NCBI GenBank assembly: GCA_020137815.1
Contig: CM035353.1
Span: 3,782,001 to 3,846,000, forward strand
DNA length: 64,000 bases
Origin: Hormiphora californensis
Lineage: Eukaryota > Animalia > Ctenophora
Reading direction: 5' to 3'
The notes under the pieces were generated by a model. The model saw only the letters and a list, made by a program, of their open reading frames with translations. It did no database searches and was not told where the DNA came from. A program made the translations under genes and the position numbers. Shown piece by piece: positions 1 to 64,000 of the stretch; within the stretch, counting starts at the first letter, position 1; the number at the start of each line of letters is the position of its first letter.

Positions 1-2
1 TG

Positions 3-78
3 TGTCTATAATGCGTCTATAATGCGTTTATAATGCGTTTATAATGCGTCTATAGTACGTGGGTACTGCGTCTATAGT
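3..78. repeat. 11-bp tandem repeat (GTCTATAATGC-like), probably the subterminal region of an element truncated by the window edge
   Basis: Repeated gtctataatgc/gtttataatgc units at the start of the window. Confidence 0.7.
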
Positions 79-559
79 GCGATGCCCGCAAATGCAAAAT
101 TGCCCCTTTATTTCATCTTTGAGCATAACTTTGTATTATGGCTATAATATATTATCACCCATTCTCCCTCCAGGATCATGGACCTCGTAACAGAGCTTGA
201 GAAAATCCTCAACGATGAGTCAACCAAGGATGCAGCAACCCAAACCACACCGCAGACAGCTACATCCAACCCGACGCTGGACGAACTTCCTTCACTGATC
301 AGGAGGCTATTGGCTGAACTGCGACGTCGTTTTAGTCGAATCAAAACAATATGTCTCAAGCAGCTGAGGGCGTACATGATGAGAGGACGGATTCTTTTAG
401 ATAGAAATGAATTCAATTATTTATGGTGCAATAATACTATTAACTGTTACTTATAATAGCACATTCTTTATTCCCAGGCCAAAAAAAGGGGAGGCGAAAT
501 CGCGGCGATATGGATTGAGGGATTTCGTGGAACCAGCCTAAATACCTAGGCAAGCCCCA

Positions 560-727
560 GACGTACTTGACCGCTTTTGCTTTAATTCCGGGCAAAACGA
601 GGAGAAACGAACACACAGTGACAAACTAGGGTTTTCGTGGACGTCAGCCAAAGTGCTTAGGGGAGTCACAAGCCTTCCTTACCGCATTCTCGGCAATTTA
701 CCCGGTATCCATGTCCCTAAAGATTTG
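560..727 (+). repeat. Dispersed repeat, second diverged copy at ~8077-8286
   Basis: Shared blocks gacgtacttgaccgc, ctagggttttcgtggacgtcagccaaagtgcttaggg and cccggtatccatgtccctaaagattt. Confidence 0.8.
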
Positions 728-2397
728 GAGGAGAGGATCGATCAGGTCGGGCAGGAATGACCTGTCCACAGGTCATTTCTGCTGTGTTATCTGACTACCA
801 AGCAAAGCCCCCCAGGATCATTCGGATGTTGCAGACGTACTTTACGAGCCAGTATCAGATTTAGAAGAGCTGCAACATGCTGACGAGGAAATGAAAGAAC
901 CTGATTCGGAACTTTGGCAGTTTGTGGATACGGCTACGAACACTGACCTGACCTTTGGGGTAATAAACATGTTGGAGGCATTCCATATTACGATTAGCCT
1001 AACCATTCAGCAGCAGCCGCTACAGTTCCCTTCTGCATCTCAGCAGCAGCCGCTATATTTATAGGAAAAAAGAGGAAGACAACAAAAAACGGGAGGAGAT
1101 GGAGAGGAAATTAAAGGAAAAGATGGATCAAGAGGAAAAAGAGAGGACAATCAAAGAACTGAGGAGGAAACTGGATAGTTAGGGGCAGCTGTAGTCGAGT
1201 GACTGGGAAAAAATTTGTGACAAGCTGATTTCTTCACTAACGTGTCCCAATGGGTCCCCTCTAGCCCTCGAAAAGTCGGAGAGAGCTCCCCCGTCCTGGA
1301 CGAAATGCCATGCAGGGACAGATTGGCAAAGCCTTTCTGGGATAAGACACTTAACCAAACAGCGAGTGGAAGAAATACACGAGGAAGAACAGGGGAAGCA
1401 AATAGAGACTGTGGATCACGCGATATATTAAGGCTCCGACGTTTAGAGCTCCAGTTTTCGATGTGCACGAAGGAAATAAGTTTCATGGGCAAGGACTTTA
1501 TGTCGCTAGTAAAGTGGACTGATGAGAAGACGGGTCCAAATGGAAGGAATATAGAAATAGAAGTGAATGACAATGCGGTAGATTGGGAAAATTTAATAAG
1601 CACCACGGATGAGATGGAAATTACCTCGACATTTGATGAGCTTTGCAAACTCAACTGTTAAAAACATCTTAGAACCAATTATAGAAAGGTCAGTAAAGAC
1701 TAAAGGGGACAGGATTTGTGGGAGAATGGTCGGCTCTCGTTTTAATTATTATTACACTAGTTTGATGGTCCCACGGAACATAAAGGACATCCTACAGTTA
1801 GGAAATTATCAGGATGGAAGCCGCGACGAGTCCCAGATACAGCAGTTACAGCATCACCTCCAGAATGAGGTAAACAACCTCTTCTGGGTTACCAATGTTG
1901 ATAGAGATTCAGCAGAAGCAATTCAAAGTTTAATTTTTCTAGTTTTCAGCCAATGTGTATTCAGAGAAAAGTTCCGAGAAGATTATGCTGAAATAGCGAG
2001 GGAGGAGAACATTCAACGGGATTTTTAGGACACCTTGACAGATAATATGAGTCAACCTAAATGCGCTCGATAGGGGAGCTATGGAGAATAGGCTATAGGA
2101 GAGCGATGACATGCAGCTGATGCAAAGGATATCTACACAGATGTCCATGTCCCAACACCTCTGGTTCCTATACTGGAATGAGGTGGAACTTGCATTTTAT
2201 GTACACGGGAACGCGTGCAGAGGAACCGGAATAGCCGCTTCCCTTTCCAGAGAATGATCTCATCATTCCTGCCCGCTCCCTGGGTTACAATTAAATCACG
2301 TGAGTCTGTGTCGACGATCGACGAATATTCCAATGGTAAAGAATTTCTAAACGTGAGAATGCAGCGAGTGAAGATACTATCTATCTTGTTCCGATAT

Positions 2398-2535
2398 AAT
2401 GATGTATACAGTAATGATTATAAAATTAAATTTGCTCTTAAAATGACAGAAATTGCAACCCTTCAGCACCATCGAGATGCAAAAGTAACGGAACTGAACC
2501 CGGAAATATCGATTGTTCTAGAAATAATAATTGAA
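2398..2535 (+). repeat. Dispersed repeat, second copy at ~5234-5347
   Basis: Shared tacagtaatgattataaaattaaatttgc...cttcagcaccatcgagatgcaaaa...ctagaaataataattgaa. Confidence 0.8.
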
Positions 2536-3604
2536 TGTTATAATTGTATGTTATACATGTCCTTGATCCTCACGGCCCAGTCACGCCTTCCCTCGGAAGC
2601 GTAAGTGGTGCGTGAGGAAAGCTCACTTCGATTTTCCCGTCTTTTAGTGTCACTCCTAACAGGCAGAAAGATTGCCCGATATGCGTGGAAGAAATAGGAA
2701 GCAGATCCAGCTGACAGTGCACCTACCCTACCAGAAATCAAACGATCGATTCATCTCAAAAATGGACGACTTCGTTCGATCCAGTCGATCGATTAGTCGC
2801 AGGACTTCGCTCGACCATCGCTCGACTGATCGACCGAAATCGACCGCCGTGTTGCTATGGTGTTGTTCCAGGCTGCGCGCGCTTGTCTAGCGGAAAAGTC
2901 TCGCGCGTTACATGACTGAAAGGCTGAGCAGGTTTTCACACCTACTCAGTATGTGTGAAACAAGTCGGTGGCAGTAGCCAAGCATGATAACGAGATGTGT
3001 CACGTGCACTCTTCTATACCAAGTTAATCACACCGATACCGATCACATGACACTGATAGGGAGGTATCATGTGACTCTCATATCACTTGGATCACATATC
3101 GATCACATGACACTGTGTCCCTGGATCAATGGATCAAATACTGTCCCTATACTCCCCCTCTTTTAGAACAGGCGGTGAGGGAAAGGAGAATAATGTATGA
3201 TTCTTCTCTCTCTCACCTCCAGTTCTAAAAGAGGGGGAGTATTATAGTATACTATTATAACGAAAATGGACGTTCTGGGCTGATATTTTAATTCTATTTT
3301 TAACACCTCCTTAATTTCAGGTGAGTCCAAGAGATAAATTGTTTTCTTCAAACCCATTTTGAGGATCAAACAAAGCAAGAGATAAAAAGGATAACAGTGA
3401 ATTCATCTGCAGCACATTGCGTTTTGGGAAAGTTGAATCAGCCGTAAGAAAAGCATTCTACTTGACGCTGCCTGCTGCCTAGTCGAGCTGTCCCTTCTAA
3501 ATTGAAACCAAAAATCACATAAAAAACATTCCAAATTCAATTGCTTATACAGAAACTGTGCATTGTCCAATCCGATTCGGGGAAATGTCAGCTATATATA
3601 TATA

Positions 3605-4886
3605 CACGGTGTCCCTTAAGGAGGTGAAACCTCGACTAGATAAAGTTTTTTGGAGACCGGACCTAGGTCACGTATTTTTGACCGAGGAATCCGAAAAACA
3701 TAAAATTAAAATCGAAAACGTAGCGGTTTTTGCGTAAAACGGCAAAAACTGTCATTTTTCAGCGATTTTCGACTTTTTACGCTTTCTAGAGATTTAAAAA
3801 ATATTTCCTTACAAGATATGATATTGTGCTTCTAGACTAATAAAATACAATCGATTTGCTACAAATTGGTCCCGGGTTTGTGTGATTTGGTCAAAAGCTC
3901 TCTTTACTGTGGCCCATCAAAGATGGCCACTCTGCAAATACGTATTTGGCTCCTGTGGCTGCAGATGTAAACCAAAAGAAGATTTATTATACACCAAAAT
4001 TTGCGTCTTCTCAAGGCGAACAACCTGGTTTTTACGGCATTCCATTTCATGCAGGCGTTGAGGAGTTAAAGCAGAAAAACTGGTACAGTGGATTTCGGAA
4101 ATACCCCTACTTCAACAATTCTGTCCACAGGGGACTAAGTTGGTGCACTGGAGGTGACATTTTATTCGTATTGCATTTTTAGACAGATTTGCTGTTTTTC
4201 AGGGCTTTTAGAGGGTGTTTTCAAGGCAAATATAAGCACTTTTATTTTGGCTATAGCTTCTAAACGAAATAAGTTAGACACTTCCCGTTTTTTGCATCAC
4301 GTTGGCATTTGTCTGAGCTTCATTTTCATGTATGAAGATGTATATTTTTCGAAATCTTATCTGGATTAGGGTTTGTTGAAGTAGGGGTATTTCCGAAATC
4401 CACTGTACCAGTTTTTCTGCTTTAACTCCTCAACGCCTGCATGAAATGGAATGCCGTAAAAACCAGGTTGTTCGCCTTGAGAAGACGCAAATTTTGGTGT
4501 ATAATAAATCTTCTTTTGGTTTACATCTGCAGCCACAGGAGCCAAATACGTATTTGCAGAGTGGCCATCTTTGATGGGCCACAGTAAAGAGAGCTTTTGA
4601 CCAAATCACACAAACCCGGGACCAATTTGTAGCAAATCGATTGTATTTTATTAGTCTAGAAGCACAAGATCATATCTTGTAAGGAAATATTTTTTAAATC
4701 TCTAGAAAGCGTAAAAAGTCGAAAATCGCTGAAAAATGACAGTTTTTGCCGTTTTACGCAAAAACCGCTACGTTTTCGATTTTAATTTTATGTTTTTCGG
4801 ATTCCTCGGTCAAAAATACGTAACCTAGGTCCGGTCTCCAAAAAACTTTATCTAGTCGAGGTTTCACCTTCTTAAGGGACACCGTG
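3605..4886. mobile_element. Non-autonomous Tc1/mariner-type foldback element (~514-bp inverted arms, ~250-bp spacer)
   Basis: TA|CACGGTGTCCCTTAAG...CTTAAGGGACACCGTG|TA; arms 3605-4118 and 4373-4886 are near-perfect reverse complements; no transposase ORF. Confidence 0.92.
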
Positions 4887-5404
4887 TATAGGAACACTGC
4901 ACCTGGTAAACAACTGTACGTTAGAAGCAGTATCAATTGATATTGGACTGGGGCCGACTGACATTATTTATAGCAAATATAGCGTATTATATTATTTATA
5001 AAGGATATTATATTATTTTAGGATAGGAGGAAGATTCAGGAGGATGTATCTTAACCGGTTTCACGCGTGATCATGATTTGGGATCTTCCCAGGATTTGAG
5101 GACACGTGATAAGAAACAATGGGAATTGCTGAACGTATTCGAACACATTCCCATTCCCACATTCTATCAAATATTGAAGAGCCACTCTCGGATAACAAAA
5201 AGGCCAGTTCAAAAATAAGAAAATCGATATAATGATTTATACAGTAATGATTATAAAATTAAATTTGCAACCCTTCAGCACCATCGAGATGCAAAATTAA
5301 CGGAACTGAACCCGGAAATATTGATTCTTCTAGAAATAATAATTGAAGAGGAAAACATGAACCGGTTCGAGTATTTCCATGTACCACATTGAAAAGGAAA
5401 ATTT

Positions 5405-6034
5405 TTGGGAACGCTGCTGTACCCGGCCCAAGCAGTGCTTGCGCCAGTTAAATTGAGGCTGATCCGTCAGGGAAAAACGGAATCAGTTCTCGATTTTGGG
5501 ATCAGGGTGGCGAACCTCTGGGTGGAGGCGATCGGAGAAGGCTCCGATCGCGATGAAAATGTCATCTATGCCTTCACAACGGGGCTAGATGATGGCCGAG
5601 CAGGCGATGCCCCCAAATGGGGTGGAGCGAACCAACAGACCATCAACGTGGTGGACACAGTCAACCCCGCACCGGGGCCTAGTGGGGGCCAGGAGGCCGG
5701 CATACTAAGGTACAAACATACTTGTACGTTCGGGGGGACTGGGAGGCGTTTTGTACTCGGTTCGAGGATTTCCTGGAGGCCCAGGGAATCCCCGAGCAGA
5801 GGCACTTTAAGTGCATCCTAATGTACCTCGATGACAAATCATACGGGAGGGTGCGAACAGCCACCTTCCCGAAGGAAGTGTACAAGAATGAGGACGACAA
5901 GTCGTATGTCGTCCTGGCAAAAGCCAGAAAATTCTTGGGGGGCTGCTAGACCCTGCACAGGCGGTACCCGCGCCGGTAAAATTGAGGCTGATCAATCAGG
6001 GTAAGACGGAATCAGTCCTCGATTTTGGGATCAG
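5405..6034 (+). pseudogene. Rearranged, frameshifted LTR-retrotransposon (Ty3/Gypsy-like) Gag fragments
   Basis: KLRLIRQGKTESVLDFGIRV resembles the retrotransposon Gag Q-G-x-x-E-S-V-x-x-[FY] major-homology motif; GDWEAFCTRFEDFLEAQGI resembles a capsid N-terminal segment; frameshifts at G-runs. Confidence 0.65.
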
Positions 6035-6126
6035 CGACGCGAGTAATATTATAGCAATCCTCGTAGTATAATTATTTTACAGCTAAATTAATTGATACTA
6101 GAGCGGAGTCGCTGAGTTTGTTCTTA

Positions 6127-6486
6127 CCCTGCTGGAATAGAATCGTTCAATATACTCAATATAAACGCGATCTAGCAGGCTAATTGTTCAATAATTGATT
6201 GGATATTGAGGTGCTTGCGCGATTTATTGTTCAATTTCACGTCAATATACCTCAATAAGACCACGATATATCGAGGACAATAGAACACATGGGAATAATT
6301 GAACAATAAATCGCTCGGAAACCTCAATTATTGAACAATACCGCAATCGTGGTTTTATTGAGGTACATCGAGGTAAAATTGAACAATAAATCGCGCAAGA
6401 ACCTCAATATCCAATCAATTATTGAACAATATGAGTGCTAAATCGCAGTCATATTGAGGATATTGAACAATTCTATTCCGGCAGGG
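6127..6486. mobile_element. 360-bp MITE with TA target duplication
   Basis: TA|CCCTGCTGGAATAGAAT...ATTCTATTCCGGCAGGG|TA; empty site gagtttgttct-TA-gaagtagggg at ~7250-7270; internal ATTGAACAAT repeats. Confidence 0.93.
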
Positions 6487-6668
6487 TAGAAGTAGGGGAC
6501 GTAGGGTCGCCCTACTGAGAGACAATTAATAATTCGAGTTAGGTCCAGAGACAGAAGGGGAGGGGAGCGGTGTGATTATTTCGGGGGGAGGTTTGACTAG
6601 TTATTTTAATTCAAATCGTATAATTAGTTTGAGACTAACCCGAACCCCGCCTCCCCCACGAGGTAACG

Positions 6669-7170
6669 ATGAACAACGTCGACGATATTTTAACAATCCA
6701 GAATGAGGAACAGCTTCCAGAACTCCCGGTGGAGGCGATCCTGGAGAGGCCCCCAACTGGGGGCACCACGGTGGAAACTGCAGCTGTGGTGAACACCACT
6801 ACTTCATCCATCACCGGCGGCCAGGAGGCCGTATTAAGGTACAAGTTTACATACTCATTCGGGGGGGACTGGGAGGCTTTCTGCACGAGGTTCGAGGATT
6901 TCCTGGAGGCACAGGGAATCCCCGAACAGAGGCATTTCAAGTGCATCCTTATGTACCTGGATGACAAATCATATGGGAGGGTACGAACAGCCACCTTCCC
7001 AAAGGAAGTGTACAAGGACGAGGACGACAAGTCGTATGTCGTCCTGGCAAAAGCCAGGAAATTCTTGGGGGGGGGGGGCTGCTAGACCCTGCACAGGCGG
7101 TACTCGCGCCGGTAAAATTGAGGCTGATCCGTCAGGGTAAGACGGAATCAGTCCTCGATTTTGGGATCAG
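6669..7170 (+). pseudogene. Gag-like ORF remnant, copy 2
   Basis: 138-aa ORF MNNVDDIL...GDWEAFCTRFEDF...; continues after a poly-G frameshift into LDPAQAVLAPVKLRLIRQGKTESVLDF; truncated at ~7170. Confidence 0.65.
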
Positions 7171-7431
7171 CGACGCGAGTAATATTATAGCAATCCTCGT
7201 AGTATAATTATTTTACAGCTAAATTAATTGATACTAGAGCGGAGTCGCTGAGTTTGTTCTTAGAAGTAGGGGACGTAGGGTCGCCCTACTGAGAGACAAT
7301 TAATAATTCGAGTTAGGTCCAGAGACAGAAGGGGAGGGGAGCGGTGTGACTATTTCGGGGGAAGGTTTGTCTAGTTATTTTAATTCAGATCATTTAATTA
7401 GTTTGATAACTAACCCGAACCCCGTTTCCCC

Positions 7432-8045
7432 CATGAGGTACACGATGAACAACACAAACATCGAAGATATATTGCTCATCCAGAATGAGGAGCAGATACC
7501 TGATCTCCCGGAGGAGGCGATCCTGGCGAGGCCCCCAACTGGGGGCACCACGGTGGAAACTGCAGCTGTGGTGAACACCGCTACTCCATCTATCACTACC
7601 GGCGGCCAGGAGGCCGTATTAAGGTACAAATTTACGTACACGTTCGGGGGGACTGGGAGGCATTCTGTACCAGGTTCGAGGATTTCCTGGAGGCCCAGGG
7701 AATCCCCGATCAGAGGCACTTTAAGTGCATATAACTAATGTACCTCGACGACAAGTCCTACGGGAGGGTGCGCACAGCCACGTTCCCGAAGGAAGTGTAC
7801 AAGGATGAAAACGACAAGTCGTATGTCGTCCTGGCAAAAGCCAGAAATGAGAAAATTCATGGGGGCTGCTAGACCCTACACAGGCGGTACCCGCGCCGGT
7901 AAAATTGAGGCTGATCCGTCAGGGAAAAACGGAATCAGTTCTCGATTTTGGGATCAGGGTGGCGAATTTCGGGGTGAAAGCAATTGGAAACGGCTTCGAT
8001 TGTGACGAAAACGTCATTTACGCGTTCACCACGGGGCTAGATGAT
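7432..8045 (+). pseudogene. Gag-like ORF remnant, copy 3 (longest, several frameshifts)
   Basis: Same peptide blocks through ...DENVIYAFTTGLDD. Confidence 0.65.
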
Positions 8046-10528
8046 TGGAACCGGATCCGCCAGCCTAAAAGCCACAGACGTACTTGACCGCCTTTGCTTC
8101 TATCGACCTGATATCCAAAGACGTAGAGAATCAGAATCCTTCAAACCCGGGCCAAAAAAAGGGAAGCTAAAACACAGTGACAAGCTAGGGTTTTCGTGGA
8201 CGTCAGCCAAAGTGCTTAGGGAAGCCACAAGCCTACCTTACTACTTTCTCGGCAATTGACCCGGTATCCATGTCCCTAAAGATTTAGACGATCAATCCAG
8301 TCGCGGCCGTATATTTCAACCGAAATCTTAACAGTCCACGAGATGGGTCTTTACGAGAGGTCCTAAAGTAAAATTCGGTTTCACCTCATTTTTTGTGTGG
8401 AGGGAATTGTTGTATTGTGACATTGTTTTGTTAGTTAGGGAAACAGCAAAACTTCATCATGGCATTCTCAGCGAATATAGACACAGCGTCGATATATCTA
8501 AGAGTTTGGAAGAAAATATTAACATGAAGAGTAATATTAAATCCGTATTTTATATTATAGCAGAGTTATTGACGGTCAACTCCAAATGAGCCCGACGGAA
8601 ATGAGGACTCGCCAGGAGCACCCGACAACTAGTACCACCCAGAATGAAACGATCTGAGAGGAGCGGGGATTTGGTCCAACTGGATGAAACCGAGGACCCA
8701 GTAAGGAGGGCGGGAACGCAGCAAGAGGTGACAGCAGGAACACTACCCTTTCCTGGACCTGAGAGCAATATATTCAAAAGCGTTCGGAAGGGACTTAGCA
8801 GAAAATAATCCATATTTGGACCCCTGCAGTGTGAGACGGAAGACAGGATACAGGAAGAAGTTCGTCACATTTGCAGTAGAGGAGGTAGGAGGAGGACTGT
8901 TACCGCATTGCCGTGATAAAGAAGAAGGGAAGGACCCAGGAAAGGGATGTATGCACTCACCAGGGTGTCCTAACGCAGCTCAGGAACCACTGAGAAATAT
9001 TGAAGGTAATAGAAGAAAAATTATTATATTACAAAGGATAATTAATGGATGGGTAGTATACAAGGGAATAAGGGAATAAGAACCCATTTAGACAAAATAC
9101 GACAGTACGATCTAATTCTTCGATCGTTTGATTATATAGAATAACATTACCGGGACGCGGAGGAATGCGCCTGTTCAGAGTGGGATGGAGAGATTGGGAA
9201 ACGAGCAAGACTATTTAAGCCCAACTCTGGAGCAGGGCTAACAGTTCCCAACCACCTAGTTTAGTGACTGCAACCGCTCGCCCTCCCCCTCGCGGCTCGT
9301 TCCCCTTTTGAAGATGAGATGAGTATCGAGTAGGAAATGCGCTGAGAGTTTAAGTATTTATATGACGTATTGTTGTGAACCGTTCTCTCATTATTAGTTC
9401 ATACTCCCCTCATATGCGAGGTTACTCTGCTTACACTCTGGTATCGGTAGCATAGTTCTAGTTGGGCCCTGGTGATGAAGGCATGTGTACTGCCCCTATT
9501 CTAGGAGGGAATACCTAGAACCTAATTGCAATACAAATACCCGACCTCTATAGCTATTAGAGTCGCTGTAGCTGGTTGAGCTACGGGAGCTAGAGCTATC
9601 ATATCTGAGCTATATTCTAGTGGTATGGCATTGGGTAAGTACAATGAGTACTTACTTACTTACTTGACAATGAGTAGTACACCTCTAATTGCGTACACAT
9701 CAGTGACAAAAACGGAATGGGAACAATTTATTAGATTCAGAGCATGGACAGATAGGGAAAATTTTGAGAGCTATACAGCATCACCGCATCCAGAATTCCA
9801 GAAACATTGAGGTGATCGTGAAAGGGAAGTCAACATCACGACAAGGAACATCAGGGAGATAGAAAAATCGATCAATAAATTTCACAATCCGGCTATCATC
9901 GTTGGATTCCACATGGAATCACGAAAACAAATCTAGATGCGCCCAGAAAATTAAGGGAAGTAAGGATACAACCTTTCAGCACTACAGAATTACAGAAAGA
10001 AATGAATCCAGAAATTAGGGTTCTTTGTTGTGTATCCTTTTATGACATCGTCATAAAAGTGGAAAACATGTGGATATTTGAGAACCTCGGTTTCGCACAC
10101 TACCTCTCTCTTGTAGTTTTCGATTCATATGGGCGAGTATGGAGATTGAGGCGGAAATATTATAACAGATATAACTGCAACGTAAAGCTAGCCAAGATAT
10201 ATAACTGTTCGAGCATTTAATTCGGGCGTTTCTTTCGTGGTCCCGCAATCCGGACGACAAGACATTATATGGAGGAAAAAGTAAAACGTCACATGTCACA
10301 TCATATATTGGCAAAACTCCAAAGAGCGGCTACTAAAGAATTGCGAAAGCTTTGTGGGAAGACGTAAAACCGGTAAGAGACGCAGTAAGGAAGATATAAT
10401 ACTGATGGCTCGAGCTGTTTCTTGTCAGTATTTCGGCATTTCTCGACAGAAGCTGAGATTGCACATTAAGGTATCCGGGATCGGATAGTGTTATGTATAT
10501 GTCATACTACGATTATGTCATGTTTAAT

Positions 10529-12701
10529 GGTGACCTACAACTATGGCTCATGCAACTATGGCTCATAGAATCTATGAGCCATAGATGCATGCAACTATGG
10601 CTCATAGATTCTATGAGCCATAGATGCATACAACTATGGCTCATAGAAATGTGATCTGATTAGGTTCTATGAGCCAAAGCTAGTGAGAGTGAGAGGGACG
10701 TGAGTGACACGTGAGTGACACGTGAGTGACACGTGAGTGACACGTGAGTGACACATGAGAGATCGAATCATATAATATTGAATGAGCACAAATGTAAACG
10801 GTTTACATAATAATAAATCTAATATTACATAATTAAAATTACACTATCAGTTCATCTTGGATATAATGGTAAAAGGGGTCCTTCTTTGGACAGTTCATAG
10901 AGCTTTTCACGTGAATCAGCAGCTCCTTAACACGATGTGTATTCAAATCTATGATCGGGTAGGTACTAAACAGCCGCCTTGCATTATCACTATCAGGATC
11001 CACAGTAAAAAAACTCTCCAACAGGTCTGATTTTCGAGAAAGTAGTATAGGTAGGATGTTCCCAGAAATTGCCTGGCTAAAGTTTCTGATCTTTCACACT
11101 CTTCCAAAACCTCCCGGTATTCGTTGAACGTTGTAGTGTTGTTAGTGACGTCTATAACAATTATAGCCAGTGAATCCACTAACAAATTCTAATGAGCGGG
11201 ATGAATATGTGAATATCCATCCCCCTCACTGACACGATTCTGGGATGCTTCATTAGCAGAGTGAAACGATACGAGATACGAAACTTATGATTCGGGGGAG
11301 CTCATTAGCAGTGTGAGACGATGCGGTATGTGGAACATGATTCGGGGAAGCTTATTAAGGAGTGTTAGACGATATGAGACACGATTCGGAGACTGTTTTA
11401 TCGCTCTTTCTATCTATCTCTATCTATCTCTATCTCTTTTTGTCAATTATCTTGGACTTGAGAGTTGCCTACCCTTACTATAATGCGAGCTGACGCTACA
11501 CACTTGGTGAGTTTAGTGCCCTTATTTTTGGCAATGAGAGCCTATCGGCTCGGCCGCATTGTTTTTAGGAGGATATGTTATTTTAGATGGAATGCGTTGG
11601 GTTTTATTTATTTTCGAGTCTTGCCAAACAGACCAAATTCAAACCATTCCATCTAAAACAACAACATATCCCCCTAAAAATAACGGGGCTGGACAAAAAT
11701 AAGGGCACCAAAGTGTATAGCTTCTTCGCATTAGTATGGGTAGGAACTAGGTATCTCATCTGGTTCTCAAGATAATTGACAAAAAGAGATAGAGATAGAT
11801 AGAAAGAGCGATAAAACAGTCTCCGAATCGTGTCTCATATCGTCTAACACTCCTTAATAAGCTTCCCCGAATCATGTTCCACATACCGTATCGTCTCACA
11901 CTGCTAATGAGCTCCCCCGAATCATAAGTTTCGTATCTCGTATCGTTTCACTCTGCTAATGAAGCATCCCAGAATCGTGTCAGTGAGGGGGATGGATATG
12001 TGACACTGTCACATATTCATCCCGCTCATTAGAATTTGTTAGTGGATTCACTGGCTATAATTGTTATAGACGTCACTAACAACACTACAACGTTCAACGA
12101 GTACCGGGAGGTTTTGGAAGAGTGTGAAAGATCAGAAACTTTAGCCAGGCAATTTCTGGGAACATCCTACCTATACTACTTTCTCGAAAATCAGACCTGT
12201 TGGAGAGTTTTTTTACTGTGGATCCTGATAGTGATAATGCAAGGCGGCTGTTTAGTACCTACCAGATCACAGATCTGAATAAGCAGCTGCTGATTCACGT
12301 GAAAAGCTCTATGAACTGTCCAAAGAAGGACCCCTTTTACCATTATATCCAAGATGAACTGATAGTGTAATTTAATTATGTAATATTAGATTTATTATTA
12401 TGTAAATCGTTTACATTTGTGCTCATTCAATATTATATGATTCGATCTCTCACGTGTCACTCACGTGTCACTCACGTGTCACTCACGTGTCACTCACGTG
12501 TCACTCGCGTGTCACTCACGTGTCACTCACGTCCCTCTCACTCTCACTAGCTTTGGCTCATAGAACCTAATCAGATCACATTTCTATGAGCCATAGTTGT
12601 ATGCATCTATGGCTCATAGAATCTATGAGCCATAGTTGCATGCATCTATGGCTCATAGATTCTATGAGCCATAGTTGCATGAGCCATAGTTGTAGGTAAT
12701 C
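10529..12701. mobile_element. 2.17-kb foldback DNA transposon, MULE- or Merlin-like, 9-bp TSD
   Basis: TSD ATGTTTAAT at 10520-10528 and 12702-12710; empty site catactacgattatgtcatgtttaatgcgtgagcg at ~13651-13685; ~925-bp inverted arms; termini GGTGACCTAC/GTAGGTAATC. Confidence 0.92.
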
Positions 12702-13012
12702 ATGTTTAATGCGTGAGCGTTGAATTGTACTGATATGACACTTCTTGGTTTGGTACTACATTCATTTCAATTGGAGCCTGATTAAAAACCAATTGTTTGA
12801 TGACGGATCTCACTAAGACACAGATAAGTGAGCGCGTTGATCAGTTAATAAAGGACGATCTCAGATCAATGATTACAGGTTTTCTAAGTTTAAATCCCAA
12901 GACGCAAGAGCAGGTGGAGAGAACGTACTAAAGGTTCTTAAAGATAATTATATTCTTTAAAGTTGTCAAATACAGGGGATAAGAGGAGAGCTACTCACGC
13001 TTCTATTTTACA

Positions 13013-13418
13013 GGGTACGAGTGACGTAAAGATTGACCCAGAGATTCACTCTGAAGATTGGGGATCCAGTTACAGCGCGAACCTGGAATTGGATACAGGA
13101 GTATCTAGATACCATTATCGAGGACTGACGGGACACCCTCCAGACCGAGCTATCGGCCCCAATACAGTGTTTTTCAGATTTATTGGTGGTATTGAACAGG
13201 ATACAGATTCTGGCCAATATCACGAAAGGTCTTTCGGACATGGCCCTAGGTTATTTATTCCAGTGTCCATTTTAAAGCGTCATCCAGCCCACACATCTAC
13301 AAATGTGGATGTCTTAAAGGAGGAATTAAAGTTCTATATTTTCGGGCGTTTCGATTTCTTTATAGAGTGCATTGATTATGTAAAGAGTAACTTAACGAGT
13401 ACAATAGTACTATTATAA
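13013..13418 (+). other. Possible isolated coding exon of unknown function
   Basis: Acceptor-like tctattttacAG precedes ~134 open codons of ordinary composition; no family recognised. Confidence 0.25.
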
Positions 13419-16398
13419 TAGTAGGGTACCGCAGGGTCAGGCAGAGATTACAGCGCTATTTAGTCAAGTTTTATCAAGTTCTTTCTATATTTTCAATCTT
13501 AGAGATATCGGGAAATATATTATAAAGTTATGATAGATACAGATATGATTTACAGTATTTCTAAATAGTGTTATAGTTAGTTAGAGAGATTTTACGTTCA
13601 TTGATTTATGTTGCGATTGTGTTATATATATGATATATATTTGTATATTTCATACTACGATTATGTCATGTTTAATGCGTGAGCGTTGAATTGTACTGGA
13701 CATGCAGGGGACGTTTGGATGGGCTAAGGGGACCGAGGAAAATTGGTGAACGTGACACGCATTGTACGCTCACGCTAATAGTTGGGGAGATGACCTTTGC
13801 CATCTGCGCTGCATGTCCTCACCCACTATAACACCTTGGACTGACAGTGAACCCGTTTCAGTAATAGAGTCTGGTATTTCTCAAACTATCAATGTTTTCT
13901 CACCCTCGGTATTGCTCAGCCCACAAATCACCTATGACCGCGAGGCCCAGGAAATTAACGCCATGTAAGTAAAAACATCATATGGAAATAGACGACGTGG
14001 ATATCAGAACCGGTTACAGCGGAGACATCTCCAGCTGGACAGGACTCTTTCCGGGAATTCCAGCAGTGGAGGTCCCACGGGGAATAAGAGAACACACCAG
14101 GTAGACGATTGATCGGCCGGATAACCATGCCAATATGAAAGTTGCCTGGATCAAAAGATACGCTAGATTTTTGTGCTGATACGCAGTAGGGCGGCTCAAA
14201 GATAATAATAATAATAATATTCCGCGCTTATATACCGCCCATACCCGACGGAAACATGTCAAAATATTGGCGATGCTCCGCCTGGTCATCAGAGCGGTAT
14301 ATCCTCGAGTAAATATATGACACACACAAACACTCTGGTTGAAAAAGATTAAATTGGAGTTATAATTATACGATGCTCAAGGAGATTGTATGAGGTGCTA
14401 GGGCGCAAATGTTCAACATAGATCGGGACCTACAATAGGAGATCCAGCGATTACTGCAATGGCAGGAATAAACCTGGAAATAATCGTAGAGGAAGCCAGC
14501 CAATGAAGTACTAAACATATACTGAAACAGTTTAGTGTGAGAGTCGAACGGCTGAAGACGGGAACTACCCTTACAACCGTCACTAGGACTTTTGAACTTT
14601 GGAGGGGCGGTTGCGGGGGTGTGTGTGTGAGAGTCCTTATCATGCTGGTTGATCTATAATTAATAGTGCAGTGGGAAAGGAGAAATCCTTTCGGGACTCA
14701 CTATGTCATAGAGGAGCATGTTATGGATATATTACGTAGTGTTATTTAGTGTTAGTTATATTGGACGCCAGTGAGGCTAGGCATTATAAAAATACTGAAG
14801 AGGTTCCATGCAACTATAACGGGTGGAACTTCTATGAGGGAGTGTTCTTACCGCATCTCACTCTAACTAAACAGTTAGATCCCTCATACTTCCGGAATCG
14901 GGATACCAGTTCTGAATTTTACAATGCCTTGATTTATGATGAAGGAACTGATGTCTCGAACTGAACTTATGTTACAAATTGTCTAAGAACAGTTAGTGAT
15001 GATCTTGACGTTTCTGAAGACTTCTTCGGATTTTATGAAGTGAAGAATATCAAGGTGGAGACCATCGTATAGGTCCAGAAGGACTGTCTGATATACGGTG
15101 CCCAAGGAGATAGGCTGCGAGGGCACAAATTTCCGACACCTTGAATAGAAGATCCAGCTATTCCAGAAGATAACATACACATTTAAATAATAATAGAAGA
15201 AGAAAACATGAGCTGCCATAATTGGACATAATGGCAGAAAGAATAAACATACTTAGCAAATTACGGTTTAGTTTGGGAATGCTGCTGACACGGGAAGCCG
15301 CATATAGAGTACACACACTAAGCAATGCCATGGGAGGAGGTGGAAGTGGAAACGACCCCCTCATGGATGGCTAGAGAGGCAGAAAAAGGCCTAGCTGAAT
15401 TGTTCTATAGGAAGAGGGGCTGTTAGAAAACATACATGATAATCGGCACGGGAAGCGCATAAAAACCGTCCGACTGTAATAAGCGTAGGGGGCATTTACC
15501 CGGCATTCAGATCCGAGTAAAAAATGCTTCATAGGATTTGAGAAAGTTAGCCCGAACATCATGACAACATCAAGGGCTAACAAAGAAGTCACTAAAATTA
15601 TAGAAGACTATATCAACAATTCATCAACAGACTCGTTTTTAGAAGATATGTAATGAAGATATTGCTGATGGAGATTGATTTGTTCTAGATTTATTTAGTT
15701 ACATGTACTGTGTACGAGCTCCTAGAATAATACCCAAAGAGATTGGGAAAATCTTCAACACGAATCTGGCTGCAAAGTTCTATCCCAGCTGTGTCCCAGC
15801 AAACCTTATGGACAGAAATCGATTATAGGGCCACCGTTTCCTGCCCGTTGGCTAACCCTGGCGTGCTGTATAGTATATCTTTTTAGGTCCTCAATTTGCT
15901 CCTGCTGGGACATGGGTGCCGAACCACCCAGGTGTTCCAGCAAACCTGATGAAAATAATGAAAATAGGTCCTTCGCACTGGGAATGACGTGTTCACGTCA
16001 TTCCCAGTGCGGAACAGCCTTTAATAAGAAGGAACTATTTATAATTCTGAATAGGTTATCTTTATAAGCGGATATATATATTCATTATTCAGTTGCAGTT
16101 ACTAATTGTTGTACCCCGTTGTTGAATTTTTACTCAAAACAACTCTCGATTGGATAAGGCGATTGGAATTACAGTTTAAAATGGCCACAATTTAGGTAAG
16201 AATTAACGAAGCGAACATATGTTACGAAATAACTTGCTTCGTGATGAGTGATGACGATCCCCTTCCAGCCATCGACATTACATTACATACAGTACTGCAC
16301 TCGATAAGTTTGCACGGAAGGACGTGTTAACTAGGCAGAATTAGAAGAGAAGAACATATTATAGGAATCAATCATTACAATTTGAAATACTTTCTAGG

Positions 16399-16853
16399 AC
16401 AGGTTACTGTAATTTGGTCGATGGAATGTGGAAGTTTTCAGTTCCGACTGAAAATCTGCTGAAGAAAAAGGTTTTAGACCCACTATTTCATGCCAGATGG
16501 CTTACAACAGGTGCATGCACGACTCATGCGGGGAGACTGAAATATGCGGAGTCAGGGCTGATACATGAGGACGTAGTGGCACACACTGTATTGCGGGCAT
16601 ATTTCAGTCTCCCGGATACTGATCCCCTATACCATGACGTCAGGAAAGTGGCCCAATCTGTCGAATCCATTTCCCGATCCACATGAAGATCAAAAAGGAG
16701 TGTAGATTTGAGGACGGACCTACACACCTTTTAACTACTATACGGGAAGCCATGTTCCTGACAAACGATCAAAAAGAACTGACCACCTCAGCGTTGGTGA
16801 ACAATTATCCTTGGTTTGCCTGCCCTGACAATGTTCTGATTGGGAGGCTGGGT
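16399..16853 (+). pseudogene. Decayed hAT-superfamily (hATm-like) transposase fragment
   Basis: PLFHARWLTTG motif and, after frameshifts, LVNNYPWFACPDNVL; these match the HxRWLT and [WY]FAHPEN motifs I recall for this transposase group. Confidence 0.5.
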
Positions 16854-19189
16854 AATTTATAATTCAATTTTTCATAACTTTAACTAATTTCTAGGATTAA
16901 TAACTAATAATTCGATCTAGGTCCTTTGAAAACGTGTGAGCACACTGCACCAACGATTAGTTATTTTCATTGGAAGAAGTTTGACAAATCCATTTGCTAT
17001 CTGCTATCGAGTACCCTTGCAAACCAGCAGATCAGTATAATAACATGACTACCTCTTATCCCTTTGACGGCGAGAAGGATTGGCTCGATAGAATTGTCTA
17101 ATTTTTCGTTTATAAGTAGATGTTATCAACACAAAACGCCTCGAAAAGGAAATTTGTAATTCCGACATGTAGTTTTTGCTGGGCCCACTGTAGCATATAT
17201 GATACTATCGCCCGTAAGGGAATTCTAGTAACAAATCTAAATTGTACAAGTTTGTGGGTGTTATGGCATAAATTCATGCTTTCATGAGGTTTGTAGCTAC
17301 AAGCTCTACATTCGTGAACGGTTTTTACCGGGAAAAGAACCCAAATTAGAGATTTGTATCATATATGATACTATCGTCCAAAGGGTAAATTCTCCTAAAA
17401 CATACATAATTCGGGCTAGAAAAGGAGCTAAGAGACAAATGGGGGCACTAAAATGTGTAGAATCATCGCATTAGTGGGGGTAGAGCACATATTTAGGTCG
17501 CTATCTGGACCCCTAATTGAGATAATTGCATAATTAGATAATTATCTGTCCCGCGCATGCTAATTATTAATGAAACTTTGCTCTGGGAAGGAGTTATGAG
17601 ACAAATGGGGGCACTAAAATGTGTAGAATCATTACATTAGTGGGGGTAGAGCACATATTTAGGTCGCTATCTGGATCCATAATTGAGATAATTGGATAAT
17701 TAGCTAATTAGTTGCCCTGGAGCGCTAATAAATGAGACTTTGTGGAGTATCCAAGACAAGTGAGGGCACTAAAATGTGTAAAATCATCGCCTTAGCGGGG
17801 GTAGAGCACTTAGCTGAGTTTCTATTCCCACTCCTAATTGAGATAATTGGATAATTAGCTAATTGACGGTTGCACACCGTCCACTTTTCACCAAATCCCG
17901 TGGTTTCTAGGTAATCCTGAGCTCTTTTGTTCAATCTAAGGATCTTCTGACATCCCCTAATATCCCTAAACCCCTATAACCGTGTGTCCAAACAATAAAT
18001 ATGGGAAACTGTAGTACATTAGAGGTTGAACGTGTTGTAGGAGCAATAGGATATAAAAGTTCTATAGGATTGTGGTTGGATCTTGGATGTATGAGAGGTC
18101 TAGGATGGAGCAAGAGGGTTCTAAAGAGCTGAAGGCAGTGTCTAGGGTTGTATCGAGTGCTATACTATTGTGTAAAACGAGTCATAGGTGATACAAATGG
18201 GGTTAGGGGTTGTCAGAAGATCCTTAGATTGAACAAAAGAGCTCAGGATTACCTAGAAACCACGGGATTTGGTGAAAAGTGGACGGTGTGCAACCGTCAA
18301 TTAGCTAATTATCCAATTATCTCAATTAGGAGTGGGAATAGAAACTCAGCTAAGTGCTCTACCCCCGCTAAGGCGATGATTTTACACATTTTAGTGCCCT
18401 CACTTGTCTCATAACTCCTTCCCAGAGCAAAGTTTCATGAATAATTAGTATGCGCGGGACAGATAATTAGCTAATTATCCAATTATCTCAATTAGGGATC
18501 CAGATAGCGACCTAAATATGTGCTCTACCCCCACTAATGCGATGATTCTACACATTTTAGTGCCCCCATTTGTCTCTTAGCTCCTTTTCTAGCCCGAATT
18601 ATGTATGTTTTAGGAGAATTTACCCTTAGGACGATAGTATCATATATGATACAAATCTCTAATTTGGGTTCTTTTCCTGGTAAAAACCGTTCACGATTGT
18701 AGAACTTGTAGCTACATACCACATGAAAGCATAAATTTATGCCATAGCACCCACAAACTTGTACAATTTAGATTTGTTACTAGAATTCCCTTACGGGCGA
18801 TAGTATCATATATGATACGGCGCCTTAAATGTTAACCCTTTGACGGCGACAGAGCATATATGCTACAGTTTATTCTAGGCGGCCTGGAAGTCCTTATGTT
18901 TTATCTAGGTGGCCCATATTTTGTCACAAGCTAGTTTTAGGGATTATGAACCTAAAACCACGTCCAGATCAGCTCAGAAAATCAAGAAAAAATTTTATAG
19001 CCCTTCTAAGGAGGCTAATTTCGGCCTTTTTTTAAAAACATTTCTCATTTTTTTGTTTTTTGGGGGCACAACTAATCCTTTGAAGGAATAAAAGTGCTCG
19101 TCATAACCGACCGAATGCAAAAAGCCGCATCAAAAAATATTGAAAATTGAATGAGTTATTAACATTTAAGGCGCCGTATCATATATGAT

Positions 19190-20042
19190 CAGTAAACATA
19201 CACACACATTGAGCAGGCTCAATTTAGCTAATCACTGGCGGGGTATGGGGCTGAGGCACTGGCAAGATATAGTGGGATCGCTACTTCCCACATCTCATGT
19301 GTATTCTGAATTGCAAATTTAAAAGGGTTGGGTGGTCTCTGGGACCGTCTAGACTTCGCTCCCTGTTAACATGCCAGAAACCAGGGGTCCATCTAGCTCT
19401 CATACGCATTCGGCCATTACTTTCCCAACCAGTAGTACTGGATTTCACATCCTCTTATACTCGCAATTCAGGATAGAAACAATCCTTGTGTTCTAATAGC
19501 GATCACCTCGTATATCTTGCACTGACCCGTACTACCACACATTTAGTGTGCTTGAAATGGCACTACGGGAATATCTCCACTACACGGCCAGCACTGTGGG
19601 TAGACAGCCACCATTCAAGTTCCATCACGGTTGCTAACCGGACAATACATTAGTAGAGGGGGTTGGAACACCAGGAGGAAGATCAGTAAACATACACACA
19701 CATTGAGCAGGCTCAATTTAGCTAATCACTGGCGGGGTATGGGGCTGAGGCACTGGCAAGATATAGTGGGATCGCTACTTCCCACATCTCATGTGTATTC
19801 TGAATTGCAAATTTAAAAGGGTTGGGTGGTCTCTGGGACCGTCTAGACTTCGCTCCCTGTTAACATGCCAGAAACCAGGGGTCCATCTAGCTCTCATACG
19901 CATTCGGCCATTACTTTCCCAACCAGTAGTACTGGATTTCACATCCTCTTATACTCGCAATTCAGGATAGAAACAATCCTTGTGTTCTAATAGCGATCAC
20001 CTCGTATATCTTGCACTGACCCGTACTACCACACATTTAGTG
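19190..20042 (-). repeat. Inverted segment (~1.7 units) of the 494-bp array
   Basis: Reverse complement of the main unit; the same 61-aa ORF appears on the + strand here; junction shares TG at 20041-20042. Confidence 0.95.
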
Positions 20043-23000
20043 GTGTTCCAACCCCCTCTACTAATGTATTGTCCGGTTAGCAACCGTGATGGAACTTGAA
20101 TGGTGGCTGTCTACCCACAGTGCTGGCCGTGTAGTGGAGATATTCCCGTAGTGCCATTTCAAGCACACTAAATGTGTGGTAGTACGGGTCAGTGCAAGAT
20201 ATACGAGGTGATCGCTATTAGAACACAAGGATTGTTTCTATCCTGAATTGCGAGTATAAGAGGATGTGAAATCCAGTACTACTGGTTGGGAAAGTAATGG
20301 CCGAATGCGTATGAGAGCTAGATGGACCCCTGGTTTCTGGCATGTTAACAGGGAGCGAAGTCTAGACGGTCCCAGAGACCACCCAACCCTTTTAAATTTG
20401 CAATTCAGAATACACATGAGATGTGGGAAGTAGCGATCCCACTATATCTTGCCAGTGCCTCAGCCCCATACCCCGCCAGTGATTAGCTAAATTGAGCCTG
20501 CTCAATGTGTGTGTATGTTTACTGATCTTCCTCCTGGTGTTCCAACCCCCTCTACTAATGTATTGTCCGGTTAGCAACCGTGATGGAACTTGAATGGTGG
20601 CTGTCTACCCACAGTGCTGGCCGTGTAGTGGAGATATTCCCGTAGTGCCATTTCAAGCACACTAAATGTGTGGTAGTACGGGTCAGTGCAAGATATACGA
20701 GGTGATCGCTATTAGAACACAAGGATTGTTTCTATCCTGAATTGCGAGTATAAGAGGATGTGAAATCCAGTACTACTGGTTGGGAAAGTAATGGCCGAAT
20801 GCGTATGAGAGCTAGATGGACCCCTGGTTTCTGGCATGTTAACAGGGAGCGAAGTCTAGACGGTCCCAGAGACCACCCAACCCTTTTAAATTTGCAATTC
20901 AGAATACACATGAGATGTGGGAAGTAGCGATCCCACTATATCTTGCCAGTGCCTCAGCCCCATACCCCGCCAGTGATTAGCTAAATTGAGCCTGCTCAAT
21001 GTGTGTGTATGTTTACTGATCTTCCTCCTGGTGTTCCAACCCCCTCTACTAATGTATTGTCCGGTTAGCAACCGTGATGGAACTTGAATGGTGGCTGTCT
21101 ACCCACAGTGCTGGCCGTGTAGTGGAGATATTCCCGTAGTGCCATTTCAAGCACACTAAATGTGTGGTAGTACGGGTCAGTGCAAGATATACGAGGTGAT
21201 CGCTATTAGAACACAAGGATTGTTTCTATCCTGAATTGCGAGTATAAGAGGATGTGAAATCCAGTACTACTGGTTGGGAAAGTAATGGCCGAATGCGTAT
21301 GAGAGCTAGATGGACCCCTGGTTTCTGGCATGTTAACAGGGAGCGAAGTCTAGACGGTCCCAGAGACCACCCAACCCTTTTAAATTTGCAATTCAGAATA
21401 CACATGAGATGTGGGAAGTAGCGATCCCACTATATCTTGCCAGTGCCTCAGCCCCATACCCCGCCAGTGATTAGCTAAATTGAGCCTGCTCAATGTGTGT
21501 GTATGTTTACTGATCTTCCTCCTGGTGTTCCAACCCCCTCTACTAATGTATTGTCCGGTTAGCAACCGTGATGGAACTTGAATGGTGGCTGTCTACCCAC
21601 AGTGCTGGCCGTGTAGTGGAGATATTCCCGTAGTGCCATTTCAAGCACACTAAATGTGTGGTAGTACGGGTCAGTGCAAGATATACGAGGTGATCGCTAT
21701 TAGAACACAAGGATTGTTTCTATCCTGAATTGCGAGTATAAGAGGATGTGAAATCCAGTACTACTGGTTGGGAAAGTAATGGCCGAATGCGTATGAGAGC
21801 TAGATGGACCCCTGGTTTCTGGCATGTTAACAGGGAGCGAAGTCTAGACGGTCCCAGAGACCACCCAACCCTTTTAAATTTGCAATTCAGAATACACATG
21901 AGATGTGGGAAGTAGCGATCCCACTATATCTTGCCAGTGCCTCAGCCCCATACCCCGCCAGTGATTAGCTAAATTGAGCCTGCTCAATGTGTGTGTATGT
22001 TTACTGATCTTCCTCCTGGTGTTCCAACCCCCTCTACTAATGTATTGTCCGGTTAGCAACCGTGATGGAACTTGAATGGTGGCTGTCTACCCACAGTGCT
22101 GGCCGTGTAGTGGAGATATTCCCGTAGTGCCATTTCAAGCACACTAAATGTGTGGTAGTACGGGTCAGTGCAAGATATACGAGGTGATCGCTATTAGAAC
22201 ACAAGGATTGTTTCTATCCTGAATTGCGAGTATAAGAGGATGTGAAATCCAGTACTACTGGTTGGGAAAGTAATGGCCGAATGCGTATGAGAGCTAGATG
22301 GACCCCTGGTTTCTGGCATGTTAACAGGGAGCGAAGTCTAGACGGTCCCAGAGACCACCCAACCCTTTTAAATTTGCAATTCAGAATACACATGAGATGT
22401 GGGAAGTAGCGATCCCACTATATCTTGCCAGTGCCTCAGCCCCATACCCCGCCAGTGATTAGCTAAATTGAGCCTGCTCAATGTGTGTGTATGTTTACTG
22501 ATCTTCCTCCTGGTGTTCCAACCCCCTCTACTAATGTATTGTCCGGTTAGCAACCGTGATGGAACTTGAATGGTGGCTGTCTACCCACAGTGCTGGCCGT
22601 GTAGTGGAGATATTCCCGTAGTGCCATTTCAAGCACACTAAATGTGTGGTAGTACGGGTCAGTGCAAGATATACGAGGTGATCGCTATTAGAACACAAGG
22701 ATTGTTTCTATCCTGAATTGCGAGTATAAGAGGATGTGAAATCCAGTACTACTGGTTGGGAAAGTAATGGCCGAATGCGTATGAGAGCTAGATGGACCCC
22801 TGGTTTCTGGCATGTTAACAGGGAGCGAAGTCTAGACGGTCCCAGAGACCACCCAACCCTTTTAAATTTGCAATTCAGAATACACATGAGATGTGGGAAG
22901 TAGCGATCCCACTATATCTTGCCAGTGCCTCAGCCCCATACCCCGCCAGTGATTAGCTAAATTGAGCCTGCTCAATGTGTGTGTATGTTTACTGATCTTC

Positions 23001-23708
23001 CTCCTGGTGTTCCAACCCCCTCTACTAATGTATTGTCCGGTTAGCAACCGTGATGGAACTTGAATGGTGGCTGTCTACCCACAGTGCTGGCCGTGTAGTG
23101 GAGATATTCCCGTAGTGCCATTTCAAGCACACTAAATGTGTGGTAGTACGGGTCAGTGCAAGATATACGAGGTGATCGCTATTAGAACACAAGGATTGTT
23201 TCTATCCTGAATTGCGAGTATAAGAGGATGTGAAATCCAGTACTACTGGTTGGGAAAGTAATGGCCGAATGCGTATGAGAGCTAGATGGACCCCTGGTTT
23301 CTGGCATGTTAACAGGGAGCGAAGTCTAGACGGTCCCAGAGACCACCCAACCCTTTTAAATTTGCAATTCAGAATACACATGAGATGTGGGAAGTAGCGA
23401 TCCCACTATATCTTGCCAGTGCCTCAGCCCCATACCCCGCCAGTGATTAGCTAAATTGAGCCTGCTCAATGTGTGTGTATGTTTACTGATCTTCCTCCTG
23501 GTGTTCCAACCCCCTCTACTAATGTATTGTCCGGTTAGCAACCGTGATGGAACTTGAATGGTGGCTGTCTACCCACAGTGCTGGCCGTGTAGTGGAGATA
23601 TTCCCGTAGTGCCATTTCAAGCACACTAAATGTGTGGTAGTACGGGTCAGTGCAAGATATACGAGGTGATCGCTATTAGAACACAAGGATTGTTTCTATC
23701 CTGAATTG
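20041..23708 (+). repeat. 494-bp tandem array, ~7.4 apparently identical units
   Basis: ORF track recurs every 494 bp (20392, 20886...23356) with identical translation. Confidence 0.98.
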
Positions 23709-26174
23709 GTTAAGAGGATGAAATCCGTACTCACTGCTTGGGAATATGCACTGAAAGCTTGCGTATGGAAGATGGACCCATGGTGCTTCTGCCAGTTAAC
23801 AGGGGTGAATTCAGCGTCCCAGACCCCCAACCCTTTGATTTGCAATTCAGAATGACACTGAATGTGGGAAGTACGATAACACCTTATCTTGCCAGTAGCT
23901 ACCCATACCCCGCATGCTGATAGCTAAATTGAGCCTGCTATAGTGTGATGTTTCTGATTCCTACCGGTGTTCAACCCCACTACTAATGTATGTCCGGTAG
24001 CAACCGGATGGAACTTGATGGGGGTTGTCTACCCAGGCCAAAAACTTGGCTTAATAAGTTCATCGTCGAGTAGCCCATTAAATGATTGTGTCCGATCATT
24101 TTTTTCCATCAGTGTATTTGGGTTGGGCACTTTTGTTTACGGTGCAAAAATTTCCTAAATGTTGCACAATTGGTAAGACTTCTTGTTCTGATACGCATTA
24201 GTGGAATACTTTGATTAAGTGACGATTACGGTTACTCCCGATGGTTTAAGAGATGTAAGGGCAACGTCCAGTGGAGCCCACCCTTTTATTAAAGATGATT
24301 GGAGTCATTTCTTTCCCCCCATAAGGTGGTCCTTGGTTTATGTGGTGACCACTCCTGTTGGTAACCTGTTTCATTTAGAGTCAAGTTGGAGACACTACTT
24401 TAAAATTCTAAGCTAAGCCACTTGGTGATTAATAGTCTAATTGGGTTTTAAAACCCTTTTTAAACGACTATGGACCTTTTTTGGTAATAGCAAAGCTATG
24501 GACCCTTGCATTTTCCCGGTATCCTTAAATCTCATGTTCTCTGTGGTTAGAAGTTATCCTTAATGTCTTTCCATCCGGGTTAATGTAATGTTTCTATTGG
24601 GTCCAAAACCCTGGTGTTGGTCTCCGGTGCTATAAGCACCCATCCGGGGAAACAGATTTAATAGTTTATATCTCGGAAGTACCCCATTAATGCTAAGTTT
24701 AACCCGTGAAACTTTGAAATGCCAATCTGAGTTAGCTTTTCCCTTATGCGTTAAATTTTCAATGCCTCAATAAGTGGGTCGTTTTGGGGGCTCTGTTCTA
24801 CCCATAATTTATACCATTTGGTTATAATTTGGGTTTAACACGATTTTAGCCTGATGGGTAGGGTGATGAAGGTGGGACGAACGAATTTAACTGTTGGAAT
24901 AAGGGGAAGTCGTAGTCAGGTCCATACAATTTATACAGGATAGACATAGAATTGACTCTGGCAACCCTGTGGATTAGCCGCCACGATTAGTTACCCGTGT
25001 GGTAATTCTCTGCATTGACTTAAATGTGTATCGGGTCAACTGAGTGAGTGTCGCTTTGAAAGTTGTGCCTATCTGTGCGATAAAGTGATCCGATGTTGGG
25101 ATTAATGGGATTAAGAAAGTGTGCCGATCGGCATAGATGCGAGTCTGGTTCAAGCACCTACCTTGGAGTTGGACAGTCATGATTGGGATAACCCAACATG
25201 GTTGCGCCTTTCCAATATGCATGAGGAATGACCGTCAATTATTCTATATCCATAGATCCAATAGCTTCATGTGTCCGTTATCTCGTGATGGCTTGAGGTG
25301 CCGCATCTTTGGCAGTGGGCGTATCGTGTGCCTTTAGCCCTTAGTTGAACCTGTCAATGGTATACGGTGAGTTAGATTAAGGATGTCTATCTATTTGGGT
25401 ATGAGAGGATGTGAAATTAGTCCTACTGGTGGGTATGCTAATCGATGTTTTGGATATGGACCGGTTTTGGGTGAACGGGAGCGAAGTTGGAGGTAAGCCA
25501 CCACCGTTTAAATTGCACTTGATACGTGAGTGTGGGAACGTTCTCCGTATACTGCGTTCTCGCCCATCCCCCCTGTTAGAATGAGCCTACTCATGAGTTG
25601 GTATGTAGTATTTCCTCTGGGTTCTACCCTTGAAAAGCTATTGCGTTGACCTATGAACTTGTGGGCTGTCTTCCCAGTGCTGCCGTGCTAGTAGATTTCC
25701 CGTAGCCATTTCAGCACATAATGGTGTACTAGGGTTGAAATCGATATGGTAGTCCTTCAATCCATAATGTAGATGTGATCGTATAGGTGAAATCAGTGAT
25801 GTTTAATATTGCCGAGGTTACCAATTGGTGGATGGTATTGGATGAACTATGGAAGCCGATCTAAGATAACGACCCTTTAAATTGATCAATACGAGATGTG
25901 GGAATAGCGATCCCACATTTTGGCGTGGTCAGCCCCTCACTGGTTAGCTAAATTAGCTCTAATTGTTTGATGTTACTGTCTGTCGGTTAATGGTCTCATG
26001 TGGTTGATGATCTCCTCATTGCCCCTTCAAGTTGTTGGTGGGTTAGTGAGTATTCCCGGCCGTTACGATAAGTTGTAGTCGTTGGCAAGAATGGGTGGAT
26101 GTAGTGCCAAGATTGTTTTGGCTTGCATAAAGGATGGTTTATAATCAGTCACTGTTGAGTAAGGGAATAATCGA
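23709..26174 (+). repeat. Heavily degenerate core of the array (~5 unit lengths), possibly unpolished long-read sequence
   Basis: Indel-riddled unit remnants at ~23709-24030, ~25390-25730 and ~25870-25980; phase shift across it is 6x494 minus 69 bp. Confidence 0.75.
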
Positions 26175-29100
26175 AGCTAGATGGACCCCTGGTTTCTGGC
26201 ATGTTAACAGGGAGCGAAGTCTAGACGGTCCCAGAGACCACCCAACCCTTTTAAATTTGCAATTCAGAATACACATGAGATGTGGGAAGTAGCGATCCCA
26301 CTATATCTTGCCAGTGCCTCAGCCCCATACCCCGCCAGTGATTAGCTAAATTGAGCCTGCTCAATGTGTGTGTATGTTTACTGATCTTCCTCCTGGTGTT
26401 CCAACCCCCTCTACTAATGTATTGTCCGGTTAGCAACCGTGATGGAACTTGAATGGTGGCTGTCTACCCACAGTGCTGGCCGTGTAGTGGAGATATTCCC
26501 GTAGTGCCATTTCAAGCACACTAAATGTGTGGTAGTACGGGTCAGTGCAAGATATACGAGGTGATCGCTATTAGAACACAAGGATTGTTTCTATCCTGAA
26601 TTGCGAGTATAAGAGGATGTGAAATCCAGTACTACTGGTTGGGAAAGTAATGGCCGAATGCGTATGAGAGCTAGATGGACCCCTGGTTTCTGGCATGTTA
26701 ACAGGGAGCGAAGTCTAGACGGTCCCAGAGACCACCCAACCCTTTTAAATTTGCAATTCAGAATACACATGAGATGTGGGAAGTAGCGATCCCACTATAT
26801 CTTGCCAGTGCCTCAGCCCCATACCCCGCCAGTGATTAGCTAAATTGAGCCTGCTCAATGTGTGTGTATGTTTACTGATCTTCCTCCTGGTGTTCCAACC
26901 CCCTCTACTAATGTATTGTCCGGTTAGCAACCGTGATGGAACTTGAATGGTGGCTGTCTACCCACAGTGCTGGCCGTGTAGTGGAGATATTCCCGTAGTG
27001 CCATTTCAAGCACACTAAATGTGTGGTAGTACGGGTCAGTGCAAGATATACGAGGTGATCGCTATTAGAACACAAGGATTGTTTCTATCCTGAATTGCGA
27101 GTATAAGAGGATGTGAAATCCAGTACTACTGGTTGGGAAAGTAATGGCCGAATGCGTATGAGAGCTAGATGGACCCCTGGTTTCTGGCATGTTAACAGGG
27201 AGCGAAGTCTAGACGGTCCCAGAGACCACCCAACCCTTTTAAATTTGCAATTCAGAATACACATGAGATGTGGGAAGTAGCGATCCCACTATATCTTGCC
27301 AGTGCCTCAGCCCCATACCCCGCCAGTGATTAGCTAAATTGAGCCTGCTCAATGTGTGTGTATGTTTACTGATCTTCCTCCTGGTGTTCCAACCCCCTCT
27401 ACTAATGTATTGTCCGGTTAGCAACCGTGATGGAACTTGAATGGTGGCTGTCTACCCACAGTGCTGGCCGTGTAGTGGAGATATTCCCGTAGTGCCATTT
27501 CAAGCACACTAAATGTGTGGTAGTACGGGTCAGTGCAAGATATACGAGGTGATCGCTATTAGAACACAAGGATTGTTTCTATCCTGAATTGCGAGTATAA
27601 GAGGATGTGAAATCCAGTACTACTGGTTGGGAAAGTAATGGCCGAATGCGTATGAGAGCTAGATGGACCCCTGGTTTCTGGCATGTTAACAGGGAGCGAA
27701 GTCTAGACGGTCCCAGAGACCACCCAACCCTTTTAAATTTGCAATTCAGAATACACATGAGATGTGGGAAGTAGCGATCCCACTATATCTTGCCAGTGCC
27801 TCAGCCCCATACCCCGCCAGTGATTAGCTAAATTGAGCCTGCTCAATGTGTGTGTATGTTTACTGATCTTCCTCCTGGTGTTCCAACCCCCTCTACTAAT
27901 GTATTGTCCGGTTAGCAACCGTGATGGAACTTGAATGGTGGCTGTCTACCCACAGTGCTGGCCGTGTAGTGGAGATATTCCCGTAGTGCCATTTCAAGCA
28001 CACTAAATGTGTGGTAGTACGGGTCAGTGCAAGATATACGAGGTGATCGCTATTAGAACACAAGGATTGTTTCTATCCTGAATTGCGAGTATAAGAGGAT
28101 GTGAAATCCAGTACTACTGGTTGGGAAAGTAATGGCCGAATGCGTATGAGAGCTAGATGGACCCCTGGTTTCTGGCATGTTAACAGGGAGCGAAGTCTAG
28201 ACGGTCCCAGAGACCACCCAACCCTTTTAAATTTGCAATTCAGAATACACATGAGATGTGGGAAGTAGCGATCCCACTATATCTTGCCAGTGCCTCAGCC
28301 CCATACCCCGCCAGTGATTAGCTAAATTGAGCCTGCTCAATGTGTGTGTATGTTTACTGATCTTCCTCCTGGTGTTCCAACCCCCTCTACTAATGTATTG
28401 TCCGGTTAGCAACCGTGATGGAACTTGAATGGTGGCTGTCTACCCACAGTGCTGGCCGTGTAGTGGAGATATTCCCGTAGTGCCATTTCAAGCACACTAA
28501 ATGTGTGGTAGTACGGGTCAGTGCAAGATATACGAGGTGATCGCTATTAGAACACAAGGATTGTTTCTATCCTGAATTGCGAGTATAAGAGGATGTGAAA
28601 TCCAGTACTACTGGTTGGGAAAGTAATGGCCGAATGCGTATGAGAGCTAGATGGACCCCTGGTTTCTGGCATGTTAACAGGGAGCGAAGTCTAGACGGTC
28701 CCAGAGACCACCCAACCCTTTTAAATTTGCAATTCAGAATACACATGAGATGTGGGAAGTAGCGATCCCACTATATCTTGCCAGTGCCTCAGCCCCATAC
28801 CCCGCCAGTGATTAGCTAAATTGAGCCTGCTCAATGTGTGTGTATGTTTACTGATCTTCCTCCTGGTGTTCCAACCCCCTCTACTAATGTATTGTCCGGT
28901 TAGCAACCGTGATGGAACTTGAATGGTGGCTGTCTACCCACAGTGCTGGCCGTGTAGTGGAGATATTCCCGTAGTGCCATTTCAAGCACACTAAATGTGT
29001 GGTAGTACGGGTCAGTGCAAGATATACGAGGTGATCGCTATTAGAACACAAGGATTGTTTCTATCCTGAATTGCGAGTATAAGAGGATGTGAAATCCAGT

Positions 29101-29875
29101 ACTACTGGTTGGGAAAGTAATGGCCGAATGCGTATGAGAGCTAGATGGACCCCTGGTTTCTGGCATGTTAACAGGGAGCGAAGTCTAGACGGTCCCAGAG
29201 ACCACCCAACCCTTTTAAATTTGCAATTCAGAATACACATGAGATGTGGGAAGTAGCGATCCCACTATATCTTGCCAGTGCCTCAGCCCCATACCCCGCC
29301 AGTGATTAGCTAAATTGAGCCTGCTCAATGTGTGTGTATGTTTACTGATCTTCCTCCTGGTGTTCCAACCCCCTCTACTAATGTATTGTCCGGTTAGCAA
29401 CCGTGATGGAACTTGAATGGTGGCTGTCTACCCACAGTGCTGGCCGTGTAGTGGAGATATTCCCGTAGTGCCATTTCAAGCACACTAAATGTGTGGTAGT
29501 ACGGGTCAGTGCAAGATATACGAGGTGATCGCTATTAGAACACAAGGATTGTTTCTATCCTGAATTGCGAGTATAAGAGGATGTGAAATCCAGTACTACT
29601 GGTTGGGAAAGTAATGGCCGAATGCGTATGAGAGCTAGATGGACCCCTGGTTTCTGGCATGTTAACAGGGAGCGAAGTCTAGACGGTCCCAGAGACCACC
29701 CAACCCTTTTAAATTTGCAATTCAGAATACACATGAGATGTGGGAAGTAGCGATCCCACTATATCTTGCCAGTGCCTCAGCCCCATACCCCGCCAGTGAT
29801 TAGCTAAATTGAGCCTGCTCAATGTGTGTGTATGTTTACTGATCTTCCTCCTGGTGTTCCAACCCCCTCTACTAA
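26175..29875 (+). repeat. 494-bp tandem array, ~7.5 apparently identical units
   Basis: ORF track recurs every 494 bp (26251...29215); ends at ...ctactaa before the duplicated TATCATATATGAT. Confidence 0.98.
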
Positions 29876-32727
29876 TATCATATATGATACTATCGCCCGT
29901 AAGGGAATTCTAGTAACAAATCTAAATTGTACAAGTTTGTGGGTGCTATGGCATAAATTTATGCTTTCATGTGGTATTTAGCTACAAGTTCTACAATCGT
30001 GAACGGTTTTTACCAGGAAAAGAACCCAAATTAGAGATTTGTATCATATATGATACTATCGTCCTAAGGGTAAATTCTCCTAAAACATACATAATTCGGG
30101 CTAGAAAAGGAGCTAAGAGACAAATCAGGGCACTAAAATGTGTAGAATTATCGCATTAGTGGGGGTAGAGCACATATTTAGGTCGCTATCTGGACCCCTA
30201 ATTGAGATAATTGGATAATTAGCTAATTATCTGTCCCGCGCATACTAATTATTCATGAAACTTTGCTCTGGGAAGGAGTTATGAGACAAATGGGGGCACT
30301 AAAATGTGTAGAATCATCAAATTAGTGGGGGTAGAGCACATATTTAGGTCGCTATCTGGATCCATAATTGAGATAATTGGATAATTAGCTAATTAGTTGC
30401 TCTGGAGCGCTAATAAATGAGACTAGGCGGAGTATACAAGACAAGTGAGGGCACTAAAATGTGTAAAATCATCGCCTTAGCGGGGGTAGAGCACATAGCT
30501 GAGTTTCTATTCCCACTTCTAATTGAGATAATTGGATAATTAGCTAATTGACGGTTGCACACCGTCCACTTTTCACCAAATCCCGTGGTTTCTAGGTAAT
30601 CCTGAGCTCTTTTGCTCAATCTAAGGATCTTCTGACAACCCCTAACCCCATTTGTATCACCTATGACTCGTTTTACACAATAGTATAGCACTCGATACAA
30701 CCCTAGACACTGCCTTCAGCTCTTTAGAACCCTCTTGCTCCATCCTAGACCTCTCATACATCCAAGATCCAACTACAATCCTATAGAATTTTTATATCCT
30801 ATTGCTCCTACAACACGTTCAACCTCTAATGTACTACAGTTTCCCATATTTATTGTTTGGACACACGGTTATAGGGGTTTAGGGATATTAGGGGATGTCA
30901 GAAGATCCTTAGATTGAACAAAAGAGCTCAGGATTACCTAGAAACCACGGGATTTGGTGAAAAGTGGACGGTGTGCAACCGTCAATTAGCTAATTATCCA
31001 ATTATCTCATTTAGGAGTTGGAATAGAAACTCAGCTATGTGCTCTACCTCCACTAAGGCGATGATTTTACACATTTTAGTGCCCCTACTTGTCTTGGATA
31101 CTCCACAAAGTCTCATTTATTAGCGCTCCAGGGCAACTAATTAGCTAATTATCCAATTATCTCAATTATGGATCCAGATAGCGACCTAAATATGTGCTCT
31201 ACCCCCACTAATTTGATGATTCTACACATTTTAGTGCCCCCATTTGTCTCATAACTCCTTCCCAGAGCAAAGTTTCATGAATAATTAGTATGCGCGGGAC
31301 AGATAATTAGCTAATTATCCAATTATCTCAATTAGGGGTCCAGATAGCGACCTAAATATGTGCTCTACCCCCACTAATGCGATGATTCTACACATTTTAG
31401 TGCCCTGATTTGTCTCTTAGCTCCTTTTCTAGCCCGAATTATGTATGTTTTAGGAGAATTTACCCTTAGGACGATAGTATCATATATGATACAAATCTCT
31501 AATTTGGGTTCTTTTCCTGGTAAAAACCGTTCACGAATGTAGAGCTTGTAGCTACAAACCTCATGAAAGCATGAATTTATGCCATAACACCCACAAACTT
31601 GTACAATTTAGATTTGTTACTAGAATTCCCTTACGGGCGATAGTATCATATATGCTACAGTGGGCCCAGCAAAAACTACATGTCGGAATTACAAATTTCC
31701 TTTTCGAGGCGTTTTGTGTTGATAACATCTACTTATAAACGAAAAATTAGACAATTCTATCGAGCCAATCCTTCTCGCCGTCAAAGGGTTAATAACTCAT
31801 TCAATTTTCAATATTTTTTGATGCGGCTTTTTGCATTCGGTCGGTTATAACGAGCACTTTTATTCCTTCAAAGGATTAGTTGTGCCCCTAAAAAACAAAA
31901 AAATGAGAAATGTTTTTTAAAAAAGGCCGAAATTAGCCTCCTTAGAAGGGCTATAAAATTTTTTTCTTGATTTTCTGAGCTGATCTGGACGTGGTTTTAG
32001 GTTCATAATCCCTAAAACTAGCTTGTGACAAAATATGGGCCACCTAGATAAAACATAAGGACTTCCAGGCCGCCTAGAATAAACTGTAGCATATATGCTC
32101 TGTCGCCGTCAAAGGGTTATCCAGTAAGTTGCAATTGCTATCAACTGAGGATGTTATCTGAGATGCCCATGCCCACTGACATAGTTAGTTAGCTTCTGTT
32201 GCTACTTGGAACTGATGATTCTTAGAACACTACAAAAGCTGATAATAAAGAAAGGACTAATTTGATAAGGAGTGGTTCGTCAAACAACAAGTCCAAAAAG
32301 TTTATACTTAAAATGAGCAAGATTTTTATGGCCAGATCTTGGCAGGTAAGAAATAATTGCTATGAATTGAGGCTGTTATATGTTATCTGAGATGTCCAAT
32401 AACATGTGGAAATGTTGATACTGAGTTAACTGAATATAATTAATAAAGAAGCAGTGATATAATTACACTAGTGCTAGACACGAACTAGGCTTTCCCTATC
32501 CGGGAAGAGCGGAGATCAAGGGAGAAGTGGACCCCAAGCGGTTCAAGGATCAAACCAACCTGGTGACCCCGACCCCGGCAGAGCGGATGGAGCTGATTCC
32601 TGTCGAACCCTGAACTTGCGAACCCCGGTAAGAAAGCAGAGGAGTTTCAGGAGGAGGGACGGAATTCGAGGGAAAAGGGATAAGATATCAAACAATTGGG
32701 TAATCCTTATACGACCTATTTTTATAG

Positions 32728-32896
32728 GAACCCCCGGCGATGCAGTACCTGTCACCCACGTACCAACAGGATCCTAGCGAGGAATATGATCCGGCATTTC
32801 CGACCTACCAAGCGACCCCACCCTCCCTTTATACCTATGTCAGAAGAAGGAAACGATCCCAGAGCCCGATTTATCGAGTCAAGAGGAGCTCAACAG
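32728..32896 (+). pseudogene. Orphan exon of an unidentified repeated protein family (paralogues at 37692, 43434, 61943)
   Basis: tttatAG acceptor and G|GTCAGT donor; EPPAMQYLSPTYQQDPSEEYDPAFPTYQATPPSLYTYVRRRKRSQSPIYRVKRSST. Confidence 0.5.
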
Positions 32897-33264
32897 GTCA
32901 GTTAATTTATAGTTATGTATACTGTATAGTAAAGAGTAGCACAATTTTATCTTTATTTCATCTTCCAGCATAGTACATTGTATTGTGGTTTTATGTTATT
33001 AACACATTTAAGTTATAGTTAACATATGTAATATGCATTATAGTAAATAGTCGCACAATTTATTTTTATTTTCTCGTCCACCCTCCCGGCTTCCAGCAGT
33101 ATCCGCAGTACTATGCGTATTGTCTGCCAGATATTGGGCCATTTAGTAAGTTCCTATTTCTGACAATTTTGCTCAACATCTTTATAGCTTATCAATACTC
33201 TTGCTCCAAATCACAATGCAAAGGCACCATATTGAATTGTATCTAATAATTACGAAATTTTCAG

Positions 33265-34026
33265 CTGGAGTTGAGAAACCGGCTGAACTGATTGCCAAGG
33301 GCATTATCAGACACCTGGGGGGGGTCCAGCCCTAAAAAAGCTAAGCTAACGGCCAAAATCAGGGTACCTTTAGCTTTTTTTAGCTTTTTTTAGCTTTTTT
33401 TAGCTTTTTTTAGCCTTTTTTAGCTTTTTTTAGCTTTATTTAGCTTTTTTTAGCTTTTTTTTAGCTTTTTTAAGGCTAAAAAAAGCTAAAAAAAGCTAAA
33501 AAAAGCTAAAAAAAGCTAAAATTGAGTTTTTAGTGGATTCATATAGGTTCGAATCCCGCTGACGCCAAATTTTTTAAACTTTTATTATAACGTTTTATAA
33601 CGTTTTTTGAACTTTTTTAAAACTATTTTTATCAAATTTGAATAATATTTTTATCGAAAAAATGTCTCCAGAAAATGGCAGTAGGGGTGGATACAGAAAT
33701 TGCTATGTATGGACATAAACGGTAGATTATGGTAAAAAATGTGCAGGAAATGAACAAATGCAGTCAATAGACGTCCGGAAGGATGAAAATTTAATGGAAA
33801 AGTGTCAAGATGAATGCTGAAAAAACATAAAAAGTAGGGCTAAAAAAAGCTAAAAAAAGCTAAAAAAAGCTAAAAAAAGCTAAAATAAAAAACGCTATCG
33901 ACCAAAATCAGGGTACCTTTAGCTTTTTTTAGGGCTGGACCCCCCCCACACCTTGAAAGACTTGGGATCAGCACTGACTGGGTTAAAGTTGTTGGCTGTG
34001 ACTGGTGCTCTACTAACACCGGAAGA
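33265..34026 (+). pseudogene. hAT-like transposase fragment split by a MITE
   Basis: Removing 33317-33947 plus one TSD copy gives in-frame GVEKPAELIAKGIIRHLERLGISTDWVKVVGCDWCSTNTGR, resembling the catalytic-Asp motif GCDGTxxNTG; 3' part repeated at ~40644-40722. Confidence 0.55.
33317..33947. mobile_element. 631-bp MITE with poly-G/poly-C termini and 6-bp TSD
   Basis: ACACCT|GGGGGGGGTCCAGCCCTAAAAAA...TTTTTTAGGGCTGGACCCCCCCC|ACACCT; internal (TAGCTTTTTT)n and (AAAAAAGCTA)n. Confidence 0.9.
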
Positions 34027-34668
34027 GTCATGAATCATCCAATCAGATATCATTATACGCATACTTAGATGTTATTTATATCATAAATATAAAGTAAAAA
34101 CGATCAAAAGATCAAAAGTATATGGTAATTAACAGTTTTAATGATATACAATATAGGCTGCAGGCGAAGGAGAAGACGAGTCCTACCAAATGCTATGAGC
34201 CAGGTATGGCACGATACTACGTGGAATGTTTGCTGGCAGGCTGTGTTATATGCTGTCTGAAAACTGTCACCTCTAACGTATAGTACCTAATCATGTAAAA
34301 ATTTACGGCATCATGTTCAAAATGATAATATGTATATAAAACGTTTTAGTTAATCTAACTTGGACATTTGCACAGTAGTGTAATATTTTTATAGCTTATA
34401 CATTTATTAAGTTAGAAATATAAAGTTTACTTGTGTATATATAGTATAACAAATTGGTTGGCTAAAATATCGTAGCAGATATAGTTCCGTGACTCTTTAT
34501 GATGGAACCCCAGATCTATATCATATCATAACCGGAAAAACGAAATCCAGGATTACATCAAGTACTGAGGCCTCATTACAGGCGAAGAATTTGACTAATA
34601 TTTAATACTGACTAAGGAAGTGTATAAGGGACGGCTCTGCCACAAGATACATGGAGGCGAAATCAAGC

Positions 34669-35435
34669 TTGTTCCAGAACCAACCTTGGTAGAGGGAAAG
34701 GATGTCACCTGCTACATCGATACTCCATTCAGTTCGACGTTTTTATGCCATAGCCAAGAGGTGGAACTATGTGTGCAAACTAGTGCCAGTAAGGCTAAAA
34801 ACTTCAAGTCACACGAATCGAGCATAGGTAGCGCTATTATTACTACTGAGAGTAGAAGGCAGAGAAGAGGAAAGACAACTTGTTCCAGAACCAACCTTGG
34901 TAGAGGGAAAGGATGTAACCTGCTACATCGATACTCCATTCAGTTCGACGTTTTTATGCCATAGCCAAGAGGTGGAACTATGTGTGCAAACTAGTGCCAG
35001 TAAGGCTAAAAACTTCAAGTCACACGAATCGAGCATAGGTAGCGCTATTATTACTACTGAGAGTAGAAGGCAGAGAAGAGGAAAGACAACTTGTTCCAGA
35101 ACCAACCTTGGTAGAGGGAAAGGATGTAACCTGCTACATCGATACTCCATTCAGTTCGACGTTTTTATGCCATAGCCAAGAGGTGGAACTATGTGTGCAA
35201 ACTAGTGCCAGTAAGGCTAAAAACTTCAAGTCACACGAATCGAGCATAGGTAGCGCTATTATTACTACTGAGAGTAGAAGGCAGAGAAGAGGAAAGACAA
35301 CTTGTTCCAGAACCAACCTTGGCAGAGGGAAAGGATGTGACCTGCTACATCGATACTCCATTCAGTTCGACGTTTTTATGCCATAGCCAAGAGGTGGAAT
35401 TATGCGTGCAAACTAGTGCAAGCAAGGCCAAAAAC
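34669..35435 (+). repeat. 211-bp tandem repeat, ~3.6 units
   Basis: cttgttccagaaccaaccttggtagagggaaagg recurs at 211-bp spacing (ORFs at 34712, 34923, 35134). Confidence 0.95.
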
Positions 35436-35710
35436 TAGTTAATTAAAATCGAAGGTCTAATGCCAACCAGGAACCTAAAGGACGTCATTCATCCAAGTAC
35501 TCACCATACTGAGGAGCAGCGAGGAGCAGCCCAATAACATGTGGAAGTGTTGATACGGAGTTTACTGAATATAATTAATAAAGAAGCAGTGATACAATTA
35601 CACTTGCTAGACACGAACTAGTTTTAAACAGAAGTCCGGGAATCTCTTTACCATGTATTGGATACTGCGGATAACAGAGGTTTGAACAGCCTTCGTGACA
35701 GATTAGATAC

Positions 35711-36864
35711 ATGAACTATGAACGTTTGTAGACTGGCGCGTTATCAAGTTGGCTGTTCCCAGCGCGAGCTGGGGACAGCCAACTGGAGTTTAATCGCCCG
35801 GCAGGGCGATTAAACTGGTTTAAATCCCGACGCCGATCCCGAGGCGCCAGCCGAGGGTGAGGGGGAGGTGATTTAAACCTATAACGCGATAGGCTAACAA
35901 ACGTTCATAGTTTATGAAACCCGATAGTAATTACACACAAATAAGAGACACATCACAAGGGGTAACACACAAGGACTACTGGCAAATAGTCAACAGACAC
36001 TCTCAAAATGTGTGTAGACTTAGTGTCTACTGTTCCTAACATGTTTGAGAAAGAGAGAGAAAGATTAGGGGCAAAACACACAGTGAGAGATATTGAACAG
36101 TAAAAGAGAGAATGAGAGAGAGAAACGAATGGAATGCGACTATTTTGCCTCTTGATGAGAGAGATAACATATATATATGAAACCCGATAGTTGATTTATC
36201 AGTCGTTTGAACATTTTACGCGCACACGTTAACTGCGAGCTGGGGGATTTAACACCCTGCTCGCTATTTATCAGACCAGTGCCCATTTTCACGCGTTTCT
36301 CTTCATTTCCATAACATGCGTGTAAATTTCCAAGTAATGAAAATGTGTGTAAACACACAGTTCTGTCAATAACAGAGAGGGGAACACATCTGCAACACTT
36401 TTCAATGTTATCTCTCTCATCAAGAGGCAAAATAGTCGCATTCCATTCGTTTCTCTCTCTCATTCTCTCTTTTACTGTTCAATATCTCTCACTGTGTGTT
36501 TTGCCCCTAATCTTTCTCTCTCTTTCTCAAACATGTTAGGAACAGTAGACACTAAGTCTACACACATTTTGAGAGTGTCTGTTGACTATTTGCCAGTAGT
36601 CCTTGTGTGTTACCCCTTGTGATGTGTCTCTTATTTGTGTGTAATTACTATCGGGTTTCATAAACTATGAACGTTTGTTAGCCTATCGCGTTATAGGTTT
36701 AAATCACCTCCCCCTCACCCTCGGCTGGCGCCTCGGGATCGGCGTCGGGATTTAAACCAGTTTAATCGCCCTGCCGGGCGATTAAACTCCAGTTGGCTGT
36801 CCCCAGCTCGCGCTGGGAACAGCCAACTTGATAACGCGCCAGTCTACAAACGTTCATAGTTCAT
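35711..36864. mobile_element. Composite foldback insertion with ~458-bp inverted arms, each ending in a ~200-bp hairpin-rich mini-element
   Basis: ATGAACTATGAACGTTTG...CAAACGTTCATAGTTCAT; absent from duplicate copy 2 (~42190-42215); no clear TSD. Confidence 0.85.
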
Positions 36865-38460
36865 TTGATAGCTAACCCGAACCCCCCCCCCCCCCCCCCC
36901 CCCCCCGAGATACTATCATGGATAGAGTTAACGATGTTGTAGAGCTCGACAAGGAGTAGCAGATTGAGCAGATTGAGCAGACATCGAGGACACAGAGAAG
37001 GTGGTGTTACCCTCCCGAACTCTTAAGATATTGCTTAGTCTAATGATTTGGTACTTATGGTTGACTAAAATTGAGTTCAGTTTCCGCACACCATCTTTCT
37101 TGTCGTTCTCGTATCTCAAACCTCGTTACAAAATATATGTAGCCTGGTACGGGACTTTTTCTTCAACCTAGCAGAATCGCTGACAACGAAATACGAATGA
37201 CTTGAGCCCTTTCGAGAGTGCTGTTGGTTTCGTCAAAACTAATGTGGTAAAATATTAGTATTTAACGAAATATTGATCATAGCAGTGGCATCCCTAGGGA
37301 ACGCCACCACAGAGGACCTTCTAAAGCGGAGAAGAGTCAGGTCATAATACGAATAAGAAGATCCCCCAGAAGGGGGAAATTTAATTACGATCTACAGCAT
37401 TTACATTGTATATTTATGTATTTGGAATCCCCTAAATGTATGGGTGGCGTTGCCCTACCCTAATTCTTCAGGAGCGACTTTCCACACTGGTGGTATACTA
37501 GTACAAAGAGTAAAGACACATAATATTCAAGAAAACACGGTGACTTTTGGGGCTGTGGCATTGCCACCACAGTTGAATAAGACATTTTTTGTGTTTTTTT
37601 CGTCGGTACCACACAGGTGGTACCGGCACAAAAGTATGAGAGGGTATTAAAACAATTAGGTAGTCCTTATACGACCTATATTTCTTTATAGGACCCCCCA
37701 GCTCTGCGATTCATATCGCCAACCTACCAAGGGCCTAACTCGGATTACGACCCCGCCTTCCCCACGAACCAAGACTCCCCCGGCCGTCCTTGTCAATATA
37801 TCTGCGGAGACGCAGACGGTCCCCGAGCCCTGTATACAGGGTGAAGAAGAGTTCCCACACCAGCATCACGTTAAGAAAAAAAGCTAAATAAGAGAAAATA
37901 GGACTCATGGTGGAGACAAATAAGAGTTTTAAGTCAGTACCACACAGAAGAAGAATATCTCTCATTTATGTGCATGCTTTGTTTTCAATTTATTATTTTT
38001 CAGGACATAATTAAAACATAATTAATCTGGAGACTAAATTAAAATCTACCGTATTTACCTAGTGTTGGAATCCCCCAAAAAGGGGGGAAGTTTTAACTTT
38101 TAAAGGTATAGGTGGCCTTGCCCTTCCAAACTCTTTTGGGACATATAGGAACGAAGACTCTTGAGGAAGAGTGAATCGCCATATAGGTGGCGAGCATAAA
38201 GGCAATAAAGACTGTTGCTTTTTTTAAAAGACGGTACCACACAGGTGGTATCCATGGATTTGAGCAAATATTAAAAGTAAAAAACTTAGATTTCCGAACA
38301 ACCGCTTGCACAGGCTATAGGAACCGCCACAATGAATAGTTGAACTACTCTGGGGGGGGACAATAAAATCTTAATATTCGGATTTTATACATTATATTTA
38401 CTTTTATCTGACGGTTCATTTGTGTGTATCTGACTCCGTACAAACTGTGTTTTACACATA

Positions 38461-40151
38461 CCGCGTGGCCCAAATTAAAGGGAGGGTACGTTGGCCTTCT
38501 TTTCAACCAGAAGTTTAATTTCAATCACTCTGATATTTTGACACAATGTCTGCATGGGTACTCATTCGAGGAATCCGAAGTTTCAAATCATAAAAGTTGA
38601 AAGTTCATTAATGAACTCAATTTTTCGTTTTTCGGGTTTTTTGAGGTTTTCTCTTGATTAAATTCGATTTTATTATTTAAAAAACCGCCATACAATAGAG
38701 CAAGTATCAACAAATGGCAATCTGAATTTTTATCAAAATTGAATCAAGTTTAGTGGGTGAAATAAGTTATTTAAAGGGCCTAAAAACCCAAATTCTATTT
38801 ATTTATTTTGAACACTACATCGTAACAAGCATGCTATTGGAGTCCCAAAAAACATAGGTACACGCCCCACGGACCCAAGGTGATCCCAGGGGGAGCACCT
38901 CAAGTTCGGGCCCAGTTGGGGTCCCCCTGTAAACGCGCTTGTACTCCTTGAAATGCTAACAATATGATCCTCTCTCAAATTTGAAGTTTTGGGTAAATTT
39001 ATCCTTGTGTTACAGGTGAGTACATAATCTTTCTTGTCTCTGTATTCTGGTAATTTTTCTCCTAGTTTTGATAGGCTTAAATAATAATTGATGAGAAAAA
39101 TTATGAAATCTACTAAAACATAAGGATCATTTCTATCCTAAATTTTATATTTGAGAGAGGATCATATTGTTAGCATTTCAAGGAGTACAAGCGCGTTTAC
39201 AAGGGGACCCCAAATGGGCCCCAACTTGAGGGGCTCCCCCTGGGCTCACCTGGGGTCCATGTGGCGTGTGCCTATGCTTTTTGGGACTCCAATAGCATGC
39301 TTGTTACGATGGAGTGTTCAAAATAATTAATTAAAATTTTGGTTTTTAGGCCCTTTAAAGATGATATTTTTTACCAAACATCGATTTTGACCTGTTTTGA
39401 CCAGAAATCGGTAAATTCAGGCGCTAAAAATCTGTAAGGCCACTACACTTGATCAATTTTGATGTTAGCCGGAATTTAAGCTCTCTATCTTAAAATTCAT
39501 TTTTCCGACTGGAATGAATCCTGAATGAACTTGAAAACAGAAATGCTTTTTGGAACCGGAATTTCACAGTCGCCTTCGGGTATCGATTTCCTTTCAAACG
39601 CGACTAATTTGAGCTCAATTGGACCACCACAAGAGACACAGTGTCTAGTTATCTAACCCTAGGTTTGGTCATCTGACACCTAATGAGACAATAGCGTCAT
39701 TACTAAGTGCCAATAAGCAGGTGTAACGGACGAGTATCACGTATCACGTCTGCTAATGAGGATGGTGTACCGATACAGCATCCGTTAAAATGTAAGCTCT
39801 CTTGCTAACACGTCATAATTTGATGGGGATCACATGACTTACCCTAGGCTTAGAAAACGGATCACTGTGATTCTTGTGGTGATCCAATTAAGCTCAAACT
39901 GGTCCCATTCGAAAGGAAATCGATAGCCAAACAAATTTGTGAAACTTTGGTACCGAAATATGGTCCCATATTGGTGTTCATTCAATGTTCATGCGGTCGA
40001 AAAAAATGAACTTATATCCAGAGGGCTGAAACTTCGGATTCCTCGAATGAGTAACTATGCAGACATTGGGTCAAAATATCAGAGTGATTGAAATTAAACT
40101 TCTGGGTAAAAAGAAGGCCAACGTACCCTCCCTTTAATTTGGGCCAGGCGG
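38461..40151. mobile_element. 1.69-kb non-autonomous element, TA TSD, ~127-bp TIRs and internal inverted repeats
   Basis: TA|CCGCGTGGCCCAAATTAAAGGG...CCCTTTAATTTGGGCCAGGCGG|TA; internal IRs ~38770-38985/39145-39358 and ~39585-39635/39870-39925; absent from copy 2. Confidence 0.88.
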
Positions 40152-41368
40152 TATGTTTCTTTCCCACTCTCTCGGTTCACATACTACAGTAAATAGGTCA
40201 CGTTCTCCTTCTTCTTACTCCCTTTAGCCCAAATCACACAGCTACTCTAGAGTATGAATTGTGACAGAGAGTAAGCGGCAGTGCATCATGATGTTCTATG
40301 ACACTTTAGCTGCTTAGCCAACTACCAACCAAGTAATCACTTTTAATTGTTTTCAAAATGTCTCCAGAAAATGGCAGTAGGGGTGGATACAGAAATTGCT
40401 ATGTATGGACATAAACGGTAGATTATGGTAAAAAATGTGCAGGAAATGAACAAATGCAGTCAATAGACGTCCGGAAGGATGAAAATTTAATGGAAAAGTG
40501 TCAAGATGAATGCTGAAAAAACATAAAAAGTAGGGCTAAAAAAAGCTAAAAAAAGCTAAAAAAAGCTAAAAAAAGCTAAAATAAAAAACGCTATCGACCA
40601 AAATCAGGGTACCTTTAGCTTTTTTTAGGGCTGGACCCCCCCCACACCTTGAAAGACTTGGGATCAGCACTGACTGGGTTAAAGTTGTTGGCTGTGACTG
40701 GTGCTCTACTAACACCGGAAGAGTCATGAATCATCCAATCAGATATCATTATACGCATACTTAGATGTTATTTATATCATAAATATAAAGTAAAAAACGA
40801 TCAAAAGATCAAAAGTATATGGTAATTAACAGTTTTAATGATATACAATATAATAGGCTGCAGGCGAAGGAGAAGACGAGTCCTACCAAATGCTATGAGC
40901 CAGGTATGGCACGATACTACGTGGAATGTTTGCTGGCAGGCTGTGTTATATGCTGTCTGAAAACTGTCACCTCTAACGTATAGTACCTAACCATGTAAAA
41001 ATTTACGGCATCATGTACAAAATCATTATATGTATATAAAACGTTTTAGTTAATCTAACTTGGACATTTGCACAGTAGTGTAATATTTTTATAGCTTATA
41101 CATTTATTAAGTTAGAAATATAAAGTTTACTTGTGTATATATAGTATAACAAATTGGTTGGCTAAAATATCGTAGCAGCAGATAGTTCCGTGACTCTTTA
41201 TGATGGAACCCCAGATCTATATCATATCATAACCGGAAAAACGAAATCCAGGATTACATCAAGTACTGAGGCCTCATTACAGGCGAAGAATTTGACTAAT
41301 ATTTAATACTGACTAAGGAAGTGTATAAGGGACGGCTTCGCCACAAGATACATGGAGGCGAAATCAAG

Positions 41369-41910
41369 CTTGTTCCAGAACCAACCTTGGTAGAGGGAAA
41401 GGATGTAACCTGCTACATTGATACTCCATTCAGTTCGACGTTTTTATGCCATAACCAAGAGGTGGAACTATGTGTGCAAACTAGTGCCAGTAAGGCTAAA
41501 AACTTCAAGTCACACGAATCGAGCATAGGTAGCGCTATTATTACTACTGAGAGTAGAAGGCAGAGAAGAGGAAAGACCACTTGTTCCAGAACTAACCTTG
41601 GTAGAGGGAAAGGATGTCACATGCTACATCGATACTCCATTCAGTTCGACGTTTTTATGCCATAGCCAAGAGGTGGAATTATGCGTGCAAACTAGTGCCA
41701 GTAAGTCACACGAATCGAGCATAGGTAGCGCTATTACTACTACTGAGAGTAGAAGGCAGAGAAGAGGAAAGACAACTTGTTCCAGAACCAACCTTGGTAG
41801 AGGGAAAGGATGTCACCTGCTACATCGATACTCAATTCAGTTCGACGTTTTTATGCCATAGCCAAGAGGTGGAATTATGCGTGCAAACTAGTGCAAGCAA
41901 GGCCAAAAAC
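41369..41910 (+). repeat. 211-bp tandem repeat in duplicate copy 2, ~2.6 units, one with a 15-bp deletion
   Basis: Same unit as 34669-35435. Confidence 0.92.
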
Positions 41911-43017
41911 TAGTTAGTTAAAATCGAAGGTCTAATGCCAACCAGGAACCTAAAGGACGTCATTCATCGAAGTACTCACCATACTGAGGAGCAGCATGGA
42001 GCAGCCCAATAACATGTGGAAGTGTTGATACGGAGTTTACTGAATATAATTAATAAAGAAGCAGTGATACCAGATACAATTACACTTGCTAGACACGAAC
42101 TAGTTTTAAACAGAAGTCCGGGAATCTCTTTACCATGTATTGGATACTGCGGATAACAGAGGTTTGAACAGCCTTCGTGACAGATTAGATACATATATTT
42201 GATATATATTTGATAGCTAACCCGAACCCCCCCCCCCCCCCCCGAGATACTATCATGGATAGAGTTAACGATGTTGTAGAGCTCCACAAGGAGTAGCAGA
42301 TTGAGCAGATTGAGCAGACATTGTCGAGGACACAGAGAAGGTGGTGTTACCCTCCCGAACTCTTATGATTTTGCTTAGTCTAATGATTTGGTACTTATGG
42401 TTGACTAAAATTGAGTTCAGGTTCCGCATACCATCTTTCTTGTCGTTCTCGTATCTCAAACCTCGTTACAACATATATGTAGCCTGGTACGGGACTTTTT
42501 CTTCAACCTAGCAGAATCGCTGACAACGAAATACGAATGACTTGAGCCCTTTCGAGAGTGCTGTTGGTTTCGTATGGGCAACCCTTGAGATAGAAGCAGA
42601 GGTGATCTCCATTACTGGACGTAAAGATGGTAAAAATTTCCATTACTATAGTAATGGAAATTTTTACCAGCTTTACCAGACGAGAAAACCGTAGAGGAGA
42701 AGGTGAAGAGACATATATCGCAGCGGATGAGCGAGCTACAGATCTGCTACAGATCTGTAGCTTAAGAGGGCCACAGAGAAGGTGGTGTAAGGTGTTGCCC
42801 TCCCGAACTCTTCTGGAGGACGTTAGGCTCGCTACAAGGGTGGCGAGCAAGAGAGAAAGAACTGTGCGACCTAAGAGTCAAACTGTACCATTAATGTGGT
42901 ACAACATTAGTATTTAACGAAGTATTGATCGTAGCAGTGGCATCCCTAGGGAACGCCACCACAAAGGACCTTCTCCGCTAAACCGGAGAAGATCAGGTCA
43001 TAATAGGAATAATATTA

Positions 43018-43140
43018 TCTATTATACTATAAAGCAGGAAATATTGTGATGACCCTCTCGATTTTACATACATTACTTCCCCTGATATCTGTAGTCGTAT
43101 TCGTCGAATAAAACATGTCTCAAGCGAATGAGAGCTTACA
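43018..43140 (+). mobile_element. Helitron-like 5' end fragment (second copy 63830-63954)
   Basis: A|TCTATTATACTATAAAGC start typical of Helitron 5' ends; absent from duplicate copy 1; no CTRR 3' end seen. Confidence 0.45.
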
Positions 43141-44052
43141 AGATTATAATAGGAATAAGAAGATCCCCAAAAGGGGGAAATTTAATTAAGATCTACAGCA
43201 TTTACATTGTATGTATTTGGAATCCCCCAAATGTATGGGTGGCGTTGCCCGGCCCTCCCCAAATTCTTCAGGAGCGACTCTCCACACTGGTAGTACAAAG
43301 AGTAAAGACACATCAGACATTTTTTTGTGTTTTTTTTTCGTCGGTACCACACAGGTGGTACCGGCACAAAAGTATGAGAGGGTATTAAAACAATTAAGTA
43401 GTCCGAAAATTCTTACGACCTATTTCTTTATAGGACCCCCCAGCTCTGCAATCCATATCGCCAACCTACCAAGGGCCTAACTCGGATTATGACCCCGCCT
43501 TCCCGACGAACCAAGACAGCCAGTACCACAAAGAAGAAGAATATCTATCATTTATGTGCATGCTTTGTTTTCAATTTATTATTTTTCAGGACATAATTAA
43601 AACATAATTAAAACATAAAGTAGATCTGGAGACTAAATTAAAATCTACCGTATTTACCTAGTGTTGGAATCCCCCAAAAAGGGGAGAAGTTTTAACTTTT
43701 AAAGGTATAGGTGGCCTTGCCCTTCCAAATTCTTTTGGGACATATAGGAACGAATACTCTTGAGGAAGAGTGAATCGCCATAAAGGTGGCGAGCATAAAG
43801 GCAATAAAGACTGATAAAGATTTGAGCAAATATTAAAAGTCTAAAAACTTAAATTTCCGAACAACCGCTTGCACAGGTTACATAGGAACCGCCACAATGA
43901 ATAGTTGAACTACTCTGGGGAGGAACAAGAAAATCTTAATATTCGGATTTACATTCTTTACTTTTATCTGACTCCGTACCAGCTTATATGTTTTGCACAT
44001 TTTTCTGTCCCACTTTTACTCTCTCGGGCCGAGAGTCTCGGCTCACATAATA

Positions 44053-44211
44053 CAGTCGGACCCCGATTTAGTGGCACCCCGATTTAGTGGCAGGATAATC
44101 TTCCCCCGATATAGGAAATTAGCAGTATATTTGACCCCGATTTAGTGGACACCCCGATTTAGTGGACAAAACCCTTTCCCCCGAGGATGTCACTAAATCG
44201 GGGTCCGACTG
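44053..44211. mobile_element. Tc1/mariner (pogo-type) MITE, CAGTCGGACCCCGATTTAG family
   Basis: TA|CAGTCGGACCCCGATTTAGTG...CACTAAATCGGGGTCCGACTG|TA; absent at the paralogous site ~40180. Confidence 0.92.
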
Positions 44212-44602
44212 TACACAGTAAATAGGCCACGTTCTTCTTCTTCTCACTCCCTTTAGCCCACATCACACAGGGTATGAATTGTGACAGAGAGTGAGCGGCG
44301 AAGCATGCAATGCATCATGGTGTTCTAAGACACTTTAGCTGCTCAGCCAATTACCAACCAAGTAATCACTTTTAATTGTTTTCAAAATCTCACCGCATAC
44401 TGGCCAATTAATGGCCAATTAATGGCCTAGTTGTTCAACCGAGCTCTTACATCAGTGCACAGCTAAACCGCTTAGAGGAAGTTATAGCAGACATGGAAAG
44501 AGGGAGAAAGAGGGAGAGAGAAAGAGGGAGAGATCGCGTCATGCAGTATTGCAGCACTTCTTATTTATTTCGCTATCATTGCTTCACCAAATCTTGCTGA
44601 CA

Positions 44603-47151
44603 ATGATTTTTCTCATTGCATCCATCAATATCATCATGGTCTGTACCGCTGATCAAGTCATCCCGGTCGTCACTCTGAGTGGGGGCTCCACCTCAAACGA
44701 AGGATACCCTAATTTACACTTCAACAATGGATCCGTTCTTGTGGGCGTGTGTGGGGGAAATAAAGGTTTTGCAAACGCGGCATGCCAGTGGGCTGGATAC
44801 CCCGGGGGACATATTGTACCGGAGAAATGGTCTGATATTGATACAACTTCTAACGTCTCCTGGCGTTTCAGGTTTGAGTGTGAGGAAAGGGGCGGATAAC
44901 TTGACGGGATGTGTCACTAAACAGTGTCAGGATCCCCCGGGCCGGTGTGTTCCTCCGATGTTACCCTGCCGATTGTACCCTACCAAACGGCCAGATAATT
45001 CCTGGGAACACCTCTCAGTGGGTGGGCGGTGACCGGGTGTGCAAGTGTGGAGAGGACGGGATGGTGATGTGTGATTGCCGGCATGTTAAGAGGAGGGTAT
45101 GTCCTAATGGTCGAGGTGCTGCCCAGTTGGATGTGTTATGTGAACCCATTTGTGAAGTTGATGTCAACGAGTGCAAGGATGTACAGGTACGATCATTAAT
45201 TGAAGAAAATATTTCTCTCTCTTTTATCTCTCCTCTTTCTTATGGATCTTCACTTTTTAACAATCTGACCAATTTTTCTCCTTTCCTGCAGATTCCGAGG
45301 CAGTGCAAGTTTTATCGGGAGCAGGGTCTCTGTCAGGCAAACAAAACCGTCCGAGACATGTGTCGGAGCACGTGTGAGCTCTGTCAGGAAAAAGAGGCTC
45401 AGGATCAAGGATTAGGAACCAGTACGGATCAGGAAGGAGCCAGTACGGATCAGGAATTAGGAACCAGTACAGATCAGGAAGGAACCAGTACGGATCAAGA
45501 AGGAACCAGTACGGATCAGGAAGGAACCAGTACGGATCAGGAAGGAACCAGTACGGATCAGGAAGGAACCAGTACGGATCAGGAAGGAACCAGTACGGAT
45601 CAGGAAGGAACTAGTACGGATCAGGAAGGAACCAGTACGGATCAGGAAGGAACCAGTACGGATCAGGAAGGAACCAGTACGGATCAGGAAGGAGCCAGTA
45701 CGGATCAGGAAGGAGCCAGTACGGATCAGGAAGGAACCAGTACGGATCAAGAATTAGGAACCAGTACGGATCAGGAAGGAACCAGTACGGATCAGGAAGG
45801 AACCAGTACGGATCAGGAAGGAACCAGTACGGATCAGGAAGGAACCAGTACGGATCAGGAAGGAACCAGTACGGATCAGGAAGGAACCAGTACGGATCAG
45901 GAAGGAACCAGTACGGATCAAGAAGGAACCAGTACGGATCAGGAAGGAACCAGTACGGATCACGAAGGAACCAGTACGGATCAGGAAGGAACCAGTACGG
46001 ATCAGGAAGGAACCAGTACGGATCAGGAAGGAACCAGTACGGATCAGGAAAGAACCAGTACGGATCAGGAAGGAACCAGTACAGATCAGGAAGGAACCAG
46101 TACGGATCAGGAAGGAACCAGTACGGATCAGGAAGGAACCAGTACGGATCAGGAATTAGGAACCAGTACGGATCAAGAAGGACCCAGTACGGATCAGGAA
46201 GGAACCAGTACGGATCAGGAAGGAACCAGTACGGATCAGGAAGGAACCAGTACGGATCAGGAAGGAACCAGTACGGATCAGGAATTAGGGACCACGGACC
46301 AAGAATTAGGGACCAGTACGGATCAGGAATTAGGGACCACGGACCAAGAATTAGGGACCAGTACGGATCAGGAATTAGGGACCACGGACCAAGAATTAGG
46401 GACCAGTACGAATCAGGACTTAGAAACCACGGATCCGATTACAACAACAATCCCATCATCATCACCACCATCGTGTCGTGACCACGAGTACTACAGTGAG
46501 TCATGTAGGGTGTGGAGGAATTCTGGCCATTGTGCCGGTAACAAATCTGTGAGAGGTTGGTGTCAGGGAACCTGTGGACTGTGCAGCTCCAGCTGCCACG
46601 ACACCCTCCCGATAGAGACATGTCGTGTTGCAGTTGAGAGTGGTAGTTGTCATGACAACTTGGTGGTGTTGCGGGGGTGTAAACGGGCGTGTGGGGTGTG
46701 TGGTGGATATCCACAGGATGGGTGTAGAGATGTGTACCGGAGCTCCTCCTGTAGGATATGGAGGGACAAGGGACGGTGTGAGGAGGAGAGTGGGGAGGTG
46801 AGAGATATCTGTGCTGAGACGTGTGGAGAATGCACCGTTACCATGGTTACTGAGTCTCAACCTGCTGAGAATTCAGGGTGTGTTGATAGGATGTCTTTGA
46901 GTCTGTGTGAATATTTCAAAGGAGCTGGGTACTGTGAGAGTAAGATGCACAAGCAGGCCTTGTCTACTCATTGTAAACGTACCTGTGGATACTGCGGGGA
47001 GGTAGAGAATGAGGGAGAGAAATCAGGTGGAGGAGGGTGTAGAGATGAAATTGAGAGTGAGGTTTGTGGACAATGGGCAGCAGGTGGGTATTGTGAGACA
47101 AACAGCAGAGTTAGGTTGGAGTATTGCCGGGACACTTGTGATTCGTGCTAA
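44603..47151 (+). CDS. Secreted multi-domain protein: signal peptide, SRCR-like, VWC-like, ShKT, (STDQEGT)n spacer, five more ShKT; 5' frame disrupted near 44885-44912
   Basis: Hydrophobic MIFLIASINIIMVCTA start; VGVC...NAACQWAGY...AGVFLRC SRCR pattern; six CxD...C...C...CxxT/ACxxC ShK-type domains; GT-AG intron 45187-45291 with polypyrimidine tract; stop at 47151. Confidence 0.85.
45400..46432 (+). repeat. Coding 21-bp minisatellite (GGAACCAGTACGGATCAGGAA)n encoding GTSTDQE, >40 units
   Basis: In-frame repeat with 24-bp (extra Leu) variants and several synonymous changes. Confidence 0.97.
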
Positions 47152-47529
47152 TTTAGCAAATCATGAACTATATACTGTGTGCGACAATATTAATTTAGTT
47201 ATATTAATACGTATCTGAAACTAAAAGCTATAAATTGTGTTTTGCATTATACATAATACCGTGGACCCATATCTGCTGGTTACCGCTATCAGCTGAAGAA
47301 GCACGGACTCAGCTCCATGAAACCCTACACTATTTTAGCAAGAGAATTATATTAATACGTTATATCTGAAAGCTATAAATTGTGTTTTGCATTATATTAA
47401 CCCTTTCCAAAACAAACTGTTTATCTATAGTTTACTAAATGTAGGTTCTGTACATCATCCCATTTTATTTTGATGATGGAAAATACAGTCGCGACTGTAT
47501 CACATTTTCCAGTCGGACTAGTCGGACCC

Positions 47530-47636
47530 CAGTCGGACCCCGATTTAGTGGCCCCCGATTTAGTGGACATCCCGATTTATAAGTTGACAAGCAAAAGCCT
47601 TTCCCCCGAGGATGCCACTAAATCGGGGTCCGACTG
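47530..47636. mobile_element. Internally deleted CAGTCGGACCCC MITE with a stuttered left end
   Basis: cagtcggaccccgatttagtgg...aatcggggtccgactg|TA; preceded by partial end copies and a collapsed tacagtcgcgactgta at 47484-47499. Confidence 0.85.
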
Positions 47637-48011
47637 TATCTTTAGTCTAGTTGCATATACCTTGTTATACACAATTGCATTTTCCCAGATTGACCAACAC
47701 ATTCGTAATGTCCAACACATACGTGATGTCCATTCACCTGGATCAGTAGCAATATGTTCCAAATGCCAAACAACGTTTTCGAATAACTTTAGCCTGAAGA
47801 GCACGGGCACTCGAGGCAATTAAGGATGAGTCTAGAAGGGCCCGATTGTCTGATAGAATGTTGATCATTTTTCTATTCCGTAGACCGTAATTTATTATTA
47901 CTATATAGGACACACATCCTGGGCAGACTATTACCTGCTCATTGCTCCCGGACCAAGATTCGGAAGGAACTTAAGATCTGGCTGGGGAACAAAATATGAT
48001 AAAGAAAAATG

Positions 48012-49694
48012 GGTACTCACGGGGTTCTCCATTTTCTAAAAAGCGCAAGGATTACGCAAGGAAAACGCAAGGTATACGCAAGGATTACGCAAGGATTACG
48101 CAAAGAATACGCAAGGAATACGCAAGGAATACGCTATGGTTCCGCACAGAATACGCAAGGGATACGCAGGGATTACGCAAGTAATACGCAAGGATTACGC
48201 AAGGAAAACGCAAGGTATACGCAAGGATTACGCAAGGATTACGCAAAGAACACGCAAGAAATAAGCAGAAAATACGCAAGGGATACGCAATTTGCGTATC
48301 CCTTTCGTATCCTTTGCGTAAAACCCACTACTGGCTTCCAAACCACCTCGCCTCTCTCATACCTTTTGCAATTGTCCTCAAATCTCTCCCTCTCCCTCTC
48401 CCTCTCCCTCTCCCTCTCCCTCTCCCTCTCCCTCTCCCTCTCCCTCTCCCTCTCCCTCTCCCTCTCCCTCTCCCTCTCCCTCTCCCTCTCCCTCTCCCTC
48501 TCCCTCTCCCTCTCCCTCTCCCTCTCCCTCTCCCTCTCCCTCTCCCTCTCCCTCTCCCTCTCCCTCTCCCTCTCCCTCTCCCTCTCCCTCTCCCTCTCCC
48601 TCTCCCTCTCCCTCTCCCTCTCCCTCTCCCTCTCCTCTCCTCTCCCTCTCCCTCTCCCTCTCCTCTCCCTCTCCCTCTCCCTCTCCCTCTCCCTCTCCCT
48701 CTCCCTCTCCCTCTCCCTCTCCCTCTCCCTCTCCCTCTCCCTCTCCCTCTCCCTCTCCCTCTCCCTCTCCCTCTCCCTCTCCCTCTCCCTCTCCCTCTCC
48801 CTCTCCCTCTCCCTCTCCCTCTCCCTCTCCCTCTCCCTCTCTCTGGTGGGGATCTGGTGCCTTCCTTCTCCACAGAGGTTGCAGATGTCCAGTAGAACTC
48901 TAGACTTGGGTATTCCGTGACGGACTGTCATTGTTGATTTATCATTTGGAGGTAGAGCAGGGATGGATTGTTCAGGAACGGGATGGTGGCTGCGTAACAA
49001 AGGCATAATCGGATGAGATACCTGAGACGTAGTACGGTGTGATATAATCCGTTAATCGGTCCTACCCAGCTTACCCGTGACCCGAGACGTGACAAGCTAC
49101 ATGAGACGCAATAACAAGTGATGAAAGATCCCACTGTATCCTCCCCTAGTAGTGTTTCGTATCACATATCCAACTAGACTAAAGCGGTAGATAGACCGAA
49201 TCACCCTCCCCTAATGATAGTGATTAGTATCACGTATCCAACTAGACTAAAGCGGTAGAGAGTCTCTGGTCACGGATAAGCTGGGTAGGACCGATTAACG
49301 GATTATATCACACCGTACTACGTCTCAGGTATCCCATCCGATTATGCCTTTGTTACGCAGCCAGTAGTGGGTTTTACGCAAAGGATACGAAAGGGATACG
49401 CAAATTGCGTATCCCTTGCGTATTTTCTGCTTATTTCTTGCGTGTTCTTTGCGTAATCCTTGCGTAATCCTTGCGTATACCTTGCGTTTTCCTTGCGTAA
49501 TCCTTGCGCATTACTTGCGTAATCCCTGCGTATCCCTTGCGTATTCTGTGCGGAACCATAGCGTATTCCTTGCGTATTCCTTGCGTATTCTTTGCGTAAT
49601 CCTTGCGTAATCCTTGCGTATACCTTGCGTTTTCCTTGCGTAATCCTTGCGTAATCCTTGCGCTTTTTAGAAAATGGAGAACCCCGTGAGTACC
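48012..49694. mobile_element. Merlin-like non-autonomous foldback element, 8-bp TSD
   Basis: GAAAAATG|GGTACTCACGGGG...CCCCGTGAGTACC|GAAAAATG; GGTAC fits the Merlin GGNRM terminus; subterminal 11-bp TACGCAAGGAT repeats. Confidence 0.88.
48384..48843. repeat. (CTCTCC)n hexamer microsatellite, ~460 bp
   Basis: Direct reading; produces the spurious SL/PL/RE/RG ORFs. Confidence 0.98.
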
Positions 49695-49979
49695 GAAAAA
49701 TGTTTTCTATATTGCATAAGAATTTTTAATTCTGAATCTTTAACCTCCACTGGAGGATCCTACACGGGGAAATTTGTAATTTGCGAGAAAGAAAACGGTT
49801 ACAAAGCTAAATTAATTCGTTAGTTTGACATTTATAACCTGAAATCAATTAGGATTTTAAACGTTTAAGAGGATTGAAACGGTACAGTACCTCCACTGTG
49901 ATAATTGATACCAATTTTAGTTAGAATCTTTTCATTAGATCGGTATGATATTATTGTTATTGACTGTATGTATGTTTGT

Positions 49980-50141
49980 ACATTTCACTTAATTTTTATC
50001 TTTTTTTCATCTTTTTTCATCTTTTATTTCATCTTTTCGGTATAAATTCTGTTCTATTATTACATTTCACTTATTTTCATCTTTTTTCATCTTTTTTCAT
50101 CTTTTATTTCATCTTTTCGGTATAAATTCTGTTCTATTATT
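49980..50141 (+). repeat. ~80-bp tandem duplication containing CATCTTTTTTT subrepeats
   Basis: acatttcactta...cggtataaattctgttctattatt occurs twice. Confidence 0.85.
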
Positions 50142-50722
50142 CTTTTTTTTTGATTTATTTATTTATAAGCTAGCTAATGTTGTACTACATATATATTGAT
50201 GAAGTGGCACTTTGATAAAGCTTTGATCATCAATATCATAATGATTATGAATCAGCTATATACTGAATATTCTTTTATGTTATCTTTATATCAGCGGTCA
50301 GGTGGCATGTAAATTCATGTAAGTTAGTGAGTCAAAGTTGGCTACATTAATTGCACCCTGGAAAAGTTCAAGATCATTAGGGGGTTTATGGAGTCCTGCG
50401 ACTCGACTGAAAACTGTCAATGCAAGACTATACAAGCCTTCACAGAAATCTTTTTCGGGGTGTGATGTCATTATTTGGAAAGAGTGCACAGGAAACAAGG
50501 ATAAGACTGACAAGAATGATGACCAGTCATTGGTCATTGATAGAAGAAATCTTCAAAAAGTCGGCTGAATGGGTACAGTACATAAAGAATGAAGCAATCA
50601 GAATAGGTGCAAATATTGTACCTTCTCAGAAATCTTTATCTGACTGAGAGGTGCTTGTTTGAAAACAATATTCGGGTAACACCACTGCTTATACAAGAAG
50701 GACGACCTATTGGCCAAGATAA

Positions 50723-53202
50723 CCCTTTGAGGGCGATAGGTCATATATGACACGGTCCATTCTAGACCGTCTGGAAGGCGTTACATGATGTCTAGGTGGC
50801 TAATTTTTTGTCACAAGCTAGTTTTAGGGATTTTGAACCCAAAACCACGTCCAAATCTGCTCGGAAAATCGAAGAAATTTTTTTATGGCCCTTCTCGGGA
50901 GGCTAATTTAGGCCTTTTTTTAAAAACCCCTCTCAAATTTTTGTCTTTGAGGGGCACAAATAATCCTTTGAAGGGATAAAACTACTTGACATAACAAACT
51001 GAATGCAAAAAACCGCATCAAAAAATATTGAAAATTGAATGAGTTATTAACGTTTTAGTCGTTGTATCATATATGACTCTATCGTCCGTAAGGGAATTCT
51101 AGTAACAAATGTCATTTGTGCAAAAGTATGGGTCCAATAGTCAAATTTTATGCTTTGAGGCAGTCTATAGCTATAATTTCTACAATCTTGAACGGTTTTT
51201 ACTAGAAAAATACCCCAAATTCTACATTTTGTATCATATATGACTCTATCGTCCCAATTGGTAAATTCTCCAAAAACATCCATAACTCGGGCTAGAAAAG
51301 GAGCTAAGAGTCAAACCAGGGCACTAAACTGTGTAGAATCATCGCATTAGTGGGGGTAGAGCACATATTTAGGTCGCTATCTTGCCCCCTAATTGAGATA
51401 ATTGGATAATTAGCCAATTATCTGTCCCGCGCATGCTAATAAATGAAACTTTGCTTTGGGAAGGAGTTATGAGGCAAATGGGGGCACTAAAATGTGTAGA
51501 ATCATCACATTAGTGGGGTTAGAGCACATATTTAGGTCTCTATCTGGACCCCTAATTGAGATAATTGGATAATTAGCTAATTAGTTGCCCTCCAGCGCTA
51601 AAAAATTAAATTTGGCGGAGTATACAAGACAAATGGGGGTACTAAAATGTGTAAAATCGTCGCCTTAGTGGGGGCAGAGCACATAGCTGAGTTTCTATTC
51701 CCGCTCCTAATTGAGATAATTGGATAATTAGCTAATTGACGGTTGCATAATGCCCCCTTTTCACCATATACCGTGGTTTCTGGCTAATCCTGAGCTCTTT
51801 TGTTCAATCTAAGGATCTTTTAGCATCCCTTTACCCAATTTGTATCACCTTTGACTCGTTTTACACACTAATATAGCACTCTATACAACCCTAGACACCG
51901 CCTTCAGCTCTTTAGAACCCTCTTGCTTAATCCTAGACCTCTCATAATTTCGAAATCCATACACCTTCCTGACCGATTTTTGGGATATCCTATTGCTCCT
52001 ACAAGACGTTCAACCCCTAATGTACTACAGTTTCCCATTTTTTATTATTGGAAACACAGTTTAGATTCCCCCTACGTTATTTCTCCTCATCACTCTCACA
52101 ATCTCATTTGCCACTAAGGAAACTTCTCATGAACTCCATCGGAAATAAAGATGATCTGTAGAAGGCGTTTAGTATGGTGTATGAGAGGACTAGCTAGGAG
52201 TAGGATTAAGCAAGAGGGTTCTAAAGAGCTGAAGGCGGTGTCTAGGGTTGTATAGAGTGCTATATTAGTGTGTAAAACGAGTCAAAGGTGATACAAATTG
52301 GGTAAAGGGATGCTAAAAGATCCTTAGATTGAACAAAAGAGCTCAGGATTAGCCAGAAACCACGGTATATGGTGAAAAGGGGGTATTATGCAACCGTCAA
52401 TTAGCTAATTATCCAATTATCTCAATTAGGAGCGGGAATAGAAACTCAGCTATGTGCTCTGCCCCCACTAAGGCGACGATTTTACACATTTTAGTACCCC
52501 CATTTGTCTTGTATACTCCGCCAAATTTAATTTTTTAGCGCTGGAGGGCAACTAATTAGCTAATTATCCAATTATCTCAATTAGGGGTCCAGATAGAGAC
52601 CTAAATATGTGCTCTAACCCCACTAATGTGATGATTCTACACATTTTAGTGCCCCCATTTGCCTCATAACTCCTTCCCAAAGCAAAGTTTCATTTATTAG
52701 CATGCGTGGGACAGATAATTGGCTAATTATCCAATTATCTCAATTAGGGGGCAAGATAGCGACCTAAATATGTGCTCTACCCCCACTAATGCGATGATTC
52801 TACACAGTTTAGTGCCCTGATTTGACTCTTAGCTCCTTTTCTAGCCCGAGTTATGGATGTTTTTGGAGAATTTACCAATTGGGACGATAGAGTCATATAT
52901 GATACAAAATGTAGAATTTGGGGTATTTTTCTAGTAAAAACCGTTCAAGATTGTAGAAATTATAGCTATAGACTGCCTCAAAGCATAAAATTTGACTATT
53001 GGACCCATACTTTTGCACAAATGACATTTGTTACTAGAATTCCCTTACGGACGATAGAGTCATATATGACACAGTGGGCCCAGCAAAAACTACATGTCGA
53101 AACTTCAAATTTCTTTTTCGAGGTAGTTTGTGGTAATAATATCTACTTATAAACGAAAAATTAGAAAAATCTATCGAGCCAATCCTTCTCGTCCTTAAAG
53201 GG
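50723..53202 (+). mobile_element. Uninterrupted 2.48-kb piggyBac-like non-autonomous element (diverged subfamily)
   Basis: ATAA|CCCTTTGAGGGCGA...TCGTCCTTAAAGGG|TTAA; end A ~330 bp, ~880-bp inverted arms, spacer, end B ~130 bp; homologous throughout to 17060-32116. Confidence 0.92.
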
Positions 53203-53516
53203 TTAAAGGGCATTTTTAATAAGCTGGAACGAAAGGGCGCCCACCCGGTACCACTTGGAGAATATAAAGGAATAGCTGCCATAAAGATAGGATCGAAAGC
53301 AATTAACAGTTATATATTAATCGATGATAACACCCAGGTAAAATGCTGGCCCTTTACTTCAGGAAACCAAACATAATGAATAATTAATTAACTGAGGTGG
53401 AGGCGCCACACAGAGGAGGTGCGGGAGGCTGAGGCCTCTACTGAACAGCAGCCTCAAGAGGGGGGGGGGGCAACCAGGCCCCAAGAGGGGAGACTGAGGC
53501 CTCAAATAAGGGCGCT

Positions 53517-53855
53517 GTGCCCAGGAGGAGAGTGTATCCCTTAAGGGGAGTCCTCTTCGACCTCCGAGGGTGGTGCACAGTCACCATCCAGGAGGTCGAG
53601 GAGGACCTGCCTGAGTTTGTCAGGCAAACGGCCGAAGATCTTGGAAATTTCCAGTACGGGCTCCTCTGGGAGCTCGCCCGCCGCCTCCAGGAATTAGGTT
53701 GCAGGGGGCGGCGGATGGAGGAGCCGAGGCGATACCTTTGTGTCGCCTTGAAGAACTTGGGGGTCCAAATGGACGAGGTGCATATCGGGTGGATGGGCCT
53801 CGGGGTGCCACCGCGGATCGCAGTACATCAGCAGCTGTCTGAGCTGTGTACATAA
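53517..53855 (+). pseudogene. Unidentified ORF remnant repeated in decayed tandem copies (also ~56680-56925, 57255-57500, 58585-58850, 59215-59470)
   Basis: RRVYPLRGVLFDLRGW...EEDLPEFVRQTAEDLGNFQYGLLWELARRLQELGC; other copies show frameshifts and deletions; acceptor ctcctctttttcAG upstream in three copies. Confidence 0.45.
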
Positions 53856-54591
53856 ACAAACATGATAAAGAAACAGGCATATAAAGATAGTATAGGATCG
53901 GAAGCGATAAAGAATTTATTTTATGGATTTATCACATATATAATTGCGTTGATTGTCCATTACAACACGACAGTGATTTTTGTACCGGTGTACTACATAA
54001 TATTTACTAGGCTATCACAGCTTTCAGGAAAGAGATCTTCCTGACAGGTGACCAGAAGATGGCCTGCCAAACTGTACTAAAGAACAATCCGTGGTTATTG
54101 CCTGGATGGAAAAAAGGTGATAGGACCCATCTTCCACGCTCGGTGGCTCACAAGAGCTACGAGGATAATGAGGGCTTTTCTGAGCTTTTCTGAGCTTTTC
54201 TGAGACGGTTGATTTCGGACGATGTGATTGCAACTTTGCCTCCGAAAGAACTGGCCAAGTACCTGAAGGATCGAAAAGATAAAAAGAAGAAAGTCGGTGC
54301 AACAGTGTAACCAACTGATTACATATACAGGGGCCCAATCAATACACTGGTGCAGGGTGACGTTCATACTCGACCACTTGTCAAGGTAACACTAACATAT
54401 TAAAATATAAATACATGCCTTTACATTATAAAAAACATTCCAACTTAACTAAAGTTTATTAATAATATTTACTTTATTTAGTCCAAAAACCAATTAAATA
54501 AATTAGTTTGGATGCCCGGGCCCATCTGGTGTCACGGGGGTAACACCTTTAGACTACTGCCATAATTAACGGCATATCTCGTTAATTGTTA

Positions 54592-54789
54592 CAGTCGGAC
54601 CCCGATTTAGTAGCATCCTCGGGGGAAAAAATCCTGCCACTAAATCGGGGTGCCACTAAATCGGGTTCAAATAATGTTAATTTTCGTACATTGGGAGAAA
54701 AAAAATCCTGCCACTAAATCGGGGTTTGCCAAGTTAGACTGTTTTTCGCGCGCCACTAATTCGGGGGCCACTAAATCGGGGTCCGACTG
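54592..54789. mobile_element. CAGTCGGACCCC MITE nested in the previous element
   Basis: TA|CAGTCGGACCCCGATTTAG...CTAAATCGGGGTCCGACTG|TA. Confidence 0.9.
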
Positions 54790-54824
54790 TAATTGTTATC
54801 CTTCAATCTGTCTATCTTTATCTA

Positions 54825-54972
<148 letters not shown>

Positions 54973-55238
54973 ACTGTTTCTTTCACTATATCTCTCTTTT
55001 TTCTCTCTCCTCTTACTTATCTCTCCGTCTTTCTTGATTATATCTCACCCTTTCTATCCTAATTTCCTTAGCCTTTATCTCTCTGATCGATATCCATCAT
55101 TTATGACAGTTATAGCCTGAAGGTGTTACCCCCCGTGACACCACATGGGCCCGGGCATCCAAACTAATTTATTTAATTGGTTTTTGGACTAAATTTCTGT
55201 TCTTTTTGGTGTAAAATAGAAAATATTATTATATATTA

Positions 55239-56067
55239 CTAGAGTACCCGTTTGCTGGGAACCCGTGACCTGGTAAATGGTAATTTATCCTCATATAACT
55301 GGTGACATTTGTGTTTGATTTTTAAAAGATAAATTAATTTGTTTGTTCCTTAGAGCAATGAGTCTCATAGTAGGAGCGCGTTACAATTTTGGCGAGGCGG
55401 GTAAATCATTTACTGTAACACGCGAATTTTCCCGAAAAAGCGCTGCTTTTTTACGCCGCGCGCGGAACCTAGAATTACGCAGTGTAAAATTTTAAAATTC
55501 ATTGTATTGAAAATTTCCTCGCCAAAAAAAAGTCGACGAAAAATTCCAAATTCGTGAATTTAGAATTATAAGAACTCCGGTCAGTTCTCATCTTGCCAAT
55601 CCGTTTTCCGGGAACCCCTGGCCAAAGGACATTAAAATTCACATAACGACCAAGTTTCATATCGATTGGATAAGATTTTGGGTGGCTACGGTGAAAAATA
55701 TCGTATTTTTGGCATTTTTAACTTTCCCGACGCGATTTACGACCCTTAAACATTGAGTTACGGGAAATCGCTATCATGTAAAATGAAGTTCAAACGATTC
55801 TCTTTCCCCAGTATTGCGTTAGTTTTTTGATTTAGAGCCGTTTTCAGGGTCTTAGAAGCGTTTGAAAAATGTAAGTCTTTTTGTCGCAATGACGTCACCC
55901 CGTGACGTCACTGTTGTAAAGATCGGATCAAAAATCTGAGCCCGTACTTACACCCGCCTTGGTCCAAAGTACCAGTGTACAAATTTTCAGGGGTCTAGCT
56001 CAAAAACTGTAGGAGGAGTAGGGAGAAAACAATTATCGGACTAACATTTTGGAATTTATTATATGGA
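55239..56067 (-). mobile_element. Non-autonomous Helitron-like element
   Basis: Minus strand reads A|TCCATATAATAAA...cacgggttcccagcaaacgggtactCTAG|T: 5' TC, 3' CTAG, weak subterminal GC hairpin, A/T target, no TSD. Confidence 0.7.
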
Positions 56068-56929
56068 TTATATAATATGTATCAGGCTTGCAGAACTATA
56101 ACCCCACCACTCAGTATATTATAGGATCACTTCTGACCAACCTCTTGTTTTTCAGGTTTACTTCCCGGCACACATGAAAACAGCTGGTTGTGGCACTATA
56201 TTTATAAATGCAATAAAGGCGAATAGTGACGACAACACTAGCAGCTGCGACATGGCGTTATAGTTAAAACTTTAATTTTATGTGTAATAATAAAAGTAAC
56301 AGAAACAAAGCATCTGTACTGAGTTGTAACACGTACGTTCGTTGTACGTACGTTGTCGGCCCCAAATGGGTTATAAAGGATAGGGAGGTAGAACCCGCGG
56401 GGGATCCTTTAGTAAAAACCCAAATGATGGGGGAGAGGATGGGGGAGATGACGACCGAAACTAATAATCGTTTCAGAACGGTAGCGATCATGATGATATC
56501 GCAGTTTCTGATAATGACCAGCAGTCCCCAGAGGGGGACAGAGACTATCGAAGAGGTAGAGGAGGCCCTGCCCCAAATGGGGCTGGAGGCAAGAGCCTTT
56601 GATCAGCAGGAACAGGGGGCGAGTGGGGCAGAGGCCCTTACGGGTAACATGACCCAGGAAGGGAGCTTTCCCAGAGAGAGGAGGGTATATCCCTTGAGGG
56701 AGGTCCTCTTCGACCTCCGAGGGTGGTGAACACTGCACACTGTGCAGTGTGCAGAGCACACTGCACACTCACCATCCAGGACGTCGAAGAGGACCTGCCT
56801 GAGTTTGTCAGGCAAACGGCCGAAGATCTCACAAACTTCCAGTACGGGCTCCTCCGGGAGCTCGCCCGCCGCCTCCAAGAATTAGGTTGCAGGGGCGGCG
56901 GGTGGAGGAGCCCAGGCGGCACCTGTGTG

Positions 56930-59900
56930 TCCTGGTCTATTTGTGGCGATGGTTACACGCGTCCAAAAGGGTTATAAAGGATAGGGTAAGGGAGGTAGAA
57001 CCCACGGGGGATCCTTTAGTAAAATACCCGAATGATGGGGCGATGATGGGGGAGATGACGACCGAAACTAATAATCGTTTCTCCTCTTTTTCAGAACGGT
57101 AGCGATGATAATATCGCAGTTCCTGATAAATTACCAGCAGTCCCCAGAGGTAAGTCCCCAGAGGCAAGAGCCTCTGATCAGCAGAAACAGGGGGCGAGTG
57201 GGGCAGAGGCCCTTACGGATAACATGCCCCAGGAAGGTAGCTTTCCCAGAGAGAGGAGGGTATATCCCTTGAGGGAGGAGGTCGAATTTATCAGGCAGAC
57301 GTCTGAGAATTTGACCAAATTTCAGTACAGGCTCCTCCAAGAAATTGGGTGCCGGGGCGGCGGGTGGAGGAGCCCAGGCGATACCTTTGTGTCACCTTGA
57401 AGCACCTGGGCGTCCAGATGGACGATGTGCAGATCGGGTGGATGGGCCTCGGGGTGCCACCACGGATCGCAGTACATCAGCAGCTGTCTGGGCTGTCTGA
57501 GCTGAACTGAGCTGAACTGAGCTGTCTGAGCTGTACTATACATAAACAAACATGATAAAGAAACAGGCATATAAAGATAGGATCGGAAGCGATAAAGAAT
57601 TTATTTTATGGATTTATGAGATGTATTGTGTTGATTGTCCATTACAACACAACAGTGATTTTTGTACCGGTGTACTACATAATATTTACCAGGCTATCAC
57701 AGCTGTCATGGGAAGGAGATCTTCCTGACAGGTGTCCAGAAGATGGCCTGCCAAACTGTACTAAAGAACAATCCGTGGTTATTGTTGTTTTGTTCTAAGA
57801 GTCTCACTTGGCAAGGTTATTGCCTGGACGGAAAAAAAGGGTGATAGGGCCCATCTTCCACGCTCGGTGGCTCACAAAAGCTACGAGGATAATGAGGGCT
57901 TTTCTGAGCATAGACGAGAACGATGAACAGCTGGTTGTGGCACTATATATTTATAAACGCAATAAAGGCGAATAGTGACGACAACACTAGCAGGCGACAT
58001 GGCGTTATAGTTGAAACTTAAATTTTATGTGTAATAATAAAAGTAACAGAAACAAAGCATCTGTACTGAGTTGTAACAGTTCCTCTAATTTCAAAATATC
58101 CCTACAGGGTCCCGGTTAGACGATTCCCTAACCCTTTTACCCACACACCCCCAACATTCAGAGATGGGAAGACGGATGTGGAGGCGAACCTTATAGAGAT
58201 CTCTAAAAAGATTTCTAAAATCCCAATCCCTAAAGCCATATCCGTTGGGCTAAACCATAGGGTGAAATAATTAAGGTTTAAGAAGGATACATTATAGATA
58301 ATAACAAAGATATATAAATTCTCTATCAAGATCGTCTAAACAAGGACGTGACACGTATGAACTAATAATCGTTTCTCCTCTTTTTCAGAACGGTAGCGAT
58401 GATAATATCGCAGTTCCTGATAATGACCAGCAGTCCCCAGAGGGGGACAGAGACTATCGAAGAGGTAGAGGAAGCCCGGCGCCAAATGGGGACGGAGGCA
58501 AGAGCCTCTGATCAGCAGGAACAGGGGGCGAGTGGGGCAGAGGCCCTTACGGATAACATGCCCCAGAAAGGGAGCTTTCCCAGAGAGAGGAGGGTATATC
58601 CCTTAAGGGGGGTCCTCTAGTTCGACCTTCGAGGGTGGTGCACAGTTACCGTTCAGGAGGTCGAGGAGGACCTACCTGAGTTTGTCAGGCAAACGGCCGA
58701 AGATCTCACAAACTTCCAGTACGGGCTCCTCCGGGAGCTCGCCCGCCGCCTCCAAGAATTAGGTTGCAGGGGCGGCGGGTGGAGGAGCCCAGGCGGCACC
58801 TGTGTGTCGCTTTGAAGCACCTGAGGTCCATCGATGGATGGACCTCGGGGTGCTGGTAGGGGTAATAATATGCTGGTTGGGAGGACTCACAGGGGTCCTG
58901 GTCTATTTGTGGCGATGGTTACACGCGTCCAAAAGGGTTATAAAGGATAGGGTAAGGGAGGTAGAACCCACGGGGGATCCTTTAGTAAAATACCCGAATG
59001 ATGGGGCGATGATGGGGGAGATGACGACCGAAACTAATAATCGTTTCTCCTCTTTTTCAGAACGGTAGCGATGATAATATCGCAGTTCCTGATAATTACC
59101 AGCAGTCCCCAGAGGTAAGTCCCCAGAGGCAAGAGCCTCTGATCAGCAGAAACAGGGGGCGAGTGGGGCAGAGGCCCTTACGGATAACATGCCCCAGGAA
59201 GGTAGCTTTCCCAGAGAGAGGAGGGTATATCCCTTGAGGGAGGAGGTCGAATTTATCAGGCAGACGTCTGAGAATTTGACCAAATTTCAGTACAGGCTCC
59301 TCCAAGAAATTGGGTGCCGGGGCGGCGGGTGGAGGAGCCCAGGCGATACCTTTGTGTCACCTTGAAGCACCTGGGCGTCCAGATGGACGATGTGCAGATC
59401 GGGTGGATGGGCCTCGGGGTGCCACCACGGATCGCAGTACATCAGCAGCTGTCTGGGCTGTCTGAGCTGAACTGAGCTGAACTGAGCTGTCTGAGCTGTA
59501 CTATACATAAACAAACATGATAAAGAAACAGGCATATAAAGATAGGATCGGAAGCGATAAAGAATTTATTTTATGGATTTATGAGATGTATTGTGTTGAT
59601 TGTCCATTACAACACAACAGTGATTTTTGTACCGGTGTACTACATAATATTTACCAGGCTATCACAGCTGTCATGGGAAGGAGATCTTCCTGACAGGTGT
59701 CCAGAAGATGGCCTGCCAAACTGTACTAAAGAACAATCCGTGGTTATTGTTGTTTTGTTCTAAGAGTCTCACTTGGCAAGGTTATTGCCTGGACGGAAAA
59801 AAAGGGTGATAGGGCCCATCTTCCACGCTCGGTGGCTCACAAAAGCTACGAGGATAATGAGGGCTTTTCTGAGCATAGACGAGAACGATGAACAGCTGGT

Positions 59901-60031
59901 TGTGGCACTATATATTTATAAACGCAATAAAGGCGAATAGTGACGACAACACTAGCAGGCGACATGGCGTTATAGTTGAAACTTAAATTTTATGTGTAAT
60001 AATAAAAGTAACAGAAACAAAGCATCTGTAC
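56930..60031 (+). repeat. Recent direct duplication (56930-~58070 vs 58896-60031, offset ~1965 bp) within a decayed tandem cluster spanning ~53390-60031
   Basis: Identical ORF translations at 57131/59096, 57322/59287 and 57616/59581. Confidence 0.93.
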
Positions 60032-61680
60032 TTAGTGTTGACTGTCGAGAGAATTCTCTCAGTTCAGGAGATTCAGTATATTAAAATTAAGGATGTAATG
60101 TAAATGGTTTTGTCACGCTATACCAACAAACAGTATTACATTCTGAACACACACGGCCAGTGAAGTGACACTAAACACGTGGAAATGTGGAATATTGCTA
60201 CATTGCAACCACCACAGAGGTCAAAATAATGAGATATTTTATTTCAAAACAACACGCCTGTTGGCGTGAGAAAGTAACATTAAAATGACGCCAGTTAGTT
60301 CATTGATATGTCTACAACTAAGAAAAATATTTATGTAAAATACTAAAATCTATCAACACCCGAAGATGAGGCCGAAAGCTCAAAGAATAAGTATTATTTT
60401 ACGAAACTAGGGGAATTTCAACTTAGTGGGTGAAATGGGGGGGGGGAGGGGAGTCCCAAGAGGATTCTTGATAGAATCGACCAGATACATATACTTTATT
60501 TACAATTATTTCAGACAATTAATTAATTAAGAACTTCAAAAGATGGTCAATATAAATGGATGGTTGCAATGACGAAAGAACTATAAAAAATACAATTCAG
60601 AATAATTAGCTAAATATGACCACCTTGAAGGAATATCAAGTGAGGAGATAAGGATGGTCAATAAAAGACTTTAATCTCCGATGAGGTCAAACTAATTAGT
60701 TTATCCATCTAGTGATATTATCCTTCATGAGCGACTAAAATGGTCCCCTCATTTAGAGAAGGTAAAGTTTGAGACTCAGGCGCTGATCCTGTATAATTAC
60801 CTAATCAAGCTTAATTAACTGGGGTTAAAAGCCTCAGCAATTCACTACTCTGGTGGGACTATTTTGCCAAAATCCTTTCGGGGCAATTTAGGCAAACTGT
60901 TATCGTCAGATTTACAAGACCGTCCGCTTACTTTAAGGTAAGTAAGGTTAATGTATGTAAATCTGATTAAATAATATAAAATATGTTTTATTGAGTACTC
61001 GTTTATATTCAACACAATCACCCCCAGCCAGCCCCACTCCCCGATGGAATCCGACACCCCTAACGCACCCTCAGCACCCTACTGTGAGTCAGTATTAGTG
61101 AAGGATGCTGGGATATTTACCCTGAGTTCGCAGTGGCAATGTATTGTGTGAAAATTCATTTTCCCATACACATGGAAATGAAGGAGCTATATAATGGAAT
61201 GGCATATTATGCAATTCACTAGAATTTAATTGGTACAATGGTAATATGGATATCGGATATCGGATGAATAAATTGTTATTAATGATTAATGAACTATAAT
61301 TGTTAATGAATTAATCGTTATTCCGAAACTGATCCCGCCCCCGGAAATGGGTGAAATCAGTGCTCAAAAACAAAACAGAATCGCGGAGCTGAGAACAATT
61401 ATATTGGTACTGTCTCACGGCTTCATTTCGTAAGTTGACCTGTATTAAAAATAAATAAAGATAAAGTATTAACGTACCTAGAAAAATAGAAATGGTATGC
61501 ATGAAGACCAGGAAATTGGCATGGAATTTGGCCCAGAGCACCTTCTAAAGGAAATTACGGTAGTGAACACTAGGCGCAGTGTTCCTGTCCCCCGAAGTGA
61601 AGAAACTTGTGATGAAAAAGATATTCAACAATGCGTTCTTTGCCCACCCAGATCATGTTACAGGATGTTTCTGTTACAGG

Positions 61681-61784
61681 ATGTTTCTCAATGAGAACAA
61701 TACGTATTGTTCTCATTGAGAAACATGCTTTGAGGCGGATGTTTCTCAATTAGTACTAATTGAGAAACATCCGCCTCAAAGCAT
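61681..61784. repeat. Two abutting perfect spacer-less palindromes (46 bp and 60 bp)
   Basis: 61681-61726 centred on aatac|gtatt; 61725-61784 centred on ttagt|actaa. Confidence 0.92.
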
Positions 61785-63440
61785 ACAATCATTTTATAAC
61801 ACTAGTTAGCATTTTATTTATTAATAATTGGGGTCTACTTAGTATTACAACTTAATAGAACCCTGCCTGTAGAAAAGGATTTCACCCATGATAAATAAGA
61901 CGGATAGGTAATTTGCAGAATCTCACGACCTTTTCTTTGCAGGATCCCCCCGCACTACGGTATGTCTCACCCACATACCAGTCCGGACCGAGGAGTATGA
62001 CCCTTACTACTCTACCAGGGGTCACCCCCACCCCTATATTCACCCCAACTTGGAGATTTTATCAAACACGAATCACTGAGTCCCCTCATTGTGGAAGGAA
62101 TCAGAGGCATGATCATTATCAGAAGATTCAGATACCTCAGGGAGACGTTAATGTTCCCTTATTGGGATGCTAACTCAGCTCCATAATCAAAATCATAATA
62201 TGCAGTTTGCCTTTTTTGAAGACATCAAGGATGCAATGAGAAGCATCGTAATCAGGCGATCAAGATATCTCAGGGAAACGTGTGATTGGATCAAGACGGG
62301 AATATCGTCTCTGTTTCATAATATATGGAGGAGTGCCTATAACCGTCATCCACCTCAAAACACATAATCATTTTATAAAAATAAGGGAGGTATTCCCCAC
62401 ATATATCTTATAGACGAGATCTCGGCCATGAAAGTAAGCGAGGACGAAAAAGCAAAAATTAATGACAATAACATATGAAATCAGGAGAAAGTGAAGAACA
62501 TCTCCAAACTCAAATCGTTCCACTCCAATCAGGAACGGTAAGAACAGAAGCATGAGCAGGGAAGATCAACCGAATAGAGAAGAACTGAGGGACCGCAATC
62601 TCCTCCAAAAAACCGAGCGATACAATTTAACTAATTAACCTATCTGATTGTAATTATATGCATTAAATGATAATGGTTGCCATTTTAATACCAGTGGTTT
62701 CTTGTCCCCCCACCCCATGTAAAACAATTAATTGCTTTACTTTTCAGGCCAAAAGCAACATATAAAGTAAGGACCTGAACACCTGCTCAGAGAAATGTAC
62801 CTAGTAAAAACGGAGGTGTTTCTCAAGCCCGATCAGGTACAGGAAAAGGTAATGAAGAAGATAAGGTGGAATTTGCTGGTTCACCCACCCAGACTTCATT
62901 ATCCCATCAATGAGAGAGTTGACCAGATATATATTACGTTATTTACAATTATTTCAGCTAATTAATTAATTAAGAACTTCAAAAGATGGTCAATATAAAT
63001 GGATGGTTGCAATTCTTCTTGAAGCAATGACGAAAGAACTAGCTACATATAAATATGTAATACAGTTCCGAATAATAAGCTAAATATGAAGGAATATCAA
63101 TGGAGGAGATAAGGATATTGGTGAAGTCAAGAGACTTTATTATCCAATAAAATCAAACTTATGAGAGACTCAGGCGCTCCTGCATAATCTAATCAAACTT
63201 GCAGGGAATCAACAATGGGGGTCCAGTTTCAGGGATTTTTTACCACCTCAAAAAGATCTTAAAAAGAAGACTACAGCTATGTGCATGCAGTCTTCTGCAC
63301 CGATATAAATAAGGTATGTAAATATTATGATTTATTTTAATCTGATTAAATAATGTAAATATGTCATTTATATTCAACAATTAGCGAATTATTCCTCCCC
63401 TATTGAAATAGTTAACAATCACCCTCAGCTTACTCAGATT

Positions 63441-63765
63441 ACAGGGGCGTCGACACGGGTATGGCAGGTATGGCGGCCGCCATACCTGGAATTCCCAGAC
63501 AACGGTGAATTTCTTGGGAAAATGCTTTAAAATGCTTGCTCAAACAAAAAATTTTCCGGGGGCTTCGCCCCCTGAACCCCGGCTGAGGGGCTTCCCAAAA
63601 AAGAAAAGAGAAAAGGGAGATAAATACTGCTATATTTGTATACGCTCGCTGGTGATATCAGTTTAAAATACACAGGGAAAGATTGTTCAAGATATAACAA
63701 TTAGTTATTGGAAAAATGCTTAAAATTGCTTGCTTATACGAAAAATTTTCCGGGGGCTTCGCTGG
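63441..63765 (+). mobile_element. Possible truncated hAT-type MITE (one end only)
   Basis: CAGGGGCGTCGACA start, GGTATGGC repeats, duplicated aaaattttccgggggcttcgc; no matching right TIR seen. Confidence 0.35.
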
Positions 63766-64000
63766 TCACTCGCACCGCAATCTGATAAAGCACGCGGTTT
63801 TAAGGACTCCTTGAATCCATATAATATTATCTATTATACTATAAAGCAGGAAATATTGTAATGATATGACGGACCCTCACGATTTTACATTACTTCCCCT
63901 GATAGTAGTCGTATTCGTCGAATAAAACATGTCTCAAGCGAATGAGGGCTTACACGGTATAGTGAACAAGGCGCGGTGTTCCTGTCCTCCGAAGTGAAGA

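Follow-up and report, generated by a model that had tools for sequence, protein, structure and literature searches.

Within a 64,000-nucleotide stretch of the ctenophore Hormiphora californensis (assembly GCA_020137815.1, contig CM035353.1, positions 3,782,001 to 3,846,000; hereafter the window), about 20 head-to-tail units of 494 bp each, accompanied by an inverted arm and a duplication of the landing site, split a non-coding foldback DNA element. The locus raises the question of how a unit that encodes nothing came to be inserted as an array, and on what kind of template.

Architecture of the array

The two arms meet head to head (Table 1). Inversion of the left ~850 bp had been claimed in the earlier note, with microhomologies GAT at the left flank and TG at the inversion point, and these observations were reproduced: the inverted arm is exactly 856 bp long and 100% identical to the unit, and both microhomologies are present, together with a single T at the right flank. 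All three junctions lie within error-free sequence. The outer ends are both template-3′ ends of the + strand arms, that of the inverted arm being the tail-less one. In unit phase the main arm starts 7 nt beyond the outer end of the inverted arm and 11 nt beyond the Naiad-like boundary described below; the inverted and direct parts are consequently contiguous on the template but for a 7-nt phase gap (chance 21/494).

Table 1. Features of the insertion and its host; positions are those of the window, and phase 1 of the unit is position 20041.
Feature	Position	Strand	Remarks
Outer sister of host element	17060..32116	-	Reversed; TTAT on both sides; empty site at 18803-18818
Host foldback DNA element, non-coding	18836..31788	+	CCCTTT ends, TTAA duplication; split by the insertion
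Left target site duplication	19177..19189	+	13 bp; with the first T assigned to the unit at the right end, 12 bp and perfectly palindromic
Inverted 5′-truncated arm	19187..20042	-	856 bp = 1.73 units; phases 126 to 487
Main arm, first perfect block	20041..23708	+	7.4 identical 494-bp units (3668 bp); start phase 495 (=1)
Long branched rod, per unit	20188..20462	+	Predicted; z -5.1 on +, -3.7 on -; segment picked after viewing the fold
Weak hammerhead-like match, per unit	20331..20466	-	C-S-G order, invariant A9 missing, stem I weak
Naiad_Mley-like 3′ terminus, per unit	20481..20525 (first copy)	+	By eye, against PMC8557442 File S5
Naiad_Bfor-like 5′ start, per unit	20524..20572	+	By eye, against supplement snippets; 14/20 ungapped from the first base, then CCGGTT in common
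Degraded middle	23709..26174	+	Both edges alignable to the unit, errors mostly deletions; ~24037-24900 unrecognisable
Main arm, second perfect block	26175..29876	+	7.5 units (3702 bp); end phase 519 (=25)
Putative PLE-type tail	29845..29876	+	32-nt extension, right end only; phases 488-519
Right target site duplication	29876..29888	+	13 bp
Third, older host copy	50723..53202	+	Empty site near 51065-51077

Counting the inverted arm, there are at least 16.6 perfect units in total, and 8.2 kb of good sequence is free of any change. On the main arm, perfect sequence is limited to the two blocks (14 full copies plus partials). The claim that the whole 10.7 kb is array is confirmed for these blocks but not for the degraded 23709-26174 between them. 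The edges of this middle align to the unit with 41 deletions, 10 insertions and 23 mismatches in 369 columns and then with 296, 17 and 88, respectively, in 1121 columns, whereas a true paralogue pair used as yardstick shows 4 deletions, 5 insertions and 86 mismatches in 775 columns. Between 24100 and 24900 no unit signal was detected (81.5 against the unit, 79 ± 8 against shuffled units; k-mer z 1.0-1.7), and the best fit to the degraded middle, made without a control, is about 6 units. This segment is likely an unpolished read or gap fill. With 2.5 kb of read-like noise separating two perfect blocks of almost the same length, the array was not resolved by the assembly, and because ~0.9-1.3 kb of the middle is not recognisable or verified as unit, the continuity of the array, its copy number and the length of a single event are unproven. 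Polishing of assemblies can render repeat copies identical, and the identity of the copies can be explained by polishing or by recent expansion.

Target site and host element

The insertion is flanked on both sides by the 13-bp sequence TATCATATATGAT (19177-19189 and 29876-29888), an AT-rich palindrome. That these are target site duplications (TSDs), as previously proposed, is confirmed by two sister copies of the host that hold the empty site. In the outer sister the left flank passes through one copy of the 13-mer into the right flank at 18803-18818 (reversed), in agreement with the earlier observation, and the third host copy likewise has a single 13-mer (12/13 letters), with flanks matching at 66/73 and 60/73. 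None of 1000 random pairs of 40-bp stretches shared a word of at least 12 letters. The 13-mer occurs seven times in the window, the five further places being an internal repeat of the host family, and because of this recurrence the TSD call is carried by the empty-site comparison and not by the word alone. The empty site is predicted to be foldable as a hairpin (-6.7 kcal/mol). The host foldback element is presumably piggyBac-like.

Outer ends and resemblance to Penelope-like elements

Measured along the 494-nt unit, the distance between the outer ends at this single locus is 31, 32, 34 or 35 nt, depending on how the microhomologies are counted; a random offset would fall within 30-40 nt with a probability of 22/494. 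The last 17 nt of the resulting extension are 76% A+C (rank 22 of 494 windows of the unit), and at the right junction no poly(A) or simple-repeat 3′ end precedes the TSD. Insertions of Penelope-like elements (PLEs) are described as partial tandems that adjoin an inverted 5′-truncated copy and carry a tail of 30-40 bp at one of their ends (PMC8557442), and for Adineta PLEs a tail of 31 bp and TSDs of 8-10 bp are given (PMC3846280). The present locus combines direct tandems with an adjoining head-to-head inverted 5′-truncated copy, a tail at one end and an AT-rich TSD. A purified PLE enzyme nicks AT-rich DNA on both strands and extends each of them, initiating at two internal positions of the RNA that have no homology to the target; the tail is the sequence between these positions (PMC11167929).

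Naiad PLEs are present in two ctenophores, are without canonical hammerheads and often target (TA)n (PMC8557442). In an ungapped comparison by eye, unit phases 441-459 (15/19) and 477-485 (9/9) matched one of the four Naiad 3′ ends compared, assigned to Naiad_Mley by file order in File S5, and phases 484-503 (14/20) matched one of five 5′ starts. A second start has two short words in common with the unit, and no such similarity was seen in the remaining three 3′ ends and three 5′ starts. Rough binomial probabilities, corrected for offsets and for the five ends, are 4e-5 to 2e-3 for the 3′ match and 3e-3 to 3e-2 for the 5′ match, both being short similarities to supplement snippets from other species that were noticed after the PLE idea had arisen. 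By both matches, the Naiad boundary falls at the outer end of the tail-less arm. The statement in the earlier note that both ends fall mid-unit is therefore probably wrong: it depends on the chosen unit start, and the ends adjoin the Naiad-like boundary. If the outer-end offset is a PLE tail at such a boundary, fixed ends and not a variable start phase are expected at other loci.

Coding capacity and RNA structure of the unit

The unit (GC 47%) is without an open reading frame, the longest stop-free frame being 70 aa, and none of its eight frames matched Pfam. No remnant of a PLE protein was found in the 46 frames scanned, which gave one weak unrelated match. A GIY-YIG remnant considered in a 57-aa frame was rejected, as its two matches are tandem-repeat pseudo-proteins and its atlas match (0.75) lies below threshold. 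Words of 20-24 nt from the unit had no match in viral, metagenome and prokaryote genome collections, nor did blastn return any from plasmids and phages; a 35-bp match at 39110-39144 is short and AT-rich. Elsewhere in the window, the protein at 46474-47148 is matched by 3 of 157 candidates, all from Pleurobrachia bachei, at 63-71% identity.

The + strand of the unit has a predicted fold with a z of -2.54 (0/100 shuffles equally stable), or -1.9 when folded as a circle. In the predicted circular fold, G-U pairs number 17/156 on the + strand and 10/149 on the - strand. This agrees with the excess counted earlier, but the + strand is richer in G and T and the excess is thus weak evidence; a count of G-U versus A-C in shared helices had only two informative positions. 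Predicted accessibility of the priming sites on the circle gave no support either (left rank 19-44 of 494, right rank 171 or worse). On the + strand no CUGANGA within one change and no canonical, minimal or any-order hammerhead was found, and because it lacks the hammerhead core the unit is by definition not a retrozyme. The - strand, which is not the template, gave one hammerhead-like match with a relaxed descriptor, loosened after the sequence was seen, and none with the strict one; a match as good arose in 2.1% of 1000 shuffles (in 0.6% when the number of Watson-Crick pairs also had to be reached), and this one is probably due to chance. Rfam returned nothing at gathering score, only noise at E 7.2, a strict home-made HDV-like descriptor had no match on either strand, and no tRNA was found in the unit. 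Further candidates were set aside: Twister and group I intron words, checked by eye, were unconvincing; the one pair of Pol III A and B boxes is weak, being equalled by 4.75% of 2000 shuffles; and an intron circle was considered because GT follows a branch-point-like word precisely at the right end, but such a site is expected by chance at 0.87 per unit, the position being accounted for by the tail.

Mode of insertion and form of the template

The array is likely a young insertion with the end pattern of PLEs, and its unit a protein-free Naiad passenger. In combination, these observations make it fairly probable that a TSD-flanked tandem-plus-inverted array of a non-autonomous Naiad derivative owes its integration, as a single event, to a borrowed PLE reverse transcriptase-endonuclease. 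The enzyme would nick the AT-rich palindrome on its two strands with a stagger of 12-13 nt, and each 3′ end would then prime copying of the + strand RNA at either of the two fixed start sites of PLEs, namely the element boundary (phase 484-487) and the boundary plus tail (phase 518-519). One cDNA would halt after 856 nt and the other would run through many units, the two then being joined head to head via the 2-nt TG overlap.

The earlier note had read the locus as LINE-style twin-primed, target-primed reverse transcription; for L1, twin-primed 5′ inversions were reportedly described by Ostertag and Kazazian in 2001. Target priming is retained here, and so is the predicted template, the + strand of the main array, on which both target ends would have been primed. 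Arbitrary priming sites are not retained, given the lack of poly(A) and the 31-35-nt offset. The same offset, as a PLE tail, and the Naiad-like termini support the Penelope-like reverse transcriptase that had also been named as a candidate.

The template was likely longer than one unit. A linear multimer produced by read-through of an existing array is slightly favoured over a single circle: the end of the long arm is 11 nt away from the unit boundary and fails by 7 nt to reach the phase of the other primer, and no circularising ribozyme is evident. A tentative reading, which we hold to be rather unlikely, is that Naiad termini gave rise to a structured circular RNA of 494 nt whose closure involved no hammerhead, and that a Naiad enzyme reverse-transcribed this RNA for ~20 laps, the product being integrated whole; the spliceosome, a ligase or a ribozyme of unknown type might then have closed the circle.

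Alternative origins

The same PLE-type insertion could have held few units at first, the long arm having grown by unequal exchange or owing its length to the assembly. The noisy 2.5 kb between perfect blocks of 3668 and 3702 bp would fit such a history, and polishing can equalise copies. However, unchanged TSD copies and 8.2 kb of good sequence leave little time for later growth, which we judge unlikely, if worth keeping in mind. Retrozyme arrays point both ways: in 10.64898/2026.07.22.740005, unequal crossover is the model named for their local amplification and 75% of families have at most 7 units, but families with up to 180-300 units are known. LINE-type twin priming at arbitrary sites on a multimeric or circular RNA appears improbable. 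A TSD below 20 bp and a microhomology-joined 5′ inversion are L1 hallmarks (PMC10760644), the start of the main arm only 7 nt from the priming phase of the inverted arm (21/494 by chance) is as twin priming predicts, and symmetric T^A nicks are possible; the right end is nevertheless devoid of poly(A) or a simple repeat, and neither the 31-35-nt offset nor the Naiad-like words seen at the two ends would be accounted for.

Both ends are primed on one strand, which calls for a single-stranded template and not for RNA as such, and the empty site can form a hairpin. Repair of a staggered break, with copying from a rolling-circle DNA product or from a circle of single-stranded DNA, would accommodate this, but hardly the clean TSD without deletion or the tail offset, and the unit is unmatched in plasmids and phages and, by 20-24-nt words, in the viral, metagenome and prokaryote collections; we give this origin very little credence. 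A foldback read or false repeat join that created the inversion or the entire structure is just as improbable. The noisy middle would suit such a chimera, and any inversion in periodic sequence resembles a short-spacer foldback; conversely, 3/3 junctions are error-free, the flanks join exactly as in the two empty sister copies, and the TSD and the tail-sized offset would both have to arise by chance.

Relation to known elements

Non-autonomous PLEs with multicopy head-to-tail insertions are described for Chlamydomonas (PMC8557442). Like the unit, these Chlamys elements, e.g. MRC1, have by implication no coding capacity; their termini resemble autonomous families, as those of the unit may do, and the clade is mostly without canonical hammerheads; they belong to a green alga, whereas the present insertion is in a ctenophore, with putative Naiad-like ends, at least 16.6 perfect units and an inverted arm. 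With Naiad and other EN+ PLE insertions the locus has in common direct tandems, the inverted 5′-truncated copy, a 30-40-nt tail, an AT-rich target, a TSD and minimal primer homology (PMC8557442, PMC3846280, PMC11167929). Those elements are 3.4-4.4 kb long and partially tandem, in contrast to many full copies of a 494-bp unit without open reading frame. The TSD of 12-13 bp exceeds the 8-10 bp of Adineta PLEs, which also have a junction palindrome in place of the 2-nt overlap observed here at the inversion point (PMC3846280).

Metazoan non-LTR retrozymes are similarly non-coding tandem units of a few hundred bases with GC below 50%, a self-paired fold and TSDs above 4 bp, and for them PLE mobilisation and more-than-unit cDNA from circles have been proposed, as considered for the unit here (PMC7229834, PMC7761336 and 10.64898/2026.07.22.740005). 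Retrozymes are defined by a type I hammerhead, which the unit lacks, and a circular RNA form of the unit is hypothetical. As in the L1 5′ inversions (PMC10760644), both target ends would be primed on one RNA strand, with a microhomology join and a near-contiguous register; L1 has poly(A), whereas this insertion has none and its priming sites appear to be fixed by the element and not arbitrary.

Implications

Circles as PLE templates were proposed in 2014 (PMC4209133), two fixed PLE start sites were demonstrated only in 2024, in vitro (PMC11167929), and the origin of the tandem and inverted structures of PLEs is still an open question. In the literature searched, which consisted mostly of non-subscription papers, neither tandem non-autonomous derivatives of Naiad nor ctenophore elements of this kind were found described. 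Being very short, young and devoid of a hammerhead, and having a tail, a long arm and a clean empty site for comparison, such a passenger offers a compact system for distinguishing a circle from a linear multimer, and the unit is also suited to mapping the minimal RNA signal required by Naiad. If the circle reading is true, the unit would represent a ribozyme-free counterpart of retrozymes in ctenophores, and the locus would provide direct evidence, at the level of the genome, that a PLE can carry out target-primed reverse transcription of the rolling-circle type.

Insertion site and array structure

The 13-mer TATCATATATGAT stands at both edges of the array (19177-19189 and 29876-29888), which splits a foldback DNA element. 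Both sisters of this host element carry left-flank sequence, a single copy of the site and then right-flank sequence; consequently, the target duplication (TSD) is real and the two flanks of the array belong together. The earlier note had claimed a 13-bp duplication with a single-copy site in the outer sister, and this is confirmed, the third host copy being likewise single-copy. As a chance control, 40-bp stretches were paired at random 1000 times, and no pair shared a 12-letter word. The foldback family has internal subrepeats of 163-166 bp, and one copy has landed within another, in a TTAA that lies 20 bp from the homologue of the site that later received the array.

The repeat unit is 494 bp long, and its phases are counted from position 20041 (phase 1), phase 495 being phase 1 of the following copy. 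The three junctions show microhomologies of GAT, TG and a single T, and the proposed inversion of the left ~850 bp, with GAT at the left flank and TG at the inversion point, was recovered as the inverted arm. Including this arm, the perfect sequence amounts to 16.6 units. The two perfect blocks are separated by 2466 bp of degraded sequence, the edges of which align to the unit with deletions dominating (41/369 and 296/1121 columns); a true paralogue pair, by contrast, had 4 in its 775 columns. The core of the degraded stretch scores no differently from shuffled units. A six-unit reference fitted this middle best, in a fit made without a control. The degraded middle appears to resemble an unpolished read or gap fill, and for this reason array copy number, continuity and even copy identity are weaker evidence than they seem. 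Thus, of the claim that the whole 10.7 kb is one array, the two perfect blocks and the junctions stand; the junctions are real, whereas the middle is unverified.

Coordinates of the array, its host elements and other features of the window
Feature	Position	Strand	Remarks
Inverted arm	19187-20042		phases 126 to 487; zero differences from unit
Perfect array blocks	20041-23708 and 26175-29876 only		14 full copies plus partials
Host foldback DNA element	18836-31788		TTAA flanking either side; nested inside reversed sister
Outer sister of host element, reversed	17060-32116
Third copy of host element	50723-53202
Gene with ShK-like domains	44423-47151	+	21-bp repeat, 41 copies; in-frame seven-residue repeat
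Element with 460-bp inverted arms	35711-36864		arms perfectly identical; missing from paralogous segment near 42194-42208
Element with 518-bp inverted arms	3601-4890		arms 99.4% identical; adjoins TA run
Mirror-arranged subrepeats	10538-12692		15, 39, 11 and 52 bp
Inverted arms of 11-bp repeats	48012-49694		flank 458-bp CTCTCC run
Recent local duplication	33659-37233 v 40355-42573		includes 211-bp tandem units
Recent local duplication	56929-58071 v 58895-60036

The element with 460-bp arms has symmetric ends and no tail, and is therefore likely a DNA-type miniature element, while the mirror-arranged subrepeats suggest another foldback element. Both pairs of local duplications are 95-99.8% identical. 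For the ShK-domain protein, all three relatives come from Pleurobrachia bachei (63-71% identity), and in these the matching repeat stretch is short or absent. This makes a ctenophore the probable source of the window.

The unit as RNA

No frame of the unit exceeds 70 aa, 0/8 frames matched Pfam, and the unit belongs to no Rfam family. Relative to shuffles, the + strand folds with z -2.54 and the - strand with z -1.81; + strand stability derives mostly from a 275-nt rod, for which z is -5.1 (range in six control windows, +0.3 to -2.6), and folding as a closed circle gave z of only -1.9. The + strand contains no CUGANGA within one change and no hammerhead in canonical, minimal or scrambled order, the last searched with permutation types described in PMC10085705. 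One match to a relaxed hammerhead pattern on the - strand is missing A9, is equalled by 2.1% of shuffles and is probably due to chance. An intron circle, of the kind treated in PMC11146597, was considered on account of a branch-point-like word and GT at the right end, but chance alone would give each unit one site of this sort.

Array ends and similarity to Naiads

With + taken as the RNA strand, the two arms are arranged head to head, and synthesis would start at the outer end of each. The left end is phase 487 (484 without GAT) and the right end phase 519 (518 without T), 31-35 nt apart on the unit; the chance of a random offset within 30-40 nt is 22/494. In PMC8557442, insertions of Penelope-like elements (PLEs) are described as partial tandems next to which a 5'-truncated copy lies in inverted orientation, with a tail of 30-40 bp at one end; those of Adineta have a 31-bp tail and TSDs of 8-10 bp (PMC3846280). 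According to PMC11167929, the purified PLE of an anole acts on AT-rich DNA, where it cuts both strands and extends them, and synthesis begins at two internal RNA sites, target homology not being needed, the tail being the stretch between them.

Naiads, a PLE family described without canonical hammerheads in PMC8557442, are recorded in Beroe and Mnemiopsis in its supplement. Excerpts of its consensus file (File S5; five 5' starts, four 3' ends) were compared with the unit by eye, after the fact. At its 5' start, Naiad_Bfor agrees with phases 484-503 in 14 of its first 20 nt, ungapped, and CCGGTT comes next in the unit, in Naiad_Bfor and also in Naiad_Aacu. One 3' end, printed just ahead of Naiad-1_Chem and assigned to Naiad_Mley by file order, matches phases 441-459 at 15/19 and, six bases from its end, phases 477-485 at 9/9. 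The remaining ends in these excerpts gave no comparable match by eye. A rough binomial, allowing for offsets and five ends, gives 3e-3 to 3e-2 for the 5' match and 4e-5 to 2e-3 for the 3' match. By both matches, the boundary of the element falls at phase 484-487, the point at which the tail-less arm stops. Consequently, the array ends, previously read as mid-unit, are probably the boundary and the boundary plus tail, as judged from this sequence similarity.

In File S5, several published Naiad 3' ends show, by eye, GAAA ahead of CUGAUGA, a scrambled hammerhead order. The unit has, again by eye, GGCCGAA at phases 259-265, about the same distance from the boundary, but no CUGANGA, as if the hammerhead-like motif had decayed.

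Proposed mechanism and template

Most likely, a Naiad-type protein would nick both strands of the palindrome GTATCATATATGATAC; with the right-hand T assigned to the unit, the TSD would be 12 bp and the two nicks symmetric. Each nicked end would be extended on + strand RNA, from one start site apiece, and the two cDNAs joined at TG. The long arm starts at phase 495, which lies 11 nt beyond the boundary and 7 nt beyond the phase primed on the left (chance about 21/494). On a single linear multimer the first enzyme would run until it met the second primer or the 5' end of the RNA, and such a template suits this start better than one circle, which is cDNA-covered after a lap. A circular template, although already proposed for PLEs and retrozymes (PMC4209133, PMC7229834, PMC7761336) and workable with two circles plus a coincidence, is unlikely. 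Expansion of the array after insertion is a live rival (10.64898/2026.07.22.740005, the sampling described there including no ctenophore); we lean towards a single long insertion event.

Non-LTR retrozymes work in a similar way but are defined by a hammerhead, which the unit lacks. The twin-priming signature claimed earlier holds for the register expected of L1 twin priming as given in PMC10760644, but not for the poly(A) end, which is absent. The literature searches yielded no description of non-autonomous Naiads arranged in tandem, nor of any such ctenophore element. The array fits the class of MRC1 and its kin, non-autonomous PLEs reported with multicopy head-to-tail insertions (PMC8557442), as a candidate pending a helper and a family. 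Involvement of a PLE is quite probable, and the insertion is most likely a PLE-mobilised mini-Naiad, a proposed non-coding Naiad derivative.

Follow-up and report, generated by a model that had tools for sequence, protein, structure and literature searches.

In the available portions of the reports cited here and below, insertions of Penelope-like elements (PLEs) consist of tandem copies with an adjacent, inverted and 5'-truncated copy, and they carry a tail of 30-40 bp at one end (PMC8557442). Pen2a from A. vaga has a 9-bp TSD, a 31-bp tail and an adjacent inverted copy, head-to-head being the commonest arrangement (PMC3846280). In vitro, the purified PLE protein of the anole cleaves AT-rich DNA on both strands and extends each of them, and copying starts at two internal sites of the RNA, which lie in an AC-rich stem-loop and delimit the tail; hammerhead cleavage is dispensable for insertion in this system (PMC11167929). 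Naiad PLEs are described as devoid of canonical hammerheads (PMC8557442), and in Chlamydomonas most insertions of PLEs are short, with a median of 128 bp (PMC9977147).

Animal retrozymes have been argued to be non-autonomous derivatives of PLEs (bioRxiv 10.64898/2026.07.22.740005), and mobilization by PLEs through RNA circles has been proposed for the metazoan non-LTR retrozymes (PMC7229834; bioRxiv 10.64898/2026.07.22.740005; PMC7761336). Here, we analyzed a window of 64,000 nt from Hormiphora californensis (GCA_020137815.1 CM035353.1:3782001-3846000), for which an initial annotation had described a 494-nt repeat that folds like a viroid- or retrozyme-type circular RNA. The explanation that we favor, at slightly better than even probability, is a recent single insertion of a structured non-coding repeat, written by a PLE reverse transcriptase and nuclease, and probably from a small circular RNA.

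A non-coding repeat unit of 494 nt

The repeat monomer (20041-20534, + strand) comprises 494 nt with a GC content of 47%. We take the + strand as the likely RNA sense because of the head-to-head geometry of the locus, the better fold of this strand and the changes that keep G-U pairs on it. The unit had been called non-coding, and this holds: read as an endless repeat, it contains stops in every frame, the longest stop-free stretches being 57 aa (+ strand) and 70 aa (− strand), which rules out coding by an endless ORF. Neither an RT nor a GIY-YIG domain was detected in the 13 ORFs of the window that were scanned or in the unit itself; one of the ORFs contains ShK domains. ARAGORN returned no genes in the window. 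Likewise, no match was obtained with a 29-mer of the unit against viral contigs or with a 23-mer against prokaryote genomes. A 16-mer scan of metagenome contigs yielded 119 loci, and a BLAST of the unit against all of them gave two matches of 26-27 nt (E 0.006 and 0.02), which we regard as chance. Elsewhere in the window, a 35-nt match at 39110 is AT-rich and bears a weak likeness to the unit.

Architecture of the insertion

The region from ~19190 to 29876 is a single insertion of 10.7 kb with the 494-nt unit as its monomer, in which an inverted arm of 856 nt lies head-to-head with a tandem array of ~20 units. The inverted arm (19187-20042, − strand) is 5'-truncated, spans 1.7 units from unit position 126 to position 487 of the next copy and is 100% identical; its joint with the array displays a 2-nt TG microhomology. 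The array begins with a perfect tandem block of 7.4 units (20041-23708, + strand) and terminates with a second perfect block of 7.5 units (26175-29876, + strand) that ends at unit position 24-25. Between them lies a noisy middle (23709-26174, + strand), made up of deletion-rich copies at ~82% and ~65% and of a stretch of ~1 kb (~24040-25000) with no detectable likeness to the unit. This middle is likely unpolished long-read sequence, which makes the copy number of ~20 uncertain; the stretch at ~24040-25000 could also be a foreign 1 kb. Overall, 8,226 nt of the insertion match one unit without mismatch and the array contains 14 whole exact copies, an identity that may stem from polishing or from later unequal crossing-over.

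The two outer ends of the insertion fall at different positions of the unit, i.e., at 484-487 on the left and at 24-25 of the next copy on the right, and are thus 31-35 nt apart. The right end bears a C-rich 'tail' of 31-35 nt (29845-29876, + strand; unit 488 to 25) that is absent from the inverted left end, and the long arm starts 7-9 nt downstream of the left start site. By our own arithmetic, chance alone would produce an end offset of 30-40 nt in ~2% of cases and would place the start of a long arm no more than 10 nt from the second site in ~4%. Both arms face outward in the + sense; this is the orientation that priming from both DNA ends would give when a + strand RNA is copied. No poly(A), LTR-type ends or simple-repeat 3' tail were found at the ends of the insertion. 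Judged by general criteria for these classes, a TRIM/LTR-type tandem was rejected because the ends are not of LTR type, and a Helitron-type origin because a TSD is present.

The TSD reads TATCATATATGAT on the left (19177-19189), where its final 3 nt are shared with the element, and TATCATATATGAT on the right (29876-29888), where the first T is shared with it. Depending on how these 3 nt and 1 nt of microhomology are counted, its length is 9-13 bp. The target is AT-rich and the target site itself palindromic. The insertion was received by a copy of a non-coding foldback DNA transposon (18836-31788, + strand) with CCCTTTGACGGCGA ends and TTAA on both sides, which we take to be piggyBac-like. This copy is itself nested in a second copy of the transposon in the opposite orientation (17060-32116, − strand), 96% identical and bordered by TTAT on both sides, which retains the empty site: at 18805-18816, a single TATCATATATGAT joins the exact flanks of the insertion, while the sequence is doubled at the filled site. 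A third copy of the transposon near 51066 also has a single target site. The window as a whole is rich in foldbacks.

TSD, empty site, inverted arm and tail together support an origin via reverse transcription, as the initial annotation had implied. Furthermore, the locus displays a PLE footprint, i.e., a head-to-head inverted and 5'-truncated copy, a tail at one end only, and a short TSD in an AT-rich target with no poly(A). We consider retro-insertion by PLE-type machinery very probable. The footprint is seen at this one locus, with its junctions read from the assembly.

Two other origins of the insertion were weighed against this. LINE-type twin priming of a repeat transcript would account for the TSD, the inversion with a small deletion and the 2-nt microhomology, which are the hallmarks of twin priming and are all present. 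It nevertheless has very little probability in our judgment, as a poly(A) or simple-repeat 3' tail is absent. Moreover, the end offset of 31-35 nt is a PLE trait reported to be absent from LINE-type insertion in the accessible text of PMC8557442. The second is amplification at the DNA level, as a satellite or through rolling-circle DNA, or else an artefact of the assembly (e.g. a fold-back chimera and collapsed polishing), to which the noisy middle of 2.5 kb with its unalignable 1 kb, the foldback-rich surroundings and the palindromic target site would lend themselves. We regard this as quite unlikely, since the two flanks, once rejoined, restore the exact empty site and a single transposon copy bounded by TTAA, an artefact would not yield the tail offset, and the unit recurs in independent samples with covarying stems.

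The unit in RNA and DNA sequencing runs

The unit was found in 20 of the 24 runs listed. Those marked 'DNA?', a type guessed by the tool, come from the source organism, which is represented by two samples, from a second organism and from marine samples. Six RNA runs from five studies also contain the unit, and four of these (X8, X15, X19 and X20) were mapped onto it. X15 yielded a contig of 524 nt (494+30) that runs through the unit end-to-start at a depth of 28.5 and with ~97% identity. The same end-to-start joint was present in X19 at a depth of 4.3, and X8 and X20 contributed fragments over 19 and 10 of 30 bins, respectively, at a depth of ~2. Furthermore, X15 and X19 contain a more divergent variant in contigs of 440 nt and 119 nt, which we infer to close a cycle of ~499 nt. 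The DNA run X7 has 52% of the unit's words, and two RNA runs from the same sample have next to none.

Transcription and circularity of the unit are suggested by these RNA-library contigs, with DNA carry-over possible. The end-to-start contigs, seen in two of the four RNA runs mapped, are without strand or ends, and a tandem DNA array closes identically.

Fold of the unit and its natural variants

All complementary segments that had been proposed for the unit exist. The segments 20194-203/20443-52 form 10 of 10 pairs, 20210-19/20429-38 form nine Watson-Crick pairs and one G-U, and GGTTGGG/CCCAACC pair over 7 of 7 positions; the 25-bp helix 20239-63/20388-412 consists of exactly the claimed 20 Watson-Crick pairs, three G-U pairs and two mismatches. 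The outermost stem 20182-88/20465-71 is found in its proposed place as well, but contains one mismatch (6 of 7 pairs) and does not occur in the MFE structure, in which 20183-88 pair instead with 20145-50 (p 0.94); variant 1 (see below) breaks one pair in both alternatives. The proposed four-way junction is likewise present in its segments but weak: the positions of TAGAA/TTCTA partly coincide with the 25-bp helix, and each of the two side hairpins loses one pair in variant 2.

Folding of the circular unit against dinucleotide shuffles, as had been recommended, gave z-scores of −2.39 for the + strand (2 of 150 shuffles as good) and −1.72 for the − strand (9 of 150). Linear folds gave −2.54 (0 of 100) and −1.81 (5 of 100), respectively. 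Thus, the + strand has a modestly better energy than its shuffles (z −2.4), but the paired fraction of the circular unit is 0.63, the same as in the shuffles. The excess stability is concentrated in a long imperfect rod with a branched head (20190-20457, + strand), which reaches a z-score of −5.7 (60 shuffles) with pair probabilities of 0.87-0.99 in its main helices and which carries compensatory pairs; stability of the unit as a whole is modest, and the parts outside the rod score −1.9 (unit 1-149) and −1.5 (unit 418-30). We therefore retain the description of the unit as structured and withdraw that of a viroid-like fold over the whole unit, since pairing equals that of shuffles (63%) and the minus strand folds weakly.

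The natural variants differ from the unit by ~3-15%. Two variants were available for scoring covariation, variant 1 with 12 scored differences and variant 2 with 20; differences near the ends of pieces are hidden in the read-out, so that the view of the variants is partial. Six of the 20 differences of variant 2 come from a 14-letter loose end that was placed without gaps, and 13 of the 19 differences in its main piece are visible. Four low-depth differences from X19 were excluded from the scoring, among them G20250C (depth 3.5), which disrupts a strong pair.

Variant 2 shows double changes that keep the pair at 20244/20407, 20250/20401 and 20276/20282, i.e., in 3 of the 16 MFE pairs covered (null mean 0.10, P ~1e-4) and in 2 of the 17 covered pairs of the initially annotated set (P 0.004). 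A fourth double change, 20264/20272, lies in a hairpin noticed post hoc. In variant 1, 20330 and 20351 change together in the CCCTG/CAGGG stem, which is one of 96 initially annotated pairs (P 0.026), and none of 156 MFE pairs has a double change. Within the 25-bp helix, all three changes of variant 1 preserve or create a pair (G-U becomes G-C, G-C becomes G-U and C-A becomes C-G), and variant 2 breaks two adjacent pairs. The initial annotation had suggested selection on RNA structure, for which the compensatory and G-U-type changes speak, although they come from two variants and pair-breaking changes are no fewer than the null in any pair set. The covariation supports selection on the + strand structure without fixing the entire fold, and we regard selection on the RNA structure of the unit as highly probable.

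Fold and variants also bear on the origin implied by the initial annotation, namely that a retroelement captured an autonomous viroid-like circle that is copied from RNA to RNA and perhaps infectious. Distinct variants, one of them self-closing, occur together in seawater RNA libraries, and many putative metatranscriptome circles are without a recognized ribozyme (bioRxiv 10.1101/2022.07.19.500677). Nevertheless, capture of such a circle appears quite improbable: the paired fraction equals that of shuffles, the minus strand folds weakly, and the unit is found in 'DNA?' runs (type guessed) of two organisms and several marine samples. Its ends, in addition, match the geometry of PLE start sites, which suggests adaptation to PLE machinery. 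Compared to viroids and metatranscriptome circles, as far as the accessible text describes them (bioRxiv 10.1101/2022.07.19.500677), the unit is similar in size, in having no ORF and in its end-to-start contig; it differs in its genomic arrays, in pairing that does not exceed shuffles and in having no ribozyme in either polarity. We therefore do not consider it a viroid, for which a paired rod and no DNA form would be expected, while the unit is 63% paired like its shuffles and has genomic arrays.

Search for a ribozyme

As had been reported for the unit, no CUGANGA core exists on either of its strands. Relaxed hammerhead descriptors (covariant cores and cores with up to two mismatches) gave no match in the unit, with shuffles matching in 1 of 30 and 14 of 30 cases; two near-core hammerhead words are present without hammerhead geometry. 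The suggested Rfam search, run on 19100-21600 at E up to 10, returned no matches, in agreement with there being no recognized ribozyme. Twister, hairpin, pistol and hatchet likenesses were weighed and dropped because no Rfam match was found.

Motif scans and variants drew attention to a conserved module at 20318-20365 (+ strand; CUAGAU-GGA-C-CCCUG...CAGGG-AGC-GAA-GUCUAG), in which GGGAGCGAAG is retained in variant 2 and which contains the jointly changed pair 20330/20351 of variant 1. The module is the sole match of a kink-turn pattern on either strand (3 of 500 shuffles were as good), a pattern chosen post hoc. By sequence, this candidate has a 3-nt bulge and G-A and A-G pairs between the C and NC helices. 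It resembles Kt-7, in the portions of PMC8191799 available, by the 3-nt bulge, the tandem G-A/A-G and favorable 3b:3n A:G and 4b:4n G:U. It differs from Kt-7 by its G:C at -1b:-1n and by a C-helix that needs a bulged C to match the covariation (PMC8191799). The -1b:-1n pair is therefore not a folding-permissive one; in the Kt-7 background, G:C at this position abolished folding (PMC8191799).

An HDV-like descriptor scan pointed to the same module as the one candidate on the + strand (2 of 60 mononucleotide shuffles also match). Here, CGAA at 20356-59 (J4/2 C-R-R-A) precedes a 6-bp P2-like helix, the G1-Y pair is present, and a P1 partner starting with G lies upstream, at 20120 by the scan or 20151 by eye. 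CGAA, P2-like helix and G-start P1-like partner are shared with HDV-like ribozymes (descriptor, PMC6326823; minimal forms, PMC10879173, as far as the accessible text describes them), from which the candidate differs by the absence of P4, a weak P3, no P1.1 GG and the missing U and C of L3. A canonical HDV-like ribozyme was rejected, as L3 is CCCCUGG without the required U and C, and the nucleotides next after P1 are GU rather than the GG of P1.1.

Self-cleavage of the unit RNA by a new motif is, in our view, doubtful. A broader proposal is a shade less likely still: that the animal contains the unit as an abundant circular RNA, which an undescribed self-processing motif centered on 20318-20365 cuts and closes and which PLE enzymes copy repeatedly into the genome. 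If true, retrozymes would include a class whose defining feature is a new ribozyme.

Discussion

Compared to EN+ PLEs, as described in the accessible text on Pen2a (PMC3846280), the anole Poseidon (PMC11167929) and the Naiads (PMC8557442), the locus shares the head-to-head inverted copy, the tail of 30-40 nt, a TSD of ~9-13 bp, the AT-rich target and the tandem build. It differs in that the unit has no ORF, RT or GIY-YIG and in that ~20 complete identical units stand in place of partial tandems. The insertion is therefore not itself an autonomous PLE: the footprint is present, but no ORF with RT and GIY-YIG was found in the unit or among the 13 window ORFs scanned.

With metazoan non-LTR retrozymes, in the portions of the literature available (PMC7229834; bioRxiv 10.64898/2026.07.22.740005; PMC7761336), the locus has in common a non-coding tandem repeat with a GC content below 50%, a unit size within 51-972 bp, a TSD of more than 4 bp, the lack of LTR-type ends and a self-paired RNA. 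In contrast, the type I hammerhead that defines retrozymes is missing from the unit, and the circle and its cleavage are putative here. The inverted arm and the tail are, in turn, not among the features of retrozyme arrays described in the accessible text of these papers. Judged by the retrozyme traits, the low-GC non-coding repeat and the TSD above 4 bp are found and the hammerhead in each unit is not, for which reason we do not file the unit as a non-LTR retrozyme proper, though it works alike. In our verdict, the unit is a non-autonomous parasite of PLEs that resembles a retrozyme but has no known ribozyme, and the evidence points to a home-grown parasite rather than a captured viroid. No hammerhead-free element of this kind was found in literature searches, whose scope lay outside subscription papers, Repbase entries and supplements.

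The insertion could have arisen as follows. Arrays would be transcribed from the + strand, and the multimers reduced to monomers and closed, by a route other than a hammerhead, e.g. by host nuclease and ligase or by an unrecognized RNA motif, for which the conserved module 20318-20365 would be the first place to look. A PLE protein would then bind near the C-rich stretch at unit 488-25 and cleave the two strands of AT-rich DNA at staggered positions, 9-13 bp from each other; copying would start from both DNA ends at two fixed sites ~32 nt apart. One copy would run for ~20 rounds and halt 7-9 nt before the second start site, the other for 1.7 rounds, and the two would be joined via the 2-nt microhomology.

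The main competitor to a circular template is PLE-type insertion from a long linear read-through transcript, or of a short insertion grown by unequal crossing-over, with neither circle nor cleavage; the role of the conserved fold would then be to bind the PLE protein or to stabilize the RNA, as in a satellite derived from a pLTR. No ribozyme was found in the unit, the anole PLE inserts in vitro without hammerhead cleavage (PMC11167929), Naiads are described as lacking canonical hammerheads (PMC8557442), local amplification of pLTR ends has been proposed in the accessible text of bioRxiv 10.64898/2026.07.22.740005, and rings and tandems yield indistinguishable contigs. Yet a linear template demands a transcript of at least 10.7 kb, near end-to-end copying and a homogeneous source array, and short insertions prevail among the PLEs of Chlamydomonas (median 128 bp; PMC9977147). 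Later expansion has to contend with 8,226 nt without mismatch, though natural variants differ by ~3-15%. We hold this alternative to be a serious but minority possibility. Given PLE-type insertion and selection on structure, a circular RNA template is moderately probable, and the balance tips towards a circle over none if the PLE reading holds.

Retrozymes have been found via hammerhead searches, and a hammerhead-free relative would thus be invisible to such screens. Here, a retrozyme-like repeat is tied to PLE enzymes by a footprint and not by co-occurrence, and a mismatch-free copy of 20 rounds opens a way to test the proposed reverse transcription of a small RNA circle round after round. 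The locus provides a defined substrate of 494 nt with natural covarying variants. A dimer transcript that cuts itself would mean a new ribozyme; one that does not would mean that monomers arise by another route or are not needed.

Variable module of the unit and middle of the array

Variant 2, the more divergent natural variant assembled from marine RNA runs X15 and X19, carries 82-86 nt of dissimilar sequence in place of positions 20098-20181 of the 494-nt unit, which makes this stretch the least constrained module of the unit. A 151-nt RNA contig from run X8 (contig 11), which lies on 20041-20177, switches strand from 20177 to 20115 at a depth of 2.4; this switch is probably a fold-back that arose during library preparation. 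Inside the array, ~1 kb at 24040-25000 resembles neither the unit nor the remaining window and is without a long ORF. This segment represents either noise or a foreign piece.

Foldback elements and duplicated blocks

A non-coding element of 2.1-2.5 kb, which we take to be piggyBac-like, is present in three copies at 17060-32116 and 50718-53206, one of them inserted inside another at a TTAA. Its internal foldback arms measure 770-880 nt and are built from ~163-nt subrepeats. Five further near-perfect foldbacks were found at 3601-4890, 10527-12703, 35711-36864, 38456-40156 and 47993-49713; in several of them the arms contain tandem subrepeats and are separated by a spacer of 234-255 nt. The foldback density of the window is unusually high. 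Duplicated blocks with tandem units of 196-211 nt occupy 34599-35436 and 41300-41901, and a pair of like blocks, ~1,965 nt apart, lies at 57139-57537 and 59104-59502.

Open reading frames

Three short, mutually related ORF pieces at 5393-7738 look, as an impression, like decayed gag fragments of a retroelement; a Pfam scan of these pieces returned no match. The long ORF at 44423-47151 (+) contains ShK-like domains in four stretches (Pfam E 5e-18) and is divided by a coding repeat of 21 nt that occurs ~41 times. Its upstream stretch has two homologues, both of which carry ShK domains.
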